Shown one piece after another: positions 1 through 64,000 of a stretch of DNA of 64,000 bases. Source of the stretch: an uncultured Gammaproteobacteria bacterium (GTDB taxonomy: Bacteria > Patescibacteriota > Microgenomatia > Levybacterales > GWA1-39-11); contig CAYRKM010000001.1 in the NCBI GenBank assembly GCA_964425075.1, positions 459,060-523,059 of the forward strand, read 5' to 3'. Made by a program: the position numbers and the translations under genes. Under the pieces are notes generated by a model. The model ran no database searches and was not told the DNA's origin. It was given only the letters and a program-made list of their open reading frames with translations. Positions within the stretch are counted from its first letter, which is position 1. The number at the start of each line of letters is the position of its first letter.

Positions 1-255
1 CATTAGGAATTTGTATGGATGGAGAGGGAGATGGGGATGGTGTAATTGAGATTTGCGTCATATTTTTATTTAAAATAATTTGAGTTGGAGTTGGGGTTAT
101 TGTGCCAAGTGCCTCCAAGGGATCATTTTTTTCACTTCTAGTGAAAAGTATAACAAAGACTGATGTGATAAGGAGAATGCCAATAATAACGAAAGGGACC
201 TTGGACATAGAGTTTAAAATACACCAAAAATAAGGATTGGTCAAGTAAATCTAAA

Positions 256-990
256 TTGAAAATAAATTATTTATTTTGTATTATGAATTTAATGGATGAA
301 GTTGATACAGGAACATTTGGTCGGGATTCTGCGGATGGGGTCGAACACCAAGGTCAAGAGAGAGGAGAAGCGGGAGCTGAAAGTGGAAATGTCTTCGGAA
401 AATTAGTTGAAGCACAACAAGCTCTTAAAGAAGCTAAAAAAGGAGTGCTAGATGGAGTTAATGGAATTACGGGAGACGCTAATGAATTTGCACGATTAAT
501 ACATGATAAACTTCCAGTTAGAAGTGAGATGCCTGGGTTTTATGAGGAAAGAAGTGGAGTTTTGGTTGCACCAAATGGACAGGAAATCAATGTGGGTACC
601 AGAAGGATTCTTGAACGCGATTCCAGACCTGAGTCCCTTACCCCGGAATATGTGACATTTCGAGCGAAGGATGGTATTGGCCGAATAGTTGTTAATACAG
701 GAGAACCTTCGAGGAGAGAAATCGTTTTGTTAGATGGTGATTCGTCAAGATCACCTGTTTTGGCAGAAGTTGGCGTTGAGGAAACAACAATTCGTGGTAG
801 GGTTTCTCGCGAAATTGTGGCTAGTAGTGAAAGTCATTTTGATGGCGATTTATTAGGTTTGGCGAGACAAAAGTTAGAGTATGCTTTGGAGCATGCGGGT
901 GAGCTTAAGTTAAAACCGAAAGATGTTCCTGCTCAAGCTGCAGTTGTCGAAGCTCCTGTTGTTGAGGTTCCGCCTGCTCCTGAACTTTAG
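256..990 (+). CDS. hypothetical protein (member of a local 3-paralog family with 5092..5715 and 9168..9701)
   Basis: 244-aa ORF with moderately elevated GC (~47%). By eye it shares ordered motif blocks (MPG-x-VL-PNG, G-x-R-[IV]-V-x6-L-DG) with the 9168 ORF. No recognisable domain. Confidence 0.45.
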   Translation: MKINYLFCIMNLMDEVDTGTFGRDSADGVEHQGQERGEAGAESGNVFGKLVEAQQALKEAKKGVLDGVNGITGDANEFARLIHDKLPVRSEMPGFYEERSGVLVAPNGQEINVGTRRILERDSRPESLTPEYVTFRAKDGIGRIVVNTGEPSRREIVLLDGDSSRSPVLAEVGVEETTIRGRVSREIVASSESHFDGDLLGLARQKLEYALEHAGELKLKPKDVPAQAAVVEAPVVEVPPAPEL

Positions 991-2084
991 ATTATCATTA
1001 ATTTTTTTGAGGATTTGGTTAATACTTCAATTCCAGTTTCTGTTAATAAAACAGTGTCTTCGATGCGTACTCCGGTAAGTTCTGGCAAATAAACACCTGG
1101 CTCAACAGTCACAACAACACCAGGTGAAAACTCATCTTCGGTGAAGGGTGATAGTCTTGGGCTTTCATGAACTTGAAGTCCCACACCATGACCTAGTCCA
1201 TGGGGAATGTCAGGAAAACCAAATGTTCTTAAATGGCTTGAAGCATTATCTTGTAAAAGATTTGGCTTAAATCCATCTTTCATGTGACCCTTTAATTCCT
1301 CAAGCGCTAACTCCTGCGACTCAAGCGTTGCGGTATAAATTTTTTCAACTTCCTCAGTTGGTTTTTCAAGGAAAACACAACGGGTCATGTCTGAGCAATA
1401 CCCATTAACTTTTGCTCCAAAATCAAGAAGAATAACGTCATTTTTTTTGAGTTTTGTAGTATCGGATAAGTGGTGTGGAACGGCTGCATTTACTCCAAAA
1501 GCAATAATTGATTCAAAGGATAAATCCCCTCCTTTACTTCGGATGAAACTTTCAAGAAGTATCTTCACTTCAAGTTCTGACATTCCTGGTTTGATGTGTT
1601 TTATTATGTAAGAAAAGCCGTTATCCGTGAGATTGCATGCCTTTTTGATATTTTCAATTTCTTCACTGTCTTTTATCATTCGTAAATTTTCAACAAGATC
1701 TGATGAAGGAATAAGTTCTATGCTCTCTAATTTTTCTTCAAGGTCTGCAACTTCTCCGTATGAGATATTTTCCTCCTCAAAGTCCAATTCTTTAATTGAG
1801 TTTTTTTTAAGAATATCAAAAAGAGATTTAAAGAAGGGATTAGAAGCGCTTGTTTCAACAAGGGTTACAAATGGAGCATCTTTTTTTACCATTTCTGTGT
1901 ATCGAGGATCAGTAAAAAGATAAATTTTTTCATTAACGACTAAAACCCATGCTTCTCGTTCTTCAATTGAAAAAGCCCTAATTCCTGTAAGATACGAAAT
2001 GTTATAGGGGGATGTAATAAGAAGGGCGGAAATTGAATCTTTTCGAATGAGGTCGTAAAGACGGGATATTCTAGTTTGAAACAT
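987..2084 (-). CDS. pepP: M24 family Xaa-Pro aminopeptidase / prolidase
   Basis: 365 aa. C-terminal HGLGHGVGLQVHE metal-binding motif and overall creatinase/prolidase layout. Confidence 0.8.
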   Translation of the reverse strand: MFQTRISRLYDLIRKDSISALLITSPYNISYLTGIRAFSIEEREAWVLVVNEKIYLFTDPRYTEMVKKDAPFVTLVETSASNPFFKSLFDILKKNSIKELDFEEENISYGEVADLEEKLESIELIPSSDLVENLRMIKDSEEIENIKKACNLTDNGFSYIIKHIKPGMSELEVKILLESFIRSKGGDLSFESIIAFGVNAAVPHHLSDTTKLKKNDVILLDFGAKVNGYCSDMTRCVFLEKPTEEVEKIYTATLESQELALEELKGHMKDGFKPNLLQDNASSHLRTFGFPDIPHGLGHGVGLQVHESPRLSPFTEDEFSPGVVVTVEPGVYLPELTGVRIEDTVLLTETGIEVLTKSSKKLMII

Positions 2085-2136
2085 TTACTAATTATAGCAT
2101 TCTTGACACAAAAAAAAGATTGGAGTACGATAAATT

Positions 2137-3285
2137 ATGGAAGTACCAAAGTATCCTTTTCCCCTAGCTTTAACATACGACGATATCCTACTTGTGCCAG
2201 GTTATTCTGATTTTCAAAGGCAAGATATAGATCTTACTACCAAAATTTCAAAAAATATAATTCTTGCTATTCCTTTTGTTTCTTCCCCCATGGATACTGT
2301 GACTGAAAGTCGACTTGCCGTTGCTTTGGGTAAGATTGGTGGTATTGGGATAATTCACAGAAATATGACAATTTCTCAGCAAGCAGCAGAAGTAAAAAAA
2401 GTATCTACTCAAAATATTCTGGTGGGGGCAGCAATTGGGGCGGCTGTTGGATACGAGAAAAGAGTTGAGGCGTTAGTTAAAGCAGGGGTAAATGTTGTGG
2501 TTATTGATAGTGCGCATGGGTTTACAGAAAATATAATTGATGCAGTGCGCTATATTAAGAAAACATTTAAAACAATCGATGTAATTGCTGGAAGTATTGC
2601 AACTGGTGAGGCAGCAGAGGCTTTGATAAAGGCGGGAGCCGATGGATTAAGAGTTGGTATGGGTCCTGGTGCAATTTGTACTACTAGAGTAGTTTCGGGG
2701 ATGGGAGTTCCGCAGGTCACTGCTCTTAAAGAAGTTGTGCATGTTGCAAGGCCATTAAAAATTCCTGTGATTGCAGATGGAGGAATAAAATACTCAGGAG
2801 ATATAACAAAGGCATTAGCGCTTGGAGCATCAACAGTTATGATGGGTAACTTTTTTGCGTCGTCAGTTGAATCTCCAGGAAAAGTACTTTTACTAAAAAG
2901 AAATGAAGTACCGGATAGATTTCAAAGTATATTTAACCACAGTCATAAAACGTTTAGGTTTAAAGAATATCGAGGAATGGGAAGTGATGCTGCAATGAAA
3001 AAGGGAGCAAAAGTAAAAGCAGAGGATGAATTTCATGGTAATACATACAGCAAGAGAACTCTTATTGCAGAAGGTGTTGAAGGTTTAGTGCCTATTAAGG
3101 GAACTGTTGAGGAGCTTGTGGCGCAAGCTCTGGGGGGAATAAAATCGGGAATGTTTTATGTTGGGGCCAGAGATATAAAGTCCCTTTGGAAAAAAGCAAA
3201 ATTTATACAAATCACTCAAGCATCACTTCACGAAAGTCACCCACATGGCTTAATAGTCAATAATACGGGAAAGAGCTATGTGTAA
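2137..3285 (+). CDS. guaB: IMP dehydrogenase, CBS-domain-less form
   Basis: 382 aa. Has the IDSAHG block, the catalytic-Cys loop GMGPGAICTTR and a flap segment (MGSDAAMKKG). The segment where the CBS pair normally sits is missing. Lies immediately upstream of guaA. Confidence 0.8.
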   Translation: MEVPKYPFPLALTYDDILLVPGYSDFQRQDIDLTTKISKNIILAIPFVSSPMDTVTESRLAVALGKIGGIGIIHRNMTISQQAAEVKKVSTQNILVGAAIGAAVGYEKRVEALVKAGVNVVVIDSAHGFTENIIDAVRYIKKTFKTIDVIAGSIATGEAAEALIKAGADGLRVGMGPGAICTTRVVSGMGVPQVTALKEVVHVARPLKIPVIADGGIKYSGDITKALALGASTVMMGNFFASSVESPGKVLLLKRNEVPDRFQSIFNHSHKTFRFKEYRGMGSDAAMKKGAKVKAEDEFHGNTYSKRTLIAEGVEGLVPIKGTVEELVAQALGGIKSGMFYVGARDIKSLWKKAKFIQITQASLHESHPHGLIVNNTGKSYV

Positions 3286-3418
3286 TAGTTCTCAATTTTC
3301 AATTCACCCGCCAAAGGCGAGGCTCGCCAGGGGCGGCAATTCTCAGTTAATTTTCATTTATTCACTGACACAAGGAGAACTTAATGGAAACTGAGAAATG
3401 ATAAATGTAAACTAACTT

Positions 3419-4948
3419 ATGATTGTAATTATAGACTTTGGCTCCCAAACAACACATCTAATCGCAAGAAGGATAAAGGATCTCGGTGTTCCTGTGAATA
3501 TTATTCCTCCTCAAAAAACCCGCTCAGTTTTTCTCCAAGAACCATCAGGAATTATTCTCTCAGGTGGACCGGCCTCTGTATATGAAAATGGAGCACCAAG
3601 TATCGATCCGTCTATTTTTTCATTAGGAATACCGGTTCTTGGAATTTGTTATGGCTTACAACTCATGGCGCAGCTTAATGGAGGAAAAGTGGTTCCGGGG
3701 CGCAAAGAATACGGTCCGGCAACAGTTAGCTTAACAACAAAATCAGACGGCGTGATGTTTGCAAAAAATCTACCTAGCTCTTTTACAGTTTGGATGAGTC
3801 ATGGGGATGAAATAGTAAAAATGCCGATAGGCATGAAAACGCTTGGTAAAACTCCTCATATGAAGTTTGCAATGGTGGGGGATGTGAAGCGAAAAATGTA
3901 TGGACTGCAATTTCACCCGGAGGTAGAACACACTGAATTTGGGATAGAAATTCTAAGAAATTTTTTGGCAGTTTGCAATATAAAAACAGGTTCCCAAACC
4001 ATTTCTCCTTCTCTTCTTGTAAAAAACATTCAAGAAATTGTTGGAGAAAATTATGTAATCGGCGCGGTTTCTGGAGGAGTTGATTCAACTGTTGCTGCTG
4101 TTCTTACCGCAAAGGCAATAGGAGAAAGATTTTTCCCAATTTATGTAGACAACGGACTCATGCGGCCAGACGCTAGGGAGCATGTAGAGAAAATATTTGA
4201 GCATATTGGAATAAAACCAGTGATTGCTGAGGTAAAAGGTGAATTATTGGTTTATCTAAAAGGAGTAACTGATAGTGAGGAAAAAAGAAAAATTATTGGA
4301 AGGCATTATATTCAAGTTTTTGAAAGAGAAATGGAAAAGCTTGAAAAGCGTGGAATTCATCCGCAATTTCTAATGCAAGGGACAATTTATAGTGATGTAA
4401 TTGAGAGTAAAGGGACTAAGCATTCAGCCAATATAAAGTCACACCACAACGTAGGAGGTCTTCCAAAACACATGAAATTGAAATTACTTGAGCCAGTTAG
4501 AGAATTTTATAAAGACGAAGTACGTTCCCTTGGGGAAAAACTTGAGCTTCCAAAATCGTTTGTCCAGAAACAACCTTTTCCCGGACCTGGGTATGCTATA
4601 CGAATAAGAGGCGAAGTTACTCCAAAAAGGCTTGCTATGGAAGAACAGGCGGATACAATTGTCATGGAAGAACTTAAAAAAGCAAAGTTATTGGACAAAA
4701 TATTTATTTCATTTCCGGTGTTAACAGATAGCTATTCGACTGCGGTAAAGGGGGATGGGAGAAGTTTTTCAGAAGTTGTGGCATTAAGAATAGTAGAGTC
4801 AAAAGATGTTATGACTTCTACCTGGGCAAAATTACCGTATGAAGTGTTACAGAGAATGTCGTCTAGAATTGTTAACGAAGTGCCACATGTTTCCCGCGTT
4901 GTGTATGACATTTCCACCAAACCCCCAGCAACGATGGAGTGGGAGTGA
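3419..4948 (+). CDS. guaA: GMP synthase (glutamine-hydrolysing)
   Basis: 509 aa. N-terminal class-I glutamine amidotransferase domain (GICYG), PP-loop SGGVDSTV and a C-terminal GMP synthase dimerisation domain. Confidence 0.92.
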   Translation: MIVIIDFGSQTTHLIARRIKDLGVPVNIIPPQKTRSVFLQEPSGIILSGGPASVYENGAPSIDPSIFSLGIPVLGICYGLQLMAQLNGGKVVPGRKEYGPATVSLTTKSDGVMFAKNLPSSFTVWMSHGDEIVKMPIGMKTLGKTPHMKFAMVGDVKRKMYGLQFHPEVEHTEFGIEILRNFLAVCNIKTGSQTISPSLLVKNIQEIVGENYVIGAVSGGVDSTVAAVLTAKAIGERFFPIYVDNGLMRPDAREHVEKIFEHIGIKPVIAEVKGELLVYLKGVTDSEEKRKIIGRHYIQVFEREMEKLEKRGIHPQFLMQGTIYSDVIESKGTKHSANIKSHHNVGGLPKHMKLKLLEPVREFYKDEVRSLGEKLELPKSFVQKQPFPGPGYAIRIRGEVTPKRLAMEEQADTIVMEELKKAKLLDKIFISFPVLTDSYSTAVKGDGRSFSEVVALRIVESKDVMTSTWAKLPYEVLQRMSSRIVNEVPHVSRVVYDISTKPPATMEWE

Positions 4949-4975
4949 TTAGCCTCAAATCTTTATCCTTTGAGC

Positions 4976-5004
4976 TTGACTTTCAAGCTCTTTTATCCTA
5001 TAAT
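4976..5004 (+). promoter_or_regulatory. sigma70-like promoter (TTGACT-17 bp-TATAAT) upstream of the high-GC ORF
   Basis: Consensus -35 TTGACT at 4976..4981, exactly 17-nt spacer, consensus -10 TATAAT at 4999..5004. A GGAGGAGG Shine-Dalgarno and GTG start follow at 5092. Confidence 0.5.
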
Positions 5005-5091
5005 ATGCTTAATTTTCTTGGTGAAGCACAGTTGATACTGTGGGGAGCCAAGGCAAGATTAGCACATTGAGTCTGCGGAGGAGGTCTAGCA

Positions 5092-5715
5092 GTGTCAGAC
5101 ATTTCTGAGTACCGAGTCGTTACTCGGGCGGACGTTGCTGCTGCGCTTCGTGAGAAGTTCGGCACCGACAAGGTGGCCTGGTCTATCGAGCCAGGTTCGG
5201 ATGAAGAGGTAAGCCCAGGGACATGGATTGAGGTATTCGTAGCTGATCCACAAGACGGAGACACACTCATTGGTCGAGGGGACAAACGTTTCTTCGATGC
5301 TCGAGTGCGCCGCCGCCCTGAAGGGTATAACCAGTTGGTTCTTTTCGAGGAGCCACAAATCCCCTTCCCTGAGGATGGGCGACCTAGGGTCGTCGGCTAC
5401 ATCCGAGTCTATGTGAATTTCCACGGTTTCGTGAGAACCCGTCAGGAAAACACACTGATCGGCCAGATGCTGATGATCCATCCGAGCTCGGTCTCAAAGG
5501 CCGAGCCCATTCAGGAAGGGGCGAACCTTATCGCCACCATCTACGTCTACACTAATCCACAACGCCTTGAGGGCGCAGTGGAAGTGGACATTCTTCAAAT
5601 GGAATTCCCAGATGAAGATCCGGACGTGATGAAGGTGAGGGAGCTCGTCGTTCTGGGCGCCGATGGGCGGTCGTTGTCCGTGGCCGCGAAACTCATGGCA
5701 TTCACCAACGCCTAG
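5092..5715 (+). CDS. hypothetical protein encoded in a ~60% GC island (GTG start)
   Basis: 207-aa ORF with GTG start and strong SD. Local GC is about 60% against about 35-40% background, and long antisense ORFs (typical of high GC) are present. Shares motif blocks with the 9168 ORF (A-x-R-x5-GY-x3-L-x-L; G-x-RVV-x2-I-x-Y-x-NF). Confidence 0.5.
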   Translation: MSDISEYRVVTRADVAAALREKFGTDKVAWSIEPGSDEEVSPGTWIEVFVADPQDGDTLIGRGDKRFFDARVRRRPEGYNQLVLFEEPQIPFPEDGRPRVVGYIRVYVNFHGFVRTRQENTLIGQMLMIHPSSVSKAEPIQEGANLIATIYVYTNPQRLEGAVEVDILQMEFPDEDPDVMKVRELVVLGADGRSLSVAAKLMAFTNA

Positions 5716-5778
5716 CCAACCCAGCAGACTTTGGGCGTCTCTGAGCTTTACCGCTCAGGGGCGCCCTCCATTCAATAC

Positions 5779-5807
5779 TTTTCTTTTTACCCTCATTTTG
5801 GTATAAT
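5779..5807 (+). promoter_or_regulatory. putative extended -10 promoter for fusA
   Basis: TGGTATAAT extended -10 at 5799..5807 with a weak -35 (TTTTCT) 17 nt upstream. About 40 nt upstream of the fusA start. Confidence 0.4.
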
Positions 5808-5847
5808 CTTTTGGACCCTTAAAGCGGGTCGTTTTTTTGACTAAAAT

Positions 5848-7977
5848 ATGGCTGGAACATCACCTCAAACAACACTTACAAAAGACAGAAATGTCGCTTT
5901 GGACAAAATCCGCAATTTTGGGATTATTGCTCACATTGATGCGGGTAAAACCACTACTTCTGAGCGCATTCTTTATTACACAGGAAGAACTTATAAAATT
6001 GGAGAAGTTCATGAAGGAGCTGCAACTATGGACTGGATGGACCAGGAGCGTGAGCGTGGTATCACGATCGTTTCAGCTGCTACTACAACTTTCTGGAAAG
6101 ATTATAGATTTAATCTTATTGATACTCCCGGACACGTTGATTTTACCGCTGAAGTTGAGCGTTCTCTTCGTGTTTTGGATGGTGCTATAACTGTTCTTGA
6201 CGCTGAAGAAGGAGTACAAAGTCAGTCCGAAACTGTTTGGCGCCAGGCTGATAAATACAATGTTCCAAGAATTTGTTTTATTAACAAAATGGACAAACTT
6301 GGAGCAGACTACGAGAAGACCATAAAGTCTGTTATAGAAAGACTTGGTACTAATCCAGTAACAATTGGTCTTCCAATTGGAGCTGAAAATGATTTTAAGG
6401 GAATTTATCACGTATTAGATCAAAAGTCCTACATTTGGTCGGGTGAGGAACTTGGAGCAAAGTTTGAGGTAACAGACGAGGTTCCAGATGGAATGACTGA
6501 AATGGTCAAGAAATACCGCGAGCAGCTTATCGAAAAAATTGCAGAAACAGATGACGTCCTTTTGGAAAAATATCTCAATGGGGAAGAAATTGGATATGAT
6601 GAGTTAAAAGCTGCACTTAGAGCTGCAACAATTGCGTATAAAGTAGTACCAGTTTTTGCAGGAACTTCTTTAAGAAACAAAGGCGTGCAACCATTACTTG
6701 ACGCTGTTATTGATTTCTTGCCCTCTCCTTTTGATCTTAAAACTGTAACAGGAACTAACCCAAAAACCGAACAAGAAGAAACAAGAAATCTTACACCGGA
6801 TGATTCATTTACCGGTTTTGCTTTTAAGGTTCAGGTTGACCCACACGTAGGAAAAATTACATATGTACGTATATACTCTGGAAAAATATCTTCAGGTAGT
6901 TATGCATATAATTCAACAAAAGACATAAAAGAGCGCGTTGGAAGACTTCTTTTGATGCATGCAAATCAAAGGGAAGAAATCAAAGAGGCTTATGCCGGTG
7001 AAATTGTCGCAATTGTAGGATTTAAAGATACTGTTACAGGAGACACGCTATGTGATGAGAGTAAGCCAATCATTCTTCAAAAAATTACATTCAGAGACCC
7101 CGTTATTTCTCTTGCGATTGAGCCAAAGACAAAAAGTGACCAAGAAAAATTGGGAGCTGCTATGAAGAGACTCATGGAAGAAGATCCTACTTTTACAGTC
7201 AAAATGAACCATGAGACTGGACAGACAATTATGTCAGGAGTTGGAGAACTTCAGCTTGAGATTATGGTTGAGAGAATGAAAAGAGAAATGGGAGTTGAGG
7301 CAAATGTTGGAGCGCCTCAGGTTGCATATAAAGAAACAATTAAAGGTAAATCAAATGCTGAATTTAAGTACATCAAACAAACCGGAGGACGTGGTCAATA
7401 CGGTCATGTTCTGATTAATATCGAACCAAAAGGCCGTGGTGAAGGATTTGAATTCGTCAATTCCATTAAGGGTGGAGCAATTCCTGCAGAATTTATCCCA
7501 CCTGTTGAAAAAGGTATAAAAGAGGCTATGGAGCGGGGAGTTGCATTCGGATACCCTGTAGTTGATGTAAGAGTTGAGCTATATGATGGAACTTATCATG
7601 ACGTTGACTCTTCTGAAATTGCATTTAAAATTGCAGGATCCCAGGCTTTTCAAAAGGCGGCCAGAACTGCTCAGGTTACCCTTCTAGAGCCTATTATGAA
7701 GGTAGAGGTAACTACACCTGACGAATTTATGGGAGACGTTATAGGTGACCTGTCAGCAAAAAGAGCTCAAATTTCAGGCAGTGAAGAAAGAGGAAACTCA
7801 AGGATCATATTAGCCCTTGTGCCTCTTGCAGAACTATCAGGCTACATTACTACTTTAAGGTCTTTGACTCAAGGACGTGCCAACGCATACATGGAACCTT
7901 CTCATTATGAAGAGGTGCCTGTACAAATCCAAGAGCAGATTAAGGCAAAATCTAACTTCGTACCCAAAGAAGAATAA
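5848..7977 (+). CDS. fusA: translation elongation factor G
   Basis: 709 aa. G1 motif [18 protein letters not shown], and the full EF-G domain layout through domain V. Confidence 0.93.
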
Positions 7978-8059
7978 CGATTTGTACTTTTGGGTCGCCA
8001 AAAGTAAGTACGCAAAGCTCGCGACCGTTGGTCTAAAAAGCTCGCACCTGTATGCGCTT

Positions 8060-8185
8060 CATGCATTCCAAACAAAACTCATTCACTGAAAGATCCGGCA
8101 GTTCACTTCGTTCGCCTTTACATCTTTCCGGGCGTTCACTCGTTTCGCTTGTCATGCTCTCATCGCATAACGGTGCAGAAAAATT
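8060..8185. repeat. intergenic repeat family A, copy 1 (TTCACT/TTCGTT-rich ~110-130 bp element)
   Basis: ...cattcactgaaagatccggcagttcacttcgttcgcc...gcgttcactcgtttcgcttgtcatgctctcatcgcataacggtgcag. Closely matches the 27470..27630 copy and more loosely the 37435..37590 copy. Confidence 0.5.
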
Positions 8186-8232
8186 AGAACGAAAAACTAA
8201 AATAAGTAAAGCTTTTCTGTTAAAATAAGCGC

Positions 8233-9066
8233 ATGGCAAATAGTTTTCCCCCAGATACCTCTAAGTTCAAACTTATCGTTAGTGATTTTGATGGAACCCT
8301 TGCAGGTCCAGAGCACATTGTTACCCCAAAAGTTGTAGCGGCCGTAAAGCGCTGGATTGATTCGGGTCGACATTTCACTATTGCAACAGGCCGGCAATTT
8401 TTGATGTTGGAGGATGAATGTCAAAAAATGGGGCTTATTGACCCAGTGATTGTCAGAGCAGGTTCAGAAGTTGTGGATCCTACAAATCGTAAAGTTTTAC
8501 ATAGTGAATTAATTGATAAAAATATAGTTAGCCAAGTTTTAGAAATGTTAAATAAAAATGATAAATTTGATTTTAATATTGACGTCGATGACACAATTTA
8601 TACAAATTTTGAATTTAAATATGCATACATATTTCCGAAAATAAAATTTGTTGACATAAGAGAGTTTGAGTTAAAAGATATAGCGAAATTTCACTTAAAA
8701 CCAAAGGATGAGAAAGATAATGGATTAGATGAATTTGTAAAAGAGATAGAGCTAAAGTTTCCTCAGTTGCATGCCATTGCAACCCACAATAAAACTTTTG
8801 GAAAGGGTTGGGATTTAACGTCTACCAGAGCCACAAAGTTATTTGGTATTGTAAAAGTTATGGAGCAGTTAAATATAAAAAGGGAGGAAGTTGTTGGAGT
8901 GGGTGACAGCTACAATGACTTTCCACTTTTAGAAGCCGCAGGATTTAAGGTGGCGATGGGAAATGCTGTTGAAGAAATAAAGGCTGTGGCTGATTTTACA
9001 GTTTCTTCTCACATAGATGATGGCGTCGCTGAATTAATTGATAGATTATTAAAATATAAACAATAA
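8233..9066 (+). CDS. HAD-superfamily hydrolase, Cof-like (HAD-IIB) phosphatase
   Basis: N-terminal DFDGTL, GRQF, and C-terminal GDSYNDFPLLEAAGFKVAMGNA motifs. Confidence 0.75.
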   Translation: MANSFPPDTSKFKLIVSDFDGTLAGPEHIVTPKVVAAVKRWIDSGRHFTIATGRQFLMLEDECQKMGLIDPVIVRAGSEVVDPTNRKVLHSELIDKNIVSQVLEMLNKNDKFDFNIDVDDTIYTNFEFKYAYIFPKIKFVDIREFELKDIAKFHLKPKDEKDNGLDEFVKEIELKFPQLHAIATHNKTFGKGWDLTSTRATKLFGIVKVMEQLNIKREEVVGVGDSYNDFPLLEAAGFKVAMGNAVEEIKAVADFTVSSHIDDGVAELIDRLLKYKQ

Positions 9067-9167
9067 ATTTTATCTGGGCATTCCAAAAAACTCCAGTTAC
9101 TCAGAATAATTGCAGTGCAATATATCCATTTTGCATTTAAATAATTGTAGTGTTATAATTTCGCAAA

Positions 9168-9701
9168 ATGAGTAGGTCTATTGAAATTGAAGGATTACAA
9201 GGCTCAGCTAGCGCAGAAGGAGCATCTGTTCATATGCCCGGAACCGTGTTGGAAACAAATGTTTTACCAAATGGCGTAGTAATTGAGCAGTTGGAGCCTA
9301 AGAGAAGGGTTTATTCAGCGGATAGAGGTATGTTTGTGCCAGCAATTAGATATTATGAAGATTCGGGTTATCTCAGCAGACTTACTCTTGTAAGAAAAGG
9401 AAATCACGGTAGAGTTGTGAGTACAATTCCTTATTTTGATGACCAACTTGCTTATGAGACTGCTATTTTAAGTTTTGACGGGTATGAAACCTCTGCAAAT
9501 GGAGAAAGAGTTGTAAGACGGGGCCAAAATGGAATTACCGTTGTTAACTTGTTCAGTATACTTGATGGTAAAGAAATGTCTGATGAGCATGAAAGTGTTG
9601 TTGGTCGTATTGCTGAGGAGATCGGAAAAAATCCTGAACCAGATAGAAGCTTAAGAACTGCTTTGTTTGATGCTCGCAGAGCGCTTGGTATAAGGCGATA
9701 A
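9168..9701 (+). CDS. hypothetical protein (paralog family with 256..990 and 5092..5715)
   Basis: 177-aa ORF with no known domain. Ordered motif similarity to the other two ORFs, judged by eye. Confidence 0.45.
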   Translation: MSRSIEIEGLQGSASAEGASVHMPGTVLETNVLPNGVVIEQLEPKRRVYSADRGMFVPAIRYYEDSGYLSRLTLVRKGNHGRVVSTIPYFDDQLAYETAILSFDGYETSANGERVVRRGQNGITVVNLFSILDGKEMSDEHESVVGRIAEEIGKNPEPDRSLRTALFDARRALGIRR

Positions 9702-9780
9702 TAAATTTACTACTTTAAGGTGTCTTCTTAATGCATGTTTTTTCCACTTTTAATTATTATTCAAGTATAATTAACTAATT

Positions 9781-10974
9781 ATGGCAAGAATAAAAATATC
9801 AGAATTTAAAGCAAAGAAACTATTATATGAGTTTTTGCAAAAACCATATAGTGGAGTTTCTATTGATACTCATGATGAATTTTATGAAGATCTCCTCTCA
9901 AAAATGACTGATGGGAAAAAGTATGTCTTAAAAGTTGATCAGGGCGTAAAACAAAGAAAGAAAAAAGGCCTCGTGAGTTTTGATGTCACAAAAGAAAACG
10001 TAAAAGAGGAAATTGAAAAGTTAAAAGAAAAAGGATTTTCTTATTTTATTTTAGAAGAGTTTCTGGAGCATGAAGGATTTAATGAATTTTATTTTGCAGT
10101 AGAAAGAGTACGGGAAGGGAAGAAAATTCATTTTTCAACAAAAGGCGGAATTGATATTGAGGAAAATAAGGAAAGTATCAAAACTTTTATTTATCAGAAC
10201 GGAGAACAACTTGAGGAAATTTCAAATGACTTTGGATTAGAGAAAGAAACACTAGAAAGTATTCTTGATGCTTTTGATGATTATTATTTCTCATTTCTTG
10301 AGATTAACCCTCTTGTTGTAAAAAATAAGGAATTTTACTTTTTAGATACTGCAGTAGAAGTAGATAGTGAAGCCGAGTTTTTTGTAAGTGACGCATGGAA
10401 TAAAGATGACTTTCGTGAGGGAGTAAGGGCTGAAAAAACTGAGGAGGAGCGGGCAATTGAAGAGTTGAACGAAACAAGTTCTTCTGCTTTTAGTTATGAA
10501 ATTCTAAATCCTAATGGGTCAATTTTTTTAATATTGCAGGGAGGAGGAGCAAGTTTAGTTTTGGCTGATGAGATCTATGATAAAGGAATGGGTAAAGAAA
10601 TTGGGAATTTTGGAGAGTATAGTGGTAACCCAAATGCGGAGGAAACATATATTTATGCAAAAAACGTAATTAGTTCATTAATCAAATCTAATTCAACAAG
10701 AAAAGTACTTATATATGGCGGGGGGGTCGCGAACTTTAGTGATATTAGAATAGCATTCATTGGAGTAATTAAAGCACTTGATGAATTTAAAAGCGAATTA
10801 CTGAAGAATAAAGTTAAAGTTTTTGTAAGACGTGGTGGACCCCATCAGGAAGAGGGACTTGCCTTAATGAAGGAATTTTTGGAGAAAGAAAATCTTATTG
10901 GAGAAGTGCATGGTCCAGAATTGGTTTTGACAGATATTGTAGCTCCCGCGCTTGCGCACGTGGGAAATGACTAA
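9781..10974 (+). CDS. aclB: ATP-citrate lyase, ATP-grasp (beta/small) subunit
   Basis: 397 aa. Block-for-block resemblance to the N-terminal part of ATP-citrate lyase as I recall it: MARIKISEFKAKKLLYEF, FLEINPLVV, LNPNG-ILQGGGASLV, NFGEYSGNPN-EETY, IYGGGVANFSDI, VFVRRGGPHQEEGL. Confidence 0.8.
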   Translation: MARIKISEFKAKKLLYEFLQKPYSGVSIDTHDEFYEDLLSKMTDGKKYVLKVDQGVKQRKKKGLVSFDVTKENVKEEIEKLKEKGFSYFILEEFLEHEGFNEFYFAVERVREGKKIHFSTKGGIDIEENKESIKTFIYQNGEQLEEISNDFGLEKETLESILDAFDDYYFSFLEINPLVVKNKEFYFLDTAVEVDSEAEFFVSDAWNKDDFREGVRAEKTEEERAIEELNETSSSAFSYEILNPNGSIFLILQGGGASLVLADEIYDKGMGKEIGNFGEYSGNPNAEETYIYAKNVISSLIKSNSTRKVLIYGGGVANFSDIRIAFIGVIKALDEFKSELLKNKVKVFVRRGGPHQEEGLALMKEFLEKENLIGEVHGPELVLTDIVAPALAHVGND

Positions 10975-11060
10975 ATCCTAATTTCTAATTAATTATGAAA
11001 TTTAGATTTGATTAGAAATTAGAGCTTAGAAATTGTAGCGCTAAAAATAAAAGTTATTTT

Positions 11061-12935
11061 ATGTTAAATATTAACGATCTAAAAACACTTAACCCGCGAA
11101 TTATTTCCATTGGTTCTCATCCGGCAATTATCCAGTCAGTTCTTGATTATGATTATCTAATAGGACGTGAGAAACCAACAGTTGCAGGAATACTTGCAAC
11201 AGGAAGAAAGTTTGAGCGTTACTTTTTTGGTAAAAGGGAAATTCTAATTCCAGTTTTTCAAACATTCAATTCAATTCCTCAAAATACAAAAGAAAAAATT
11301 ACAATGCTATTAAATGTCGCGTCCGGAAGGCGAGTGCTTACATCTACAACTGATGCAATAAATTATTTCGAAAATCTCAAACTCGGAGTCATTTTTGCAG
11401 AAGGAGTTCCTGAAAAACACGCGGTTGAATTGGGTGAATATGCAAGAAACAAAAATGTAACTCTTATTGGTCCATCAAGTGTTGGAATGGTTTTACCACA
11501 AAGTTTTAAGCTCGGTGCTATAGGTGGAATTCAATCAAAGCAGATTGTTTCATCTGGAATTTTATCTAAAGGAGGAGTATGCGTGTTGTCTGCAAGTGGA
11601 GGAATGGTAAATGAAATCATAAATGTAGTAGGACAGACTCAAAATAAGCTTTCTTTTGCTTTGTCATTCGGAGGAGATAGGTTTCCATTTTTAGAGCCAG
11701 TGGACGCCCTAAAAGCGGCAGAGAAAGATGAGAACACTAAAGCTATTGTGTATTATGGAGAATTAGGTGGAGAAGACGAGTATAAATTAGCAGATCTTTT
11801 GAAAGGAAGTCATCTTACAAAACCAGTTATTTGTTATGTCGGAGGAGTTATCTCAGATCTATTTGAAACCCCGCCACAATTCGGTCATGCAAAGGCGATG
11901 GCAGAAACCAGGCAGGAGTCTGCCCGTGCAAAAAGGGACGCGTTAAAAGATGCAGGGGGAATAGTTCCTGAGAGTTTTTCAGAATTTGTTGACGCGATAA
12001 AAGAACTTTCAGATTTCGGTTTTGAGAAATCAAATGGTACCCTTCGAAATTCTCCCCTCAATCAAATTCGGGACAGGCAGGGCAAGCAAGATGAGATAGA
12101 AGAGAATCAAAAGATTTCATCTGTTACAATTAACAATATGGATGATAGAAAACATGCTCTCATTTCATCAAGTATTTCAAAGGATGAAGAGGGGGACGTA
12201 AAAATTCTTGGAGAAGATTTATTGCCTTTTGCAAGAGAGAATTCCTTTGCAAAAATTGCTGCTTCGCTCTTTTTGGGTAAAAAAATTACGTCGATTGAAA
12301 CCGAGGAATTTGTGGATTTTATACTTAAGGTGTCTGTTGATCATGGTCCTTATGTTTCAGGTGCATTAAATACTATAGTTGCTGCTCGCGCTGGGAAAGA
12401 TTTGGTTTCCTCATTGGCTTCAGGACTTTTGACAATTGGTCCACGATTTGGAGGAGCCTTAAATGAAGCTGCAAAAAATTGGTATAAAGGCGTGGTAGAT
12501 GGTAAGAGTGCATATGATTTTGTGGAAGAATTCGCATCAAAAAAGATTTATATTCAAGGGATTGGACACAAAAAATATAGAGTTGATATGCCAGACCCAA
12601 GAGTAGAAGAGATAAAGAAGTTTGCAGACAAACTTGAGAAAAAGAGATTTATAAATTTTGCCCTTCAGGTAGAAAAAATTACAACTGAGAAAAAAGGAAA
12701 CTTGATTTTAAATGTAGATGGAGCAATTGGAGCGGTTTTGCTGGACTTTCTATCTGAAAAAGAAGGATACAGTGACGAAGAGTTGTGGAATTTGATAGAG
12801 GCAGAATTCTTTAATGCACTATTTGTTTTGTCTCGCTCTACTGGTTTTATTGCACATTTCCTAGATCAAAAAAGACTTGATGAAGGACTACTTCGGTTGT
12901 CCGAGGAAGACGTAGCAGATGCAAGCGCACAATAA
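11061..12935 (+). CDS. aclA: ATP-citrate lyase, CoA-binding / citryl-CoA lyase (alpha/large) subunit
   Basis: 624 aa. SucD-like CoA-binding region ([17 protein letters not shown]) and a phospho-His loop QFGHAKA (canonical GHAGA). C-terminal citrate-synthase-like domain: [67 protein letters not shown]. Confidence 0.8.
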   Translation: [624 protein letters not shown]

Positions 12936-12973
12936 ATTCGAAATTCTAAATTCGAAGCACGAAACAAATTCCA

Positions 12974-13324
12974 ATGTCTGAAAATAAAAATTCCAAACAA
13001 TATGATTTGGAAGAAAGAACATTTATATTTGCAAAAAAAGTTAGGGAATTTGTGAGAACTTTGCCTAAGACACTGTCAAATCAAGAAGATGTCAAGCAGT
13101 TGATCAGATCCTCAGGTTCGGTTGGTGCAAATTGCATAGAAGCAAACGACTCTCTTAGTAAAAAGGATTTTATAATGCGAATAAAAATTTCACGTAAAGA
13201 AGCAAAAGAAAGTCGTTATTGGTTGCGTTTGATTGACAATAAAACTGCAGAATTAGATAATCTTTTAGGCGAAGCAACAGAACTGATGAATATATTTGGA
13301 GCAATTCTTAAGAAGTCTGAGTAA
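12974..13324 (+). CDS. four-helix-bundle protein (TIGR02436 family; formerly 23S rRNA IVS protein)
   Basis: 116 aa. Characteristic GANCIEA and KDF-x-RIKISRKEAKESRYWLRL motifs. Confidence 0.7.
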   Translation: MSENKNSKQYDLEERTFIFAKKVREFVRTLPKTLSNQEDVKQLIRSSGSVGANCIEANDSLSKKDFIMRIKISRKEAKESRYWLRLIDNKTAELDNLLGEATELMNIFGAILKKSE

Positions 13325-13380
13325 TTCTAATTTGAGGTTTGTTTCGAATTTCGATATTCGTATTTCGTATTTTTATATTT

Positions 13381-14346
13381 ATGCAGATTTATAACAATGT
13401 ACCCCTTTCCACTATTCTCTGGTATCAAATTGGCGGAATAGCCAAGACCGTTCTTGATGTTTCATCTGTTGAAGATTTACATGAAGCCCTTTCTTATGTA
13501 AAAGAAAATAATATTTCAAAAGTTTTTGTTTTGGGACTCGGAAGCAATATGCTTTTTCCCGATGAGGGGTTTGATGGAGCAATAATAAGATTTTTAATGC
13601 AAGAAGATGGGAATGGAGTAAGAATTCTTGAAAATAACGTTGTAGAAAGTTTTGCCGGAGAATTTTTGGATAGCGTAATTCAGTTTGGATTTGAACACCG
13701 TCTTGCAGGTCTTGAGTGGGCTGGGGGGCTTCCCGGAACAGTTGGGGCAGCAGTAAGGGGAAATGTGGGAGCATTTGGAGGAGAAATAAAAGATATTTTC
13801 GTAAAAGCACATTGTATAAAACTTCATGAAAATGGAGACTATGAGGAAATTACTTTAACACGTGACGAGATGGAATTTGCTTATCGCACTAGTAAGGTTA
13901 AGGCAGAAAAATTAATTGTTCTTTCAGCTCAATTTCAACTAAAAGAGGCAACCGATGAAGAATTGCTTGCTGCAAGAGAAGTTTATTATGCAAATATTAC
14001 CTACAGACAAGATAAACACCCGTTAGACTACCCAAATTGTGGGAGTGTGTTCAAGAATATTTCCAAAAAAGAAGAAGTTGAAAAAGTTAGGTCTACCTGG
14101 CCAGACGTTAGCGAATTGATTGAGGGAAAGTGGCATGGAAAAGTGAGCATGGGATATGTTGTTGGTAGACTTGGATTTAAAGGACACAGAGAGGGAAATG
14201 CTCAGGTTTCAGAAAAGCATCAGAATTTCATAGTAAATTTAGGAGGAGCAAAAGCTCATGAAGTGAAAAGTATTATTGCCCAAATTGAAGAAGAAATGCA
14301 GGAAGTTTTTGGATTTACCCCAGAAGTTGAGATAGAAATAGTTTGA
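13381..14346 (+). CDS. murB: UDP-N-acetylenolpyruvoylglucosamine reductase
   Basis: FAD-binding PCMH fold with LGLGSNML, a GSVFKN motif and a C-terminal MurB domain. ATG at 13381 is chosen over the upstream start of the tracked ORF (13339). Confidence 0.8.
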   Translation: MQIYNNVPLSTILWYQIGGIAKTVLDVSSVEDLHEALSYVKENNISKVFVLGLGSNMLFPDEGFDGAIIRFLMQEDGNGVRILENNVVESFAGEFLDSVIQFGFEHRLAGLEWAGGLPGTVGAAVRGNVGAFGGEIKDIFVKAHCIKLHENGDYEEITLTRDEMEFAYRTSKVKAEKLIVLSAQFQLKEATDEELLAAREVYYANITYRQDKHPLDYPNCGSVFKNISKKEEVEKVRSTWPDVSELIEGKWHGKVSMGYVVGRLGFKGHREGNAQVSEKHQNFIVNLGGAKAHEVKSIIAQIEEEMQEVFGFTPEVEIEIV

Positions 14347-14370
14347 AAAGACTAGCCTTTTGCACCCTTT

Positions 14371-14748
14371 TTACTTTATGAGTTTTCTTAGGCGTTTTAT
14401 TAAAGGAACATGAACAGAAGAATTTTTGATTTGCATATGATATTCGTCATTTTTAAATATAAAGCGAAATCTGTCTTTAAACATTAGCCCTTGTAAGATC
14501 CCCCCGATAAAAAATCCGTGAATTATATTTGATTGGAATAGGCTTTGAACTACTAGAAGAATAGGTGTTAGAAACATCCAATGATGTACGTGGTATACAC
14601 GGTTTTTTGCAGAGACGTTAAAGCGTGGGAAAATTTGCAAATTTTTTATTTTTTTCTCGGGTAATCTTCTATTTACTTTTGAGCCTGGATGAGTCGCAAG
14701 CATAAAAAGAATAAAACCCACAGATCCCCCCAAAATAATTTCAAACAT
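14371..14748 (-). CDS. hypothetical small membrane protein
   Basis: 125 aa with two or three hydrophobic helices. No recognisable domain. Confidence 0.35.
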   Translation of the reverse strand: MFEIILGGSVGFILFMLATHPGSKVNRRLPEKKIKNLQIFPRFNVSAKNRVYHVHHWMFLTPILLVVQSLFQSNIIHGFFIGGILQGLMFKDRFRFIFKNDEYHMQIKNSSVHVPLIKRLRKLIK

Positions 14749-14870
14749 AGTCAGTCAATGATAGAGATTTTTAGGTTTTTTGTCAAAAGTTTATAATAAG
14801 AAAAAGCGAGCATATTTTATTTGTTCTTGACAAGATCGTTTTTTCTATGAAATACTAAAAATATTAATCT

Positions 14871-15629
14871 ATGAATGGTTTTCGAATTGGATTTATTGCA
14901 GCATTAAGCATCTTAATTGCCATGAGTGTGAGCGCATATACTGCTGCATATGTTCCTCCACCAACAGGCCCAAAGGCCCCAAAATATCCTGAGTACCCTT
15001 CGTATCCTTTACAAGCTGGGCAATATGGAGTGCAGCAAAACCCATTGAGCTCAATATTGCCAAAGACAGCTATTCCAACCCAACCCGTAGTTGCTCAACG
15101 AGCTCAAACGCAGCAACAATTTGATAATTCATACTTAGAACGAGAGCAAAAATATCAAGAATCTTTAAAAAAATATGATGAAGATATGAAGAAATATCAG
15201 GAAGAAAAGAAAAAATATGACGAAGATCAAAAAAACTTTGAAAAAGATAAGGTCATACCCTATGCCCAGAAGGTAATTACAGGTTGGATAATTACATTTG
15301 TAGCACTTGAAGTAATTGCCATGTTTTTCATAAAAATTGGCGCAGATATTGTTGGTTCAGGATATGCTTTTAGTGCTATTTGGGCATTTATCATTGGTCC
15401 GATTTCCTGGGTAGGATGGTATGCCTCTATTCTTATTAGTCGATATGCAATGCAGGCAGAGCTAGAATATTCTTACACTCCTCTATATCAATCAATTGCT
15501 TGGTCTTCAATAATTGGAGTTGTTATTTTAACTGTTTTGGGGACTTTATTATTTAGTAGATTTCAATTAAGGTTCCCTCGCCTTCCAAAGCTTAGTCTTC
15601 CACCTCAGCCCCCTGTCCCACAAGGATAA
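14871..15629 (+). CDS. hypothetical membrane protein with Pro/Gln-rich N-terminal region and KYDED repeats
   Basis: 252 aa. Signal/TM segment, Pro-rich low-complexity region, KKYDEDxKKYQEEKKKYDEDQK repeats and C-terminal TM helices. Confidence 0.4.
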   Translation: MNGFRIGFIAALSILIAMSVSAYTAAYVPPPTGPKAPKYPEYPSYPLQAGQYGVQQNPLSSILPKTAIPTQPVVAQRAQTQQQFDNSYLEREQKYQESLKKYDEDMKKYQEEKKKYDEDQKNFEKDKVIPYAQKVITGWIITFVALEVIAMFFIKIGADIVGSGYAFSAIWAFIIGPISWVGWYASILISRYAMQAELEYSYTPLYQSIAWSSIIGVVILTVLGTLLFSRFQLRFPRLPKLSLPPQPPVPQG

Positions 15630-15696
15630 TTAGATTTTAATGGCAATGATCCCCTCACTTCATGTAGATAACGACTTCTCTTAATTAAGATACAAG

Positions 15697-16947
15697 TTAA
15701 TGACCAGATTGCTCAGGTGTAGTTACTGGAGTAGATGGTGGTATGTATTTTCTGATATATTGATCGAAGCGAACAGCCGTTTTAAAAAGTTGAGAGTGAA
15801 ATGTAAGAACTCCCTCAGAGTCTTCTTTAATTGCACCCTCTTTCTTAAGTTCGGCCAAGGATCTTACAATATTTGAGCATACTTTACTGTCAATAACTGC
15901 CTTCCTCGTTATAGGCTCTTCAAGGCTTACCATATAAGCAAGTAGCTTATCGTTATTGGTCATCTTTTTATTAAACGAGTACATGGGTGAAAAATCCTTT
16001 GTTTGTAGTTGAACAGCTGTTTCAACAATCGCTCCTGCTGCATCATCTTTGTTGATAAATGAATCAGTATCGAGCTGAACTAAATTATGGCCTACAAGTT
16101 GAAGAGAATGTGGGTAGCCCCCACTGGCCTTAACTACAGATTTTAAAGCATCATCATCCCATTTGATATTAATTTTCTCTAATCCTTTTGATAGGATCTC
16201 GTAGGCTTCACCATCAGGCATAACACCAAGAGGTACTAAATCAAAAAATCTTCTTGAGGATGAGTCTTTAGCAAAAAAATCTCTCATGTCTGATTCGTAC
16301 CCAATAAGTAAAAAGGAGATATTTCCGTAGCCATCAACTGTGAGAGTCGTTAAAATATTACGCAGGAGCAACGCTACGCTCGAAATATCTTTGATGTTGT
16401 GTATCTCATCTATAATTATTAATGCACCATCTTTTTTATTCTCTCCATCTTTTGTTTCCTTGAGTATCTGTGAGAGTATTGATACCGTTTCATCCTTTAT
16501 GGTTGTCTCTGGCTTTTCTGTCGTGCCTTTGTTTTCTACAGAGACCGTGGCTACAGTTGGTATTGCTATGGTAAACTTGTTATTCTGAAAAAGATGGCTC
16601 ACCCTGGCTTGTATATTGCTAAGAAAACTCTTGTCTTGTTGTTCTAAAATTTTGTTTACGCTTTGCTGGATTACGCTTATAATACTTTGTTCTTCATCCA
16701 CTGTATAATATGAGGTCAGAAGATTTAATTCATGGAGTTTTTCTAAATTTGCTGATGAGACATGCTTAATTAGACTTGCTAAAGCCGTTTTTCCTATTCC
16801 TCGATCTCCGTATATAAAAAAACTGGCAGGTCTGCCATCTTTTAATTGGGTGAGCTTGCTGCACATTTCATTTACCTGTGAGGCTCTCCCAGCAAATAAG
16901 GAAGGTGTTACAACGGAATGCGGGTTAAATGGATTAACGGAATGCAT
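15697..16947 (-). CDS. AAA-type ATPase (Arch_ATPase/ORC-like P-loop NTPase)
   Basis: 416 aa. N-terminal NPFNP...FAGR box, Walker A GDRGIGKT, Walker B LIIIDEIH. Lies adjacent to an IS1595 transposase. Confidence 0.6.
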   Translation of the reverse strand: MHSVNPFNPHSVVTPSLFAGRASQVNEMCSKLTQLKDGRPASFFIYGDRGIGKTALASLIKHVSSANLEKLHELNLLTSYYTVDEEQSIISVIQQSVNKILEQQDKSFLSNIQARVSHLFQNNKFTIAIPTVATVSVENKGTTEKPETTIKDETVSILSQILKETKDGENKKDGALIIIDEIHNIKDISSVALLLRNILTTLTVDGYGNISFLLIGYESDMRDFFAKDSSSRRFFDLVPLGVMPDGEAYEILSKGLEKINIKWDDDALKSVVKASGGYPHSLQLVGHNLVQLDTDSFINKDDAAGAIVETAVQLQTKDFSPMYSFNKKMTNNDKLLAYMVSLEEPITRKAVIDSKVCSNIVRSLAELKKEGAIKEDSEGVLTFHSQLFKTAVRFDQYIRKYIPPSTPVTTPEQSGH

Positions 16948-16999
16948 TGCTTAAATATTACCACAACTTATTTGTATTTAATACGATTTATAAAATTAA

Positions 17000-17980
17000 A
17001 AAGTGTATTTTTAGTGTATTAAATACACTTTTTCTTGTATTAATACATTATAAACACTTAACGACTGAATTTCTCACGCTATAGTTTGGATTAGTAGTTT
17101 TTCAAATATCTTATCTGGTTCCTTCCTGTAATTGTATCGAAAGGCAAATTCATCCGTATACGACTGCAAATACTTCGGTGACACATTTCTATAAACTCCC
17201 CTTAATCCTCGCTTCAAATGAGACCAGAACCCTTCGATATTTTGGGTATATACGTCACCCCTGACGTAATGCTTCTTGTGCATAACGCTGTCGTGTTTGT
17301 AGCCATATTTTGGTAATTTTCTATATGCATACAGCTGATCGGTATAAACCTGAGCAGACTGATCAACATTATTTTTAACGTTACTTATAAGAGTGAAGTC
17401 GCTGGTATCTGCGACGTGTTTTGTTTTTATGCGTCCTCCGCGTTCTACAAATCCCATTACAATTTCTTTTGGATGTTCTTCCCAATTCTGCCACCACACC
17501 TTCTCACGCCAGTATCCTGCACCTCCAATATAGGTTTCATCGATTTCAACTACACCTTTTAGAAGTTCTCCTCCGACGGAATTCATACAGGTCCTTATTT
17601 GTTTTAACATCCTCCACGACGTTTTATATGTAACACCCAATTCTCTTTGAAGCTGCCTCGCAGAAACTCCCGAACGTGTTGCTGACATTACAAAAATGGC
17701 ATAAAACCAATACTCAAGGGGCGTAGAGGATTTGTGAAAGATTGTTCCAGCCAAAGGACTTACTTGGTAACCGCAGCTACATTGATATACCTTACGATTT
17801 TCGACTTTATAAAACTTGGTAATTGCCTTACACCTTTTGCAAAATATCCCATTCTTGTACCGAAGATCAACGTAGAACTGAAGACACGAATCGCTGTCCG
17901 AAAACCTAAGTAAGAAGCTACCAAGCGTAAATGATACGCTTGACACGACTTAATTATATCAAAGTACATCAAAAATTACT
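17000..17980 (-). mobile_element. putative IS1595-family insertion sequence (boundaries approximate)
   Basis: Single transposase ORF flanked by AT-rich sequence, with a palindrome agtgtattaaatacact at ~17010. I could not define terminal inverted repeats by eye. Confidence 0.4.
17074..17946 (-). CDS. IS1595-family transposase (Zn-ribbon + ISXO2-like DDE domain)
   Basis: 290 aa. N-terminal CKRC...CSCG zinc ribbon and DDE_Tnp_IS1595-like core (VVEIDETYIGG). Confidence 0.75.
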   Translation of the reverse strand: MSSVSFTLGSFLLRFSDSDSCLQFYVDLRYKNGIFCKRCKAITKFYKVENRKVYQCSCGYQVSPLAGTIFHKSSTPLEYWFYAIFVMSATRSGVSARQLQRELGVTYKTSWRMLKQIRTCMNSVGGELLKGVVEIDETYIGGAGYWREKVWWQNWEEHPKEIVMGFVERGGRIKTKHVADTSDFTLISNVKNNVDQSAQVYTDQLYAYRKLPKYGYKHDSVMHKKHYVRGDVYTQNIEGFWSHLKRGLRGVYRNVSPKYLQSYTDEFAFRYNYRKEPDKIFEKLLIQTIA

Positions 17981-18626
17981 AATGCCGTGGTTCAATTTTT
18001 ATTATGTCCATATCTTTACTTACAGCTACGGAAACAAGGTTTGTACCTTCTATTGCCATCTTAGCTAAATTTGACATTTCTTCCAATGTCATAGCCTCTC
18101 TATACATGGTCAAAAAAAGGTACTTCGATACATCAACCCAACCCAATTGACAATGATTATCGTCAATTATCTTGGGATTTATGTCATTACTACTAAGCTC
18201 ATACATCTTAGAGATATTAGAATCCGAAAGACCAATTAATATGAATCCGAATTGTGGGGGAGGTGTTACTCCTGCTTGTACCATTGCTGCGTTCATTGGG
18301 CTTGCATCGAGCCATTCTGTTTGTTTTTCACGAGTTTTTTTGAGTAAAAGATCTTTGACTTGTTCTAGGTTAAGATTTTTAATACCAGGTTCAGCAAGCA
18401 TTGCATCAATTATTTCTTTACAATCAAATCTGTTTCCTGAACCTCCTATTGCTGCCTTGTCATTTAATCTAAATACTTTGGTTGCAGTATCGTCTTTTGA
18501 AAGAGTTTGTGGGTTAAGATTTCTTTTGTCCCCAGCAAGGACAGCTCCATGCTTTGATTTAAGAGCAACTATTAAAGTCATTTGTGGTCTGATTATATCA
18601 GTTTTATTAATTCCAATATTAAGCAT
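17979..18626 (-). CDS. proteasome beta / HslV-like Ntn-hydrolase (peptidase T1 family) with propeptide
   Basis: 215 aa. A 16-aa leader precedes TLIVALKSKHGAVLAGDKR, matching the T1-x15-D17 start of proteasome beta subunits and HslV. A Lys lies near position 33. Confidence 0.45.
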   Translation of the reverse strand: MLNIGINKTDIIRPQMTLIVALKSKHGAVLAGDKRNLNPQTLSKDDTATKVFRLNDKAAIGGSGNRFDCKEIIDAMLAEPGIKNLNLEQVKDLLLKKTREKQTEWLDASPMNAAMVQAGVTPPPQFGFILIGLSDSNISKMYELSSNDINPKIIDDNHCQLGWVDVSKYLFLTMYREAMTLEEMSNLAKMAIEGTNLVSVAVSKDMDIIKIEPRH

Positions 18627-18734
18627 GAGATCGTTGTTTATGAGTTACGTGTCGTAAAGGGATCATTGCCATTTTAATTCTCTTGACAAGCTCTTGAAAA
18701 ATGCCTCATACTGAGGATGCTTAAATAATTTGGA

Positions 18735-19127
18735 TTGGAGGTGAAGGAAATGGCAAAAACTAATACAGACAATCGCGGAAAAATAATAATCATAGTTGGC
18801 TTATTACTTGCATTTGTTACCGGTTTTGTTGTTGCACGCACAAAATACAAACCACAAATTTTAGAATTAAATAAAATGATTACTGAAAAGGACCAGGCTC
18901 TTAGCCGTTTGAAAGCAGATTCAAATAAAGTCATGATGAAAGATGATACTGTTTGGGTTGTAGAAAACGGAATAGTGAGGGAAATGGATGAGTCAGTCGT
19001 ATTTACAAATGGAGATAAAGTAATGCCAGATGGTAAGGTAATGAAAAAAGATGGAACTGAAAGCATGATGATGAATGGGGATGCAATTGATATGGATGGG
19101 AATGAAATAGATGGGGGCGCGTACTAA
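18735..19127 (+). CDS. hypothetical membrane-anchored protein
   Basis: 130 aa with one N-terminal TM helix and a soluble Met/Asp-rich domain. Preferred over the overlapping antisense ORF, which has S/T/F-rich shadow-like composition. Confidence 0.4.
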   Translation: MEVKEMAKTNTDNRGKIIIIVGLLLAFVTGFVVARTKYKPQILELNKMITEKDQALSRLKADSNKVMMKDDTVWVVENGIVREMDESVVFTNGDKVMPDGKVMKKDGTESMMMNGDAIDMDGNEIDGGAY

Positions 19128-19215
19128 TTTTTCAGGACATTCTATTTTTCATCGTAGGACTTTTTTCTATTGACAAATAATATGATATTGATATGCTTAA
19201 TGCATAGCTTGAATT

Positions 19216-19824
19216 ATGGCAAAGAATAAATCTTCAAAAAATAAAATAATTATTGCAGCAGCAGCTGTTATCCTTCTTGGAATAGTTGCTTTTTTCCTTT
19301 TAAGTAGGAACAAAATGGTTAATTTGAGTCCGTCAGGATCGGATAACGCATTTACTTCAATTCAGGATGCTCTTTCTAAATCAATTAGCCTTGAATGTGA
19401 ATTTACAGATGAAAGTGGGCGAATTACTAAGTCGTACATTAAAAATGGCGCAGTTAGGGCAGATTTTACCTCTCAAAATGCTGAAGAGTCTGGAAGCGTT
19501 ATTATGAAAGACAAAAAAATGTACTTTTGGAATTCCAAAGGGGGATACACAATGGAGCTACCGGATGATGTAAAAACAGATACTACTACGGGCGAAACTG
19601 AGTCTCAAGGATCTGATATTTTGAAGGCAATGGAGGAATTTAAGGATAAATGTAAACCTGCAGTTGTTTCAGATAGTCTCTTTACACCCCCAACAGACGT
19701 TACTTTTACTGATATGTCAAAGTTAATACCTACTGGGGCTTCACAAAACGGTTCACAAACACCTCAAATGAGTCAGGAAGAGATACAAAAATACATGCAG
19801 CAATATCAGGACACCGCTCAGTAG
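19216..19824 (+). CDS. hypothetical secreted/membrane-anchored protein
   Basis: 202 aa with an N-terminal signal/TM segment. No known domain. Confidence 0.4.
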   Translation: MAKNKSSKNKIIIAAAAVILLGIVAFFLLSRNKMVNLSPSGSDNAFTSIQDALSKSISLECEFTDESGRITKSYIKNGAVRADFTSQNAEESGSVIMKDKKMYFWNSKGGYTMELPDDVKTDTTTGETESQGSDILKAMEEFKDKCKPAVVSDSLFTPPTDVTFTDMSKLIPTGASQNGSQTPQMSQEEIQKYMQQYQDTAQ

Positions 19825-19861
19825 TAATTGTCTATTCCTCAATTTGTGTTAGAATTCTCCT

Positions 19862-20299
19862 ATGGCAGGCAGAAAAAAGAAGTTGTCCTTCGCATTCTCC
19901 TATAAAAAGTCAATTCCGATTTTAAAATCAGTAATGCGTAAAATCCCCTTGGTTATATGGGGAGGGTTTGCCGTTTTTGGGATTTTTGTATTTGGATTGT
20001 TTGTAGCTTTTGCGGTAGAGGATGTACCCAAAGATGATTTAGCTTCAAAATTATCGGACAATAAAAGCGAACAATATCTCGATGTAATTAATTCGTATCA
20101 AGAGATATCGCGATTATATTATTATCAGCAGCAAGATATTGATATTATTGCAGATTATAATAACTGGCAGGATAATCCTGAGGAACTGTATGAGGCTCTA
20201 AGTAGCTACAAGCAAAAAAAGGATGAGATTTTGTTTCAGTTGGGAAGAATTTATGAATTAAGAAAAAAAGCAGGACTTAGTGCTTCAGAAATTCAATAA
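19862..20299 (+). CDS. hypothetical membrane protein
   Basis: 145 aa with one TM helix near the N-terminus. Confidence 0.35.
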   Translation: MAGRKKKLSFAFSYKKSIPILKSVMRKIPLVIWGGFAVFGIFVFGLFVAFAVEDVPKDDLASKLSDNKSEQYLDVINSYQEISRLYYYQQQDIDIIADYNNWQDNPEELYEALSSYKQKKDEILFQLGRIYELRKKAGLSASEIQ

Positions 20300-20752
20300 T
20301 CAAAAAACTTCAACTCGTGTTCCGACCCCAGACCAATTATAAAGCCATTCTGCATCATTAAGTGCCAGGTTTACACAGCCGTGTGAGGCTCGGTAGCCAA
20401 ATTTATTATGCCAATATGTTCCATGAATTGCATATGCTCCATAAAAATACATAACATTGGGAACATTTTTTATATAGTACGGTTCATATGGAGGATAACT
20501 TCCCTTCATGTCTTGAAGGGAAACCTTGCGCCTAATTTTAAAGCTTCCCTTAACGGTTGGTGTGTATCTCATACCGGTCGAAACTAAGAATTCTTTTTGA
20601 ATTTGACCTCCTTCCCAAGCGTAGAGACGTTGTTTGGTAGTATCAACCGTTATTAATTTATCAGCAGTTATGATACCCTCAGCGTAAGATTGAGCTGGAA
20701 AAAGAAGAAATATTGAAAGAATTATAATTGTAAGAAGTTTTTTCATGTTCAT
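20300..20752 (-). CDS. L,D-transpeptidase (YkuD domain)
   Basis: Signal peptide plus the catalytic motif HGTYWHNKFGYRASHGCVNL (His...SHGC). Confidence 0.75.
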   Translation of the reverse strand: MNMKKLLTIIILSIFLLFPAQSYAEGIITADKLITVDTTKQRLYAWEGGQIQKEFLVSTGMRYTPTVKGSFKIRRKVSLQDMKGSYPPYEPYYIKNVPNVMYFYGAYAIHGTYWHNKFGYRASHGCVNLALNDAEWLYNWSGVGTRVEVF

Positions 20753-20843
20753 ATATTTAGTATAGCAAAATATTTAACTTTGAGCGTAAAATTTGCAATG
20801 CAAAAGCTTTCTAAGGTAAAATGTAAAGTCAGATAGTCTGGCA

Positions 20844-21383
20844 GTGATGAATTTTTCAAACTATTCCATTAAGAAAGTTTTTTGGATATTGGGTGAGAGA
20901 ACAGCAATTCTAGCGGTTGTTGTTTTTTACCTTCTCGTACTTTCATTTCAAGGCTCAAAAAATGCTTATTCAAAAGAGGAGGAGCAATTTCTTCGTCAAA
21001 CACCAGTATATTCCTCAGCAGAAGAAACGAAAAATGATACTTTATCATCAGACATAACTACTCCAATTGAGATTTTCCTCGAAACAGAAAAAATTACCCC
21101 AACCCCTACTCCACTGGTAACACCTACTCCAATTTCAGCTTCGACAAGTAATGATGTATGGGAAAAATTGGCGTCTTGTGAATCAAAAGGGAATTGGAGT
21201 ATAGATACAGGAAATGGTTATTTTGGTGGACTTCAATTCTCACAAGGCGCATGGAATTCTGTAGGAGGAGAGGGTAAACCATCAGATTCCTCAAAAGATG
21301 AGCAAATAAAACGAGGGAAAATGCTTCAAGAAAAACGTGGTTGGGGTGTGTGGGGAGAATGTGCTAAAAAACTCGGTTTATAA
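20844..21383 (+). CDS. Rpf-like transglycosylase domain protein
   Basis: TM segment, PT-rich linker, and a C-terminal CESKGNW-x-DTGNGYFGGLQFSQGAWNSVGG transglycosylase-like domain. Confidence 0.7.
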   Translation: MMNFSNYSIKKVFWILGERTAILAVVVFYLLVLSFQGSKNAYSKEEEQFLRQTPVYSSAEETKNDTLSSDITTPIEIFLETEKITPTPTPLVTPTPISASTSNDVWEKLASCESKGNWSIDTGNGYFGGLQFSQGAWNSVGGEGKPSDSSKDEQIKRGKMLQEKRGWGVWGECAKKLGL

Positions 21384-21384
21384 T

Positions 21385-21466
21385 TTTATAATTTCAAACT
21401 TGTTTTAGGATGAAATCCGCAAACTTGTTTTATAATTGAACAATTTCAAACTTGTTTATAATACTA
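21385..21466. repeat. three tandem ~26-bp direct repeats (t)caaacttgttttataatt...
   Basis: caaacttgtttt(a)taat occurs three times with ~26-bp period, between convergent genes. Confidence 0.5.
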
Positions 21467-21763
21467 CTTTAATGTAGGTTTCTTTGTCACAAATCCTCTA
21501 TTTGTACCTTGGTTAGTGCCATTTGCCGCTTTATTTTTTGCATACGCTTCATTTTTTGATTTCAATTCTTCTTTTTTGCGTCTTTCCTCTTTCATTTTTT
21601 TGTCAAAGGCATCCTGACATTCTTGATTAGTGCACGCAATTTGTGAAAAGGTAAGCTTTGATGTGCCACCATCAAAAGTCTTTAGGGTTTCAACCCAAGT
21701 TTTAGTAATTTTTTGCGGATTTCCGCATCGTGGACAGAGATCTGTTGTAGTAGCTTTCTTCAT
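21464..21763 (-). CDS. hypothetical zinc-ribbon protein
   Basis: 99 aa. CPRCG...C-x4-C motif plus a Lys/Glu-rich tail. Confidence 0.35.
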   Translation of the reverse strand: MKKATTTDLCPRCGNPQKITKTWVETLKTFDGGTSKLTFSQIACTNQECQDAFDKKMKEERRKKEELKSKNEAYAKNKAANGTNQGTNRGFVTKKPTLK

Positions 21764-21866
21764 GGGTAGGTTACCGTTTGGAGTAAAATTATTGGGAGCT
21801 CAATACTCAAACTTAAGTTATTATAGCACAAATGAGGTTAAAATGGAAGGATTTGAGGTGAATAGC

Positions 21867-22907
21867 TTAGGAATCCTTCTCAAGTAATTTTATAAGTGCA
21901 TATTCTTCCCAAGTTAATCCTTTTTTGGCAGATTTCTTTCCATCCAACATCGAAAAGTGTGGAATAAGGATCTTTTTAGAATAGGAATTAAAAACTGTAG
22001 GGTGAATATAATAACTTCTACAAACAGCAACGGTATTTCCAAGATGCTCAGAAACTGTCTTGCAGGTTTCCGTTAAGATTTTTTTCAATTGAGTCTTATT
22101 TTCAAAAGGACCCGTATGATAAAGGTGAACTGAGGCAATATTGGTTCCACCCCAAGTTCTAAAGTCTTTTGCAGTAAAATCATCATCTGCGATTTCCTTA
22201 AGGAAATCATTTACGTCGCTTGAATCAACTACATGACGCTCACCCTTATCGTCTACATATTGGAATAATTCAAATCCGGGAAGCTCAATGCATTTTTTTA
22301 TGGTTCTAGCAATTATTGGGTGAGAAATTTCAAGTTCATGATCTACTCCGCTTTTACCTCGAAAAGAAAATTTTACATCACTTCCTCTCACCTTAACATG
22401 CCGATTGCGTAGTGTTGTTAGGCCAAATGAATTGTTTTCCTTTGAATATTCTTCGTTACCAATTCGAATAAAAGTGTGTTCAAGAAGCCAGACAATGGTT
22501 GATAAAATTTTCCTTTTATCCATACCTGACAGTTTCATATTGTATCTAACTCTATTTCTAATATTTGGTAGTGCCTCACCAAAATCTATCATTTTGGAGA
22601 ATTTATTTTCCTGAGAAGTTTTTATCCAATCTGGGTGATAAATATATTGCTTGCGCCCCTTTTCATCTATTCCGGTTGCTTGAATATGCCCATTTTTTTT
22701 AGGGGAAATCCATACTTTTTCCCATGCAGGAGGAATTACAAGTGACTTTATCCGTTCGAGTTTTTCCGCATCTTTTATCCTTTCACCTTTTGTGTTGTAG
22801 TAATAAAATGAGTTTCTGACTTTTTGCCTGAACCAGCCTGGTGAAGTGTCGGTAACATAGACAAGTCCTTCTTCCTCAACTTTTTCCTGAACTTCTGATA
22901 AATTCAT
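21867..22907 (-). CDS. type IB DNA topoisomerase (poxvirus/eukaryote-like bacterial TopIB)
   Basis: 346 aa. N-terminal FYYYN-KG-I domain, catalytic core with GRKQYIYH, and a C-terminal S-x-x-Y tyrosine motif (CRSYYIHP). Confidence 0.7.
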   Translation of the reverse strand: MNLSEVQEKVEEEGLVYVTDTSPGWFRQKVRNSFYYYNTKGERIKDAEKLERIKSLVIPPAWEKVWISPKKNGHIQATGIDEKGRKQYIYHPDWIKTSQENKFSKMIDFGEALPNIRNRVRYNMKLSGMDKRKILSTIVWLLEHTFIRIGNEEYSKENNSFGLTTLRNRHVKVRGSDVKFSFRGKSGVDHELEISHPIIARTIKKCIELPGFELFQYVDDKGERHVVDSSDVNDFLKEIADDDFTAKDFRTWGGTNIASVHLYHTGPFENKTQLKKILTETCKTVSEHLGNTVAVCRSYYIHPTVFNSYSKKILIPHFSMLDGKKSAKKGLTWEEYALIKLLEKDS

Positions 22908-22955
22908 GTGGATTTAGCGTACATCAAATTAAAATTGGGTACAAGGTTTGAAAGA

Positions 22956-23297
22956 TTAACTTGAGTTTTTGTGTTTTTTGCCCCAGGATTCCATATCAAG
23001 AAGAATTGGGATCAAAGTTTTGCCATGTTTGGTAATAGAGTATTCAACCTTTGGTGGTATGACAGGATAAACTTTTCTTGTAATAACCCTATCGTTTTCA
23101 AGCTCCCGTAATTGCTGAGTAAGCATTTTTTGGGTAATTCCTTCAATTTGATGGTTAAGCTCTGAAAATCTCATAACTTTATTTTTTTGCAATAAATAAA
23201 GAATGAGAGGTTTCCATTTGCCACCCATAACATCCAACGTCACTTTGATTGTTGAGCATTCAAGACTGTATTTTTGTGTTTTTAAAATATTATTCAT
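22956..23297 (-). CDS. HxlR-family winged-helix transcriptional regulator
   Basis: C-x-LD-MGGKWK-LIL...FSEL...ITQKMLTQQLRELE...R-VYP-PPKVEYS-T is the diagnostic HxlR signature. Confidence 0.85.
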   Translation of the reverse strand: MNNILKTQKYSLECSTIKVTLDVMGGKWKPLILYLLQKNKVMRFSELNHQIEGITQKMLTQQLRELENDRVITRKVYPVIPPKVEYSITKHGKTLIPILLDMESWGKKHKNSS

Positions 23298-23375
23298 AGT
23301 TACTTTACAGTAAGTACTATACTTTATAGTATGTACTTGTACTAAATAAACTTAGTATGTATAGTATACCATATT

Positions 23376-23981
23376 ATGGATTATACAAAGCTTGCAACTG
23401 ACCAAAGTTTGGAAAAAACCAAAACTTCCCTTGAGGCAAATGGTTTCAAAGTTTTGATAGCAAAAGACAAGAAAGAGGTTCGAGAACTTGTTTTAAGCCT
23501 TATTCCTGAAGGCTCAAGTATTATGGACAATACCTCAAAAACGCTTGAGGCAATTGGGATAAAAGACATTATCCAGAATTCAGGAAAATATAACTCAATT
23601 CATAAAAAAGTACTTTCAATGTATAGAGAAATTGAAGGCAAGCGTATAAAAGAGCTTAGAAGCGTTATGGATTTTGTAATAGGAAGTTTTCATGCAGTAA
23701 CTGAGGACGGGCATATCATGATGGCTTCAGGATCCGGGAGCCAAATCCCGGGATACGCATATGGGGCAAGTAATGTTATTTTTATTGCCGGAACTCACAA
23801 AATTGTTAAAGATATTGAATCTGGAATGAAGAGAATTTATCAGCATTCTCAGCCTCTTGAAAATGAGCGCATGTTGGAGCTTCATGGCGTACCAAGCAAT
23901 CCAAGAAGGATACTTATAATTAATTCAGAATCCGCACCCCGCACTACAGTTATCTTCGTTAAGGAAGCACTAGGCTTCTAG
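23376..23981 (+). CDS. LUD (lactate-utilisation, DUF162) domain protein
   Basis: 201 aa. Resemblance to LutC/YkgG-type LUD domain proteins, judged by eye. Confidence 0.4.
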   Translation: MDYTKLATDQSLEKTKTSLEANGFKVLIAKDKKEVRELVLSLIPEGSSIMDNTSKTLEAIGIKDIIQNSGKYNSIHKKVLSMYREIEGKRIKELRSVMDFVIGSFHAVTEDGHIMMASGSGSQIPGYAYGASNVIFIAGTHKIVKDIESGMKRIYQHSQPLENERMLELHGVPSNPRRILIINSESAPRTTVIFVKEALGF

Positions 23982-24061
23982 GGTTTTAAGAATTTCCTCA
24001 TTGCGCTTAAACAACTTCGATAATATAGCTTAGCTCAGCAGTTTGTGTTAAAATTCGCCTC

Positions 24062-24376
24062 ATGGTAACAAAACTTGAAGTGTCACCTGAAGGAAAAGAT
24101 AGATGGATAGGATTTGGAGAAGTTGCGCCTGATAATGATGATTTTATTGAAGACCGTTCTGCTGGTAGTCCGAGACTTATTATTTTTAGTTGTGCAGAAG
24201 AGAATCATCAAAGCTCAATTTCTCAGGTACCTATTGGGCCCCACGGAATTATTGATATGCGTAAAGAGCAAGTATTAATGCCAGATCTTAAAAGTGGGGA
24301 TTCGCCCTTTGAAGTAAATGGAGTTAAACTGGAACAATTCCCCTTCTTAGTCAATTTAAGAGCAACCCACATTTAA
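24062..24376 (+). CDS. hypothetical protein
   Basis: 104-aa ORF upstream of the methyltransferase. No recognisable motif. Confidence 0.3.
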   Translation: MVTKLEVSPEGKDRWIGFGEVAPDNDDFIEDRSAGSPRLIIFSCAEENHQSSISQVPIGPHGIIDMRKEQVLMPDLKSGDSPFEVNGVKLEQFPFLVNLRATHI

Positions 24377-24415
24377 TTTCAGCCTCAAAAACCCATATAA
24401 TTAAGTGAAGCTTTT

Positions 24416-25270
24416 GTGTTATTATTGTATAACCTCATGAAGACTTACTACCTCAATAATGGATTTGCTTTATATCATGGTGACTCTATTTCAGTAATGA
24501 ATAATTTCCCCGAAAACCATTTTGATATGGTTTTTGCTGATCCTCCTTACAATCTTTCAAATGGTGGTTTCACCGTGCATGCCGGAAAAAGAGTAAGCGT
24601 CAATAAGGGTGAGTGGGATGAAAGTAAGGGTTTTGAGTTTGATTTAAACTTTCATCTTGCCTGGATAGAGGCTGTAAGGAGAATTTTAAAACCTCATGGT
24701 ACTCTTTGGATTTCTGGGACTTATCATTCTATATATCAATGCGGATATGCTCTTCAGAAACTTGGATACCATGTTTTAAATGATATTTCATGGTTCAAAC
24801 CAAATGCTTCCCCCAATCTTTCAGGAAGATATTTCACAGCAAGCCACGAGTCTCTTATCTGGGCGAGAAAAGATAAAAAATCCAAACACACTTTCAACTA
24901 CCAAGAAATGAAAAATGGTGCGTGGCATTTGAATGATTTTATAAAACGTGAAGGAAAGCAAATGCGCTCCGTTTGGTCAATAGGGACTCCAAGGGCCGAA
25001 GAGAAAAAATTTGGCAAGCACCCAACCCAAAAGCCCATTAGCCTTCTCGATCGAATAATTATTGCTAGTACAAATGTCGGAGACGTTATACTAGATCCTT
25101 TTACCGGAAGTTCAACAACTGGAATTTCAGCAGTAAAGCATGGAAGAAAGTTTATAGGAATTGATACGGAGGAAGAATATCTAAAACTTTCGATAAAAAG
25201 ATTTGAGGATATGAAAATTACAAAGAATATATTAGAATACAAAAAAAGTGCACCTATAGCGCACGAATAG
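24416..25270 (+). CDS. DNA methyltransferase (N6-adenine or N4-cytosine, beta class)
   Basis: Motif IV DMVFADPPY precedes motif I (DPFTGSSTTG), which is the beta-class order of amino-MTases. Confidence 0.8.
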   Translation: MLLLYNLMKTYYLNNGFALYHGDSISVMNNFPENHFDMVFADPPYNLSNGGFTVHAGKRVSVNKGEWDESKGFEFDLNFHLAWIEAVRRILKPHGTLWISGTYHSIYQCGYALQKLGYHVLNDISWFKPNASPNLSGRYFTASHESLIWARKDKKSKHTFNYQEMKNGAWHLNDFIKREGKQMRSVWSIGTPRAEEKKFGKHPTQKPISLLDRIIIASTNVGDVILDPFTGSSTTGISAVKHGRKFIGIDTEEEYLKLSIKRFEDMKITKNILEYKKSAPIAHE

Positions 25271-25279
25271 AATTTATTT

Positions 25280-25807
25280 ATGATTACTAAAGGAAAAGGC
25301 GGGGGAAACACTCAAACAGGGCTACGGTTTGAGAAGCGTGTGAGTATTTTAACATTGCTAGCAAGCACAAAGGGATATAGGGTTGATGGAAATACTATTT
25401 ATTATAATAGCGAGGAAGTAGCTAGAAGTTATGCAAAGAATTCCCTTTATGCCTTTTTGTCTTCAAAAGGCGTTGATTACTCAAAAATAATTTCCAAAAA
25501 GTTACTTCCTGATGAAGCAATTTATGTCATTGTAAACAATACGCTTTTTGTTATCGAAATGAAATTCCAGGAAGTTGCAGGCTCTGTGGATGAGAAACTT
25601 CAAACTTGTGATTTCAAGAAAAAACAATATCAAAAGCTTATGGCTCCTTTAAATATAAACGTACATTATATTTACATTTTGAGTCGATGGTTTGAGAAAC
25701 CTGAGTACAAAGATGTCTTGGATTATGTAGTATCATCAGGGTGTCAATATTACTTTGAGTATCTACCACTTTACCAGATAGGCCTTCCAGTTCCAGAGGA
25801 ATTATAA
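25280..25807 (+). CDS. putative type II restriction endonuclease (PD-(D/E)xK candidate)
   Basis: 175-aa ORF starting 10 nt after the MTase. PDEAIYVIVNNTLFVIEMKF fits a PD...(D/E)xK pattern. No further homology recognisable. Confidence 0.4.
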   Translation: MITKGKGGGNTQTGLRFEKRVSILTLLASTKGYRVDGNTIYYNSEEVARSYAKNSLYAFLSSKGVDYSKIISKKLLPDEAIYVIVNNTLFVIEMKFQEVAGSVDEKLQTCDFKKKQYQKLMAPLNINVHYIYILSRWFEKPEYKDVLDYVVSSGCQYYFEYLPLYQIGLPVPEEL

Positions 25808-26253
25808 TTTAGTGATTTCCGCTAGATATTGAAATTAATAATTTTAGTTCGAATAGTCCAAAATACTTTTTATTAATCTTACAAAATTATTACTTCAATA
25901 AAAGGCTGAATAATGTCTTGTTTCAATAATTCTTTTTTGATATATTCTTGCAATGGAATTAAATCCAAACATGCATGGTGGCTTTGAAGAACATGTCGGC
26001 CCTACTTCTGATTCTTCAAGGCTGTATCCGGGTGTACCATTTAGATTGATGTGTGAAGTCCGTCGTGTGGTAGAAACAACAGAACTAGAAGCCACGAGAC
26101 TTTATCGTGAGCCATTTGGATCTGGTCCAAATTTTGGTTTTGACTTAACTTTTCATACTCAAGTAGAAAGCTGAATGCTTGACTCTATTTAACCCCAGTA
26201 GTACACTGTCTTTCCCCGAAGATAGTAATAAATTGCGTTAACGGGGCAGGCCC

Positions 26254-27405
26254 ATGAATACTATTATTTGCCGTCACTGCGGAAAAGAAATTGAAATCAC
26301 AGAAGCACTCTTGCATCAAGTTAAATCAGAAGTTGAAAAATCTGTGCTAGAAAAACACAATAAGGATTTAGAAAAGGTAAGACTTGAGGCAATAGAGAAT
26401 GCAAAAAGGGAAATTGATGAAAAACAAAGCCTAGAACTCTCCGATCTTAAGAAACAGCTTTTGGAAAAAGAAGAAAAAGTCAAAGAATTTCGAGAACAGG
26501 AACTAAAACTTCGTGAGGAAAAAAGAACAATTGAGGAAGAGAAAAAGCAGATGCAAATAGATATTCAGAGAAAATTGGACGAAGAGCGCAAGGGAATGGA
26601 AGAAAAAATTGCAAAAGAAGAGGAAGAGCGTTATCGAATGAAGGAAAAGGAGAAGGATATGATGATCGAGAATCTTCGAAAGTCATTGGATGAGGCCAAT
26701 AGGAAAGCATCGGGCGTAAGCCAGCAAGTACAGGGTGAAGTTCTGGAGATTGACCTAGAGGAGCAGCTCTTAAAGGCATTTCCTACAGACATAATTGAAC
26801 CAATTGCTAAAGGTGTAAAAGGGGGAGATATTTTGCAGACAGTTAGAAATTCTCAGGGAAAAGTTGCAGGATTGATTCTTTGGGAAACAAAGAGAGCAAA
26901 GTGGACTCCCTCCTGGATAGAAAAACTTCGAGAGGACACGAGAAAAGTCGGGGCAACCTCTTCAATCCTTGTCAGTGAAGAGCTTCCTAAAGGAATTAAG
27001 AACTTTGGTTTTTATGAAAGCGTTTTGATTACTTCCTATGTATATGTGCTTTCACTTGCAATACTTGTGAGACGTGGAATTATGCAAACAGCTGCCGCAA
27101 AATATGCAGCTGAAAATAAAGAGGAAAAACTTGAAATGGTATATCAATATCTCCAAAGCGATGCTTTTCGTCATAGAATTGAGGGATATGTTGAAAGCAT
27201 TTCAGGTATGAAGCAGGATTTGGATTATGAAAAAAGGGCAATGGAAAGGATATGGAAAAAAAGGGAAATGCAGATCTTAAAGGCTGAGAGTAGTTTGTCA
27301 AAATTGTCAGGAGAACTGGAAGGTCTTATGGGTGATTCATTTCCTACAATAAAAAATCTTTCTTTAGGTGATGGTAATGATGATGAAGAAATACCTTTGA
27401 ATTAA
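26254..27405 (+). CDS. coiled-coil protein with N-terminal CxxC zinc ribbon (DUF2130-like)
   Basis: 383 aa. N-terminal ICRHCGKEI, a long Glu/Lys-rich coiled coil, and a conserved C-terminal domain. Confidence 0.4.
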   Translation: MNTIICRHCGKEIEITEALLHQVKSEVEKSVLEKHNKDLEKVRLEAIENAKREIDEKQSLELSDLKKQLLEKEEKVKEFREQELKLREEKRTIEEEKKQMQIDIQRKLDEERKGMEEKIAKEEEERYRMKEKEKDMMIENLRKSLDEANRKASGVSQQVQGEVLEIDLEEQLLKAFPTDIIEPIAKGVKGGDILQTVRNSQGKVAGLILWETKRAKWTPSWIEKLREDTRKVGATSSILVSEELPKGIKNFGFYESVLITSYVYVLSLAILVRRGIMQTAAAKYAAENKEEKLEMVYQYLQSDAFRHRIEGYVESISGMKQDLDYEKRAMERIWKKREMQILKAESSLSKLSGELEGLMGDSFPTIKNLSLGDGNDDEEIPLN

Positions 27406-27469
27406 GGTTTTCTCTTGTTCTTTTGTCGATACAAAAGAACCAAAAAATCATGCCTATATATCCTTAGAG

Positions 27470-27630
27470 CAATCAATCCTCTCTCATTCACTGAAAGAAT
27501 CGGCAGTTCGTTTCACTCAGCCTTTACTTCTTTCCTGGCGTTCATTCGTTCGTCTCTCATGCACTGCGAATATAACGGCATGTAAATAATAAATAAGAGC
27601 TCTTTGTTTCAAATGTAAAAGAGCAACATC
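27470..27630. repeat. intergenic repeat family A, copy 2
   Basis: ctctcattcactgaaagaatcggcagttcgtttcactcagcc...ggcgttcattcgttcgtctctcatgcactgcgaatataacggcatg, homologous to the 8060..8185 copy. Confidence 0.5.
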
Positions 27631-27707
27631 AAAGATATAATTTCAACTGTAAAGATAGAACAACAAATTCCTTTGAAGAATATTTTAATTTGTGATACGG
27701 TATATAT

Positions 27708-28310
27708 ATGAAGCTTGCTGCCAAGCGCCGTCAATATTTTCGCTCTTTCGAAGCAAAATCTCTTCGTTCGCGTTCTTTTCTTACACAATTTGCTGATAAA
27801 CTCACTGAAGTTTGTGGCTCCACTACTTTTCTTATTATCCATATCCTTTGGTTTGGCACATGGATTTTTATTAATACAGGACACTTAAAGCAAATTTCTC
27901 CATTCGATCCTTTTCCATTTGGATTATTAACAATGGTTGTGTCTCTTGAGGCAATATTTTTAGCACTTTTTATTCTTGTTTCTCAGAATCGACAAGCATA
28001 CATTTCAACAATAAGAGACGAAGTTCATATGGGAGTTTCATTAATCTCGGAAGAGGAGATAACTAAAGTTTTGGAGATATTGGCAGAAGTAAGGAAAGAG
28101 GTAGGCATTAAAAAACCAGATCCCGAATTAGATAAGATGCTTGAAAGAATAGACACATCTTATTTAGAAAAAACTATAACAGAGCAACTAAGGCGCGCCA
28201 ACAAACCTCTCGTTGAGCAACTTCTAAAAGAGCTTTCTGAAACAGTTGTAGTGCATCCGGAAGTAGCAATTGGGAACATACACTCCTCAACTCCTGAATC
28301 AAATAAGTAA
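27708..28310 (+). CDS. DUF1003 family membrane protein
   Basis: Two TM helices with FDPFPFGLLTMVVSLEAIFLALFILVSQNRQ, matching the DUF1003 core. Confidence 0.6.
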   Translation: MKLAAKRRQYFRSFEAKSLRSRSFLTQFADKLTEVCGSTTFLIIHILWFGTWIFINTGHLKQISPFDPFPFGLLTMVVSLEAIFLALFILVSQNRQAYISTIRDEVHMGVSLISEEEITKVLEILAEVRKEVGIKKPDPELDKMLERIDTSYLEKTITEQLRRANKPLVEQLLKELSETVVVHPEVAIGNIHSSTPESNK

Positions 28311-28577
28311 TTCTGTTAGAATATCCCCATGGATATTTCCTGCAATTTCTCTTTTTGGGACTTATATAAAGCAGCATTCAAAAAAAATCCTTCTAAAAAA
28401 TTAAAAAAAGATTTTCAAAATCTTTCACAGATTGAAATTAATAAGCATGTTTTAATTTGGGCAAAGAAAGCCGGATGGCAAACAGAAGAAAGGATAGGAA
28501 GTGATAAGAAAATCTATCTAGCTTTTTTCCCATAACTATTTCTTGCAAATGAAATAACTGTGTGATATCTTTGGTAG

Positions 28578-28602
28578 ACCTGCTCAAGAGCAGGTTTTTT
28601 TT
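28578..28602 (+). terminator. intrinsic terminator hairpin
   Basis: gacctgctc-aag-gagcaggt followed by T8. Confidence 0.5.
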
Positions 28603-28618
28603 GTTAAAAAAAGAGATT

Positions 28619-28993
28619 ATGAAAAATTCGTTACCAGCAATTAAAAAAACACTTTTATTTTTATTACCAGCCATATTTTTCTTTGCACTAGGATGTTTTG
28701 CAATGTATATGGTACTGCGAGGAAAAGTTGCAACTCAGGGAGAGCTTACACAAAGAATTTTGACAAACTGCGTTGGTTCTCTTCAGGCGAGTGACCAGTT
28801 AAATAAAAGTTGTGTAGGTGCGTACAATACAGCGGCAACATGTGTAAGTAACTTTAATAAATGCAACATAAAAACAGAAAGTAAAAAGTTATCCGAGTAT
28901 AATTTGCAACGTCAGGAAGCTGAAAAGGCACTGCAAGGATACATTGTAGAAACAGGAAACATAATAAAAGACGCCAAGCAAATACTTCAGTAA
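28619..28993 (+). CDS. hypothetical membrane-anchored protein
   Basis: The ORF tracked from 28562 spans the upstream terminator. An internal ATG (MKNSLPAIKK...) with a TM helix is the more plausible start. Cys-rich soluble domain. Confidence 0.35.
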   Translation: MKNSLPAIKKTLLFLLPAIFFFALGCFAMYMVLRGKVATQGELTQRILTNCVGSLQASDQLNKSCVGAYNTAATCVSNFNKCNIKTESKKLSEYNLQRQEAEKALQGYIVETGNIIKDAKQILQ

Positions 28994-29194
28994 AAATTCG
29001 GATTTAATTAACCCGAATTTCCGGCTGGCTCCCTCAAGCAGCCGGAAACGGGCAAAAGTACTTCTCTTAAAATACTAAAACTAGTTTAGGACAATTAAAA
29101 ACATCTCGCTTGACACTTACGCATTTTTTTCCGGTCAAAATCCTGACATTGCATTACTTGATTTAAGGCTTACTTAGTTCTAGAATTACTTCAA

Positions 29195-30481
29195 ATGGAT
29201 AACCATATTGAGGAAAGTCTTTATCCTATTACGTTTCGCAAAAAGGATGCTGCTAATTTAGGTCAATATCTTAAAAACAGAAACAGTGTTGTATTGGTTG
29301 GGATGAAGAGAGTGGGAATTAGTAATTTCTTGCGTTTCTTTTTATATCATAAAGGAATTCAGAAAAAATACATAAACGACAATAAGAACCATCTTTTTAT
29401 ACCGGTTGATTTAAATGACCTTGTAGAGCGAGAGCTATATCCTTTTTGGGTGCTAACGTTAAAAAGAATTGAGGATGCGGTGAAGGCTTCTGAAATTCCG
29501 GCGGACGCCAAGCAATATATAGACACGTTATTTTCTGACAGTATTCAATCTAAAGATTTATTTTTAACGATTGATAGCATAAGAAAAAGCTTGCTATACC
29601 TTGTTGAAAAAAATATTATACCTACAATTTTTTTCCTACGATTTGACAGAATGAAAGACGTAGTAACCCCTGAATTTTTTTCAAACCTTCAGGGTTTAAT
29701 TGATGCATGTCACAGGAATTTATCTTTTGTTTTTACGAGTGCAAGAAGTTTGGAGAGTCTTTCTCCTGAAGTTTTTTCAAGAGCTTCCATTTCGGCATTT
29801 GCACGTACTATGTATGTGGCTCCTGGAAGTACTGATGACGCAGAGATCATTTTTGAAAACACTGCAAAGAAGAATAACGTCGCTTTCTCAAAAGAAGAAA
29901 AAAAGAAAATTCTTTCAATTGTGGATGGATATGCTCAGTATTTACAATTCGCACTATCATACCTGTATGAAAAAAAGAAAACTAAAATTGACGAAAAATT
30001 ATTTGATGAGTTGCTTAAAGACGAAAGGATTGCTCTTCAATCTGAGGAGTTATGGGAGAGTTTGTTGGACGAGGAAAAAGAAATTGTATTGAAAGCATTT
30101 GAAAATAAAAAAATTACTTTAGAGGAGAGAGATATAGCGGCATATCTTTGGAATACCGGTATGATGGAGGAAGATGGAAAATTTTTCAGTCCACTTTATG
30201 AAAAATTTATAGAGGAGACCATAAAGACAAAAAAAGTATCCCCTCCCAATATCGAGCTTTCAAAAAAAGAGCACCTACTTTTAACATTGCTTGAAGAGAA
30301 TCGTGGAGCCTTATGTGAGAGGGAGACAATCATCCAGAAAGTTTGGCCAGAGGTAGAAAGTTATGGAGTATCTGATTGGGCAGTGGATAGACTTGTTGCA
30401 AGACTTAGACAAAAGCTCAAGCAAATAGACAACAAATTTGAGATAGTAACTGTTAAGACCAGGGGTTATAAATTACTTTAA
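29195..30481 (+). CDS. transcriptional regulator: N-terminal NTPase-like domain plus C-terminal OmpR/PhoB-type winged helix
   Basis: 428 aa. Degenerate P-loop (VVLVGMKRVGIS). The C-terminal ~100 aa match the trans_reg_C wHTH (LTLLEENRGALCERETI...VDRLVARLRQKL...VKTRGYKL). Confidence 0.55.
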   Translation: MDNHIEESLYPITFRKKDAANLGQYLKNRNSVVLVGMKRVGISNFLRFFLYHKGIQKKYINDNKNHLFIPVDLNDLVERELYPFWVLTLKRIEDAVKASEIPADAKQYIDTLFSDSIQSKDLFLTIDSIRKSLLYLVEKNIIPTIFFLRFDRMKDVVTPEFFSNLQGLIDACHRNLSFVFTSARSLESLSPEVFSRASISAFARTMYVAPGSTDDAEIIFENTAKKNNVAFSKEEKKKILSIVDGYAQYLQFALSYLYEKKKTKIDEKLFDELLKDERIALQSEELWESLLDEEKEIVLKAFENKKITLEERDIAAYLWNTGMMEEDGKFFSPLYEKFIEETIKTKKVSPPNIELSKKEHLLLTLLEENRGALCERETIIQKVWPEVESYGVSDWAVDRLVARLRQKLKQIDNKFEIVTVKTRGYKLL

Positions 30482-32247
30482 TGCAACTCAAATTTCTCTA
30501 GTAATTTTTTATTTCCTTCGATCTGATAGTGCAAAAGATCTGAGTAAATTCCTTTTTCTTTTGCTAATTCATGTGGGGTTCCATAATTTGCAATTTTGCC
30601 TTCATTGACAACAATTATTTTGTCTACATTCTGAATTGTAGAAAATCTGTGGGCAATAATAATAACTAATTTATTTTTCATTAAATTCTCTAATGCCTCC
30701 TGAACTTCTTTTTCAGATTTTGCGTCAAGCGAGGAAGTTGCTTCATCAAGAATTAAGATAGGTGCGTCTTTTAAAATTGCCCGTGCAATTTGAATACGTT
30801 GTTTCTGGCCTCCTGAGAGTCTTATTCCTCTTTCTCCAATTTCGCTTTCAAGTCCTTTTGGAAGCTTTTTAACGAATTCGTATGCGTTTGCCATTTTTAG
30901 TGCTTCTATTATTTCTTTGTCTGTTGCATCAGCTTTTCCGTATACTACATTTTCCTTGATTGTTGACGAGAATAGTTCGTTTTCTTGGAATACAAGGGCA
31001 ATATTATTTCTTACAAATTGGTGTGTAATTTTTTGGTATGGAATATCTTTTAGAAATATTTCACCGCTTGTGGGTTGATATAGTTTAAGAATAAGGTTAA
31101 TTATTGTTGTTTTTCCGGCTCCACTATGCCCAACTAACGCAACCGTTTCATTTGTATTAATTGTAAAGTTGATATTCTCCAGGACTATTTCTGACTCTTC
31201 GTATTTAAATGAAACATTTTTAAATTCAATGTTTGGCTTTTCTATTTTTTCACCTTCCTCTTTTTTTGTAAAATCTTCAACAGACTCAAGATTTAAAAGC
31301 TCTAAGTATTCTTTGCTTCCAACCTCCGCTTGTTGTACCTGCGTAAGGAAGTATGACATTGCAAAAAGCGGTATTCTTGCTTGATTAAACAACTGAAGAA
31401 TCAATACCATTTCACCGATTGTCATTGTTCCAATGAAAGCGCTGTAGAAAACTAGAAAATTAATTGCAAACATAATAATTACTAAGGATAGATTTCGAGC
31501 AAAATCTATTTTGTGATATGTTGTGCTTTGCTTGGCATAAATTTTATTTATCCTTGTAAGATTTTTTGATACAGTATTAAACTCTAGAATTTCATTTGTA
31601 AAGCCCTTAACAAGTCGTATGTTGTTAATTGCTTCTCCCATTCTTCCCCTTGTGTAGTCTTCAAACATGTTTTTTTCGGCTTCGTATTTGCCCCATTTTT
31701 TCGTTGAAATATAAGAAAGAGTGATATAAATGGGGAATAAAATAAATGTAAGTAGTGCAATTGTGGGATTGAAATAAGCAAGTACCGCAACTGTAAATAT
31801 GCTTGAGACAAGCATCGGCATCATCATATTTGATAATTGATTGAGGAATTGATAAATAGTAAAAATACCCCTATTTAGTTGATTAATTATTTTTCCAGAA
31901 ATTTGTGAATCAAAATAACTTTGAGGAAGGCTTAATACTTTTTCATAAAATTTTTCTGTCAAGAATTTTCTTGCTCTCCCCGTAAAATGATCACCTAATC
32001 TATTGGAGATGGAAGTAATAGCTTGAGTGATAAGCTCTGAAGCAAAAGCTAGGACGATGAGAAAAATCAATCGTTGCATGCTTCCATTTTCTCCTTGGAT
32101 TTTTGCAACAATTTCATCAACAATAAATTTTGAAAGGATAGGTGCTCCTAGTTGGAGAGTGGAGGAAAACAAGATAAGTGTTCCTAAAATAAATAACAGT
32201 CCGTGTAGAGGTTTTGACAATTTAATAATTCTCCAAATGTTTTTCAT
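30478..32247 (-). CDS. ABC transporter, fused permease/ATP-binding exporter (MsbA-like)
   Basis: Six-TM N-terminal domain. Walker A GHSGAGKTT, signature LSGGQKQRIQIARAI, Walker B ILILDEATS. Confidence 0.85.
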   Translation of the reverse strand: MKNIWRIIKLSKPLHGLLFILGTLILFSSTLQLGAPILSKFIVDEIVAKIQGENGSMQRLIFLIVLAFASELITQAITSISNRLGDHFTGRARKFLTEKFYEKVLSLPQSYFDSQISGKIINQLNRGIFTIYQFLNQLSNMMMPMLVSSIFTVAVLAYFNPTIALLTFILFPIYITLSYISTKKWGKYEAEKNMFEDYTRGRMGEAINNIRLVKGFTNEILEFNTVSKNLTRINKIYAKQSTTYHKIDFARNLSLVIIMFAINFLVFYSAFIGTMTIGEMVLILQLFNQARIPLFAMSYFLTQVQQAEVGSKEYLELLNLESVEDFTKKEEGEKIEKPNIEFKNVSFKYEESEIVLENINFTINTNETVALVGHSGAGKTTIINLILKLYQPTSGEIFLKDIPYQKITHQFVRNNIALVFQENELFSSTIKENVVYGKADATDKEIIEALKMANAYEFVKKLPKGLESEIGERGIRLSGGQKQRIQIARAILKDAPILILDEATSSLDAKSEKEVQEALENLMKNKLVIIIAHRFSTIQNVDKIIVVNEGKIANYGTPHELAKEKGIYSDLLHYQIEGNKKLLEKFELH

Positions 32248-32323
32248 AGTTTCATCATATCATAGCTCAGGCCAATTTTAGTTCATTTAAATGCTCTTTT
32301 TGAAGTTTGGTGGTGGGAGAGTG

Positions 32324-32929
32324 TTAGTTTTTGCCGACAATAACGATGGCATCAGCTGAACCTGAAGTTAAGGTTGCTGAAGTAGTCCCAATAGTATATG
32401 ACTTTGCTAAATCCTTTTTCAGTAAATCAAGATAAGCTTTTTTGGTAGATTTTACCTGAATTACCGTATTTTCATATTCGAAGTTGTCTGCATTTCCGGT
32501 TCCAGAAACTGTATATCCAAGTCCTTCAAGTGTAGCTTTAGCTTTTGAAGCAGCTCCTGGGACTCCTCCACCATTCTGAACCATAATTGTCAGACTAGAG
32601 CGGTCAAGCCCAGATGCGCTATCAGTATTTGATGACGAGGTTTTGGTTGGAGTAACAGTTGCTTTGGTTGTTGGGGTTGGAGTCTCTTCTTCTGGTGTTG
32701 GAGTAGGTTCTTCAGTTGGTGTTATTTCTTCAGTGGGGGTTGGAGTTACATCTACTAATTCCTGTTCTCCTTTTCCTCCTGTGGCTATCGCAGCAATAAC
32801 AACTAGAAAAGCTAGAATTACAATTCCAAGAACAATCAAAATAACTTTTTTTCTATTTCCACTTGAGCGGCCAGATTCATATACGTAGGAGCGGCGAGAG
32901 CGATTGAGAATTGATTCCTGTTCTTCCAT
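32324..32929 (-). CDS. LytR_C (cell-envelope LytR C-terminal) domain protein
   Basis: N-terminal TM helix, Pro/Thr/Glu-rich linker, and a C-terminal LytR_C-like domain (TIMVQNGGGVPGAASKA...ENTVIQV). Confidence 0.55.
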   Translation of the reverse strand: MEEQESILNRSRRSYVYESGRSSGNRKKVILIVLGIVILAFLVVIAAIATGGKGEQELVDVTPTPTEEITPTEEPTPTPEEETPTPTTKATVTPTKTSSSNTDSASGLDRSSLTIMVQNGGGVPGAASKAKATLEGLGYTVSGTGNADNFEYENTVIQVKSTKKAYLDLLKKDLAKSYTIGTTSATLTSGSADAIVIVGKN

Positions 32930-33072
32930 TGTGCCTAAAGGTGTCCATATAATATCATGAATTATTATTTTTTCAACTATAGATTGTCAAATCAAAACTT
33001 TCTGATTTAAAACTTACCAAATTTAGAGTTGCTCGGAAGAGTTTTTAATAATTCCTGTGATACAATTGGCTC

Positions 33073-34140
33073 ATGAAAAAGGTTATTGGTATCCTTTTTG
33101 TGGTTTTTTTGATTGCGCTTTGTTATTTCCTCTTTTTGGATAGAAAATCCCCCTTTTCGGATAGAATTTCTACTTTAACAACTAACTCTAATAATTATAT
33201 AAATCCATCCGCAAAAAAAACCTATATCTTTATACCTTATTGGACTTTTTCAGACAGTATTGTCTCTGATGATTTTGACTCATTATTGTATTTTGGAGTG
33301 ATGGCAGACGTGAATGGTATCAATAGAGATGACCCTGGTTTTGAAAAAGTTGCTAGCTTTATGGCTAGTACAAAATCAAATAAAGAAAGGATTTTGAGTA
33401 TAAGGATGACTGATGCATCTATTAATTCTGAGATTATAAAAAATCCGTCTATTCAGGGGAAAATTATTGATGATTCAATTGAAATCGCAAAGGAATATGG
33501 ATTCGACGGAATTCTGGTAGATTTTGAAACATCTGCATTTGGTTTTGAAAATACAACAAAAAATATTAGTGATTTTTATTCTCGTTTTTCTGTCAAAGTG
33601 CACGAAAATAAATTATTGTTTTACACTACACTTTTTGGGGATTCTTATTACAGGGCTCGTGCGTATGACATTAAGCATATAGGAAAAATTTCAGATAAAG
33701 TTTTGGTCATGACGTATGATTTTCATAAGTCGCGTGGTAATCCAGGTCCCAATTTTCCCCTGAGGGGAAATGAAAGCTATGGCTATGATTTGGGGGCATT
33801 AATTAAGGATTACCAAAAAGATATAGACAACAAAAAATTGATTATAGTTTTGGGATATTTTGGATATGATTGGCAGATTGATAAAAACAAGGAAGCTATA
33901 TCTAATGGTGTACCTTTGAGTACAAATAAGATACAACAGGATTTCGTTAATTCTTGTGTATATAAAAAATGTTCATTAAAACGCAATAGTGATAAAGAAC
34001 CTTACATTGAATACATAGATACGGAAGGAAAACCTCACGTTGTATGGTTTGAGGATGAAATTTCAATAAAGGAAAAATTAGTAGAACTTTCTAAAAATGG
34101 AATTAACCAAACGGGTTTTTGGGCATACTCCTATTATTAG
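33073..34140 (+). CDS. glycoside hydrolase family 18-like protein
   Basis: Signal/TM segment, YIFIPYW start and GFDGILVDFE (D-G-x-x-x-D-x-E catalytic-type motif). Confidence 0.5.
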   Translation: MKKVIGILFVVFLIALCYFLFLDRKSPFSDRISTLTTNSNNYINPSAKKTYIFIPYWTFSDSIVSDDFDSLLYFGVMADVNGINRDDPGFEKVASFMASTKSNKERILSIRMTDASINSEIIKNPSIQGKIIDDSIEIAKEYGFDGILVDFETSAFGFENTTKNISDFYSRFSVKVHENKLLFYTTLFGDSYYRARAYDIKHIGKISDKVLVMTYDFHKSRGNPGPNFPLRGNESYGYDLGALIKDYQKDIDNKKLIIVLGYFGYDWQIDKNKEAISNGVPLSTNKIQQDFVNSCVYKKCSLKRNSDKEPYIEYIDTEGKPHVVWFEDEISIKEKLVELSKNGINQTGFWAYSYY

Positions 34141-34179
34141 TCTTTAAATTTCAAGATTAACTTTCAGAGAAGATTGTTA

Positions 34180-34215
34180 GTGTAGTGTGCCGGAGAGGGG
34201 AATTCCCCCTCCGGC
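34180..34215. terminator. near-perfect palindromic hairpin between convergent genes
   Basis: gtgccggagagggg-aatt-ccccctccggcac, lying between the stop codons of the 33073 (+) and 34246 (-) genes. Confidence 0.45.
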
Positions 34216-34245
34216 ACAAGATTGTCATCCTGGATTGATCGGTTC

Positions 34246-34965
34246 CTACCGCTTGTTGCCCGTGATTACCCTGGCTCCCGCAACTACCGTCACAGTGGCA
34301 AGAACGAAGAGTAGGGCAACCGCCATGTTCCCGCCCTGATCAGTTGTTCCGGCATTCCCCGTTTTGGGGGGAGCCGGCGTCACCGAAGCCTTCGGCTGCG
34401 GTTGGGTCGTACCCGTTGGCGACGTAATGGTTGGTGAGGGCGTTGCCCCCGTTCCAATCACTACAGTCGCTGTTGGCGTTCCCGTCCGAGTTGGCGTCGC
34501 GGTCGGAGTAGAGGTCGGAGTCGACGTTGGTGTCGAAGTCGGCGTGCTCGTTGGCGTCGCCGTGGGCGTTACAGAAACCACTACCACATCGATGTGGCTG
34601 ATTTCTTGACACTCGCTGCCCGAGAGCAGGCGCGTCACCGTAACTACTTGTGTTCCGATTCCCTCGACCTTGTAGCACCCGTTCTCATAGATGCCGTTTC
34701 CGAGCACGTTGGAATGCTGATTGCCTCCGAACATGCTCGAGCCTGACTTGATGCAGACGCCGCTCACGGTGTTACCGGTCCCGGCATCGTACGTGGCGAC
34801 CGGGTCGCCCTCAATACTCCCAACCACTCCTGTGGTTGTGCCTAGACATGTTGCGGGACTGCCTTGACCGTCGGCCAGGGCAGGCCCTGTTGCCGAGATG
34901 GTAACGTATGCTACCACAGCAGCTACGGCCATGATGGCCAATGCTATGGCAAGGAACTTGTTCAC
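34246..34965 (-). CDS. secreted Cys-containing protein with PT repeats and a C-terminal sorting-signal-like tail, in a ~60% GC island
   Basis: 239 aa with GTG start preceded by GAAGGGAG. Signal peptide, (TPTS)n linker, and a C-terminal PPKTG + hydrophobic helix + RVITGNKR. Local GC is about 60%. Confidence 0.5.
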   Translation of the reverse strand: MNKFLAIALAIMAVAAVVAYVTISATGPALADGQGSPATCLGTTTGVVGSIEGDPVATYDAGTGNTVSGVCIKSGSSMFGGNQHSNVLGNGIYENGCYKVEGIGTQVVTVTRLLSGSECQEISHIDVVVVSVTPTATPTSTPTSTPTSTPTSTPTATPTRTGTPTATVVIGTGATPSPTITSPTGTTQPQPKASVTPAPPKTGNAGTTDQGGNMAVALLFVLATVTVVAGARVITGNKR

Positions 34966-35363
34966 GCTATCTCCCTTCTCTTTGTTTTAGCGTGGTGTCT
35001 ACTTGTTGGCTTATACTTTCCTCCAGGATGTCAATGTGCGTTGATTTCGACCTCATATTCCGATTGCATCCCTGCGTTGGGTGGGTGCTCGAAATCCTCG
35101 AGGCGCTTCACGCCTAACTCTGCGGTCCGTCCCTTGAAGCCTCAAGCGGCTTCTAGATAGACCTAGAGTATGGTATGATTGGGGCAATTATATATAAAAA
35201 TAAGCTCAAAGTCAATATTGTGACGCTTAATCTTAGATCTATATAGTGTATGGATAAAAGGTAAAAATTGTCAGGCATTATATCCTGTAGTTTTTGATTG
35301 CTAGCCTCAGGGCAGTTAATTACACAGCCTCAAAACCAGTTTTTATAAAATGTGGTTTATTTT

Positions 35364-36590
35364 CTATTCTACGCGAGAGATTAGTGGAAGGGAAAATTTT
35401 ACTTCTTTTCGCTTTTTAATCACCCTTTTCTCATCCATTAGACTCGTCCCAAAGTCTATTTTTTTGGCATCAAATAGTGGATAAATTTGTTTGGCTTTTT
35501 TCTCAAGCGGTGGGTTATCAAAGAAAAGCGAAGCCTGTTTTTTTGTATTTTCGCTAAATTCATAAATAGTTGCTCCGGTTGAGCGATACAATACATTTTG
35601 CCTGTATATTTTTTCAAAACCATTTCGAAGTTCCGCGCGTATCATCATAGGATAGGAAGTTGCCTGAGTTAGTTTTATATCTACTGCATGGTGGTGAAAG
35701 TCTTGGGTTTTTAGAAAAAGAGAGATGTGTTTTGCAGCATAATTATAGTTGCGAGCTTTTAAGAAGACATCCTCCACGTGAGACAAGAGTCTTACCCACA
35801 ATATCTCTTTGTCATTTGTTGCAGGAGTTATGGTTTGGGATCTCATGATTGATTTATATGTCCTTTTGGCATCTGGAGTAACGGCATAAACAGGATATCC
35901 ATTTAGCTCCAACCAAATTTCATGGAAGGGTTTGGAGAACTTTTCTTTTATGAACTCCTCTTTTTGTTTTGCAAAATCATATGCTGTATTCATCCCTAAT
36001 TTTTTTAGAAAACTTGTGGTTTGATGTCCAATTCCCCAAACTTTTTCAATTGGAGTTTGCTTCAAGAGCGCATCAATATTTCGTCCTTCAATAACTGTAA
36101 GGCCTGATGGTTTGTGAACATTTGCCGCAATTTTTGCTAAAGACTTTGTGATACTTACGCCAATTGAAACCGTAATTCCAAGAGATGACTCTACTTCTTG
36201 TTTTATTTTTGCTGCAATTTGTGCGTAACTCATGTGAAGAGGGCGGCGCATCCCTTTAAGATCAGCAAATCCTTCATCTATTGAATAGACTTCAACAGAA
36301 GGTGAATAATGTCTCATGACAGCAAACATTTTTTCAGAAAAGAGGTGATAAAGTTTGTAATCACTAACTGCAATTGTTACTTGCGGGAATTCTTTTTTTA
36401 TCTTCCAACATTGCATTCCACGGGTAATACCCAATTTACGAGCCTCATATGAAACTGCTGTTGCAATTCCTCTCTCCCAGCCAGTAACTACAGGTTTTCC
36501 TTTAAGATGTGGATTGACTGCTTGAGTAACAGAGGCAAAAAAAGCGTCGCCGTCTAGATGAAGTATTGCTTCAGGCCATGAGGTGGTCAT
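35364..36590 (-). CDS. dinB: Y-family DNA polymerase IV
   Basis: N-terminal ILHLDGDAFFASVTQ, SIDEGFAD, and the overall UmuC/DinB layout. Lies immediately downstream of lexA. Confidence 0.85.
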   Translation of the reverse strand: MTTSWPEAILHLDGDAFFASVTQAVNPHLKGKPVVTGWERGIATAVSYEARKLGITRGMQCWKIKKEFPQVTIAVSDYKLYHLFSEKMFAVMRHYSPSVEVYSIDEGFADLKGMRRPLHMSYAQIAAKIKQEVESSLGITVSIGVSITKSLAKIAANVHKPSGLTVIEGRNIDALLKQTPIEKVWGIGHQTTSFLKKLGMNTAYDFAKQKEEFIKEKFSKPFHEIWLELNGYPVYAVTPDAKRTYKSIMRSQTITPATNDKEILWVRLLSHVEDVFLKARNYNYAAKHISLFLKTQDFHHHAVDIKLTQATSYPMMIRAELRNGFEKIYRQNVLYRSTGATIYEFSENTKKQASLFFDNPPLEKKAKQIYPLFDAKKIDFGTSLMDEKRVIKKRKEVKFSLPLISRVE

Positions 36591-36649
36591 AATAGAGTTT
36601 GAAAAACCGCCGAGTAAGATTGGAAACGGTTTTGATTATAAGTTTGAGA

Positions 36650-36810
36650 GAGGGCATAATGGTTAAAATTTCTGATTGATCTAATTTCTAATTACTAATT
36701 AAATCCCAATAATCTATTTTCCAGTTTCTAAATTAATATTATGTTTGTTGCTTATTGAATTAATTATTTTTTAGATAAATTAGGTTAATTAGAGTAATTA
36801 GGTCAATTTG
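36650..36810. repeat. cluster of CTAATT/AATTAG heptamer-like repeats (family C, copy 3)
   Basis: tctaatttctaattactaattaaatcc ... aattaggttaattagagtaattaggtcaatt. This is the reverse complement of the arrays at 45747 and 59469. Confidence 0.4.
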
Positions 36811-36817
36811 TTCGTCA

Positions 36818-37378
36818 TCAATACTTCCTGATGACGGACCGTACAATTCCAAAAATCTCAAGTTCTTCTTTAGGGTAAAAATCAGGATAAGAGGGGTTAG
36901 CAGAGCATAAAACTACTTGTCCGTCGACTTTTTCAAAAATTTTCAAAGTCCATTCTCGGTCAATTAGCGCCAAAACCACATCTCCCCTATTTGCATTCCT
37001 TGCTTTTTCAAGAATTACCATGTCATTTTTCATAATTCCTATCTCCTCTAGGGAGTCACCGGCAACTTTTAACATAAAAGAGGAGCTTGGTTTGTCAATC
37101 AAATATTCATCCAAGGAAACAAAATTTAGGTCTTCCTCAGCCCCTGTTGGGAATCCAGCCTTTACATTTCCCAACAGGGGAATTTGAAAGAAGAGTGAGG
37201 CGGGCGCTAACTTCCCACTCACTTTATCTAAATAGCCCTGCTCTACAAATTTGGTAATTATCTTATGAATCGCGTTTTTTGAGGCAAGACCAAAAAGAGT
37301 AAGCATTTCAGAATATGAAGGAAGACGTTTATTTTTTTTATAAAACTTTTGTAATTGCTGCAAGTATTCTGCTTTCAT
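36818..37378 (-). CDS. lexA: LexA repressor
   Basis: N-terminal wHTH and a C-terminal S24 peptidase domain with VAGDSL (Ser) and the Lys of the dyad (LKIFEK), plus the cleavage-site region GNVKAGFP. The tracked ORF begins at 37426; Met17 (37378) is the more likely start. Confidence 0.8.
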   Translation of the reverse strand: MKAEYLQQLQKFYKKNKRLPSYSEMLTLFGLASKNAIHKIITKFVEQGYLDKVSGKLAPASLFFQIPLLGNVKAGFPTGAEEDLNFVSLDEYLIDKPSSSFMLKVAGDSLEEIGIMKNDMVILEKARNANRGDVVLALIDREWTLKIFEKVDGQVVLCSANPSYPDFYPKEELEIFGIVRSVIRKY

Positions 37379-37434
37379 ATGTCCTTCTACTTTCGTTCCG
37401 GCGAAAGTAGCAAAGCCTCTCGTCAATTGTCCCT

Positions 37435-37590
37435 CACGTATTCACCAGTTTCACTCACTCGCTAAAACAACCCGGTTCGCAAGCTCACTTCAGTTGTTTT
37501 TCCTTCGGAACTCTCGTTCACTTACTGTTTCATACGTTCGTTACAAAATGACGAACTAAAAATGCGCTCTTGGTTTCAAATGCAAAAAAA
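37435..37590. repeat. intergenic repeat family A, copy 3 (diverged)
   Basis: gtttcactcactcgc...ctctcgttcacttactgtttcatacgttcgtt...gcgctcttggtttcaaatgcaaaaaaa parallels the 3' half of the 27470 copy (gctctttgtttcaaatgtaaaagagc). Confidence 0.4.
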
Positions 37591-37736
37591 TCTATAGTAA
37601 AAAGTCTTTGCTACGAAATTTCAAAAAGTCTTCTTTATTAAATTCCCGAAGATATCGTTCTAAAAAAGAATGAGGTTTAAATAGATGAAGTAGTTTATTA
37701 AAAAGTAAAGAGTACATACTGCCATATTTATCTTAG

Positions 37737-37752
37737 GTGAACGATTGTTCAC
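37737..37752. promoter_or_regulatory. candidate LexA (Cheo-type) box GTGAAC-N4-GTTCAC
   Basis: GAAC-N4-GTTC dyad with perfect 6-bp arms, lying upstream of lexA and separated from it by repeat A3. Confidence 0.3.
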
Positions 37753-37777
37753 TGTCAATATGACAAACTATAACAAT

Positions 37778-38779
37778 TTATTTTTGGAAATATTCCCACA
37801 CTTTTTGAGACAATTTAGCCTCAAATTCGGCAGCTTTCGATTGAGAGGAAGTTTCCGACATTAATACGATGATATAGTCACCTTTTTTGGAGAAAACTAT
37901 CCCTGCATCATGTTTTACTGCTCCTAGCTCTCCAGTCTTATGTGCAACAACCGTTCCATCAGGTAAATATTTTGGAATTCTATCATTGAGTTGCTGGCGT
38001 TTTAGCACTTCAAGCATTTCTTTAGAAGAGGTTTCGTTTACAAGTTGACCTTTATAAAGCAATTCGTAGTAGTCAGCAATATCTTTTGCAGTCGTACGCG
38101 GAGGACTTCCAGTATTTGAAGCAGTGAGATGATTATCAAGTAAGAATTTCTTAACGTTAGAATTTTTTACGGTGTAGGTAAGAAGGAGCGCTGAATAATT
38201 ATGAGAAATTGTAATCATTCGCTCTAGAGCTTCTCGTACCGTTGTATCAATTGAACCTTCTGTTTCTTCTGCGTCTTCTCCGAGGTCAAATATTCTATTT
38301 AATTCTTCAATACTCATCGAAATATTTTTATCAAGACTTAATTTTCCGTCCTCAATTTGCTGATACACTGTTCCCATGGTCCAGAGTTTATATAAGGAAG
38401 CAGAGTCAAATTTTCTTGTTTCATTCAAGCTATAATCTTCACCCGTTTTTAAATTCTTAATAACCACTGCATATGTACCTTTCTCATTTTGTAAAGAGTC
38501 TTTTATTATCTTCTCAAGCTCTCTTGAGCGAGTAATATTTTTATAAGTTTCAATGGACTTTTCAATTGGTGAGGCAAGCGGGGTTAAAATTGTTGATTCT
38601 ATTGTTCCCTCTTCAGATCCCTGTACTCTTATGAAGGCTAAAAGCATAAGAATGAAAGTAAAAAGAGAAAACAGAAGCAGTTTGGACAATGCGGATAAGC
38701 TCGAGACTAGAATATGTTGATATATAAGCACTATTGCAAAAGTGATAAATCCTACAAGAGGAAGAATGAGCCAACCCAT
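37778..38779 (-). CDS. class A beta-lactamase-like serine hydrolase / penicillin-binding protein
   Basis: TM anchor, S-x-x-K (SASLYK), an SDN-like motif and KTG (AHKTGELG). Confidence 0.55.
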   Translation of the reverse strand: MGWLILPLVGFITFAIVLIYQHILVSSLSALSKLLLFSLFTFILMLLAFIRVQGSEEGTIESTILTPLASPIEKSIETYKNITRSRELEKIIKDSLQNEKGTYAVVIKNLKTGEDYSLNETRKFDSASLYKLWTMGTVYQQIEDGKLSLDKNISMSIEELNRIFDLGEDAEETEGSIDTTVREALERMITISHNYSALLLTYTVKNSNVKKFLLDNHLTASNTGSPPRTTAKDIADYYELLYKGQLVNETSSKEMLEVLKRQQLNDRIPKYLPDGTVVAHKTGELGAVKHDAGIVFSKKGDYIIVLMSETSSQSKAAEFEAKLSQKVWEYFQK

Positions 38780-38828
38780 AAAGCAAATTATATCAGGAGA
38801 TTTAGGAAAAACTTTAAATTCGGTTTCC

Positions 38829-39167
38829 TTACAATCCTAATCCTGCTCCTCCTAATTGAGTGTTTAAAGTACTGGTAATGCTGTTATAAGTTTGTGCCAT
38901 TAACCACACCGATATAATAATTGAAAAAAGAGTCAGTAAAATTGCTACAACGCCTATTATTTGTGCTTTGGAGTCTTTTTGCCTGAAATATTTTATTCCC
39001 GGCCAGAGGCCAAGCGGAGGAAGAAAAAAACTTAAAAGGTAAATGCCCATTTGTTTGCCAATCGTCGTTGAGACGGGTGGTTCTTTTATTTTTTGTCCAC
39101 AATTTGGACAAAAATAATTTGCAGGTGAAAGTTGGAATTTGCATTTGGGGCATAGCTCGTGGTCCAT
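38829..39167 (-). CDS. small zinc-ribbon membrane protein
   Basis: CPKC...CPNCG ribbon followed by two TM helices. Confidence 0.35.
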   Translation of the reverse strand: MDHELCPKCKFQLSPANYFCPNCGQKIKEPPVSTTIGKQMGIYLLSFFLPPLGLWPGIKYFRQKDSKAQIIGVVAILLTLFSIIISVWLMAQTYNSITSTLNTQLGGAGLGL

Positions 39168-39331
39168 ATGAGTAGCATCTCACATGAGTTAATAAGCTTC
39201 AATGGGAGAATGCTGGCAATAATCTTTACTTGCAAAATACCTCTTGACGTACAAAAAAACATGTAGTATTATTCTTTTTACACCTTAACTGAGGTGTTTC
39301 TTTTTGGCGAAAGCCACGATATAATACAAAT

Positions 39332-40516
39332 ATGGCAACAGGAAAATTTGATAGAACAAAACCACACGTTAATATTGGAACCATTGGTCACGTTGATCAT
39401 GGTAAAACCACTACAACTGCAGCTATTACTACAGTATTGGCTAAAAAGGGATTTGCAGAAGCTCGAAAATACGAGGATATTGATAATGCTCCAGAAGAAA
39501 GAGAAAGAGGAGTTACCATCAACATTTCCCACCAAGAATACGAAACAGAAAAAAGACATTACGCACACATTGACGCTCCAGGACACGCTGATTACATTAA
39601 AAACATGATCACTGGTGCCGCTCAAATGGATGGTGCAATTTTAGTTGTATCTGCTCCTGACGGTCCTATGCCTCAAACTCGAGAACACATTCTTCTTGCT
39701 CGCCAAGTTGGAGTACCTTCAATCGTAGTATTCATGAACAAAATTGACATGGTTCAAGATCCTGAGCTTATTGAACTTGTTGAAATGGAAGTACGAGAAC
39801 TTTTGAACAAATACCAATATCCAGGAGACGAAACCCCTATTATTAAAGGTTCTGCTCTTAAGGCTCTTGAGGGAGACGCAGAGGCTGAAAAAGCTATTCT
39901 TGATCTTATGGAAGCAGTTGACAGCTACATTCCAACCCCAGAAAGACCAGTTGATAAACCTTTCCTTATGCCAGTTGAGGATGTTTTCTCAATTAAAGGT
40001 CGAGGAACAGTGGTAACTGGAAGAATAGAAAGAGGAATGGTAAAAATTAACGAAGAGCTTGAAATTGTTGGTATAAAGCCAACCACAAAAACAATTGTTA
40101 CTGGAATTGAAATGTTCCGAAAACAGCTCGATGAGGGTCAAGCAGGAGATAATGCAGGACTTCTTCTAAGAGGAATTGAAAAGAAAGATGTAGAGCGCGG
40201 ACAAGTTCTTGCAAAACCTGGAAGTATTACTCCTCACACTGATTTTGAGGCTGAAGTTTATATTCTTACCAAAGAAGAGGGTGGACGTCACACTCCTTTC
40301 TTCTCAGGATACCGACCACAATTTTACATCAGAACAACTGACGTAACTGGTGAAATCAAACTCCAAGAGGGTGTTGAGATGGTTATGCCAGGAGATAACG
40401 CAAAAATGAATGTTTCATTAATTGTTCCAGTCGCTATGGAAGAAGGAATGAGATTTGCTATCCGAGAAGGTGGAAGAACCGTCGGAGCAGGAGTTGTAAC
40501 CAAGATTACTAAGTAA
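39332..40516 (+). CDS. tuf: translation elongation factor Tu
   Basis: [18 protein letters not shown] and SALKALEG motifs. Full 394-aa EF-Tu. Confidence 0.96.
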
Positions 40517-40566
40517 TTAGTGATCATTCGCACATTGTAATTTAACTGATTTTTAAATGGTTATGA

Positions 40567-40594
40567 ACCTGCTTTTCGAAAAGCAGGTTTTTTT
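40567..40594 (+). terminator. intrinsic terminator after tuf
   Basis: acctgctttt-cga-aaagcaggt followed by T7. Confidence 0.6.
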
Positions 40595-40613
40595 GTAGTA
40601 AAATATATCAAAT

Positions 40614-40958
40614 ATGACTATTCAGGCAGAAGCATTAAAAAGATCAAATGAGTTTATAGATAAATCTAGCTTTACGGGAATTGGACAGGAGGTAAAGTGT
40701 GAAACTGGAAAAAGTAGATTCGTATGGTATAGAAATGCTGATTTACGTATACATGATTTTGGAACTGAAGGAAGAACTGGCGCGGTAGGGAATGTAAGAA
40801 TAGGTCCTGTTATTGGTTTGTTTGGGATGAGCGGTGAATCTGGAGATTGGACTTATAATGCTGCTACCGGTGATTTGGCTTTCGAGCTTTTAGAAGGTAA
40901 AGTTGTTGAATTGGATTTAAAAGAAGAGGGTAAAATCAGATTTACACATACACAATAA
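40614..40958 (+). CDS. hypothetical protein between tuf and rpsJ
   Basis: 114-aa ORF with no recognisable domain. Unusual position for a non-ribosomal gene. Confidence 0.35.
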   Translation: MTIQAEALKRSNEFIDKSSFTGIGQEVKCETGKSRFVWYRNADLRIHDFGTEGRTGAVGNVRIGPVIGLFGMSGESGDWTYNAATGDLAFELLEGKVVELDLKEEGKIRFTHTQ

Positions 40959-40967
40959 CATAAAAAT

Positions 40968-41279
40968 ATGGCACAGAAAGGAAGAATAAGAGTAAAATTA
41001 AAGAGCTATGATCCTCGAATCATAGATCAAACATGTCAACAAATCATTGATACGGCCCTTCGTACCGGTGCAAAGGTTGTTGGACCTATTCCATTGCCTT
41101 CAGATAGGACTGTATTTGTAGTAAATAAAGCAGCCTTTATTGATAAAGACGCACGAGAGCATTTTCAGCTCAAAACTCACAAAAGACTCATTGATATTAT
41201 GAATCCAACAGATAGCACTATCGAGAACCTCATTCATCTCGATTTACCTTCAGGGGTAAATGTTGAGATTAAGATGTAG
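40968..41279 (+). CDS. rpsJ: 30S ribosomal protein S10
   Basis: QKIRIKLKSYD-type N-terminus (MAQKGRIRVKLKSYDPRIID), 103 aa. Confidence 0.9.
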   Translation: MAQKGRIRVKLKSYDPRIIDQTCQQIIDTALRTGAKVVGPIPLPSDRTVFVVNKAAFIDKDAREHFQLKTHKRLIDIMNPTDSTIENLIHLDLPSGVNVEIKM

Positions 41280-41922
41280 AATCTGTCTCATTTTGTCTTA
41301 AGAAAATCGTTTTTTTTCTCTTAGTCTCCACCATTTTTTTAACTGCTTCGGGGTTGGGTTGTCTTCCTCTTAGTTTTACACTTATTCTTTGCTTCAGCTC
41401 ATCCGACAGCCCTCTTCCGTAATTTGGATTTTTTTCTCCCTTTAATGCCTCGCTTATTTTTTGTCTAACGCTTTCTGAAAGTGGTTTTCCGTAATTAGCA
41501 TTATTATTTCCACTTGCTGCTTCACTCATACGATTTCTCAGCTCGGGGGTAAATTCTCTTTGGGCATTAGCCTGAGCATGTCTTTCACGCCCATCGGGGC
41601 TAAACTTACCCTTCTCGGGAGGTACAAAGCCCTCAACAAGGAGAGCAGCATAGGGTTCAAGCAATAAGTCAAGCTCACATTCCGTTAGTGGTTCAAGAGC
41701 GGCAAGGTAATTCCCTAAAAGTTGTGGACTTGGTACGCGTTTACCGGTAGAAATAGTTGATATGTAACTGTCGGAGACTTCAAGTTCAACGTGAAGGGAT
41801 TTCAGGGTACGATTGTGCGCTCGAGCAATAGTTGCGAATGCCTTTCCGAATTCTATAGCTTTTGGATGTTTCTCTTTTTCCATACTACGCATTATATTAG
41901 AAGTCTTATAGTAACTCAACAA
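41269..41922 (-). CDS. XRE-type HTH plus NUMOD3-repeat DNA-binding protein (homing-endonuclease-like, no nuclease domain seen)
   Basis: 217 aa. N-terminal HTH (LKSLHVELEVSDSYISTISTGKRVPS). Three NUMOD3-like repeats (TPELRNRMSEAASG, NANYGKPLSESVRQKISEALKG, NPNYGRGLSDELKQRISVKLRG) of the kind found in GIY-YIG/HNH homing endonucleases. No GIY-YIG or HNH motif. Confidence 0.6.
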   Translation of the reverse strand: MLSYYKTSNIMRSMEKEKHPKAIEFGKAFATIARAHNRTLKSLHVELEVSDSYISTISTGKRVPSPQLLGNYLAALEPLTECELDLLLEPYAALLVEGFVPPEKGKFSPDGRERHAQANAQREFTPELRNRMSEAASGNNNANYGKPLSESVRQKISEALKGEKNPNYGRGLSDELKQRISVKLRGRQPNPEAVKKMVETKRKKTIFLRQNETDSTS

Positions 41923-42098
41923 CAGAAAGACAGGTATAAACTCCTTGCATTTGAATTCAAATACGTATATAATAATCCTTACGCAAAATGACGACTTTAA
42001 GGAGGGTTAGTTTGACTACATAAGCTCTAACGGTTAAGGTTTTCTTAATCATCAAAGCGACTGTAGTAGTCGCTTTTTTTGTGGGTTTTAGTTCAAAA

Positions 42099-42148
42099 TA
42101 TACCGACAACTCTTTTGCCAAGCAGAGCTTGTCAGAGACTCTCGGTAT
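42099..42148. repeat. intergenic repeat family B, copy 1 (ataccgacaactct...gagactctcggtat)
   Basis: Same terminal blocks as copies B2-B4 with a different internal hairpin (caagc-aga-gcttg). Overlaps the 5' extension of the tracked rplC ORF. Confidence 0.5.
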
Positions 42149-42173
42149 GTTTTTTAAAACTAGTTTAAAAAAC

Positions 42174-43067
42174 ATGATACAAGCAATATTAGGCAAAAAA
42201 TTGGAACAGACACAAGGATTCCTTCAAAACGGAACACGTATTCCTATGACCAAAATTATGGTTGGGGGAAATGTGGTTTCCCAAATTAAAACCATCGAAA
42301 AAGACGGATATGAAGCTGTTCAACTTGGATTCGGAAATACAAAGAAGGCAGATAAACCAACCCAAGGACACTCAAAAAAAGCGGGGCTCAAAGAGACGCC
42401 TCGTTTTTTTAAGGAAGTAAAGGCTGATAAATTAGAAGGAATTGAAGCGGGAACAGCCATTAATGTAGAAGAAATTTTAGAAGCAGGAGATAGGATTGAT
42501 GTAACTGGAACTTCGAAAGGAAAAGGATATGCAGGAGTAGTCAAAAGACATGGTTTTCATGGAGGACCCAAAACTCATGGTCAGTCAGACCGCCATCGTG
42601 CTCCAGGTTCTATTGGTCAATCTACTACACCAGGACGTGTTTACAAAGGTAAAAAAATGGCAGGTAGAATGGGAAATGAGCAGGTAACTGTTAAGAATCT
42701 TGAGGTTATTGAGGTTAACGGAGAAGAACTTTTAATTAAAGGACTTATCCCTGGTTCAATTGGCTCAATAGTAACAATTACAAGAATTGGAAACAATAAA
42801 AAACATGTAGGTCTTTATCAAGAACCGGTTGCCGAAGAGGTAGTAATAGACGAGAAAAAAGTTGAGGAAGTAGGAGAACCCCTAGTAGAACAAGAAGAAG
42901 CACGGGTTGAGGACGCTGAGGAAGTAAAAGAAGAAATGCAAGCAGAAGCGGCAGCTGAGCAAATTACAGAACCTGCAAAACCTACAGAGGAAGTAAAAAC
43001 AGAAGAAGTAGAGGAGAAAATAGAAGAAGTTAAAGAAGAAACAAAAGAGGAGGAGGAAAAAGCCTAA
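42174..43067 (+). CDS. rplC: 50S ribosomal protein L3 with Glu/Lys-rich C-terminal extension
   Basis: The L3 core starts at MIQAILGKKLEQTQGF (in frame with the tracked ORF from 42081, which would span repeat B1). An ~80-aa acidic/lysine-rich tail follows. Confidence 0.85.
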   Translation: MIQAILGKKLEQTQGFLQNGTRIPMTKIMVGGNVVSQIKTIEKDGYEAVQLGFGNTKKADKPTQGHSKKAGLKETPRFFKEVKADKLEGIEAGTAINVEEILEAGDRIDVTGTSKGKGYAGVVKRHGFHGGPKTHGQSDRHRAPGSIGQSTTPGRVYKGKKMAGRMGNEQVTVKNLEVIEVNGEELLIKGLIPGSIGSIVTITRIGNNKKHVGLYQEPVAEEVVIDEKKVEEVGEPLVEQEEARVEDAEEVKEEMQAEAAAEQITEPAKPTEEVKTEEVEEKIEEVKEETKEEEEKA

Positions 43068-43095
43068 CGTTTTGTAAATTAGCGTTTGGCGTTTA

Positions 43096-43899
43096 GTGAT
43101 TATGGCTGATACAAAAGTTAAAACAATTAAAAAAGTAGCAGCGGTTAAAAAACCAGCTGTTAAAAAAGTTGTGGCAAAAAAAACTACTTCAGTAAATAAA
43201 GTAGCAAAAGCTAAAGAGGCTGTAGTTGTAAAAGAAGCTAAGGTTTCAACCGGTTCTTTGAAAGTTGATGTTATTGGAGCAAATGGTGCAAAGAATGGGA
43301 CTGTTAGCCTTCCAACTGAGTTGTTTGGCATTGTACCTAACAAATCTCTTATAGCTCAAGCTATTCGTGTATATCTTGCAAACCAAAGACAGGGCACTTC
43401 TTCTACAAAAACCAGGGGTCAGGTAAAGGGTTCTACGAGAAAAATTTACCGTCAAAAAGGTACAGGACGAGCAAGACATGGAGCGAACACTGCTCCTATT
43501 TTTGTAGGTGGAGGAATCGCTTTTGGACCTCATCCACGCGACTATTCTTTAAAAATGCCAAAAAAGATGAAAAAGATTGCATTTGCTTCAATCCTTTCTC
43601 AAAAAGCATCAGATGGGGCTATTAAGGTAATTGAGGGAGAATTTAGTGGTAAAACAAAGGATGTTTCAAAGCTACTTAAAACAATGAGTTTGACTAATAA
43701 AACAGGAAAAGCACAGAAAGTGTTATTGGTTATTGGCCAAAATGATAAAAATATCGCAAGGGGAGCACACAATATTGGAGGTTTGTCTATCGAGAGTTCA
43801 GCAACCCTTTCAACCTACCCAGTTTCAATCAGTAAAAATATCATTTTTGTAAAAGACGCGATTAATGATTTAGTTACAAGATATCAAAAAGGAGAATAA
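43096..43899 (+). CDS. rplD: 50S ribosomal protein L4 with Lys/Ala-rich N-terminal extension
   Basis: L4 core (RQGT-STKTRG-V-GS-RK-YRQKGTGRARHG) preceded by a KKVAAVKKPAVKK low-complexity extension. Confidence 0.85.
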   Translation: MIMADTKVKTIKKVAAVKKPAVKKVVAKKTTSVNKVAKAKEAVVVKEAKVSTGSLKVDVIGANGAKNGTVSLPTELFGIVPNKSLIAQAIRVYLANQRQGTSSTKTRGQVKGSTRKIYRQKGTGRARHGANTAPIFVGGGIAFGPHPRDYSLKMPKKMKKIAFASILSQKASDGAIKVIEGEFSGKTKDVSKLLKTMSLTNKTGKAQKVLLVIGQNDKNIARGAHNIGGLSIESSATLSTYPVSISKNIIFVKDAINDLVTRYQKGE

Positions 43900-43901
43900 T
43901 T

Positions 43902-44273
43902 ATGCAGGCACTAGATATTTTAATCAAACCAATTATTTCTGAAAAATCTTTGAGAGACGCACAAACTGGGAAATTTACATTTTTGGTAAATTCAATTGCA
44001 AATAAAACCGAAATAAAGAAAGCAATTGAATCAACCTTTACGGTAAATGTTGAAAAAATAACAACCGTTACGACAAAAGGAAGCACAACAAGAGTCACTA
44101 AATTAGGAAGAAAAACAAAAATATTTAAAAACAAAAAAGCTCGAGTAGTTCTTCGAAAAGGACAAACAATTGATGTCTTTGAAGAACATCTAGGAGGAGA
44201 TGAGAAGAAAGAAAAGAAAGAGAAGAAAGTAGAAAAAAATACCGACAAGAAAGAGTCAAAGGATAATAAATAA
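43902..44273 (+). CDS. rplW: 50S ribosomal protein L23 with Lys/Glu-rich C-terminal extension
   Basis: L23 fold motifs (ILIKPIISEKS, FLVN--ANKTEIKKAIE) plus a KKEKKEKK tail. Confidence 0.8.
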   Translation: MQALDILIKPIISEKSLRDAQTGKFTFLVNSIANKTEIKKAIESTFTVNVEKITTVTTKGSTTRVTKLGRKTKIFKNKKARVVLRKGQTIDVFEEHLGGDEKKEKKEKKVEKNTDKKESKDNK

Positions 44274-44276
44274 CCT

Positions 44277-45014
44277 ATGAAATTAAAAAGAATATTAAAG
44301 AAAAATTCAGGACGGGATAATTCCGGAAGCGTTGTTGTACGTCATCAGGGCGGACGACACAAAAGAATGTATAGACTTATTGATTTTAAGAGAGATAAGC
44401 ATTCAGTAGAGGGAACAATTGTTGGAGTTGAATATGATCCTAATCGTTCAGCTGAATTGGTTTTAGTTCAGTATAGGGATGGGGATAAAAGATACATTCT
44501 TCGTCCATTGGATTTAAATTTAGGAGATAAAGTGATTGCCAATGAAATTACTGACGTAAAAGCTGGAAACACTATGATGCTTAAAAATATTCCCGTAGGT
44601 ACACCAATTCACAATGTTGAATTGACCAAGGGTAAGGGTGGACAGCTTGCAAGAAGTGCTGGGGATCAGGCAAGTGTTATGGCCAGAGAAGATAAATATG
44701 TTCATGTAAAACTCCCTTCAGGTGAAATAAGAAGGATTTCAGGGGACAACTATGCTACAATTGGCCAGCTCTCAAAGGTTGAATGGAAAGATAGAGAATG
44801 GAAGAAAGCGGGAGCAAAACGTCATCTTGGAATAAGACCTACAGTCAGGGGAGTTGCCATGGAGCCGTCTTCTCACCCTCATGGAGGAGGAGAAGGAAGA
44901 AGTGGTATTGGTATGTCTACGCCGAAAACTTTTTATGGTAGACCAGCTGTGGGGAGAACAAGAGATAAGAAAAAATACAGCAATAAATACATAGTAAAAA
45001 GGAGGAAGGCTTAA
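44277..45014 (+). CDS. rplB: 50S ribosomal protein L2
   Basis: [21 protein letters not shown], and C-terminal [10 protein letters not shown] motifs. Confidence 0.92.
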
Positions 45015-45045
45015 GCAGAGCTTGCTTTTGCTAACAAAAGTAATT

Positions 45046-45330
45046 ATGTCACGAAGTTTAAAAAAAGGACCATATGTAGTTGAGAGATTACTGAAAAAAG
45101 TAATGGCTCAAAAAGAATCTGGAGGCAGAGATGTTATCAAAACCTGGGCACGGGCTTGCCAAATTCCACCAGAATTTGTCGGTCACACCCTTGGTGTTCA
45201 TAATGGTAAACATTTTATTAGTGTAAAAGTTGTTGAGGGTATGGTTGGGCACAGACTTGGAGAATTTTCTCCAACAAGGCACTTTAAGGGTCATGGAAGA
45301 GTCGTTGCTCGTGAGATATCAAAGACTTAA
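45046..45330 (+). CDS. rpsS: 30S ribosomal protein S19
   Basis: [11 protein letters not shown] start (the tracked ORF begins 24 nt upstream) and [10 protein letters not shown] motif. Confidence 0.85.
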
Positions 45331-45749
45331 TGAATACTATGGAATATAGAGCAATTGCAAAAAACATTAAAATTTCACCACGTAAGGTGAGGCTTGTGAC
45401 GGATAGCATTCGAGAGTTAACAGTGGCAAAAGCATTAACTCAACTTATGGTGTCTCCAAAAAGAGGCGCAGTTCCTGTTAAAAAAACTATTGAAAGCGCA
45501 ATGGCAAATGCAGTAAATAACAATAATGCAAAAAAGGACGACTTGGTTATTAAAACGATTAATGTAACTGAAGGAATAGCATATAAGAGATATCACTTTG
45601 CAGGACGAGGAAGAACAAGACCATATGTTAAAAAAACAAGCCATATTAACGTGATCTTAGAAGACAAAGCAATAGTTCAAGCTCCAGTTCTAAACAAAGT
45701 AGAGCTTGAGAAAGAGAATAAAACAATTAAAAAAGGAGGAAAGAAATAA
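45330..45749 (+). CDS. rplV: 50S ribosomal protein L22
   Basis: A-A-I-ISPRKVRLV-D-IR start, typical of L22. Confidence 0.85.
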   Translation: MNTMEYRAIAKNIKISPRKVRLVTDSIRELTVAKALTQLMVSPKRGAVPVKKTIESAMANAVNNNNAKKDDLVIKTINVTEGIAYKRYHFAGRGRTRPYVKKTSHINVILEDKAIVQAPVLNKVELEKENKTIKKGGKK

Positions 45750-45822
45750 TTACTAATTAATCTAATTATTCTAATTAAACTAAATTAGAAATTAGAGCAC
45801 TTAGAAATTAGAAATTTTCAAA
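45747..45822. repeat. CTAATT/AATTAG repeat array + TTAGAAATTAGAGC motif (family C, copy 1)
   Basis: taattactaattaatctaattattctaattaaactaaattagaaattagagcacttagaaattagaaatt, upstream of rpsC. Confidence 0.4.
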
Positions 45823-45824
45823 AT

Positions 45825-46469
45825 ATGGGACAAAAAGTTAATCCAATTGCATTAAGAATGGGTATCCACCACGACTTTAAAAGCGTAGGTTATTACCCTA
45901 AAAAGTCATATGCAGTAACAGTTTTGAAAGATATTAGGATTCGAGAGGCTTTAATGAAAAGACTAAAGCCCGCAGGGGTTGGGGATATCATTCTAGAACG
46001 TTCTGCAAGTTCTATAAAAATTACAATTTACGTTATGCGTCCGGGAATTGTGATTGGAAGAGGTGGTTCTGGGCTTGAGGAATTAAAAAAACAAATTGTA
46101 ACTCTTCTTGGTGAGTCACATGTTCCTGGAAAGAGTTCTCAAAAAATTGAACTTAAAGTTGAACCGATTAAGGAACCAAACCTGAGTGCATATTTAGTTG
46201 CAAACAATATTGCAGAACAACTGGCACGACGTATGCCATTTCGAAGAGTAGTAAAGCAAGCAACTGATAGAGTAATGCAGTCGGGGGCAAAAGGCGTAAG
46301 AATTATTCTTGCTGGTCGTATCAATGGAGCAGAAATTGCTAGACGAGAAAGAACACAAACAGGAAAAGTTTCGTTATCAACAATAAGAGAAAATATCGAT
46401 TTTGCAAGCGTTCCTTCGCTTACAAAATCAGGTTACATTGGAGTTAAAGTTTGGATAAACAAAAAATAA
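45825..46469 (+). CDS. rpsC: 30S ribosomal protein S3
   Basis: MGQKVNPIALRMG start, KH domain, and C-terminal GAKG-RI-L-GRI-GAEIAR. Confidence 0.92.
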   Translation: MGQKVNPIALRMGIHHDFKSVGYYPKKSYAVTVLKDIRIREALMKRLKPAGVGDIILERSASSIKITIYVMRPGIVIGRGGSGLEELKKQIVTLLGESHVPGKSSQKIELKVEPIKEPNLSAYLVANNIAEQLARRMPFRRVVKQATDRVMQSGAKGVRIILAGRINGAEIARRERTQTGKVSLSTIRENIDFASVPSLTKSGYIGVKVWINKK

Positions 46470-46522
46470 GCAAAGCTTGCTTTTTGGAAACAAAAAGTAG
46501 CGTTTAGTTTAAAAATAAAATT

Positions 46523-46936
46523 ATGTTACAACCTAGGAAATCAAAATACAGAAAACAATTTAAGCAAAGAAGCCTTCCCGGAATGGCAACAAAAGGGAAT
46601 AGGGTTTCATATGGTGAATTTGGATTGAGAGCTGAAGAGTCAGGACATATTTCAGCCCGCCAAATTGAGGCAGCAAGGCGTGCAATTGTTCATTTTATTA
46701 AAAGGGGTGGACGTGTATGGATTAGAATTTTTCCAGACATGCCTATTACCAAAAAACCGCCAGAAACCCGTATGGGTGGAGGAAAAGGAGATATTGATCA
46801 CTATGTTGCAGTAACAAAAGCTGGACAAATGATTTTTGAAATGGCAGGAGTAACAGAAGAAACAGCAAAAGAAGCATTAAGACTTGCAGGCCATAAATTA
46901 TCAGTAAAATCAAGCTTTATTTCAAAAAACGCATAA
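46523..46936 (+). CDS. rplP: 50S ribosomal protein L16
   Basis: [14 protein letters not shown] start and R-IEAARRA motif. Confidence 0.9.
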
Positions 46937-46945
46937 GGAGAATAT

Positions 46946-47158
46946 ATGAAAAAAAACGACAGAATTGAATTACGATCAAAAACAAAAGAAGAGTTAATAA
47001 AGCAACTACGTGATTTACGTAGCGAAGCGGCAAAATTGTCAATGGATATGACAACAGGAAAAGTAGTAAATACTGCAGAAATTTATAACAAGAAAAAAAT
47101 GATAGCAAGAATACTTACATATCTTGGACAAAAAAAGGAGGAAACAGTAAATGCCTAA
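46946..47158 (+). CDS. rpmC: 50S ribosomal protein L29
   Basis: 70 aa. ELR-KTKEEL---L--LR-E---L motif, located between rplP and rpsQ. Confidence 0.75.
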   Translation: MKKNDRIELRSKTKEELIKQLRDLRSEAAKLSMDMTTGKVVNTAEIYNKKKMIARILTYLGQKKEETVNA

Positions 47159-47486
47159 AACAGTAAAAAAAGTAATAAAAAAAGCTGAAAGCCCTGTCGT
47201 TGTAGAGAAATCTAAAAAGCCAGTCGAGGAAAAAATGAAAGAAGCAAAGAGAAAAACGATTACAGGAAAAGTAGTATCGGTAAAGATGAAAAATACCGTT
47301 GTAGTTGCTGTAGAGAGAAAAGTTGCGCATAAAAAATATGGCAAACTCCTAAAAGTTACAAAGAGATTTAACGTAGATACAAACGGAATGGAAGCAACAG
47401 AGGGAGAGACAGTAGTAATTGAGCAAACACGACCAATGAGTAAAACAAAATATTTTAAATTAGTTTCAAAAGGAGGGAAAGGGTAG
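47151..47486 (+). CDS. rpsQ: 30S ribosomal protein S17 with Lys-rich N-terminal extension
   Basis: Strong SD AAGGAGG 8 nt before ATG 47151. S17 core GKVVS-KM-NTVVVAVER...RPMSKTK preceded by ~28 extra residues. Confidence 0.8.
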   Translation: MPKTVKKVIKKAESPVVVEKSKKPVEEKMKEAKRKTITGKVVSVKMKNTVVVAVERKVAHKKYGKLLKVTKRFNVDTNGMEATEGETVVIEQTRPMSKTKYFKLVSKGGKG

Positions 47487-47492
47487 AATTTT

Positions 47493-47550
47493 ATACCGAC
47501 AACTCTTGCTCAAAAAGCCAACTGGCATTTTGAGCTGAGACTCTCGGTAT
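47493..47550. repeat. intergenic repeat family B, copy 2
   Basis: ataccgacaactcttgctcaaaaagccaactggcattttgagctgagactctcggtat. Inner stem gctcaaaa/ttttgagc around the loop agccaactggca. Confidence 0.55.
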
Positions 47551-47618
47551 AAGCAAAGCTTGCGGTTTAGCAATCTAAATTCTCGCCCAAGGACTTAGAT
47601 TTATAAGGAGCTCGAAAT

Positions 47619-47990
47619 ATGGTACAACACAGAACTATGCTGGTTTCAGCAGACAATAGTGGAGCAAAACAACTACAGGTAATCCAAATTTATGGAGGAT
47701 CAAGTAGACGTTATGGATATATTGGAGAAATGCTTGGGTGTATTGTCAAAAAAGCACTTCCACACAGTCAGTATAAGAAGGGAGATCTTGTAAAAGTTAT
47801 ATTAGTCAGATCTAAGAAAGAAGTAAAAAGAAAAGACGGAATGTATATTAGATTTTCAGAAAATGCTGGAGTTGTAATTGATGAGAAAACAAAAGAGCCA
47901 ACTGGAACTCGTATTTTTGGACCGGTTGCACGAGAAGTAAAAGAAGCTGGATACAGTAAAATTGCAAGTTTGGCTAAGAACGTTGTTTAA
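47619..47990 (+). CDS. rplN: 50S ribosomal protein L14
   Basis: M(V/I)Q-RT-L-VADNSGAK start, 123 aa. Confidence 0.9.
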   Translation: MVQHRTMLVSADNSGAKQLQVIQIYGGSSRRYGYIGEMLGCIVKKALPHSQYKKGDLVKVILVRSKKEVKRKDGMYIRFSENAGVVIDEKTKEPTGTRIFGPVAREVKEAGYSKIASLAKNVV

Positions 47991-48005
47991 AAAGGAAAAA
48001 ATAAT

Positions 48006-48317
48006 ATGAGTTTAAAAATAAAAAAAGGCGATACAGTACAAATAATGTTAGGACGAGATAAGGGTAAAAAAGGTACCGTAGAGAGAGTATTGTCAACTGA
48101 ACGCATGGTTATTGTTGAAGGTATAAATCAAGTGAAGAAGCATTTGAAATCACGACAACAGGGCCAAAAGTCAGAGATTGTAACTCTTACAAAGCCAATT
48201 TCGATTGCAAAAGTGTCATTAATTGATAGCAAAAAGAAAAAACCAACAAGAGTTGGATTTAAAATCGAAAAAGGAAAAAAGATAAGAATCGGACGATTGT
48301 CCGGGGAGGCAATTTAA
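48006..48317 (+). CDS. rplX: 50S ribosomal protein L24
   Basis: [24 protein letters not shown] motif. Confidence 0.85.
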
Positions 48318-48430
48318 TGAAAGTACAAGCATCAGTTAAAAAACGTTGTTTACAATGTAAGATTATAAAAAGAAGGGGGAGGTTACTTGTGATTTGTGAG
48401 AATCCACGACACAAGCAACGCCAAGGTTAA
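48317..48430 (+). CDS. rpmJ: 50S ribosomal protein L36 (zinc-ribbon type)
   Basis: Not in the ORF track because it is under 60 aa. ATG overlaps the rplX stop (taATG). Translation: [37 protein letters not shown], the canonical L36 sequence with the C-x2-C...C-x4-H ribbon. Confidence 0.8.
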
Positions 48431-48432
48431 CT

Positions 48433-48987
48433 ATGACATTTAAAGAAACATTTGAAAAAGAAATAGTAAAAAGCCTTAAAGACAAAATGAAGGTTAATTC
48501 TACTATGGCTGTGCCTAGAGTTAAGAAAATAGTAGTAAATATGAGTTTGAAAGATTTTCTTAAAGACAAGAAAAATATAGAACGTGGTCTTGAGGATCTG
48601 ACTCTTATTACAGGACAAAAACCAAAAATTGCAAAAGCTAGAATTTCTATTGCAACTTTCAAACTTCGAGAGGGAGATAAGATTGGTATGGCAGTAACTT
48701 TAAGAGGACAGAGGATGTATGACTTTTTAGAAAAACTTATTAAAGTTGTATTTCCTCGTGTGAAAGATTTTAGTGGAGTAGACTTGAAAGCATTCGATGG
48801 AAGAGGTAATATATCCGTTGGCTTCGATGAGCATATTGTTTTCCCAGAAATCGATTCAGGAAAAGTAGATGTGTTGCGTTCTTTGCAGGTTACTATCGTA
48901 ACAAATGCACATGACGATGAAAAAGCAAAAATGTTATTAACAGAAATGGGACTACCATTTAAGAAAACCGGAGAAGTAAAAAACTAA
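48433..48987 (+). CDS. rplE: 50S ribosomal protein L5
   Basis: MAVPRVKKIVVNM and GDKIGMAVTLRG motifs. Confidence 0.9.
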   Translation: MTFKETFEKEIVKSLKDKMKVNSTMAVPRVKKIVVNMSLKDFLKDKKNIERGLEDLTLITGQKPKIAKARISIATFKLREGDKIGMAVTLRGQRMYDFLEKLIKVVFPRVKDFSGVDLKAFDGRGNISVGFDEHIVFPEIDSGKVDVLRSLQVTIVTNAHDDEKAKMLLTEMGLPFKKTGEVKN

Positions 48988-48990
48988 ATT

Positions 48991-49176
48991 ATGTCTAAAA
49001 AATCGACAGTTGTAAAACTAAGCAAAAAACAAAAATTCTCAACCCGAGAGGTAAATTTATGCGCTCTTTGTGGAAGAACACGAGGATACATGAGGTTATT
49101 TGGAATTTGTAGAATTTGTTTTAGAGAAAGGGCACTTAAAGGAGAATTTCCTGGAGTGAAGAAAGCGAGTTGGTAA
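48991..49176 (+). CDS. rpsZ: 30S ribosomal protein S14 type Z (zinc-binding)
   Basis: 61 aa with C-x2-C...C-x2-C ([10 protein letters not shown]...CRIC). Confidence 0.85.
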
Positions 49177-49177
49177 T

Positions 49178-49567
49178 ATGACATATCCTGTTGCAAGCTT
49201 TTTAATACAAATAAAAAATGCCTATATGGCAAATAAAAATGAGATGGTCTTTCCTTATTCAAAGACCGTTCTTGCTATTGGAAAAATTTTAAAAGAAGAG
49301 GGGTACATTAAGGACGTAAAAGAAGCAAAAGATGAAAAACGAAATGTAGTAAAAGTTGAGCTTTTGTATCACGGAAATGATAAAGCAATGAGAGATGTAA
49401 AGATTATTTCAAAACCATCAATTCACAGATATATTGGAAAAAATGATGTTAAAAAAATTGTAAGTAGATTTGATTTGGCAATTCTTTCAACAAATCAAGG
49501 AATTATGTCAAACAGAAAAGCATTAAAACTTGGAGTAGGAGGAGAACTTTTAGCAAAAGTCAGTTAA
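49178..49567 (+). CDS. rpsH: 30S ribosomal protein S8
   Basis: Position and motifs (IKNAYMANK, ILKEEGYI, STNQGIMS). Confidence 0.85.
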   Translation: MTYPVASFLIQIKNAYMANKNEMVFPYSKTVLAIGKILKEEGYIKDVKEAKDEKRNVVKVELLYHGNDKAMRDVKIISKPSIHRYIGKNDVKKIVSRFDLAILSTNQGIMSNRKALKLGVGGELLAKVS

Positions 49568-49568
49568 T

Positions 49569-50111
49569 ATGTCAAACATAGGTAAATTACCAGTAACAAT
49601 TGAAGCAGGAGTCGAAGTCAAAAAAGATGGACGAGATCTTACAGTCAGTGGTCCTAAGGGCTCTCTTTTCTTAAAACTTCCTGCAGGAATAGATGTAATT
49701 GTTGCTGATGGTATTGCAACTGTTAAGAAAGAGCACGAAAGCAAGTATTTAGAGAAGTTTTATGGACTATCTCGCGCACTGCTTTCAAATATGGTGAAAG
49801 GTGTTTCAAAAGGATTTGAGAAAAAACTAGAACTTTCAGGAGTCGGATACAGAGCACGAGTTGATGGACACGACTTGATATTAAACGTTGGATATTCTCA
49901 TCCGGTGAAGATTATGGCGCCGGAGGACGTAACTTTTAAAGTAGAGGAAAATGTTATTACCGTTACAGGTGTAGATAAAAGAATTGTTGGAGATATAGCA
50001 GATAACATTAGAAAAGTAAGACCACCAGAGCCCTATAAAGGAAAGGGAATTAAATATGTAGGTGAGAAGATAAGACGCAAAGCAGGAAAGACAGCAAAGG
50101 CTGCAGCGTAG
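49569..50111 (+). CDS. rplF: 50S ribosomal protein L6
   Basis: [15 protein letters not shown], and a duplicated alpha/beta domain structure. Confidence 0.85.
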
Positions 50112-50121
50112 GAGTAAAATT

Positions 50122-50472
50122 ATGAAAAAAGCAGTTTACAATAATTTAAAAACAAAAAGAAGAGTTACAAGAATTCGAAAGAAATTACTTGCTACCTCAA
50201 ACAGACCTAGACTTACTGTCTATCGTTCAAATGTGCATATATACGCTCAAATTATTGATGATAAAAAGGCTAATACGCTAGTTTCTGCTTCATCTAAAGA
50301 GATAAAGGCAACAAAGAAAATGGAACAAGCACAACAAGTTGGGTTATTAATTGCAAAGAAAGCAATTGATAAAAAAATAAAAGAGGTAGTATTTGATAAA
50401 GGTGCTTATAAATTTCATGGGAGGGTAAAAGCTCTTGCAGAAAGTGCACGAGAAGGAGGACTTCAATTCTAG
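50122..50472 (+). CDS. rplR: 50S ribosomal protein L18
   Basis: [16 protein letters not shown] motif, 116 aa. Confidence 0.85.
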
Positions 50473-50543
50473 GGGTCGCAAAATTGGATAAGCAAAGCTT
50501 GCGGACTTTGTCCTAAAGCAAGACTTGTCTACGAATTAAATTT

Positions 50544-50990
50544 ATGGATAACCAATACGACGAAAAAATTGTACAAGTAAATAGAGTTTCTAAAAAAACT
50601 AAAGGTGGAAATAAAATGAGATTTTCAGTTCTTGCTGTTGTTGGGGACCGAAATGGTAAAGTTGGTGTAGGTCTCGGAAAATCAGCAGATGTTGCATCAG
50701 CAATTGCAAAGGCTGTAAGTTACGCAAAAGGACATTTCATTACAGTACCTATTGTTAATGGAACAATTCCACAAGAAATTAGAGTAAAAGAAGGGGCTGC
50801 GGAAGTACTATTAAAACCTGCACCAAAAGGTTCAGGAATTATTGCTGGAGGAGCAGTGAGAAGTGTGGTTGAGGCAGCTGGAATTCACAATATATCATCA
50901 AAAATTTTGGGAACATCAAATAAAGGAAGCAATGTTCATGCAACATTTGCAGCGTTATTAGCATTAAGCAAAAGACAGACTGTAAAATAA
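50544..50990 (+). CDS. rpsE: 30S ribosomal protein S5
   Basis: V-RVSKKTKGG--MRFS-L-VVGD-NG-VG-G-GK motif. Confidence 0.9.
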   Translation: MDNQYDEKIVQVNRVSKKTKGGNKMRFSVLAVVGDRNGKVGVGLGKSADVASAIAKAVSYAKGHFITVPIVNGTIPQEIRVKEGAAEVLLKPAPKGSGIIAGGAVRSVVEAAGIHNISSKILGTSNKGSNVHATFAALLALSKRQTVK

Positions 50991-51008
50991 TATTTTTTCT
51001 TTAAAAAT

Positions 51009-51437
51009 ATGGAACTTAACAAAACAACAACCAAAAAACTAAGACGTCTTGGGCGTGGTTCTGGTTCGGGAAGAGGTAAAACTTCCGGACGAGGAACAAA
51101 AGGACAAAAAGCTAGACGAAATATTGCTCTAGGATTTGAAGGAGGAGCACTTCCTCTTATTAAGAGACTTCCTTTCATGCGAGGAAAGGGTCGCAATAAT
51201 TCCTTACAGGCAAAACCTGTTGTTATTAATGTAAAGGTTCTTGATCTTTTGCCTGCAAAAACTGTTGTTGATATTGAAGCATTAATAAAACATAATATAG
51301 TTGTCCCTTCCGAGGCAAAGAAATTTGGGGTAAAAATTCTAGGTGATGGTGAACTTTCAAAAGCACTTACTGTAAAATTACCTGTTACAAAGTCCGCAAG
51401 GAAAAAAATTGAAAAAGCCGGCGGAAGTGTTTCTTAG
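51009..51437 (+). CDS. rplO: 50S ribosomal protein L15
   Basis: LRRLGRGSGSGRGKTSGRG-KGQK-R motif. Follows rpsE directly, so rpmD (L30) is absent. Confidence 0.85.
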   Translation: MELNKTTTKKLRRLGRGSGSGRGKTSGRGTKGQKARRNIALGFEGGALPLIKRLPFMRGKGRNNSLQAKPVVINVKVLDLLPAKTVVDIEALIKHNIVVPSEAKKFGVKILGDGELSKALTVKLPVTKSARKKIEKAGGSVS

Positions 51438-51448
51438 CATATTCATTT

Positions 51449-52732
51449 ATGAGTAAAATCTTTAATGTCCTTAAGAAAATATTCAAAGACAAAGACTTAA
51501 GGAAAAAGGTACTCATAGTTTTAGCTCTTTTCCTCGTTTTCCGATTCTTTGCGCACATTCCTGTTTCTGGTGTAAATCTTGCGCAATTAAAATCTCTTTT
51601 CGAACAAAATCAATTCTTGGGTCTTATCAATCTCTTGGGTGGAGGTACACTTGCCAACTTCTCAATTCTTGCAGTTGGAATCGGGCCATACATCTATGCG
51701 TCAATCGTGATGCAACTCGCAACTCAAATTTATCCAAAACTTGAAGAACTTCAAAAAGAGGGTGGATATGGAAGGCAGAAAATCAATCAATACACACGCT
51801 ACATCACTCTTCCCTTAGGAGTTTTGCAATCAATTGGAATGTATGCTCTTTTAAGGAGTCAGGGGCTTATTGCAAATCTGGGTCCTTTCGAGTTGGTAAC
51901 ATTTGTTGCAACATTGGTTGCGGGAACTATGCTTGTGCTTTGGCTTGGAGAGCTTATTTCAGAACAAAATATTGGAAACGGTATATCTTTAATTATCTTT
52001 GCAGGTATTGTTGGGCAACTTCCAATTGCGCTTATTCAAGCGGTATCAACCGTAACTCCAGATCAAATTATGAATATGGGACTACTTGCAGCTGCAGGAG
52101 TTTTAATGATTGCGGCAATTGTATTTGTAACAGAGGCTGTTAGAAAAGTACCAGTAATGTACGCAAGACGTATAAGGGGAGGAAGAAGTGAAACTGCGCA
52201 GCAAACATTCCTACCACTTAGACTAAATTCAGCAGGGGTTGTGCCAATTATTTTTGCAGTTTCTATTGTTCTTCTTCCATCATTAGTTTCAAATTATCTT
52301 ATTGCAGCAAAAAACCCAAACTTCGCGTCAATTGGACAATTTTTAGCAGCCAATTTTTCAACCACAAGCGTTGCATATAACGTTGTCTACTTTTTATTGA
52401 TTTTCGGATTTACATATTTTTATACTGCAATTGTTTTCCAACCACAGAAAGTATCAGAAGATATTCAAGAAAATGGGGGGTTCATCCCAGGTATTCGTCC
52501 AGGTAAACCTACTGCAAGTTACCTTAATTTTATTGTTACAAGAATCACTTTGGTAGGAGGATTGTTCTTGGGAATTGTTGCGATAGTCCCAAACATATTG
52601 CAATCCCTTACAGGTATTCAAGCATTAATCGTTGGAGGAACAAGTATTTTAATTGTTGTGTCAGTTGTTATAGAGAGTGTTAAAATTTTCCAAACTCAAT
52701 TAGTTACACGTTCTTACGATAGGTTTCTATGA
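51449..52732 (+). CDS. secY: preprotein translocase subunit SecY
   Basis: 427 aa and 10 TM helices, with conserved GI-PYI-ASI---L and GTS-LI motifs. Confidence 0.9.
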   Translation: MSKIFNVLKKIFKDKDLRKKVLIVLALFLVFRFFAHIPVSGVNLAQLKSLFEQNQFLGLINLLGGGTLANFSILAVGIGPYIYASIVMQLATQIYPKLEELQKEGGYGRQKINQYTRYITLPLGVLQSIGMYALLRSQGLIANLGPFELVTFVATLVAGTMLVLWLGELISEQNIGNGISLIIFAGIVGQLPIALIQAVSTVTPDQIMNMGLLAAAGVLMIAAIVFVTEAVRKVPVMYARRIRGGRSETAQQTFLPLRLNSAGVVPIIFAVSIVLLPSLVSNYLIAAKNPNFASIGQFLAANFSTTSVAYNVVYFLLIFGFTYFYTAIVFQPQKVSEDIQENGGFIPGIRPGKPTASYLNFIVTRITLVGGLFLGIVAIVPNILQSLTGIQALIVGGTSILIVVSVVIESVKIFQTQLVTRSYDRFL

Positions 52733-52793
52733 TGTACTCAGCATATGAGCGTGAGCGAAATATAATTTCCAAAATTATGAATATATATCTTAA

Positions 52794-52853
52794 TTATACC
52801 GTTAACCCTTGGGTCGAATACCAACTGGCATTCTCCCCAGAGACTCCCGGTAT
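52794..52853. repeat. intergenic repeat family B, copy 3
   Basis: ataccgttaacccttgggtcgaataccaactggcattctccccagagactcccggtat. Shares the loop motif (a)ccaactggca and the terminal taccg...cggtat. Confidence 0.5.
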
Positions 52854-52898
52854 CTTTCGCAACCAAGGACTTTTACTACAAAAGGGGGTATGCGAAAG

Positions 52899-53435
52899 AT
52901 GAAAATTATATTAATTGGTATTCAAGGTAGTGGGAAATCAACGCAGGGCAATTTATTATCTCAAAAACTTAATATTCCTTATCTTTCAACCGGCCATATT
53001 TTTCGTGAAATGGCAAAGGAGAAAACCCCAATGGGAAGATATATTAAAGAAACAATCAATGCTGGCGTTCTAATCCCTGATGAGAAAACTCTTCCAATAG
53101 TAACCGAATATTTATCACGTTCTGAATACAAAAACGGATATATCCTTGACGGTTTTCCAAGGACAGTAATTCAGGCTGAAGAGTTTGTGAACGGAATTAA
53201 TTATGTTGTTTACCTTAATGTTTCTGACAGGGAGGCATTGTGGAGGCTTTCTTACAGGGAAGACGAAAGGGAAGATGAAACATTACTAGCATTAAGGAAA
53301 AGAATTGAAATGTTTCATGAATTTACCAAACCAGTCCTTGAATATTATCGAGAAAAAGGCATTCTTGTTGAAATAAATGGAGAGAAGGAAATTCAAGAAA
53401 TTCACGAAGAAATACTAAGAAACATACAAAAGTAG
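52899..53435 (+). CDS. adk: adenylate kinase
   Basis: MKIILIGIQGSGKSTQG P-loop, NMP-binding GHIFRE, and a short LID. The tracked ORF (52809) extends over repeat B3. ATG 52899 has an appropriately spaced AAGGGGG SD. Confidence 0.85.
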   Translation: MKIILIGIQGSGKSTQGNLLSQKLNIPYLSTGHIFREMAKEKTPMGRYIKETINAGVLIPDEKTLPIVTEYLSRSEYKNGYILDGFPRTVIQAEEFVNGINYVVYLNVSDREALWRLSYREDEREDETLLALRKRIEMFHEFTKPVLEYYREKGILVEINGEKEIQEIHEEILRNIQK

Positions 53436-53440
53436 ATCTT

Positions 53441-54007
53441 GTGAAGAAAAGATACATCATAGGAATATCTGGAGCATTTGGTAGCGGAAAATCAACTGCA
53501 GCAGATTATTTTGAAACCAAAGGATATAAAAAAATTTACCTTTCCTCTTTCCTCGAAAAAGAAGCTCTCAAACGCAAACTTCCCTTAACTAGAAAAATCC
53601 TTCAAGATATTGGAAATGAATTTCGAGAAAGAAATGGTTCAGGCGTACTTATGAAGAAAGCCTTAACAAGGCTTAAAAATAATGAAAAAATAGTAATTGA
53701 CGGAATAAGAAATCTTGGAGAAATAGAGGAATTAAGAAAAGTTAAGAATAGTATTATTGTTGGGATTGTTGCAGACAGAAACATTAGATTTGATCGTTTG
53801 AAGAAATTAAAAAGAAGGGAAAAGCTTAACGAAGAGTTGTTTTACAAATTAGACTTGCGTGATTTGGGCGTAGGTGAGAAAATAACTGGTCTTCAAACTG
53901 CAATCTGCATTGCTCTTGCTGATGTTTATATAGATAGCAATGGTAAGTTTGAGGACTTTTACGAAAAATTAGACAAATTTTTACGAGGTTACGAAAAGGC
54001 ATATTAA
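53441..54007 (+). CDS. P-loop nucleotide kinase, dephospho-CoA kinase (CoaE)-like
   Basis: GTG start. IGISGAFGSGKSTAA P-loop as in CoaE and related NMP kinases. 188 aa. Confidence 0.5.
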   Translation: MKKRYIIGISGAFGSGKSTAADYFETKGYKKIYLSSFLEKEALKRKLPLTRKILQDIGNEFRERNGSGVLMKKALTRLKNNEKIVIDGIRNLGEIEELRKVKNSIIVGIVADRNIRFDRLKKLKRREKLNEELFYKLDLRDLGVGEKITGLQTAICIALADVYIDSNGKFEDFYEKLDKFLRGYEKAY

Positions 54008-54020
54008 ACTTTAAACAACT

Positions 54021-54701
54021 ATGAAAAACAGTTTACAAATAGCAATTGATGGACCAGTGGGTTCCGGAAAAGGAACACTAGCTGTAGCTTTGGCTGGAAG
54101 GTTGGATGCTATACACATATATACAGGGGGAATGTATAGGGCCTTAGCACTTGCATGTCTTCGCAAAAATATAGATATCCACAATAATAAAGAGGTCCTG
54201 CAGGTTCTAATGGAAATAGAGATTGGTATGAAAGTGGGAGCGGATTCTCATACTCGAATTATTTTAGATAATGAAGATATTACTGATGAAATTTTTTATC
54301 CTCAAGTAAGCAACATTACTCCAATTACTTCTGCATATCCTGATGTTCGCGAAGAAATGGTTAAAAGGCAAAAAGCGCTTGCTATGGGAAGGCGCGTGGT
54401 TATGGAGGGTAGAGATATTACAACAGTTGTTCTACCAAATGCTGATCTTAAGGTTTTTTTAACTGCTGATATTGATATTAGAGCCCAGAGAAGATGGAAT
54501 CAATTAAAAGAAAAAGAAGTCACAATTGATTTTGAAAATGTAAAAAAAGATATTGAGAAACGCGATAATGCTGATAGCAAAAGAGATACATCCCCATTGC
54601 TGCAAGCAGAGGATGCCTTCATCATTGATACATCTCATGATACTATTGAGGAAACCGTTGAAAAAGTAGTAGGAGAGCTTCAAAGGAGAGATCTTATATG
54701 A
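54021..54701 (+). CDS. cmk: cytidylate kinase
   Basis: IAIDGPVGSGKGTLA start and Cmk-type insert/LID (GRDITTVV). Confidence 0.8.
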   Translation: MKNSLQIAIDGPVGSGKGTLAVALAGRLDAIHIYTGGMYRALALACLRKNIDIHNNKEVLQVLMEIEIGMKVGADSHTRIILDNEDITDEIFYPQVSNITPITSAYPDVREEMVKRQKALAMGRRVVMEGRDITTVVLPNADLKVFLTADIDIRAQRRWNQLKEKEVTIDFENVKKDIEKRDNADSKRDTSPLLQAEDAFIIDTSHDTIEETVEKVVGELQRRDLI

Positions 54702-55471
54702 TTAACGACAAGACTAGAAAAAAAATTGAGGTCATGCGTGAAGCTGGAAAAATTCTTGGCGAGGTTTTGTTTGAAGTAATGAATGCAATAAAACCAGGAG
54801 TAACCGAAATTGAGCTTGATAAACTTGCTGAACGTCTAATTTTAGAAAAAGGGGCAGAACCGGGATTTAAAAAGGTTGATGGGTACGAGCATTCTATTTG
54901 TGTATCTACGAATGACGTTGTCGTTCATGGAATTCCAAAAGATAGAGAGTTGAAAAATGGAGATATTATCGGTGTTGATTGTGGAGTTTATCTAAATGGA
55001 TATCATACTGATATGGCTGAAACCAAAATTGTGGGTGAAACAAGCAATCCTGAAGTAGTGCGTTTTGTAGAGGCTGGCAAAAAGGCTATGTTTGCAGGTA
55101 TTCGTCAGGCAAAAGTTGGACGTCGAGTTGGGCACATTTCTCAAGCAATGCAGGAAGTAATGGAGGGAAGTGGGTACTCTGTAGTAAAAAGTCTGGTGGG
55201 TCATGGAGTAGGAAAAGAGCTTCACGAAGAGCCTGAAATCCCAGGATATTTGGAAAAAGAGCTTCGAAAAACCCCAATTTTAGAAGATGGAATGACCCTA
55301 GCAATTGAGGCTATTTATAATATGGGTAAGGCTGGGGTAGTATATGAGGGAAGCGATGATTGGACGATTTCTTCCTCTGACGGAAGTCTTGCTGGGCTTT
55401 GCGAAAGAACTATTTTAATAACACCTGATGGTCCTGAGCTTATTACATATTTCCCCGGAGAGACAATTTAA
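54698..55471 (+). CDS. map: methionine aminopeptidase type I
   Basis: M24A pita-bread fold with metal-ligand-containing blocks (VHGIP, GDIIGVDCG, GYHTDMAET, HGVGKELHEEP, LAIEAI). Confidence 0.88.
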   Translation: MINDKTRKKIEVMREAGKILGEVLFEVMNAIKPGVTEIELDKLAERLILEKGAEPGFKKVDGYEHSICVSTNDVVVHGIPKDRELKNGDIIGVDCGVYLNGYHTDMAETKIVGETSNPEVVRFVEAGKKAMFAGIRQAKVGRRVGHISQAMQEVMEGSGYSVVKSLVGHGVGKELHEEPEIPGYLEKELRKTPILEDGMTLAIEAIYNMGKAGVVYEGSDDWTISSSDGSLAGLCERTILITPDGPELITYFPGETI

Positions 55472-55607
55472 TCCTAGCCTTGAATAGCTTCAAGATTTCT
55501 GGTAGAATAGCATGTAATTGTTTTGCGTTGAGGCTTACTTTAATGTATAATACTTCAGCCTAAAAACAATTTTTTTGTATGGCGCTGGATATGAAAATAT
55601 TCAAGCC

Positions 55608-55715
55608 ATATGAAGAATGATTATACCGCAAGGTATATGAAGAATGATTATACCGCAAGGTATATGAAGAATGATTATGCCGCAAGGCATATGAAGGATG
55701 ATTATGGCGCATCAA
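55608..55715 (+). repeat. 27-bp tandem repeat (3 copies + parental copy) duplicating the infA start-codon region
   Basis: (c/t)atatgaagaatgattataccgcaagg x3, then catatgaaggatgattatggcgcatcaaggg, which contains the infA ATG. Confidence 0.6.
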
Positions 55716-55922
55716 GGGTCGATAGAAATAGACGGAGTAGTTCGCGAGGTATTACCAAATACATTATTTAGGGTTGAATTAGAAGGAGGAAAGGTAATAC
55801 TGTGTCACTTATCGGGGAAGATGAGGATTTATTTTATAAAAATAATGCCAGGAGATAAGGTAAAAGTAGAAATGACCCCCTATGATACCGAGCGAGGAAG
55901 GATAACATATCGTTACCGTTAG
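55698..55922 (+). CDS. infA: translation initiation factor IF-1
   Basis: 74 aa with the S1-like OB fold (G-V-E-LPN--FRVELE-G--V--H-SGKMR...GD-V-VE-TPYD---GRI). Confidence 0.88.
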
Positions 55923-55977
55923 CAAAAGCTTAAGGGTAAGGTTTCCTACCGCTAAGTTTTTTATCTCAAAATAAATT

Positions 55978-56370
55978 ATGCGTGTTGCAGGTGTAAATAT
56001 ACCAGAACAAAAAAGAGTCGATAGGGCTTTAGCCTACATCTATGGTATTGGTCCAAGCAATGTACTTGAAGTACTAAAAACAGCTGGAATTGATGCTTCA
56101 AGACGACTTAAAGACTTAACAGAGGATGAAGTGGTTAGGGTTCAGAAAGCAATTGAGGTTATCAAAACTGAGGGAGATCTTCGGGCCGAAGTTATAGGAA
56201 ACATTAAAAGACTTAAAGAAATTAGTGCCTACAGAGGGATTAGACATGCAAGAAATCTTCCTTCAAAAGGACAAAGAACAAGAAGCAACGCTCGTACTAA
56301 AAGAGGAAAAAGAGTCACTATTGGTGCAATTAAGAAAGAAATGGCTGAAAAAATGGCAGCAGCCAAGTAG
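55978..56370 (+). CDS. rpsM: 30S ribosomal protein S13
   Basis: MRVAGVNIP--K-V--AL--IYGIG start, 130 aa. Confidence 0.9.
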   Translation: MRVAGVNIPEQKRVDRALAYIYGIGPSNVLEVLKTAGIDASRRLKDLTEDEVVRVQKAIEVIKTEGDLRAEVIGNIKRLKEISAYRGIRHARNLPSKGQRTRSNARTKRGKRVTIGAIKKEMAEKMAAAK

Positions 56371-56375
56371 GTATT

Positions 56376-56434
56376 TATACCGACAACTCTTGTTCAAATA
56401 GCCAACTGGCAATTTGAACTGAGACTCTCGGTAT
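56376..56434. repeat. intergenic repeat family B, copy 4
   Basis: ataccgacaactcttgttcaaatagccaactggcaatttgaactgagactctcggtat. Inner stem gttcaaat/atttgaac co-varies relative to B2. Confidence 0.55.
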
Positions 56435-56474
56435 ATTTAAAAAAAAGGACTTTTATTTATAAAATTTTTTAAAT

Positions 56475-56864
56475 ATGGCAAAAAAAGTAGTAGCTAAAAA
56501 ACAAAGACCAACAATTACAACCGGTAACGGTAAATTATTTGTATCAACTACATTTAATAATACAATTGTTACTATCACTAACGAAAAAGGAGATGCTATA
56601 GCATGGAGTTCTGCAGGAAATGCTGGATTTAAAGGAACTCGAAAATCTACTCCATTTGCAGCCACATCTGCAGTTGAGGAAGCTATAAAGAAAGCAAAAG
56701 AAATTGGCGTTAATTCGGTTGAGGTATTTATTAAAGGACCAGGAGTTGGACGGGATGCATCACTACGAGCTATAAGAAACTCAGGTCTTTCTATTTCTAT
56801 GATTGCTGATGTAACTCCCATTCCACATAATGGGCCACAAGCAAAGAAAAAAAGGAGAGCATAA
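56475..56864 (+). CDS. rpsK: 30S ribosomal protein S11
   Basis: V-I--TFNNTIVTIT---G-A--WSSAG--GFKG-RKSTPFAA motif. Confidence 0.9.
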   Translation: MAKKVVAKKQRPTITTGNGKLFVSTTFNNTIVTITNEKGDAIAWSSAGNAGFKGTRKSTPFAATSAVEEAIKKAKEIGVNSVEVFIKGPGVGRDASLRAIRNSGLSISMIADVTPIPHNGPQAKKKRRA

Positions 56865-56877
56865 ACATTAAGTAAAT

Positions 56878-57483
56878 ATGGCAAGATATACAGGTCCAAA
56901 ACATAGACTAGCAAGACGAGAAGGAGTTAATATCCTTGAGAAAACCTCGGCAACGCTAGAGAGAAGACTCAATATTCCTCCTGGAGTACACGGACGACGT
57001 GGACGAAGAAAGGCTTCGGAGTACGCTTTGCAGTTAAGGGAAAAACAACAACTAAAGCGTTCATATGGTCTTCTTGAAAGACAATTTAGAAAATATGTGG
57101 AAATGGCACAGAAAAGCACAAGTTCTACAGATGAAGTGCTTATTCAACTCCTTGAATCTCGTTTGGACAACGTAGTGTATCGACTTGGTCTTGCAAAATC
57201 CCGCACTATGGCGCGCCAATTAGTAACTCATGGACACGTTTTGGTTGATGGTAAAAAACTAACGATTCCTTCTTATCAAGTACAAATTGGAGAAAAGATT
57301 TCTCTTTCAGGAAAAATCCTTAAGAACGAGGATTTGAAGCTACATATAGAAACAACAGAACCAAATATTCTTCCCTATTTTGAGCGAAAAAATGCTATTG
57401 GGAAGCTTAAAAGTGTTCCAAAAAGAGACCAAGTACCCAATCCGTCTGATTATCAATTGGTTATTGAATTCTACTCAAGATAG
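56878..57483 (+). CDS. rpsD: 30S ribosomal protein S4
   Basis: MARYTGPK-RL-RREG start and S4 domain (LESRLDNVVYRLG-A-SR--ARQLV-HGH). Confidence 0.9.
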   Translation: MARYTGPKHRLARREGVNILEKTSATLERRLNIPPGVHGRRGRRKASEYALQLREKQQLKRSYGLLERQFRKYVEMAQKSTSSTDEVLIQLLESRLDNVVYRLGLAKSRTMARQLVTHGHVLVDGKKLTIPSYQVQIGEKISLSGKILKNEDLKLHIETTEPNILPYFERKNAIGKLKSVPKRDQVPNPSDYQLVIEFYSR

Positions 57484-57533
57484 TAGTAAAATATACTTTT
57501 GTTGTGAGCTCTTCTTCGGAAGAGCATTATATT

Positions 57534-58457
57534 ATGATACAACCAAGCTTTAAAATAAACGAAGAGAAACAAGCACAAGGCTACACACAATTTGTCGTAG
57601 AACCCTTAGAGCCAGGATTTGGTAACACCATGGGTGTTGCTTTAAGAAGAGTTTTACTAACAGGTATTGAAGGGGCTGCTGTTACTTCAGTTACAATTGA
57701 CGGAGTAAAACACATGTTCTCAACTCTTCCAGGTCTAAAGGAAGACATTATCGAACTTATTTTCAACATCAAAACTTTGAGAGTCAAACTTCCAGAAGGG
57801 GTTTCTTCAACTACACTTACTCTTTCAAAAACAGGTCCAGGAGAAATTTTAGCATCTGATATCGAAACTCGTGATGGAGCAGAAGTAGTAGATCCAAAAC
57901 ATTATCTCGGTAGTCTCTCTGACAAAAAATCAAAGATTAATATGGAAATGACTGTTGAGAGGGGACTTGGCTATTCTCTTGCTGAGGAAAGAAAAGTTGC
58001 TACAGTAGGAGTTATTCCAATTGATGCAATTTTTACTCCAATTAATAAAGTTAATTACAAAGTTGAACAAACTCGTGTTGGTAGACAAACCAACTACGAT
58101 AAGCTTATTCTTGAGGTTTACACTGATGGCACAATTGATGCAAAAGACGCATTAGATAAAGCAAGCACCATTTTAGTTTCTTACTTTAAGCAAGTATTTG
58201 ATCCAAATGGAGCAGACGTTGTAGATGCTACTGCTGCTGTTGCACAAGTAGCTCCTGAGGGAAGCAACATTACTGTTGACGAATTAGATTTACCTACAAG
58301 AATTTACAATAGTTTGAAAAATGCTGGAATTGAAACTGTAGGGGATCTATTGGGTACTCCACGAAAAGAACTGATGACTTATAGAAATTTAGGAGCTAAG
58401 TCCCTTTCAGTTATTGAAGAGGCGCTAGGTAAAAAAGGAATACCATTTACTATCTAG
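57534..58457 (+). CDS. rpoA: DNA-directed RNA polymerase alpha subunit
   Basis: N-terminal domain (EPLE-GFG-T-G-ALRR-LL) and C-terminal domain (ELDL--R--N-LK-AGI-TVGDL). The tracked ORF starts at GTG 57504; ATG 57534 (MIQPSF) is preferred. Confidence 0.85.
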   Translation: MIQPSFKINEEKQAQGYTQFVVEPLEPGFGNTMGVALRRVLLTGIEGAAVTSVTIDGVKHMFSTLPGLKEDIIELIFNIKTLRVKLPEGVSSTTLTLSKTGPGEILASDIETRDGAEVVDPKHYLGSLSDKKSKINMEMTVERGLGYSLAEERKVATVGVIPIDAIFTPINKVNYKVEQTRVGRQTNYDKLILEVYTDGTIDAKDALDKASTILVSYFKQVFDPNGADVVDATAAVAQVAPEGSNITVDELDLPTRIYNSLKNAGIETVGDLLGTPRKELMTYRNLGAKSLSVIEEALGKKGIPFTI

Positions 58458-58493
58458 GGAACTGCCAAGACTTATTACCATAGAGAGTTAACA

Positions 58494-58520
58494 CTGCGTC
58501 TGAAATGACGCATTTTTTTT
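58494..58520 (+). terminator. intrinsic terminator after rpoA
   Basis: ctgcgtc-tgaaat-gacgca followed by T8. Confidence 0.6.
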
Positions 58521-58527
58521 ACAAATT

Positions 58528-59037
58528 ATGCGAAAGCAAGTATACGGAAGACAATTTAAAAGAAATACAGCGCAAAGACAAGTTCTATTTAGGGGGCTAA
58601 TGCGTTCTTTGGCTATTTATGAAGGGATAAAGACTACAGAGGCAAAAGCGAAATCTATTAAGGGTCCATTTGAGCGTCTCATCACAAGAGCAAAAGATGG
58701 AGAGGTTGCTCGATATCATTTAGTAAAACATGTTTCTGAAGATGCAGTTGACAGACTTATAAAAGATATTGCACCACGAATGAAAGATAGAGCTGGTGGA
58801 TATACGCGAATTGTGAGAATGGGTACAAGGACTAAGGATAACGCAGAAATGGTGCTTCTGGAGCTTGTTGAAAAGGGAGAGAAAAAAGTTGATCAAAAAG
58901 TGAAGAGAGCATCTGCAAAAAAAGCTGTTTCAACTGACAAAAAAACTTCAACTGTTAAAGCAGCAGTTAAGGAAACACCAAAATTAAAAGCAACAGGAAT
59001 TAAAAGACTTATTTCAAGACAAAAGAAGGGTCAATAA
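58528..59037 (+). CDS. rplQ: 50S ribosomal protein L17 with Lys/Ala-rich C-terminal extension
   Basis: GRQ-KRN-AQRQ-LFR-L core and AGGYTRIV-MG-R-DNA-MV-LELV, plus a ~50-aa basic tail. Confidence 0.85.
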   Translation: MRKQVYGRQFKRNTAQRQVLFRGLMRSLAIYEGIKTTEAKAKSIKGPFERLITRAKDGEVARYHLVKHVSEDAVDRLIKDIAPRMKDRAGGYTRIVRMGTRTKDNAEMVLLELVEKGEKKVDQKVKRASAKKAVSTDKKTSTVKAAVKETPKLKATGIKRLISRQKKGQ

Positions 59038-59039
59038 AT

Positions 59040-59471
59040 ATGATAAAAACTACTACACCTACGAAGGCAAAACAAATCGAAAGAGACTGGCATCTTATTG
59101 ATGTAAAGGATAAGGTTTTGGGTCGTGAAGCTGTAGCAATTGCTCATAAGCTTATGGGTAAGGGTAAGCCTTACTTTGCTAACAACTTAGATTGCGGTGA
59201 CTATGTAGTAGTTGTGAACGCAAAAACAGTTAGGGTAACCGGAAATAAAGAAAAACTTAAAAAATATACTAACTACTCAGGATATCCAGGAGGACTTAGA
59301 ACAAGAACTCTAAAAGAAGTAAGAGCTCAAAAACCTGAGGAAATTATTACCAGGGCAGTATCAGGAATGTTACCAAAAAACAAACTTCGTGCACAAATGT
59401 TAAAAAGACTTTATGTTTTCTCTGACGAAAACCACAAATACGAAGACAAATTGAAAGGAGGAAATGAATAA
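59040..59471 (+). CDS. rplM: 50S ribosomal protein L13
   Basis: RDWHLIDV-DKVLGR-A--IA--L-GK, GDYVVVVNA--V-VTGNK, and GMLPKN-L motifs. Confidence 0.85.
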   Translation: MIKTTTPTKAKQIERDWHLIDVKDKVLGREAVAIAHKLMGKGKPYFANNLDCGDYVVVVNAKTVRVTGNKEKLKKYTNYSGYPGGLRTRTLKEVRAQKPEEIITRAVSGMLPKNKLRAQMLKRLYVFSDENHKYEDKLKGGNE

Positions 59472-59565
59472 TTACTAATTAACCTAATTATTCTAATTGA
59501 CCTAAAAAGTCAAAACCCTGCTAAAGCAGGGGCTAGAAATTAGACATTAGAAATTTGAAATTTAG
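59469..59565. repeat. CTAATT/AATTAG repeat array + hairpin + TAGAAATTAGAC motif (family C, copy 2)
   Basis: taattactaattaacctaattattctaattgacct...ccctgctaaagcaggg...ctagaaattagacattagaaatttgaaattt, upstream of rpsI. Confidence 0.4.
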
Positions 59566-59568
59566 GAT

Positions 59569-60036
59569 ATGGCTAAAGCAGTAGTAGCACCACGAAATCG
59601 CAAAGCACTAAAACCATATGTTCATTCTGTGGGTCGCAGACGTGAAGCTATTGCTAGAGTAAGACTTTATACCAACACTAAAGCAGAAGTTGGAGGAGTA
59701 GAGGTTAAAAAAGGTGAAATTTTTGTAAACGATAAACCAATTCAGGAATATTTTAGATTTAAGCCATTGGCTCCTGTTTATAATAAATTCCTAGTAGATA
59801 TGGGCATTGCTGGAAAATATTCGTTCACAGCAAAAGTAGCAGGTGGAGGATTAAATGGCCAACTTGAAGCACTTATTTTAGGTATGGCACGTGCTTTAGA
59901 CAAGTTTAATACAGACGAATTCCACACAGCACTTCGAGATAAAGGATACTTAACTCGCGACGCTCGGGTTCGTGAAAGACGCAAAGTCGGAAATGCCGGT
60001 AAAGCGAGGAGAAAAAAGTCTTCACCGAAACGTTAA
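59569..60036 (+). CDS. rpsI: 30S ribosomal protein S9
   Basis: GRRREAIARVRL, GGG--GQ-EA---G-ARAL, and a C-terminal RDAR--ERRK-G---ARR--Q-SKR. Confidence 0.9.
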   Translation: MAKAVVAPRNRKALKPYVHSVGRRREAIARVRLYTNTKAEVGGVEVKKGEIFVNDKPIQEYFRFKPLAPVYNKFLVDMGIAGKYSFTAKVAGGGLNGQLEALILGMARALDKFNTDEFHTALRDKGYLTRDARVRERRKVGNAGKARRKKSSPKR

Positions 60037-60164
60037 TACTACTTTTTTCGACGAAGTCCCTCGATATTGCTCTTTGAGCCCTGTATGAATAATACGTGAA
60101 GGCGAAAAGGAAAATATGTGGGGCTAGAAGAAAGAAAAGTTCTCCAAAGCGTTAATTTCTCCAA

Positions 60165-60698
60165 TTATTCAGGAATTTTATTCATATTATATTTTTTGAC
60201 TTTTTCTTTTTCATCAATTTGTGCACAAGCAAAAAATATTCCTTTATTATTAACAATATCCTCAAAGGAATAGTGGAGATCATCTACCACTTCGTAGTTA
60301 CCATTTAGTACATTTTCTTTTTTTATCCATAACAATTGGCCATCCTTTGTTCTGTTTCCGATTGGTAAGTTTTTGCTACTTATTTCAGTCTTAAAAAAAC
60401 ACATCAACCAATCATCTTCATATCCGCCTTCAAGTCTTACAATTCCAATTAATTTTATATCTTTAGGTTTTATGATTATTCCAGATTCTTCCTCAGTTTC
60501 GCGAATTACTGCGTCAAGATAGTTTTCTCCAGGTTCAACCTTTCCACCGATCGAATTGAGACGTCCTGCATCGATTTTCTTATCCTTAGAACGTAGAAGA
60601 AATAAATATTCATCACCACAATGAATAAAATTATTAACCGAAGTTTGAATATGTCTTTTTTTCATAGTTTTTTTAATACTTTCGAAATTGTATCCCAT
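60165..60698 (-). CDS. NUDIX hydrolase
   Basis: Nudix box GGKVEPGENYLDAVIRETEEESGI. Confidence 0.75.
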   Translation of the reverse strand: MGYNFESIKKTMKKRHIQTSVNNFIHCGDEYLFLLRSKDKKIDAGRLNSIGGKVEPGENYLDAVIRETEEESGIIIKPKDIKLIGIVRLEGGYEDDWLMCFFKTEISSKNLPIGNRTKDGQLLWIKKENVLNGNYEVVDDLHYSFEDIVNNKGIFFACAQIDEKEKVKKYNMNKIPE

Positions 60699-61165
60699 CC
60701 GTATCCACGCGACGCAAGACGGGATGTGATTTTTCTTATTTTTTCTTCAGGTTCATATCTTTCAAATTGTCTTGAACGCTTTTGGATATATTCCAATGCG
60801 GTTTTAAAGTCCGACGCTGCAGTTTCCAAAGTTTTCTCGGCCTGTTCTTTTCCAATTCCTTTTTGCTTTAACTCGTATGAAATAAGTCGTCTGCTTTTTC
60901 CTTTTCTTTGACGGGATTCTGCAAAAAGTCTGGCAAAGTCATCATCATCCAGAAAGTGAAGTTCTAATAATTGTTTAAGTGTTTCATTTATTTCTTCTAC
61001 TGAGTATTTTTTCTTAATTAAATAATCATGCATTTCTTTAGTACTTCGGGGCCGAAATGATAAATATTTTAATGCTCTGTTAAATGGAGTTTGGGGGATA
61101 AAGCTACTCCTCGTCTTCGTCTTCATTTTCATCAAGAGCTGTAGGAACAATTGGTTGGGCACCAT
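60662..61165 (-). CDS. recX: RecA regulator RecX
   Basis: Lies immediately downstream of, and overlapping, recA. Three-helix repeat pattern ([15 protein letters not shown], -LLEL-FLDD--FA--FA-SR). Confidence 0.7.
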
Positions 61166-62201
61166 CTGTAGCTCTTTGAGACGCTTCTTTCATTATCTTT
61201 TGAGCAAGATCTGGATTTTCTTGAAGATAAGCCTTTGCTGCTTCTCGTCCTTGGCCAAGCATCTCTTCTCCATATCTTAAGAATGCTCCACTTTTATTTA
61301 CTACGCCTGTTTCAATTGCAACATCCAGTATTCCGCCTTCCTTAGAAATTCCCGTTGACATAATATCAAATTCTGCAATTCTAAAAGGTGGGGAAACTTT
61401 ATTTTTTACAACCTTTACTCTTGTTCTGTTTCCTATTACCTTGTCTCCTTGCTTTAGTGTTTCAATTCGTCTCACATCAAGTCTTATTGAGGCGTAAAAC
61501 TTTAATGCAAGTCCTCCAGTTGTAGTTTCAGGATTTCCAAACATCACACCAATCTTTTGTCTTAGTTGATTAGTAAAAATTAGTATGGTTTTACTTTTTG
61601 AAATAACTGCAGTTAGCTTTCTTAAAGCTTGAGACATAAGACGAGCCTGAACACCCATCATTGAGTCACCCATCTCTCCTTCAATTTCCGCCCTTGGTAC
61701 TAACGCCGCAACAGAATCGATTACAAGTACGTCAATTCCACCGCTTCTAATAAGTTGTTCAGCAATTTCAAGTGCTTGCTCTCCAGTATCAGGTTGGGAA
61801 ATAATAAGGTCTTCAAGTTTTACGCCAATTGTTTGTGCCCACTGGGGGTCAAGTGCATGCTCAGCATCAATAAAGGCAGCAACTCCACCTCTTTTTTGCG
61901 CCTCGGCAATAACAGAGAGACAAACTGTCGTTTTACCAGATGCCTCTGGTCCGTAAATTTCGACAATTCTCCCACGAGGGAGCCCCCCAACGCCGAGAGC
62001 AATGTCGAGCGGGAAAGCACCAGTGGGAATCACATCAACGACCATTTTATGAGCCGCATCTCCAAACTTCATGATAGAACCCTTCCCGTACTGTCTTTCT
62101 ATTTGCTCCATTGCCATAGCAATTGCAGCATTTTTTCCAGACTCAGGTGTTATGCCGTTAGGCTTTGGTGTGGCAGACTTTTTAGAGGATAATCGTGGCA
62201 T
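61104..62201 (-). CDS. recA: recombinase RecA
   Basis: [26 protein letters not shown] (Walker A), IDAEHALD, L1/L2 loops, VIDSVAAL. 365 aa with an acidic C-terminus. Confidence 0.96.
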
Positions 62202-62316
62202 GATTAGCGTTTGGTTAATAGCATTTAGCGTTTAGTTACATAAAAAAACGCTACTAATTAAAACTCATTGTAGCAATTTTTTAATTCTTTGCAAGTGGTA
62301 AAAGCAAGAGATATGT

Positions 62317-62386
62317 CGGGGAGAGGAGAATTGAACTCCTGCCGTACGACCCCCAGCCGTACATTCTACCGTTAAACTACTCCCCG
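62317..62386 (-). tRNA. tRNA-Pro (anticodon GGG)
   Basis: Minus-strand sequence CGGGGAG-TA-GTTT-AACGGTA-GAAT-G-TACGG-CTGGGGG-TCGTA-CGGC-AGGAG-TTCAATT-CTCCT-CTCCCCG folds as a cloverleaf. A perfect 7-bp acceptor stem has C1:G72 (a tRNA-Pro hallmark) and discriminator A. T-loop is TTCAATT, anticodon loop C-U-GGG-G-G. CCA is not encoded. Confidence 0.7.
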
Positions 62387-62535
62387 CTACTATCTCAAAA
62401 GAAAGTAGTTTGCGTCAACAAGATTGCCCAAAACTACTCCCCGAAGTATATTATTTTAACAGAGTTTATAGTAAAACTAAATTGGAGTTGGACAAATTTG
62501 AAATTGTTTATCTCCACTGGTATAGTTAGGGCATA

Positions 62536-62865
62536 ATGCAGGATCTTTCAAAAAAACATTGTGTTCCCTGTGAGGGTAGCGCAAAGCCTTTAGATAAAGA
62601 GGAAATTGCAAAATACTTATTACAACTCAAATCCTCCTGGGCAATAGTTGATGATAAAGAAATTCAGAAAACATTTAAATTAAAGAATTTTGTTAAGGCA
62701 ATTGAATTTGTAAATAAAATTGCAGAAGTTGCAGAAAGCGAAGGGCATCATCCAGACATTACTATAAATTACAATAAAGTAAAAATTCAATTAACCACTC
62801 ATGCAATAAAAGGATTATCAGAAAATGATTTCGTGATTGCTGCAAAAATTGAGAAGTTGATTTGA
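62536..62865 (+). CDS. pterin-4a-carbinolamine dehydratase (PCD/DCoH)
   Basis: 109 aa with E-EGHHPD-x6-V-I-L-TH motif. Confidence 0.75.
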   Translation: MQDLSKKHCVPCEGSAKPLDKEEIAKYLLQLKSSWAIVDDKEIQKTFKLKNFVKAIEFVNKIAEVAESEGHHPDITINYNKVKIQLTTHAIKGLSENDFVIAAKIEKLI

Positions 62866-63995
62866 TTATTTTGCAAGTGTTTGTGCGGAGTAAGCAGGAC
62901 TTGTATCTGTTTGTTCGTGTATCATAAAGCGTCTTGCATACTCTTTTGTAACTCCAACTTTCTTTTTAGGATTTAAAATGCCATCAGGATCAAGTGTTTT
63001 CTTTATCTCCTCAAATATGCTATAAATTTTCTCACCATACTGGAGTTTTACATATGGACTTCGAATCAAGCCGTCATTATGTTCAGCAGAGATTACGCCT
63101 TTATATTTCCATGTAAGATTAAAGACCATATCATTAGTAATCCAAATCTTATTGCGTTCCCCCATTTTTGATAAGTCCATGAGAGGGATTATGTGAAAGT
63201 TGCCATTGCCGATATGTCCTGCAATTGTATACAAAAGTTTTTCGCGTTCTAAAATTCTATACATTTCGAGAAAAAATTGCGGCAACACTTCAACCGGAAC
63301 TATTGTGTCATCTATATATGGTGCTGCGTACATTCCTCTAACTCTTTCTTTAAGCAACTTAAAACTATCATGCCTAATTGCCCAATATTTTTCAGCTTCC
63401 TTTTTTGTTTTACAAATTTTATATTGAACATCTTTAATTATTGATAGATCGTAAGTAAGTTTCTCAATATTCTCATTAATTTCTTTTTTCTCATCTGATT
63501 CGAATTGAACCATCAAAGTTAATTTTGGGATTTTTCCTTCGAATGCTGTTAGGAGATCTGGAAGGAAAAGCTTGGTAGTTACAAACAAATTTGTTTTAAG
63601 TGACTTCCCAAACTCGTAAAAATATTTTAATGCAAGCTTTGTTGTATGATGATCAAAACTCTCAAAGCTCATTGGCTTATACTGTTGAATAATTCTCACA
63701 AGAAGCGGGATTTTTTCGTAGTCCTTTAAAAAAACGACGATAAGCCCCGAATACCTCTTCTTTTTTACGAGTCTGAATTTTATTTCAGTAATTATTCCAA
63801 GCGTTCCTTGCGATCCTGTGAAGAGTCGGGGTATGTCAAAATATTCACCATCCCAAATTTCCCAAATATTGTATCCTGTAGAATTTTTACTAACTTTTGG
63901 TTTTGACTTTTTAATTAAATCATTATTCTTTTCGAATAGGGAGAAGAGCTTTCTATAAAGTTCTCCTTCAAAATCTGTTTGCTTGATTTTTTTAT
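62866..63995 (-). CDS. FAD-linked oxidase (GlcD / D-lactate dehydrogenase-like), apparently N-terminally short
   Basis: The tracked ORF (62866..63699, alternative-start Met) continues in frame upstream to an in-frame stop at ~63996-63998. The upstream part encodes ...FTGSQGTLGIITEIKF (end of an FAD_binding_4 domain). The C-terminal part has the GlcD-type H-x-G-(D/N)-GN-x-H motif (AGHIGNGNFHIIP). No ATG upstream, and only ~100 aa of FAD-binding domain fit before the stop. Confidence 0.5.
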
Positions 63996-64000
63996 TTAAT

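Follow-up and report, generated by a model that had tools for sequence, protein, structure and literature searches.

A GC-rich single-gene transcription unit upstream of fusA with an apparently long-retained compositional excess

Atypical GC content is routinely interpreted as evidence of recent horizontal transfer, with amelioration serving as the clock. The locus described here raises the question whether a GC-rich gene standing in AT-rich DNA has to be a fresh import. The window, i.e., the whole stretch of DNA analysed, is 64 kb long and has an overall GC content of 36.8%. In 400-nt windows, GC exceeds 48% in only two regions, 4851-5951 (peak GC 0.56, robust z 5.9) and 34051-35251 (peak GC 0.61, z 7.3). 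Maximum-likelihood change points place the first of these, island 1, at 5038..5769, with a GC of 0.563 versus 0.389 in the flanks (log-likelihood ratio 29.7). The original prediction described an island of about 60% GC at roughly 4950-5770; the outlier is there, but its GC is 54-56% (0.537 for 4950-5770 and 0.556 for the 207-aa ORF within it, hereafter ORF207). GC3 of ORF207 (5092..5715) is 0.62 versus a gene median of 0.26 (robust SD 0.04), a deviation of about 8.7 SD, and the next-highest native gene reaches 0.39. Its CAI of 0.37 is the second lowest in the window, after that of island 2, versus 0.54-0.71 for 36 other genes, and its GARP/FYMINK ratio is 1.33 where the host median is 0.71 and the maximum 1.18. 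Formal tests thus single it out by GC, GC3, CAI and GARP/FYMINK, but not by the GC-normalised dinucleotide signature, for which delta* is 122 and 12% of background windows are as high (p 0.12).

As read from its letters, island 1 is a complete single-gene transcription unit on the plus strand, comprising an AT-rich promoter, a 5' stem-loop, a Shine-Dalgarno (SD) sequence, the ORF and a terminator. The predicted sigma-70 promoter TTGACT-N17-TATAAT (4976..5004) agrees with the consensus at 11 of 12 positions and lies in AT-rich DNA outside the GC-rich segment. The exact pattern TTGACT.{17}TATAAT occurs only twice in the 64 kb when both strands are scanned, the second match driving island 2. A 5'UTR follows at 5011..5091, its first position deduced from the -10 box. 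Within it is a nested stem-loop that has conserved GAAGC and GGGG on its flanks and is made up of an outer stem (5017-5022/5047-5052) and an inner hairpin (5027-5042). The putative SD sequence GGAGGAGG at 5077..5084 is located 7 nt 5' of the GTG start of the coding sequence (5092..5715; GC 55.6%, GC3 62%), which encodes a 207-aa Nudix-fold protein of an uncharacterised family. At the right edge of the GC-rich segment, a GC-rich terminator hairpin with a 14-bp stem spans 5733..5766 (MFE -29.3 kcal/mol, z -5.3). The change-point edges compared with this predicted unit indicate that the GC-rich segment is the transcribed region. The promoter, the GTG-initiated ORF with its SD sequence and the long antisense ORFs (128 aa and 95 aa, within island 1) had all been predicted and are confirmed. 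Further to the right, on the same strand, the resident -10 box of the fusA promoter (5802-5807, from a promoter scan) and the fusA leader hairpin GACCC-N7-GGGTC plus T7 run (5814-5838) together form the conserved right flank of a variable slot. No integrase, tRNA, direct repeats, insertion sequence or target-site duplication was found at the borders of island 1; the only tRNA found in the window is at 62315, and the transposase nearest to island 1 is at 17074..17946.

A sharp GC change might also arise if DNA of a GC-rich organism had been joined into an AT-rich contig, a possibility that the original prediction had raised. That change is the only feature in favour of a chimeric assembly. The Logan assembly of run SRR14271372, made with an independent assembler, contains a 2,696-nt contig that is 100% identical to window positions 4399..7094 and covers both junctions. 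In addition, the same order, from an AT-rich promoter through the GC-rich gene to an AT-rich fusA leader, recurs in three other samples (L002, L003 and L004), and promoter, SD sequence and terminator make one coherent unit with the flanks. Chimerism is therefore rejected, and we regard its residual probability as negligible.

ORF207 is a real gene which, judging from codon-level comparison of orthologs, is under strong purifying selection: dN/dS is 0.06-0.10, and identity between orthologs is 0.65-0.90 at codon positions 1 and 2 versus 0.37-0.50 at position 3. This bears on the idea that a structured non-coding RNA occupies the GC-rich stretch and that high GC has produced the ORF by accident. 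The high folding stability (z about -4.6 to -6.3) and the long ORFs on the antisense strand would suit such an RNA. However, conservation tracks codon positions, the protein belongs to a wider family of 45 representatives with a confident predicted fold, and there is neither a conserved RNA structure nor an Rfam match; at gathering and permissive thresholds, the Rfam scan returned only a sub-threshold match to the terminator hairpin (20.8 bits versus a cut-off of 50). The non-coding reading thus has next to no credibility. Alternatively, the GC excess could follow from the amino acids of the protein, or from translational selection if the gene is highly expressed, as the consensus promoter, the SD sequence and a GC1 of 0.65 might suggest. 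However, four-fold degenerate sites, which are independent of the protein sequence, are 56-72% GC in ORF207 copies versus 16-25% in the adjacent fusA, and the highly expressed EF-G and ribosomal-protein genes are AT-rich, with the CAI of ORF207 among the lowest against them. We consider this explanation very improbable.

ORF207 orthologs with 60-83% amino acid identity are located directly upstream of fusA in the three other genomes, L002, L003 and L004. The four orthologous copies have a GC of 0.54-0.59 and a GC3 of 0.62-0.73, their flanks are 34-46% GC, and the adjoining fusA genes have a GC3 of 0.27-0.34. To that extent, ORF207 is partly what the original prediction named as an argument against itself, a conserved gene of the lineage with the same GC in relatives. 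EF-G proteins of these genomes are only 74-75% identical. The promoter core TTTTATCCTATAAT is kept in L002, L003 and L004, and the pairing of the terminator hairpins is kept in L003, L004 and L002 with differing sequences (z -5.9, -7.1 and -2.4, respectively). The window, L003 and L004 also appear to have a common leader fold architecture despite differing stem sequences, a weak signal from three sequences only. The element 5802..5838 of fusA is conserved in L002, L003, L006 and L010, the L004 sequence ending before the hairpin.

Among about 15 billion proteins searched, identity above 50% was found only in five sequences (four 90%-identity clusters) of an AT-rich lineage, and each of the four loci examined lies in an AT-rich contig. 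By comparison, the 90%-identity cluster of EF-G comprises 69 members, and at least 20 contigs of relatives in that same cluster carry DUF1801 or GAPDH in the slot instead, with EF-G 93-94% identical where measured. In the contigs compared, the slot in front of fusA is variable among close relatives, with DUF1801, a GC-rich GAPDH or ORF207 as cargo and extra genes downstream of fusA, and the presence of ORF207 is patchy. The GC-rich GAPDH of relatives keeps a GC3 excess despite near-saturated silent divergence, likewise to ORF207 (see below). A 47-nt flank groups the window with L003, and the ORF groups it with L004; this mismatch hints that the ORF207 cassette may move between lineages.

These data weigh on the simplest account, in which one recent transfer from a high-GC donor has yet to ameliorate. 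The strong outlier signals in composition, codon usage and amino acids, and the absence of the gene from most close relatives, would be expected under it. Yet same-locus orthologs in three genomes show equal GC excess with silent sites near saturation, which makes a single recent import improbable. Of the horizontal acquisition from a high-GC donor that the original prediction proposed, the recency is contradicted by these same-site orthologs, and a foreign origin is likely. The support for it comes from composition, amino-acid usage, codon adaptation and patchy presence. A search for the donor lineage of island 1 found none, the close homologs examined all being in AT-rich contigs, and since no donor was identified, the case for foreign origin is a compositional one.

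As measured in the alignments, silent sites of ORF207 are near saturation (pS among orthologs 0.66-0.80), and a GC excess of about 35 GC3 points is retained at the same locus. Four-fold-site identity between L002 and the other copies is 0.21-0.26, with GC4 of 0.64-0.66 against a host GC4 of 0.22. Under HKY decay, even from an ancestor of 100% GC, the predicted identity is at least 0.42 once GC4 is down at 0.64-0.66. For the deep split, one import that then decayed neutrally is thus rejected, in a test that assumes vertical descent, takes the host equilibrium from 25 genes and uses 61-91 sites per pair. The closest pair, the window and L004, has a four-fold identity of 0.48 and is compatible with neutral decay from an ancestor of 80-90% GC. 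Polarised silent changes give S>W:W>S = 51:24, short of the 4-9:1 expected under neutrality (p 1e-3 to 1e-7); with S>W changes outnumbering the reverse by about 2:1 (p = 0.002 for a test against 1:1), some GC decay is under way. Across the family, all nine full-length genes examined exceed their neighbours in GC3, the hosts ranging from 37% to about 58% GC, and a truncated tenth copy (L016; GC3 0.70) is GC-richer than its contig.

Could high GC instead reflect little time in the host? This would follow if diverged, unsampled GC-rich donors had delivered copies into the same slot repeatedly, independently and fairly recently, each copy coming under the resident type of promoter. The rejection of a single import with neutral decay for the deep split favours such repeated acquisition, as do the true variability of the slot and of the genes downstream of fusA, the weak incongruence between flank and cassette groupings, and the fact that family genes are everywhere GC-richer than their hosts, as for a passenger moving down a GC gradient. 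Transfer among Patescibacteria is also reported to be common (PMC12455944). On the other hand, the five matches above 50% identity belong to an AT-rich lineage and offer no GC-rich donor context, all four copies occupy exactly the same position and have an AT-rich TTTTATCCTATAAT promoter core in common, and the folding excess described below is absent from GC-rich genes in native genomes and hence no obvious donor signature. We consider repeated import possible but rather unlikely; if true, the locus would be an ordinary hot spot for gene insertion.

The GC-rich island genes of this lineage are also all unusually self-complementary. The four orthologs have folding z-scores of -4.9, -5.3, -5.7 and -3.3, island 2 scores -4.9, and GAPDH scores -3.4 and -3.2, versus a mean of -0.36 +/- 1.17 for native genes (n=23) and averages of -0.1 to -1.2 for genes native to contigs of 47-77% GC (Mann-Whitney p = 5e-5 and 1e-7 for the island genes). 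The excess persists under shuffles preserving local composition, GC3 profile or dinucleotides, and the first two of these rule out composition heterogeneity as its cause. Neutral decay was rejected as well, since simulated decay of GC-rich genes gives a mean z of -0.41 and a minimum of -1.84, and a donor signature is unsupported given the values of genes native to 47-77% GC contigs. Within the coding sequence, no conserved RNA structure was detected (RNAalifold consensus -83 versus about -253 kcal/mol, covariation term +0.38), and folding excess is as strong in antisense (z -6.3) as in sense (z -4.6); these two observations together do not demonstrate mRNA-specific selection. Because no specific structure is conserved, the excess of self-complementarity presumably has to be continually regenerated.

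The second GC-rich region, which the original prediction placed at 34150..35160 as a similar island, is confirmed at 34180..35153 by change points (GC 0.580 versus 0.335), but the protein that it encodes is unrelated to ORF207. Island 2 as a whole (34180..35215, minus strand) consists of a promoter, 5'UTR, coding sequence and terminator. Its promoter at 35187-35215 is the other exact TTGACT.{17}TATAAT match, followed by a GC-rich 5'UTR of about 215 nt, a 239-aa coding sequence (34246-34965) with a predicted signal peptide, a TPTS linker and a PKTG motif plus TM segment and basic tail, and a terminator hairpin at 34187-34217. Unlike island 1, it is an outlier in GC-normalised dinucleotide signature, and its CAI is the lowest in the window. 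Its homologs match the composition of their own genomes, which are 47-77% GC, and a sortase gene adjoins the homolog in two of the four native loci examined; island 2 was not found as a conserved island in relatives.

In our preferred reading, in which our confidence stands about even, island 1 is a cassette of foreign composition that has long been resident and is no fresh import. An ancestor of the AT-rich, probably Patescibacteria-like lineage would have acquired the gene from a GC-richer genome, and the gene would have landed in the variable slot ahead of fusA, where a consensus promoter and SD sequence may compensate for its poor codon match. GC would then outlast near-saturation because silent sites of ORF207 evolve non-neutrally, and what slows amelioration is most likely a constraint tied to structure, possibly in the form of selection for compact, nuclease-resistant transcripts or of hairpin-templated mutation or repair. 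More tentatively, ORF207, the GC-rich GAPDH and the island 2 surface protein may form a class of non-ameliorating islands, whose silent sites are held off host composition by a structure-linked renewal of self-complementarity; we hold this extension to be speculative. Candidates for the renewing process are selection favouring compact, long-lived transcripts that start at consensus promoters, and hairpin-templated mutation or repair. For an organism with a small genome, selection on folding strong enough to keep GC3 35 points above the host value would be out of the ordinary. If such a class of islands exists, high GC would be a maintained state and no clock of recent transfer. If GC retention is active, composition-based detection and dating of transfers in small AT-rich genomes would need revision, and the linked self-complementarity would point to an unrecognised constraint on silent sites.

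The ORF207 protein itself is set apart from known families. The proposed paralogy with the ORFs at 256..990 and 9168..9701 did not hold (BLASTP E 5.4 and 5.2; hhalign probability 0.06% and 0.13%), and these two ORFs match each other with a BLASTP E of 1.6. For profile, motif and structure work, a 34-sequence family alignment was used; with it, the AlphaFold2 model reaches pLDDT 90.8, versus an unusable pLDDT of 35 with four sequences. The model confidently predicts a Nudix alpha/beta/alpha fold. The top Foldseek matches are Nudix NDP-sugar hydrolases (best E 2e-5), with about 165-175 aligned residues, probability 1.0, E 2e-5 to 5e-4 and TM 0.42-0.55. The fold is common to NudK/YffH, the E. coli GDP-mannose hydrolase (3o52), and to ADP-ribose pyrophosphatases 1viu, 1v8l and 5i8u, which are also of similar size (about 180-200 aa). 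By contrast, sequence identity to these hydrolases is 7-14%, and a regular-expression search found the Nudix box GX5EX7REUXEEXGU in none of the 34 family members, nor its relaxed form E-x7-RE-x2-EE (also 0/34); the model has no predicted helix between strands 80-86 and 100-108. No family member has any Pfam match at E<=1, PF00293 and PF03559 included, and the NCBIfam scan of ORF207 and its family and the sequence search of PDB with ORF207 gave no match. The family has its own invariant residues, R62, D64, S133, R158, D191 and R193. Because of the low identity, the missing box, the lack of Pfam matches and these residues, ORF207 is probably not a canonical pyrophosphohydrolase. An anti-phage defence or phage gene was also considered and rejected, as PADLOC, PHROGs and viral contigs contain no match to the family.

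A further comparison is with PF03559 (Hexose_dehydrat), the NDP-hexose 2,3-dehydratase of EvaA type, a Nudix-fold enzyme of deoxysugar pathways. In hhalign, the ORF207 family matches a single PF03559 protein with a probability of 61% and E of 8e-5, over only 30 columns (about 15% of the protein), at the motif I-x-R-x-D-G-[RK]-F-F...G-[WY]-x-Q-P. In L021, one gene (about 700 nt) separates the family gene from a PF03559 gene, whose product scores 67.6 bits against PF03559; that gene is also GC3-elevated (0.80 versus 0.46-0.58). More broadly, rml (dTDP-sugar) genes adjoin the family gene in four of the seven distant members examined (L018, L019, L021 and L022). Unlike these, the window copy and its orthologs lie outside dTDP-sugar clusters, between guaA, GAPDH or other genes and fusA, and tblastn with rml genes found nothing in the 64-kb window. 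Based on the fold and on the neighbours of distant relatives, we infer that ORF207 binds or modifies a nucleoside-diphosphate sugar and does not carry out canonical Nudix hydrolysis. Independently of the GC question, an uncharacterised Nudix-fold family lacking the Nudix box is defined, and the dTDP-sugar neighbours of its distant members make it a tractable target for the biochemistry of cell-envelope sugars in uncultured bacteria.

The arrangement resembles the compensatory evolution of codon-mismatched transferred genes that PMC8461475 describes in outline: the two genes with the poorest CAI in the window own its only two exact consensus promoters, and ORF207 has a strong SD sequence in addition, although compensation is here deduced from sequence. 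In Patescibacteria, the GC and tetranucleotide signal of old transfers is expected to fade (PMC12455944). Island 1 shares with acquired islets and with the amelioration model its atypical GC, codon and amino-acid usage, its patchy distribution and its position in a variable slot. That model for horizontally acquired genes reportedly goes back to Lawrence and Ochman in 1997. Unlike acquired islets, island 1 has borders free of integrase, tRNA, direct repeats and insertion sequence, and its GC-rich segment is a transcribed unit with a host-type promoter; unlike in the amelioration model, its GC signal is undecayed at near-saturated silent divergence.

The window has an overall GC content of 36.8% and contains only two regions above 48% GC in 400-nt windows, at 4851-5951 (peak 0.56, robust z 5.9) and 34051-35251 (peak 0.61, z 7.3). 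Change-point fits place the edges of the first, island 1, at 5038..5769 (GC 0.563 versus 0.389) and those of the second, island 2, at 34180..35153 (GC 0.580 versus 0.335). The GC-rich island of the original prediction is confirmed at ORF207, a 207-aa ORF with a GTG start (5092..5715), as are its SD GGAGGAGG (5077-5084), the antisense ORFs of island 1 and the second island; only the figure of ~60% GC was too high, the real value being 54-56%. Codon usage also sets ORF207 apart. Its GC3 is 0.62, against a gene median of 0.26 (robust SD 0.04) and 0.39 in the next-highest native gene; its four-fold sites are 56% GC versus 16% in the adjoining EF-G gene, fusA; and its CAI, with ribosomal-protein genes and EF-G as the reference set, is 0.37 versus 0.54-0.71 in 36 other genes. 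The encoded amino acids likewise follow the GC-rich pattern (GARP/FYMINK 1.33, above the host maximum of 1.18; R/K ratio 2.6 versus 0.5). The GC-normalised dinucleotide signature of island 1 does not deviate from that of the host. An IS1595-family transposase gene (17074-17946, minus strand) ranks third in the window by GC3 (0.39).

The 64 kb contain just two exact copies of the promoter TTGACT-N17-TATAAT, each in front of a GC-rich island: at 4976-5004 (plus strand), as originally described, and at 35187-35215 (minus strand). Both islands turn GC-rich ~27-30 nt after the inferred start of the transcript and remain so up to the terminator hairpin. Codon adaptation is poorer in the two island genes than anywhere else in the window, and we infer that their strong expression signals offset poor decoding, in agreement with a published account of transferred genes (PMC8461475).

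A chimeric assembly, once considered for island 1, is rejected: a 2,696-nt contig in the Logan assembly of SRR14271372 reaches from guaA across the island and into fusA and is identical to window 4399..7094. Homologs of ORF207 form only four 90%-identity clusters among 5.8 billion, and the three outside the window come from independent samples (contigs L004, L003 and L002, with 83%, 76% and 60% amino acid identity, respectively). Between orthologs, identity is 0.65-0.90 at codon positions 1 and 2 versus 0.37-0.50 at position 3, with a dN/dS of 0.06-0.10. ORF207 is thus a protein-coding gene subject to strong purifying selection. The suggested paralogy with the low-GC ORFs at 256..990 and 9168..9701 is rejected; these two ORFs have no match in Pfam or NCBIfam and no detectable relationship to each other (BLASTP E 1.6).

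In L002, L003 and L004, too, ORF207 directly precedes the promoter and leader of fusA, and EF-G of the window and L002 are 74% identical. All copies share the AT-rich promoter core TTTTATCCTATAAT (the L002 promoter, TTGACTTTCGGTATGTTTTTATATATAAT, being near-identical to the exact one), together with a stem-loop at the 5' end and a GC-rich terminator hairpin that stays paired despite sequence change (z -5.3 in the window, -5.9 in L003, -7.1 in L004 and -2.4 in L002). The 5'UTRs share (G/A)UGAAGC, followed by a hairpin of variable sequence and then GGGG(A/U), all inside an outer stem (window 5017-5052; L003 2888-2925; L004 118-160). This element, compared in three sequences with only anecdotal covariation, could act as a 5' stabiliser or as an internal loop that binds protein. 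Between the -10 box and the start codon of fusA there is a further hairpin, GACCC-N7-GGGTC followed by a 7-T run, which is kept in five of six loci (window 5802-5838; L002 2120-2160; L003 3664-3700; L006 5955-5990; L010 5938-5980), L004 ending before it. In L002 it carries one compensatory change (AACCC/GGGTT). The element resembles an intrinsic terminator or attenuator, possibly acting as a regulatory leader of EF-G.

The position upstream of fusA is variable, as 20 contigs from the 90%-identity cluster of the window EF-G (69 members) carry other cargo there, such as a low-GC DUF1801 gene on the opposite strand (L006-L009) or a GC-rich GAPDH gene that abuts fusA (L010, L011). The neighbourhood also varies downstream: in L006 and L010 the ATP-citrate-lyase-like genes come straight after fusA, whereas in the window a HAD hydrolase gene (8233..9066) and the orphan ORF at 9168..9701 separate fusA from these genes (9781..12935; Citrate_bind, Citrate_synt and Ligase_CoA domains). 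The ATP-citrate-lyase-like genes are conserved beside fusA in relatives, in an otherwise small, reduced-looking genome. Elsewhere in the window (50544-51437) the gene for ribosomal protein L15 begins 18 nt downstream of that for S5, without an intervening L30 gene; absence of L30 is known to characterise the Candidate Phyla Radiation. Together with the 835-kb size of the contig and the sortase-type surface proteins that the genome encodes, this arrangement points to a host that is probably Patescibacteria-like. Past the terminator, the 47-nt flank at 5770-5816 is 83% identical to L003 and 65% to L004, the opposite of the grouping of ORF207 itself, in which the window is closer to L004; this conflict weakly hints at a possible exchange of the cassette between lineages.

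Foreign ancestry of island 1 is likely, but the recent acquisition proposed originally is not borne out. Orthologs occupy the same place with the same composition (54-59% GC and GC3 0.62-0.73, in flanks of 34-46% GC), while their silent sites are near-random (pS 0.66-0.80), and a recent single acquisition is rejected on these grounds. Four-fold identity is 0.48 for window-L004, 0.41 for L004-L003, 0.29 for window-L003 and 0.21-0.26 between any copy and L002; the last is the random level, while GC4 of the copies is 0.55-0.66 and that of the host 0.22 (4,084 sites). Under an HKY model with host equilibrium, even a 100% GC ancestor predicts an identity of 0.42-0.48 when GC4 reaches 0.64. Thus, the deep split rejects a single acquisition with neutral amelioration afterwards; for window-L003 this scenario is marginal, and for window-L004 it is not rejected. 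Polarised silent changes from G/C to A/T and the reverse number 51:24, which exceeds 1:1 (p 0.002) and indicates that some decay is under way; the ratio is also below the neutral 4-9:1 (p 1e-3 to 1e-7), a soft result owing to parsimony bias. The main rival explanation, repeated import of ORF207 from unsampled GC-rich donors, appears rather improbable to us. The likeliest reading, to which we give an even chance, is that an old cassette, encoding a Nudix-fold and probably NDP-sugar-binding protein, has been retained at the variable slot, its high GC persisting through a non-neutral process linked to self-complementarity.

Self-complementarity was assessed by comparing gene folding energy with synonymous-codon shuffles that preserve protein and codon usage. 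The folding z is -4.9 for ORF207 of the window, -5.3 (L004), -5.7 (L003) and -3.3 (L002) for its orthologs, -4.9 for the island-2 ORF, and -3.4 (L010) and -3.2 (L002) for GC-rich GAPDH. By comparison, 23 native window genes average -0.36 +/- 1.17 (minimum -3.2), 23 genes of other contigs with 43-77% GC have locus means of -0.1 to -1.2, island-2 homologs in their native hosts score -0.14, +0.31 and -1.52, and distant ORF207 family members -0.5 to -2.8 (Mann-Whitney p = 5e-5 and 1e-7 for group differences). The excess, found in every testable GC-rich island gene of this lineage, persists under 20-codon local, GC3-profile-preserving and dinucleotide-preserving shuffles (the last giving -4.6 for ORF207 and -7.7 for island 2). 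Neutral AT-biased silent decay was rejected as its source, GC-rich genes decayed in simulation to GC3 0.62 having a mean of -0.41 and a minimum of -1.84 (n=16). Since the antisense strand shows an equally strong excess (-6.3) and the four orthologs have no conserved structure (consensus -83 versus ~-253 kcal/mol, covariation term +0.38), the trait is strand-symmetric self-complementarity. It depends on the identity of silent sites, which are nearly randomised between orthologs, and must therefore have been renewed after they diverged; alternatively, each copy is a separate recent import.

GC-rich GAPDH, absent from the window, lies in or beside the same slot (L010 4837-5856; L002 113-1138) and parallels ORF207 in keeping high GC through near-saturated silent divergence. 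The two genes have ~59-60% GC and GC3 of 0.72-0.76 in a genome of ~40% GC; they share 63% amino acid identity and a four-fold identity of 0.40 at GC4 0.69, compared with 0.39 at GC4 0.26 for fusA of the same contigs.

Island 2 differs from island 1 in that its horizontal acquisition is well supported. The encoded protein (239 aa) combines a signal peptide and a TPTS-repeat linker with a PKTG motif, a hydrophobic segment and a basic tail at the C terminus, a layout similar to that of sortase substrates. The exact protein was not found in the collection searched; among its 55 homologs, those examined are compositionally native to genomes of 47-77% GC. A sortase gene adjoins the homolog at two of four loci (L012 and L023, but not L013 and L024), unlike island 2, which has a GH18 gene and a DinB-type polymerase gene beside it. 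The GC-rich 5'UTR from promoter to start codon (34966-35180, minus strand, ~215 nt) has no Rfam match.

When 1.84 billion representatives were scanned in full with an HMM, 45 ORF207 family members of 170-210 aa emerged, with the conserved motifs GRxDGxFF, EEP, PRIVG, PSSxSKGE, NPQRIxG and STDGRSLAALAK and the invariant residues R62, D64, S133, R158, D191 and R193. Of seven distant members placed on contigs, four (L018, L019, L021, L022) adjoin genes of rmlA, B, C or D type. RsmB and glutamate dehydrogenase are encoded near a further two (L017, L020), and the contig ends within the seventh (L016). The family gene has a higher GC3 than its neighbours in each of nine full-length cases, among them the three window-lineage loci that have neighbouring genes; the L004 copy (GC3 0.64), with no neighbouring gene, sits in a 34% GC flank. 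In the other six cases the values are 0.82 versus 0.47-0.55 in L017, 0.63 versus 0.36-0.57 in L018, 0.88 versus 0.68-0.74 in L019, 0.77 versus 0.50-0.58 in L020, 0.77 versus 0.46-0.58 in L021 and 0.78 versus 0.56-0.57 in L022, the neighbour ranges omitting one elevated adjacent gene at three of these six loci; the truncated L016 copy (0.70) is also GC-richer than its contig. The omitted genes are upstream genes without a Pfam match in L017 (4906-5823, 305 aa, GC3 0.66) and L020 (4739-5815, 358 aa, 0.68) and a PF03559 hexose dehydratase gene in L021 (2732-3433, minus strand, 0.80), suggesting that the GC-excess habit may reach associated genes. By sequence, the family has no match in Pfam, NCBIfam, PADLOC, PHROGs, viral contigs or the PDB, and the Nudix box is absent from every member checked. 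A local profile match to NDP-hexose 2,3-dehydratase has 61% probability over 30 columns only. The AlphaFold2 model of the ORF207 product (pLDDT 90.8, 34-sequence alignment) finds its best Foldseek matches (E 2e-5, TM 0.42-0.55) in NDP-sugar hydrolases with a Nudix fold and in ADP-ribose pyrophosphatases, enzymes that are alike in fold but share only 7-14% sequence identity with it.

Follow-up and report, generated by a model that had tools for sequence, protein, structure and literature searches.

A lifestyle of attachment to other cells is assumed for CPR bacteria, and the few clues to the identity of their partners include surface proteins and the origin of imported genes. A 64-kb stretch of DNA from one such bacterium (hereafter the window) raises the question of where a short GC-rich segment between dinB and a GH18 gene came from and what its single gene encodes. 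The host is a Levybacteria-like Microgenomates (CPR) bacterium; the best named relatives of its DinB are from Candidatus Levybacteria. We consider it likely that the segment, which we call island 2, is a horizontally acquired single-gene insert between dinB and GH18 that encodes a sortase-type surface protein from a GC-rich donor related to Dehalococcoidia. It would provide a clean case of this kind, with a surface-display gene, an empty-site control and closest relatives in Dehalococcoidia.

Island 2 (34186-35161; table 1) has a GC content of ~58%, compared with 36.8% for the window overall. In 100-bp windows, GC steps from 0.28-0.37 to 0.57-0.67 across ~34186-35161 and then back to ~0.30, in agreement with the original prediction of a minus-strand island of ~1 kb and ~60% GC. 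Formal analysis confirms the compositional deviation: the island gene (GC 0.597; GC3 0.637) has a GC3 z-score of 8.8 relative to the 76 other ORFs of the window (0.261 ± 0.043), and the region is the largest outlier within the window in tetranucleotide distance. Because GC3 is high throughout the gene (0.61-0.65 in each of its three parts), Pro and Thr codons alone are insufficient to explain the deviation.

Table 1. Features of island 2 and its borders, with positions in the window.
Feature	Position	Strand	Basis or remark
Short AT-rich spacer, hairpin to GH18 stop codon; right-hand insertion edge	34141..34186	.	27% GC
Near-perfect palindrome GTGCCGGAG(A)GGGGAATTCCCCCTCCGGCAC, centred on GAATTC	34187..34217	.	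14-bp stem, one bulge
Single ORF/CDS, 239 aa, GTG start; predicted secreted surface protein with LPXTG-like C-terminal signal	34246..34965	-	
C-terminal sorting-type signal, residues from PPKTG onward	34249..34371	-	sequence, AF2 helix 214-236
Pro/Thr/Ser-rich linker, (TPTS)n type, residues 132-198	34372..34572	-	sequence
Conserved four-Cys domain, residues 32-131 (GVCIKSG ... GCY.V.G.GT..VTVTR ... CQ.ISHIDV)	34573..34872	-	alignments A1, A2
Signal peptide, residues 1-31 (MNK, hydrophobic helix, PALA/DG)	34873..34965	-	sequence, AF2 helix residues 3-24
GC-rich 5' leader, particular to this cargo	34966..35161	-	196 nt, 51% GC
Shine-Dalgarno GAAGGGAG	34978-34971	-	sequence
Junction motif ACTCTAGG	35162..35169	-	final bases common with relatives L027, L026
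AT-rich spacer, dinB stop to cargo junction	35170..35363	-	31% GC over 35166-35363
Sigma-70-type promoter TTGACT-N17-TATAAT, towards island gene	35187..35215	-	11/12 consensus positions
Palindrome on dinB side of AT-rich spacer	35333-35358		

Gene order around the island matches that of relatives (EF-Tu, beta-lactamase-like, S24 peptidase, DinB, island, GH18, LytR_C, and ABC transporter). The distance between dinB and GH18 is 112 bp in two relatives (L028 and L029) and 0 bp in six others (L088-L093), in which the stop codons of the two genes abut. With a gap of 0-112 bp between dinB and GH18 in these eight relative loci, the island gene is an insertion, and the empty syntenic site bears out the proposed acquisition of a single gene. 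The opposite history, that of an ancestral, native gene which relatives have lost, is already disfavoured and in our judgement very improbable. The protein family does occur natively in Microgenomates, as in Curtissbacteria (L014) and OLB22 (L022), but these native-type copies have host-like GC and are only 46-49% identical to the window copy over the best aligned segment. Loss is also difficult to reconcile with the abutting stop codons in six loci and with a GC3 that is 8.8 standard deviations off the host mean.

Sharp boundaries could also result from an assembly or binning artefact, in which a GC-rich fragment of another organism was spliced into the MAG. In keeping with this, the exact island protein is missing from a protein collection in which both neighbours are present, and two run-level contigs stop inside the island. 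When the island-2 protein was looked up by exact match with each of five alternative start codons, the ATG variant among them, it was absent from the collection every time, but the negatives for GTG and TTG starts are weak because the reference DNA was perhaps translated with V or L first. Against an artefact, the two contigs (L094 and L095), from separate runs, match the window at 100% over 32148-34879 and 32034-34514, respectively, and both reproduce the 3' junction before ending within the island; this independent assembly support covers the 3' junction and not the 5' junction at 35162. For the first island of the window (island 1), both junctions are reproduced in L004. Furthermore, the insert fits the intergenic gap exactly, has a host-type promoter ahead of it and consists of a complete gene with a Shine-Dalgarno sequence and a hairpin, and analogous junctions are present in relatives L026 and L027. 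We therefore regard an artefact as extremely improbable, and the chimerism raised as a concern with the original prediction is unlikely, given a 3' junction that is 100% identical in two run-level assemblies.

The closest relatives of the gene point to a distant source. The best genome matches are two Dehalococcoidia MAGs of 68% GC, with identities of 72% and 71% across residues 1-129 (81% and 78% within the domain); in these relatives, the TPT linker is long and the tails have the form ...PRPPSTGNGG...RRRRS. The window copy has in common with Dehalococcoidia its signal peptide, domain, TPT linker and PPxTG variant. In a neighbour-joining tree of 100 domain columns, it groups with the two Dehalococcoidia in 72 of 100 bootstraps. 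In another 23 bootstraps, it instead groups with a clade on 46-48% GC contigs (47-49% flanks) that is almost as close (75-79% domain identity); one complete locus of this clade has an adjacent sortase, and another has a sortase fragment at the contig end. In every other family member examined, gene GC follows that of the gene's own flanks, with domain GC3 of 0.34-0.39 on 42-47% GC contigs and 0.85 on 68% GC contigs, and the window copy alone departs from this equilibrium. Its GC3 of 0.64 is far under the 0.85 of Dehalococcoidia copies, so either the true donor is unsampled or the gene is partly ameliorated. Sequence relationships suggest that the donor was most likely a GC-rich, Chloroflexota-like organism that is kin to certain Dehalococcoidia. 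DNA traceable to the donor was not recognised in the flanks, and the island-2 leader lacks DNA homology to the regions upstream of the Dehalococcoidia genes (L007 and L008) or of other homologs.

Island 2 is similar to HGT islets, i.e., ameliorating islands of GC and codon usage, in its sharp GC and GC3 deviation, its absence from the syntenic site of relatives and the location of its closest homologs in a distant phylum. Unlike such islets, it consists of one gene, its ends are free of direct repeats and of any tRNA, integrase or IS element, a perfect host-type promoter immediately precedes it and it has a sister island in the same window that is unameliorated across deep divergence. The island showed neither a mobility gene nor a flanking direct repeat or attC-like site, neighbours are housekeeping genes, and Pfam-scanned genes (window 26254-40516) include no recombinase, transposase or integrase. 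A 14-nt inverted repeat that brackets the ORF is compatible with chance (~0.2 expected). The only tRNA in the window is at 62315-62386.

The island gene encodes a protein with the parts that had been read from it: a GTG start behind a Shine-Dalgarno sequence, a signal peptide, a four-Cys domain and a (TPTS)n linker were all recovered, the domain being 100 aa instead of ~110 aa, with cysteines at positions 40, 71, 97 and 119. The signal peptide has the features expected for Sec (basic n-region, hydrophobic helix, and PALA/DG) at a position conserved in the family, and family alignments show a conserved mature N-terminus, A-D-G-x-G-S. The four-Cys domain is modelled as a beta-sandwich (pLDDT >90), and the linker has a low pLDDT of ~41-72 per 10-residue block (AF2). 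Searches of the domain model against PDB with Foldseek returned no fold match below E = 0.2, a PDB profile search matched solely the low-complexity linker, and the island proteins have no match in Pfam, NCBIfam or PHROGs.

Sequence comparisons indicate that the four-Cys domain defines a widespread family without annotation. The window protein matches 22 family members with E-values of 1.9e-51 to 1e-20; two of the cysteines (C40 and C97) are invariant in the alignments, as are, with few exceptions, C119, S123, H124 and I125 (loci were scanned with alignment A2, A1 being too diverse). Several observations tie the family to sortases. A sortase gene adjoins homologs in L001-L003, L009-L011, L018, L021, L025 and L030, Saccharimonadales-type members are among the sortase-adjacent ones, and in P0040 the domain is fused to a sortase domain (PF04203). 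In most tails, [LF]PxTG precedes a transmembrane helix and a basic end; motifs of relatives include LPKTG (P0002), PPSTG (L007, L008, and P0035), LPATG, LPDTG, LAGTG and others. Long members have SpaA/SdrD-B stalk domains. The cargo family would be Sec-secreted, with a four-Cys beta-sandwich tip on a Pro/Thr-rich or SpaA-type stalk and an LPXTG-type sorting signal. A sortase-linked tip domain that is this widespread and lacks annotation merits a family name and a structure.

One family tail, that of L036, reaches the cut-off of the sorting-signal model TIGR01167 (16.0 bits against 15.9). GC-rich, Chloroflexota-like members resemble NF058571 (GVDTG-CTERM) in having sub-threshold matches (L052, 20 bits; P0035, 14.7 bits; cut-off of 29), whereas the window tail has no match to that model at E up to 10. 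Nothing relevant to the GVDTG domain was found in the literature collection that was searched.

The tail of the window protein has PPKTG (199-203), a 10-aa spacer, an 18-aa hydrophobic helix (214-231; MAVALLFVLATVTVVAGA; mean hydropathy of 2.74) and basic RVITGNKR, in that order, and no other ORF in the window has a tail with a hydrophobic segment and basic end of this type. An LPXTG-like signal, as originally described, is therefore present in its tripartite form, but it is non-canonical. With P in place of L at its first position, the motif is neither LPXTG nor a known class variant such as LAXTG, and neither the whole protein nor its tail matches curated sorting-signal models, including TIGR01167, at E up to 10. 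No sortase is encoded in these 64 kb of the 835-kb genome either, according to tblastn and a sortase HMM. Relative to LPXTG sortase-anchored proteins of monoderm bacteria (MSCRAMM or SpaA-type adhesins; TIGR01167), the protein is alike in having a signal peptide, distal binding-type domain, Pro/Thr-rich wall-spanning linker, pentapeptide ending in TG, hydrophobic helix and basic tail, and in belonging to a family that adjoins sortase genes and has long members with SpaA/SdrD-B stalks. It differs in its PPKTG, in the failure to match TIGR01167, in displaying a domain that has no counterpart in Pfam, NCBIfam or PDB and in its host, a CPR bacterium with no sortase seen in the 64-kb window. Searches of the literature on GC-rich islands or LPXTG variants in CPR found nothing relevant.

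These differences raise the possibility that the tail is no sortase substrate in this host and that the protein is tethered by its transmembrane segment or released, PPKTG being a relic of the donor system. Microgenomates members of the family carry [LMF][PA]xTG, from which PPKTG departs, so the host sortase may not accept the motif. Failure to match any sorting-signal model and the lack of a sortase in the window are in line with this, as is the arrival of the gene without a partner sortase, in contrast to Saccharimonadales-type copies. Conversely, motif, helix and basic tail are all intact, the PPxTG variant is kept in three Dehalococcoidia members, which argues for a functional motif, and sortase is near-ubiquitous in Microgenomates (PMC6744442). 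On balance, we find loss of sortase anchoring somewhat unlikely.

With the tail taken as a putative sorting signal, a path from gene to cell surface can be proposed. Transcription would begin at the resident consensus promoter (35215-35187), a structured GC-rich leader and strong Shine-Dalgarno sequence would power translation from GTG, and the GC-rich hairpin would end or stabilise the transcript. The protein would be exported by Sec and cut behind ALA, and two disulfides probably stabilise the four-Cys domain. CPR genomes are enriched in MdbA-like oxidoreductases and competence genes (PMC6744442). The C-terminal helix and basic tail would retain the protein in the membrane, and a host sortase, putative for both motif and host, would then cleave between T and G of PPKTG and attach the protein to the wall. 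The exposed domain probably binds another cell or polymer.

The promoter ahead of the island gene is one of only two TTGAC-N16-18-TATAAT sites in the window, the other being upstream of island 1. A comparison of the flanks of both islands, which the original prediction had suggested might share boundary sequences, was thus positive in that each island is behind one of the window's two perfect TTGAC-N17-TATAAT promoters; in BLAST, the islands share only the promoter words TTGACTTT and CTTTGAGCTT. Of the eight consensus promoters in ~160 kb of related DNA, seven directly precede GC-rich segments, and eight island-less loci have no consensus promoter. The moderately GC-rich leader, estimated earlier at ~195 nt, spans 35161-34966 and has a 5'-proximal hairpin (GAAGCC-GCUUGA-GGCUUC; 35153-35136); the fold of 34963-35180 has an MFE of -64.6 kcal/mol (z = -3.3). 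Rfam models yielded no family for island and leader under gathering or E-value thresholds, and a search for hammerhead cores found none near the islands in the window. The downstream palindrome with central GAATTC is likewise where it had been described. It lies 28 nt past the stop codon, in the gap towards which the island gene and GH18 converge, and forms a hairpin with a dG of -33.3 kcal/mol (z = -4.3). It is followed by ACACUACACUAAC and no U-tract, and a consensus terminator scan makes no call; it is therefore no textbook intrinsic terminator, and probably marks the end of the transcript or stabilises it.

Two leads reach beyond this gene, namely the co-occurrence of promoter, fixed junction and alternative cargo and the lack of amelioration in the sister island. 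Either could expose a mechanism of gene capture or a force that maintains composition. With respect to the first, three lineages with DinB that are 87-88% identical have a common spacer and promoter followed by three unrelated cargoes: the window gene, a secreted PS-linker protein (L027) and a GtrA/UbiA/GT2 operon (L026). The AT-rich spacer is homologous in L027 and L026 and absent from more distant relatives; identity with L027 is 65% over ~240 bp and ends exactly at ACTCTAGG. Cargoes join at the same nucleotide, after ACTCT(A/G)GG (ACTCTAGG in L027 and ACTCTGGG in L026). In L026, a second unit is flanked by a ~20-bp direct repeat (CTGAGGCTnnCAnAGCAA). The L027 cargo was rejected as a member of the four-Cys family, having only the word CVKAG at 4.7 bits.

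One reading of this pattern, which we hold to be unlikely, is that gene capture has a dedicated promoter-adjacent site at the dinB-GH18 locus and perhaps a second one ahead of fusA. A resident promoter and fixed junction might, though this is doubtful, take promoterless GC-rich cargo by site-specific recombination in an integron-like manner, and the island would then be one exchangeable cassette and not a random illegitimate insertion. Unrelated cargo at an identical junction nucleotide in three lineages with a shared spacer and promoter suggests as much, as do the direct repeat that bounds the second unit of L026, the placement of consensus promoters ahead of GC-rich segments together with their absence from island-less loci and the GC-rich hairpin that terminates each unit. 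But the scanned genes encode no recombinase, transposase or integrase, the window island has neither attC-type R''/R' cores nor flanking direct repeats around it, and the junction motif is locus-specific, being missing at island 1. Homologous recombination in the conserved flanks plus selection for promoter proximity could yield the same picture, and the sample is three lineages.

Comparison with integron cassettes (attC, attI, and Pc promoter) is similarly mixed. As in those systems, one ORF without a recognisable promoter of its own follows a strong resident promoter, an imperfect palindrome is just 3' of the ORF, and close relatives have differing cargo at one junction. Unlike those systems, no IntI-type integrase was found nearby (Pfam scan of 26254-40516), the 31-nt hairpin has one bulged base and no R''/R' (RYYYAAC/GTTRRRY) cores, the window has no cassette array and the cargo has a 196-nt leader. 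Extended to Levybacteria-like CPR genomes in general, the capture reading would have promoter-adjacent sites (sigma-70 promoter, fixed junction and 5' stabilising hairpin) at which GC-rich cargo is swapped and stays unameliorated, a generalisation that we advance only tentatively and think improbable. If it were true, it would imply a new cassette system that is recombinase-independent or has a mechanism still unrecognised, and if GC-rich partners such as Dehalococcoidia were the recurrent source of cargo, the islands would preserve in the genome a record of the cells on which these episymbionts live. Examples of cargo under this reading are surface proteins, an envelope-glycosylation operon, GAPDH and a Nudix-fold protein.

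Acquisition of island 2 by horizontal transfer remains our preferred explanation, but its history is not that of island 1. The latter had been taken for a 5-kb island and is actually a single-gene segment of 0.75 kb at coordinate ~5 kb (5040-5760). Its orthologs occur at the same site in diverged relatives (76% and 59% amino acid identity; 75% for the neighbouring EF-G) and are GC-rich there too, which is inconsistent with recent import. The proposed import of single genes from a high-GC source is thus supported for island 2, by its empty site and foreign GC, whereas recent import does not fit island 1.

Island 1 introduces the last alternative, that a high GC content is maintained in a subset of genes, through selection on mRNA, repair biased towards GC at a hot spot of recombination or repeated re-import, and is no mark of recent import. 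Its orthologs have a GC3 of 0.62-0.73 beside host genes at 0.26-0.34, and third positions at conserved residues are saturated (identity of 0.39-0.49). The promoter type and terminator hairpin are maintained through compensatory changes, and the only closer homologs, three in addition to its own copy, all belong to this CPR lineage. L006 also has a GC-rich GAPDH, and L026 has the GC-rich operon. Applied to island 2, however, maintenance of GC is rather unlikely: the site is empty in all eight relative loci and the nearest homologs are in 68% GC genomes, so that import suffices without extra assumptions. Even for island 1, its remote relatives are GARP-rich and fit an old import from a GC-richer source.

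The GC-rich insert between dinB and the GH18 gene (island 2, window ~34186-35161) is mostly explained: it carries a gene for a sortase-type surface protein, from an unannotated family, that a CPR genome gained by horizontal transfer. Its GC content is 0.57-0.67 in 100-bp windows and ~0.30 on either side (36.8% across the window), and the region is the top tetranucleotide outlier of the window. Within it lies one real ORF (34246-34965, minus strand, 239 aa), the GTG start of which is preceded at 6 nt by the Shine-Dalgarno sequence GAAGGGAG. Third-codon-position GC (GC3) of this gene is 0.637, versus 0.261 ± 0.043 in the 76 other ORFs of the window (z = 8.8). Because GC3 is equally high in all parts of the gene (0.61-0.65 in signal and domain, linker, and tail), proline and threonine codons do not account for it. 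Formal composition tests show the gene to be foreign to its genomic context, and the compositional deviation of a ~1-kb minus-strand island in the original prediction is borne out. The predicted parts, a GTG-start ORF encoding a signal peptide, four-Cys domain, (TPTS)n linker, and PPKTG tail, a downstream palindromic hairpin with GAATTC, and a moderately GC-rich leader of ~195 nt, are likewise all present. The palindrome folds into a 14-bp hairpin (-33.3 kcal/mol, z = -4.3) and no U-tract follows it. A 14-nt inverted repeat, ATTGACATCCUGGA at 35022-35035 and UCCAGGAUGACAAU at 34221-34234 (13 of 14 positions complementary; ~0.2 such pairs expected by chance), brackets the ORF at the mRNA level: one arm is in the leader, the other just past the stop codon.

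Features of the two islands and of related loci (nucleotide positions are window coordinates unless a locus is named)
Feature	Position	Strand	Detail
Signal peptide, island-2 protein	residues 1-31		ends PALA/DG
100-aa domain, island-2 protein			Cys at 40, 71, 97, 119
(TPTS)n-type linker, island-2 protein	residues 132-198		
PPKTG, island-2 protein	residues 199-203		then 10-aa spacer
C-terminal end, island-2 protein			18-aa hydrophobic segment, then tail RVITGNKR
Palindrome 3' of island-2 gene	34187-34217		centre GAATTC
Leader of island 2	35161-34966		196 nt, 51% GC
Promoter of island 2	35187-35215	-	directly upstream, pointing into island
Promoter of island 1	4976-5004	+	directly upstream, pointing into island
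Island-1 gene (island 5040-5760)	ORF 5092-5715	+	207 aa, cytoplasmic protein, between guaA and fusA
Near-perfect sigma-70 sites (TTGACTT...TAnAAT) in relatives	L005 2846; L006 1241; L026 1673 and 3144; L027 6716		

An NCBI contig of 835,411 bp is the recorded source of the two proteins flanking island 2. The adjacent DinB has its best named relatives in Candidatus Levybacteria (73%), followed by Shapirobacteria and Roizmanbacteria, so the host is a Microgenomates (CPR) bacterium. Genes in the window are ordered EF-Tu, beta-lactamase-like, S24 peptidase, DinB, island 2, GH18, LytR_C, and ABC transporter, and relatives of otherwise identical gene order lack the island. Convergent dinB and GH18 are 112 bp apart in related loci L028 and L029 (DinB 76% identical), and their stop codons abut in L088-L093 (73-74% identical). 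Hence, all 1.22 kb that separate these stop codons in the window are inserted DNA. A chimeric assembly is unlikely: two contigs, assembled separately from different sequencing runs, are 100% identical to the window (L094 from SRR14271365, 32148-34879; L095 from SRR14271372, 32034-34514), and both cross the 3' junction of island 2. Independent contigs thus cover the 3' but not the 5' junction of island 2, and a junction of the same type as the latter is present in relatives L027 and L026. For island 1, the other GC-rich island of the window, contig L004 spans the whole island and both junctions.

The island-2 protein has no match in curated family libraries, and a PDB fold search with the domain model returned nothing at E below 0.2. 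Its relatives nonetheless number 71 in the protein collection, and the four-Cys family is found at 77 related loci in genome and metagenome scans. Alignments yield a core of GVCIKSG ... GCY.V.G.GT..VTVTR ... CQ.ISHIDV with four cysteines, and AlphaFold predicts a confident beta-sandwich for residues 40-131 (pLDDT above 90), as well as an N-terminal and a C-terminal helix. In nearly all members, a signal peptide precedes the four-Cys domain at the mature N-terminus, and the stalk after it is either structured or of low complexity. Tails start with a pentapeptide whose last residues are TG (including LPKTG, LPATG, LPDTG, LPSTG, FPDTG, LAGTG, MPVTG, and PPSTG) and continue with a hydrophobic helix and a basic end. 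The homologs on Saccharimonadales-type contigs directly adjoin a sortase gene (L001-L003, L009-L011, L018, L021, L025, L030), and in one protein (P0040; 404 aa, 262-kb contig) the four-Cys domain is joined through a PT linker to sortase domain PF04203. Long members also have SpaA / SdrD-B stalk domains, a typical feature of sortase-anchored adhesins. Adjacency, fusion, and stalks tie the family to sortases and, with the shared architecture, indicate that the four-Cys domain is the tip module of a stalk anchored in the wall.

At every other family locus examined, GC content of the gene matches its flanks, with domain GC3 of 0.34-0.39 in contigs of 42-47% GC and 0.85 in contigs of 68% GC; the island-2 copy is the sole one out of compositional equilibrium. 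Among species-representative genomes, its closest relatives are in two Dehalococcoidia MAGs (L007 and L008; loci of 68% GC), with 72% and 71% identity over residues 1-129 and 81% and 78% in the domain. They resemble it in signal peptide, long TPT linker, and tail (...PRPPSTGNGG...RRRRS), the last with the same P-for-L variant as APPKTGNAG of island 2. The three form one group in 72 of 100 neighbour-joining bootstraps; in another 23, the island-2 copy instead joins a clade from contigs of 46-48% GC (flanks 47-49%; 75-79% domain identity). Over the best aligned segment, native Microgenomates copies reach only 46-49% identity to it. Import from a GC-rich, Dehalococcoidia-like donor is the favoured reading, the donor itself being unsampled given a GC3 of 0.64 here versus 0.85 in the Dehalococcoidia MAGs and the lack of recognisable donor-derived flanking DNA. 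Competence genes are abundant in CPR bacteria (PMC6744442), providing a plausible uptake route.

Once transcribed from the putative promoter at 35215-35187, the island-2 product would be exported by Sec, cleaved after ALA, and may form two disulfides; CPR bacteria encode MdbA-like oxidoreductases (PMC6744442). The C-terminal helix would then retain the protein until a host sortase cleaves PPKTG between T and G and attaches it to the wall. The anchoring step has weak points, and the protein may simply stay membrane-tethered in this host. PPKTG is non-canonical, differing from the [LMF][PA]xTG of Microgenomates family members; curated sorting-signal models do not match the protein; and a search for a sortase, proposed in the original prediction, found none in the 64-kb window. 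Sortase is, however, near-ubiquitous in Microgenomates (PMC6744442). We consider membrane tethering less likely than not.

Comparison of the flanks of both islands, proposed in the original prediction, was positive, with near-perfect sigma-70 consensus promoters upstream of each. Two matches to TTGACTTT-N14-16-TATAAT are present in the 64 kb, versus 0.01 expected, and the looser TTGAC-N16-18-TATAAT identifies the same two sites only. Of the eight TTGAC-N16-18-TAnAAT sites in ~160 kb of Levybacteria-like DNA, seven are just upstream of GC-rich segments, and eight island-less loci have zero. Units have in common a GC-rich leader opening with a hairpin, a strong Shine-Dalgarno sequence, a single gene, and a closing GC-rich hairpin. 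The window, L027, and L026 (DinB 87-88% identical) have homologous AT-rich promoter spacers at the dinB locus, and homology ends at the identical nucleotide, after ACTCT(A/G)GG. Past this junction, cargo differs per lineage: the four-Cys protein in the window, a secreted PS-linker protein unrelated to it in L027, and in L026 a GC-rich operon (GtrA / UbiA / glycosyltransferase) together with another GC-rich unit. A dedicated mechanism may capture and swap cargo behind the promoter, but neither a recombinase, attC-like cores, nor flanking repeats were found around island 2, making this a hypothesis that we regard as unlikely. An alternative is replacement via conserved flanks, with selection for a strong promoter before poorly expressed foreign genes. 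Promoter-adjacent cargo exchange is a testable lead of higher potential.

The hot spot is directly downstream of the S24 peptidase (LexA/UmuD-like) and DinB pair (window 35364-37426), an SOS-mutagenesis-type module kept in all relatives examined. The extra GC-rich unit of L026 (213-aa and 71-aa ORFs) is inserted into the post-dinB spacer, between two direct copies of a roughly 20-bp sequence, CTGAGGCTnnCAnAGCAA (~1565-1590 and ~3040-3065), which looks like a target duplication or att-like site. L026 also has a textbook hammerhead core at 2893-2962, CUGAUGAG-UCC-GAAA-GGA-CGAAA, at the 3' end of a 1.45-kb GC-rich unit. Its stem I hairpin has 7 bp, stem III is open, and the MFE fold gives the three-way junction; Rfam Hammerhead_3 scores it at only 17.5 bits versus a gathering score of 48.5.

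The original prediction regarded both islands as cassette-like imports from a high-GC source. Recent import is a fit for island 2 only; island 1 (GC3 0.62; z = 8.4) has orthologs in L005 (76% identical) and L006 (59%; neighbouring EF-G 75%) that also precede fusA and are still GC-rich, with GC3 of 0.62-0.73 versus 0.26-0.34 in host genes. Third positions at conserved residues are saturated. The promoter type and terminator hairpin are kept through compensatory changes, as is the hairpin that opens the leader: leader hairpins are CACAGU-UGAU-ACUGUG (window 5025-5050) versus CAAGAG-CUUG-CUCUUG (L005 ~2885-2915), and terminators are GGGCGUCUCUGAGC... versus GGGGUGUCUCCGAGC... in L005, suggesting selection on structure of the mRNA ends. 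Besides its own copy, the island-1 protein has three closer homologs, all in the host's lineage, and about 40 remote, GARP-rich relatives. It has no match in Pfam; its predicted fold resembles Nudix hydrolases (Foldseek E about 3e-5, TM about 0.45), and no Nudix box is visible in its sequence. GC-rich genes that fail to ameliorate are a second testable lead of higher potential. In L006, a GAPDH gene (113-1138; GC3 0.72 versus ~0.3 in other genes of that genome) is parted from the island-1 ortholog by an AT-rich promoter spacer and forms another single-gene GC-rich island.

Follow-up and report, generated by a model that had tools for sequence, protein, structure and literature searches.

The genome from which the DNA was taken is a relative of the Levybacteria (Microgenomates/CPR). 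The window, that is, the whole stretch of 64,000 nucleotides that was analysed, carries a small gene on the minus strand between rpsJ and rplC, here called the HTH-NUMOD3 gene. The features of this junction are as follows.

40968..41279, plus strand: rpsJ (S10; PF00338, 106 bits), the left boundary of the slot
41269..41279, no strand assigned: convergent 11-nt overlap between the 3' ends of rpsJ (plus) and the HTH-NUMOD3 gene (minus), by direct reading
41269..41883, minus strand: HTH-NUMOD3 gene, preferred model (204 aa, ATG 41883)
41332..41553, minus strand: three tandem NUMOD3 repeats, aa 111-133, 134-157 and 158-184 (PF07460, alignment)
41635..41865, minus strand: predicted five-helix HTH domain of the XRE/Cro-C1 type, aa 7-83 (AF2, Foldseek)
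41695-41805, minus strand: HTH core, aa 27-63, part of the N-terminal HTH domain
41891..41919, minus strand: promoter-like element of the HTH-NUMOD3 gene, TTGAGT-17-TATAAT (10/12 matches in a consensus scan)
41945..41973, plus strand: rplC promoter-like element, TTGCAT-17-TATAAT, the right boundary of the slot (conserved, 20 Microgenomates loci)
41974..42083, plus strand: conserved rplC leader (sequence comparison with relatives)
41988-42023, plus strand: 11-codon mini-ORF in the leader (MTTLRRVSLTT, then stop)
about 42034-42048, plus strand: variable hairpin in the leader
42054-42083, plus strand: terminator-like hairpin and T-run in the leader
42174..43067, plus strand: rplC (L3; PF00297), ATG 42174 (MIQAILGKK) aligned with relatives

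The longest open reading frame of the gene (41269..41922, minus strand, 217 aa in the ORF list) starts at TTG 41922, which falls within the gene's own promoter, and the gene caller's start is ATG 41892, giving the 207-aa protein P0001 (an identical protein is present in a public collection). ATG 41883 is most likely the true start and is preferred because it aligns with the start of the homologue in the closest sister genome, L083 (MEKEKHP versus MGKEIHP). It lies 7 nt from the -10 box of the promoter-like element; the promoter of the L083 homologue (TTGAAA-17-TATAAT) aligns with that of the window and is followed by ATG 12 nt after its -10 box, and L084 has a similar promoter-to-start arrangement. 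From these distances of 7–12 nt in the window and L083, we infer a leaderless or near-leaderless mRNA. A sequence-only reading of the locus had described the 217-aa frame as overlapping the rpsJ stop and filling the gap to rplC. The overlap is real, with the last 11 nt lying on the rpsJ 3' end, but only about two thirds of the 894-nt gap are filled; the other 290 nt hold two back-to-back promoters, the rplC leader and the hairpin repeat B1. That repeat (42098-42149), once placed directly beside the gene, is ~215 nt from its start and beyond both promoters and the leader. The GC content of the frame, previously put at ~45%, is above the mean, but the whole ORF has 42.0% and only the HTH half reaches 46%, against 36.8 ± 3.9% in same-size windows, 6% of which are equally high. 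GC was rejected as a strong signal of foreignness, the ORF being only 1.3 SD above the mean. Neither operators or repeats around the gene nor terminal repeats of an inserted element were found above chance.

The premise that rpsJ normally abuts rplC does not hold for Levybacteria and other Microgenomates, in which the spacer ranges from ~150 to more than 3,500 nt (3,547 nt at the longest) and houses unrelated genes. The cargo across relatives includes EamA, Fic+HTH, racemase, DUF5680, His_Phos_1, HAD, P-type ATPase, FtsJ methyltransferase, Asp protease, XRE HTH (a plain gene of this kind in L010), DUF7736 and orphan genes, and in some species, such as L007, the slot is empty of genes. The rplC promoter and leader are kept in all relatives with differing cargo. 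A conserved promoter and leader belong to rplC itself, so that the HTH-NUMOD3 gene would sit at a unit boundary and not split a co-transcribed operon. With rpsJ on one side and the rplC promoter on the other, the gene is monocistronic; it separates the tuf-rpsJ unit from the rplC unit, which has a promoter of its own. The short spacer and lack of an internal promoter that mark a contiguous S10 operon are not seen here. As far as sequence comparison goes, the rpsJ-rplC junction of this lineage is a transcription-unit boundary and a generic variable cargo slot. The comparison of the junction across related genomes, which the sequence-only reading had proposed, makes the gene an accessory insertion, one of many slot cargoes, as suspected: it is present in the window, L083 and L090 and absent from most relatives (L003-L042 and L085-L089). 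An orphan gene in the same position of L088, L003 and L006 was tested as a diverged relative and is not related. On the other side of the boundary, GTG 42081 was rejected as the rplC start in favour of ATG 42174. The rplC leader had no match in Rfam, either at the gathering threshold or at relaxed ones, and RNAalifold backs only its near-invariant terminator hairpin and so gives no covariation evidence.

The N-terminal half of the protein is assigned mainly by its predicted structure. A single sequence gave an unusable AF2 model (pLDDT 42.7), and a 3-sequence alignment rescued the N-terminal domain only, at pLDDT 81-93 and with helices at residues 10-25, 30-36, 41-48, 56-66 and 71-86. Foldseek matched this domain with probability 1.00 and TM to target of 0.62-0.85, the top matches in the PDB being ClgR, XRE regulators, C.BclI, C.Esp1396I, C.AhdI, SinR and HigA. 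The Pfam scores stay below cut-off for both HTH_31 (19.7 bits versus 27, E 0.0011) and HTH_3 (15.8 bits versus 23, E 0.015), as do those of the homologues P0032 and P0035. A transitive link exists through phmmer, which connects the HTH half to P0033 and P0036, confident HTH_3 proteins; the XRE-typical motif S-x-S-x-IS-x-IE/S-x-G-K-R-x-PS is present, and a PDB sequence search gave a marginal match only, to a designed HTH protein. In the modelled structure, the XRE-type fold of this half is confirmed despite the sub-cut-off Pfam scores. An HTH of the XRE/Cro type recognises DNA in the major groove, usually as a dimer on a repeat.

The other half matches NUMOD3 (PF07460) at 61.8 bits (cut-off 20.4, E 5.7e-17) in two stretches, and the degenerate third repeat (FTPELRNRMSEAASG...) aligns with the NUMOD3 repeats of homologues. 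The architecture first read from the letters, an XRE-like HTH with three NUMOD3 repeats, is borne out by the Pfam match, the alignment and the XRE fold; among the HMM searches proposed along with it, NUMOD3 was significant, but HTH_3 and HTH_31 fell short and GIY-YIG and HNH were without match. The lack of a recognisable nuclease domain also stands, as none was found by any sequence or fold test. No nuclease domain occurs among matches in Pfam, NCBIfam, PHROGs and PADLOC; GIY-YIG (PF01541) gave no match and the N-terminus could not be aligned with the domains of that type in homologues, and HNH (PF01844/PF13392) and Vsr/DUF559 gave none in the same four collections. TIGR01453 reaches 33.9 bits versus a cut-off of 56.05 and covers the DNA-binding part only (profile positions 90-175), and in PHROGs only the NUMOD3 segments of homing endonuclease families match. 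The protein is all-helical, and the HTH domain and NUMOD3 repeats account for all of it. Judged by this domain content, it is not an active homing endonuclease, and site-specific cleavage of a gene-less allele would be unlikely because any nuclease domain is absent.

The family is extremely rare and fast-evolving, a pattern that a selfish or decaying element would also show. Three full-length members and one fragment (P0031) were found among ~15 billion proteins. P0032 (219 aa) and P0035 (239 aa) have the HTH, a TPY helix and four to five NUMOD3 repeats in common with the protein; full-length identity among the three intact ORFs is 28-39%, and for the N-terminal half it is 42% and 31%. A word-indexed homologue search with the full protein returned itself alone at full length, a full-length profile (A3) returned 3,270 NUMOD3 endonucleases and no new member with the full architecture, and an N-terminal profile (A5) returned the P0031 fragment alone, and nothing from JGI metagenome contigs or IMG/VR viral contigs. 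Matches by tblastn in phage GenBank records were confined to the NUMOD3 part of annotated endonucleases. Near-identical copies turned up only on the organism's own contigs and in one strain variant, none of them in an unrelated genome; the locus is also present in the DNA runs SRR14271370 and SRR14271372. The combination of an XRE HTH with NUMOD3 is new, the parts are known, and the novelty is modest. The two points on which the sequence-only reading could have failed came out in its favour: NUMOD3 matched significantly, and conservation of the gene does not extend across the lineage.

Two alleles bear on how the gene evolves. The L083 homologue is ~40% identical, lies between rpsJ and rplC and is divergent from rplC, whereas L083 and the window share 97% identity in S10, 93% in tuf, 82% in L3 and 80% in L4; at ~40% identity, synonymous sites are saturated. 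The L090 allele, 97% identical, is interrupted by TAA at codon 54, carries Asp in place of an invariant HTH glycine and shows a cluster of HTH changes; its contig is just 579 nt long, ends in 30 nt that do not match and is of uncertain quality. Because of this stop and glycine change, the gene would be dispensable, and the L090 copy may be decaying. Over 116 codons dN/dS between the window and L090 is 0.44, from just 15 changes on this tiny contig, and codons 63-116 differ by synonymous changes only.

Several known systems share parts of this design. NUMOD3 helices let I-TevI, I-HmuI and I-BmoI lie along an extended DNA site. The GIY-YIG/HNH homing endonucleases (I-TevI, I-BmoI, I-HmuI) likewise join tandem NUMOD3, a minor-groove-binding helix, to a helix-turn-helix in a modular, extended DNA-binding region (PMC3664794), and the DNA-binding domain of I-TevI is a transcriptional autorepressor independent of cleavage (PMC2988022). 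These enzymes differ in having a GIY-YIG/HNH domain, whereas the protein here has neither of these nor a zinc finger; their HTH is small and C-terminal, whereas here it is an N-terminal five-helix XRE/Cro-C1 domain; and they are located in phages or introns, unlike the present gene in the chromosome of a CPR bacterium. With XRE/Cro-C1 regulators (ClgR, SinR, C-proteins, HigA) the protein shares the predicted five-helix fold, a small gene and an own promoter near the start, but it has a C-terminal NUMOD3 array instead of their oligomerisation or sensor domain. The seg and mob genes of T4-like phages are also small, intergenic between conserved genes, patchy in presence and equipped with NUMOD3-type repeats (PMC2988022), whereas the gene here is nuclease-free, lies in a bacterial chromosome, shows no sign of recent spread and occupies a slot that also houses many unrelated non-mobile genes. 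CapR of the Vibrio cholerae PLE phage satellite is a domesticated endonuclease-derived transcriptional repressor (PMC8096241), a likeness in that a relative of homing endonuclease DNA-binding parts acts as a repressor, a function that is only predicted for the protein here; CapR differs in its kinship to the T5orf172-type endonuclease domain and its CxxC...CxC motif, and belongs to another domain family. The name ‘NUMOD3 domain-containing DNA-binding protein’ is a generic NCBI label for proteins recognised by NUMOD3 alone, and is carried by P0010, which has an HNH domain, unlike the protein here.

We consider it somewhat better than an even chance that this accessory, fast-evolving gene codes for a transcription regulator that derives from a homing endonuclease DNA-binding module and probably acts as an autorepressor. 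From the domains we infer DNA binding and a regulatory role: the nuclease-free protein would be a sequence-specific DNA binder in which a conserved helix (‘TPYxxLL..VPE’) links an XRE/Cro HTH to the minor-groove helices of three NUMOD3 repeats. A sigma-70-like promoter of its own would drive the gene, in the direction away from rplC, and the protein would bind at or near that promoter and repress its own synthesis. Because the promoters are back-to-back, the protein could also influence rplC transcription. The earlier choice had been between a domesticated module or regulator and a decayed remnant; the former fits better and the latter less well, because the nuclease-free architecture and the promoter are kept in 30-42% identical homologues. 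An operator was sought in two comparable intergenic regions, and no shared repeat stood out.

The strongest rival, though unlikely, is a non-functional remnant: a free-standing homing endonuclease would have homed into rpsJ-rplC, in the way that T4 seg and mob genes enter sites between conserved genes, lost its nuclease and be decaying now. The NUMOD3 half has homologues only in endonucleases, of the GIY-YIG, HNH or Vsr type, and the gene has what is expected of a free-standing homing endonuclease gene, an intergenic position between conserved genes and presence/absence polymorphism among relatives. Free-standing intergenic endonucleases are also well documented (PMC2988022), and both the divergence of the gene next to neighbours that are 80-97% identical and the premature stop in the L090 allele are consistent with decay. 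However, the N-terminal half is predicted to be a well-folded XRE HTH and not a degraded nuclease, and no family member among 1.8 billion cluster representatives has the HTH fused to a nuclease domain. The three intact ORFs keep the HTH, linker helix, repeats and promoter at 28-39% identity, which implies purifying selection, and the purely synonymous differences of codons 63-116 in L090 argue in the same direction.

That the protein is a dedicated regulator of the rplC operon, bound between the promoters and tuning ribosomal-protein synthesis, seems improbable. The two promoters have their -35 boxes ~25 nt apart, and the divergent arrangement is retained in L083; the conserved position in L083 is no evidence for a link to rplC, however, because vertical inheritance explains it equally well, and geometry alone makes a minus-strand gene divergent from rplC wherever it occupies the right end of the slot. 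The same promoter and leader precede rplC in relatives most of which lack the gene or carry an unrelated orphan (L003, L006, L088). Within the spacer of the rplC promoter, the palindrome TTTGAATTCAAA was considered as a gene-linked operator and rejected for want of correlation with gene presence: it occurs where the gene is missing, and in L083, which has the gene, it is broken. Nothing shows the targeting of the ribosomal operon that the sequence-only reading had entertained. Also speculative, and in our judgement improbable, is the idea that a small Levybacteria clade domesticated an XRE and homing endonuclease module as a lineage-specific transcription factor which, placed between the promoters, couples its own expression to the rplC operon, the latter being under the control of an as yet undescribed kind of leader with its 11-codon peptide and terminator.

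We give an equally low probability to the idea that a now degraded mobile element (prophage, toxin-antitoxin or restriction-modification cassette) once filled the slot and left its repressor or an antitoxin-like XRE protein behind. This might be suggested by the restriction-modification controllers and HigA antitoxins among the best structural matches, the methyltransferase gene adjoining the L083 homologue and the XRE HTH gene in the L010 slot. The L083 methyltransferase matches small-molecule-type SAM families (Methyltransf_11/25 and UbiE), not DNA methylases, and the window has no adjacent toxin, nuclease, integrase or phage gene. PADLOC gives generic HTH and endonuclease-fragment matches only and no defence-system component, and relatives were absent from phage records and viral contigs. 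A restriction-modification controller would be expected beside its cassette, but no such genes adjoin in the window and no C-box-like repeat was seen; a HigA-like antitoxin would share an operon with its toxin, but the gene is monocistronic. Least likely is a still mobile element, in which the protein would either be the targeting subunit for a nuclease acting in trans or itself be a nuclease whose active site escapes recognition: NUMOD3 modules are otherwise nearly always nuclease-attached and the same slot is filled in two diverged genomes, but neither nuclease motif nor fold was found, the window has no second NUMOD3 or endonuclease gene, and unrelated genomes yielded no near-identical copies.

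Should the protein prove to be a working regulator, it would be a clean natural example of a homing endonuclease DNA-recognition module reused without its nuclease and joined to a classical repressor domain. This would bear on the route by which parts of selfish elements are turned into regulators of the host, and on programmable DNA-binding scaffolds pairing an extended minor-groove reader with a major-groove one. The wider context may matter more: the rpsJ-rplC junction of Microgenomates, supposedly invariant, appears to be a hotspot of gene turnover, delimited by the conserved promoter of rplC and by a leader-peptide/terminator element, which may represent a new form of ribosomal-protein operon control in CPR bacteria. 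Elsewhere in the window, a 60%-GC island at 34.2-35.1 kb was considered as a large RNA and rejected; the island reads as a gene on the minus strand whose product is a secreted protein rich in Thr and Pro.

The S10 and EF-Tu proteins of the window, up to 95-97% identical to those of MAGs labelled Levybacteria or Levyibacteriota, place it in Levybacteria (Microgenomates, Patescibacteria/CPR). Among the 40 Patescibacteria loci measured, the rpsJ-rplC spacer varies from ~150 nt (e.g. loci L007, L012, L014, L016, L018, L022 and L025) to 3,547 nt. Some spacers are empty. The cargo of filled spacers is unrelated and lies on either strand; it comprises several orphans and an EamA transporter, Fic/DOC with HTH, Asp/Glu racemase, DUF5680, histidine phosphatase, HAD hydrolase, P-type ATPase with DUF1599, FtsJ-type methyltransferase, aspartyl protease, plain XRE HTH and DUF7736. 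The spacer is a gene-turnover hotspot in Levybacteria/Microgenomates (loci L003-L042, L083, L085-L089). In all occupied-spacer loci, rplC is directly preceded by a conserved promoter-like element. Because the rplC promoter and leader are conserved while the spacer content is variable, rpsJ/rplC looks like a transcription-unit boundary in this lineage. From the rpsJ stop to the rplC promoter extends a generic, variable slot, which in the window is completely taken up by the HTH-NUMOD3 gene. The sequence-only reading saw here a near-universal operon split by a gene, a view inapplicable to a lineage with a variable spacer and a separately promoted rplC; the setting turns out to be permissive. The features of the region are as follows.

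Features of the rpsJ-rplC region (window coordinates)
40968-41279: rpsJ (PF00338, 106 bits)
41269-41922 (minus): longest HTH-NUMOD3 ORF in the ORF list, 217 aa
41919-41891: sigma-70-like element of the HTH-NUMOD3 gene, TTGAGT-17-TATAAT
41945-41973: rplC promoter-like element, TTGCAT-17-TATAAT, conserved across occupied-spacer loci
42054-42083: GC hairpin and T-run ending the ~110-nt rplC leader
42098-42149: repeat B1, a hairpin element, first copy
42174: rplC ATG (MIQAILGKK...; PF00297 match), aligned with the L3 starts of all relatives

The rpsJ-rplC gap measures 894 nt because L3 begins at ATG 42174, and the ORF, previously said to fill it, covers only about two thirds. The 217-aa minus-strand ORF described from the sequence is present and does overlap rpsJ, its stop codon (41269-41271) lying within the final rpsJ codons (11-nt convergent overlap). 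Its start, however, is most likely ATG 41883 (204 aa), the position conserved in the alignment of homologous loci (MEKEKHP in the window, MGKEIHP in L083, the closest sister genome); P0001, the 207-aa protein of the public gene call, begins at ATG 41892. Its GC content, put at ~45%, was measured at 42%. The sigma-70-like element matches the consensus at 10/12 positions, with 7 nt to ATG 41883. The L083 homologue has TTGAAA-17-TATAAT, with 12 nt between its end and the ATG, and locus L084 has TTGAAT...TGgTAGAAT ~15 nt upstream of its ATG. A Shine-Dalgarno sequence is absent before the start in all three loci (window, L083, L084), and we infer that the mRNA is leaderless or near-leaderless.

The protein combines two DNA-binding modules. 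NUMOD3 (PF07460) matches two stretches in Pfam (61.8 bits, E 5.7e-17; cut-off 20.4), and alignment with endonuclease homologues shows a third, degenerate repeat (aa 111-133, 134-157 and 158-184). HTH_31 and HTH_3 score below their Pfam cut-offs. In an AlphaFold model built with the three-member family alignment, residues 10-90 form five helices (pLDDT 81-93), and this N-terminal domain matches ClgR, XRE-family regulators, SinR, HigA and the restriction-modification controller proteins C.BclI, C.Esp1396I and C.AhdI in the PDB (Foldseek probability 1.00; target-normalised TM up to 0.85). Exhaustive phmmer also tied P0033 and P0036, both confident HTH_3 proteins, to this half of the protein. The NUMOD3 half was modelled as a string of short helices at low confidence, as expected for a module lying along DNA; in I-TevI, I-HmuI and I-BmoI, NUMOD3 is described as a helix that binds the minor groove (PMC3664794). 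Searches of Pfam, PHROGs, NCBIfam and PADLOC detected no nuclease domain, TIGR01453 matches through its DNA-binding portion only and below cut-off, and the closest NUMOD3 homologues have GIY-YIG domains to which the N-terminus cannot be aligned. The earlier domain reading (XRE-like HTH, three NUMOD3 repeats, no nuclease) holds, and a nuclease-free DNA-binding protein made of these parts is well supported.

In a word-indexed search the only full-length match was the protein itself; the others were GIY-YIG, HNH or Vsr-type endonucleases covering 35-64% of the query, in the NUMOD3 part. When the N-terminal 112 residues were compared exhaustively by HMMER with 1.84 billion cluster representatives, seven proteins matched, including P0032 (219 aa, 42% identical over this query) and P0035 (239 aa, 31%). 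These two are built like the window protein, from an HTH, the conserved 'TPYxxLL...VPE' helix and NUMOD3 repeats (four to five), and lack a nuclease. P0031 is a fragment of 71 aa (91% identical). No further members emerged from profile searches or from JGI metagenomes, IMG/VR and phage GenBank, which were also scanned. The family is real, conserved in architecture and extremely rare; the XRE HTH-NUMOD3 combination is new as a family, its parts being well known. A decaying endonuclease remnant is unlikely, because the N-terminal half holds a folded HTH rather than a broken nuclease and the architecture is retained in three ORFs diverged to 28-39% identity.

The P0032 gene lies in L083, which holds the closest relatives found of the window's genes (S10 97%, EF-Tu 93%, L3 82%, L4 80% identity). 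It occupies the same slot, adjoining the rplC promoter and divergent from it; between it and rpsJ stands a gene missing from the window, for a 228-aa SAM-dependent methyltransferase (Methyltransf_11/25, UbiE-like; L083 6749-7435, plus strand). The HTH-NUMOD3 gene is absent from the relatives next in closeness, L088 (L3 identity 76%) and L003-L006, L085-L087 and L089 (65-70%). An orphan family of 169-191 aa without a Pfam match adjoins the rplC promoter in L088 (601-1110), L003 (4377-4952) and L006 (4443-4985), all on the minus strand; it is unrelated to the HTH-NUMOD3 gene, sharing only place and orientation. The HTH-NUMOD3 protein is ~40% identical between window and L083, against 80-97% for its ribosomal neighbours, and the simplest history is that the gene was acquired once, before window and L083 parted, and then diverged fast. 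The strain variant L090 (1-579; ENA ERZ27247817 k141_273587), a contig of 579 nt, is 97% identical to window 41536-42084 and has TAA for CAA at codon 54. Its non-synonymous differences, nine in all, are confined to codons 27-62 (HTH) and include invariant Gly to Asp, and the four changes in codons 63-116 are all synonymous; over its first 30 nt the contig shows no match to the window. Either gene loss is under way in this strain or the contig is imperfect; in both cases the gene is dispensable.

Of more interest than the gene are two by-products, the slot and the conserved leader of rplC, which contains an 11-codon mini-ORF. Promoter and leader are conserved across Microgenomates (window 41945-42083; L003-L019, L083, L085-L089). 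In 17/17 distinct leaders, a mini-ORF, 11 codons long except for one of 9, opens with an ATG 10-25 nt past the -10 box and closes at a conserved ACA-TAA/TAG/TGA; one pair of leaders shows a TAG to TGA stop-to-stop change. It encodes at least 10 different peptides (e.g. MTTLRRVSLTT, MTYTLEVNFAT, MSKLLIVSMIT, MSKLLMTSLVT), and such a mini-ORF arises in ~5% of shuffled leaders. Downstream, just before rplC, follow a variable hairpin and a GCGACT...GTCGC+T7-8 terminator hairpin. The leader has no Rfam match, and the rplC operon looks like one under leader-peptide/attenuator control.

These observations bear on function. A dedicated regulator of rplC is improbable, because in most relatives the same promoter and leader function although the gene is missing, and the slot by its nature makes the geometry divergent. 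There is little support for a repressor or antitoxin left over from a degraded element, which is likewise improbable; a still-mobile system, again with little support, is less likely still. An accessory gene in a variable slot, its own promoter back-to-back with that of rplC, is well supported. For its function, which we infer, the idea of a domesticated DNA-binding module or regulator holds, with a precedent in a domesticated endonuclease-derived repressor of a phage satellite (PMC8096241).

Repeat B1 (TATACCGACAACTCTT...GAGACTCTCGGTATA; ~52-62 nt) was placed directly beside the gene, but both promoters and the leader lie between them. Its three same-strand copies (42098-42149, 47491-47552, 56375-56436; chance expectation 0.1) all lie just upstream of ribosomal-protein genes: rplC, the L14 gene at 47619 and the S11 gene at 56475. 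The rplC copy is a ~72-nt insertion between leader terminator and ATG, missing in L083 and all other relatives.

Several further features were observed. Between tuf and rpsJ, which are only 87-105 nt apart in the closest relatives, lies a 114-aa ORF (40614-40958, plus strand; a singleton cluster without any family match), preceded by a terminator-like hairpin directly after tuf (40565-40590); it adds a second lineage-specific insertion to the tuf-rpsJ-rplC gene row. A GC island (34180-35150; 55-67% versus 37% for the window), without a match in Pfam or Rfam, holds a 239-aa ORF (34246-34965, minus strand) followed by a strong hairpin terminator. Its product has an N-terminus resembling a signal peptide, a TPTSTPTS... 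linker and a hydrophobic anchor at the C-terminus, and may be a surface protein acquired by horizontal transfer. A second island (~5050-5750; 50-61% GC) lies between genes at 3419-4948 and 5848-7977; its ORF 5092-5715 has no Pfam match, and Rfam gives none below E 0.6. The C-terminal tail of L3 is long, acidic and rich in Glu/Lys (...EEVKTEEVEEKIEEVKEETKEEEEKA; 42880-43067) and recurs in L088 and L089; L4 has a Lys/Ala/Val-rich N-terminal extension (43096-43300).
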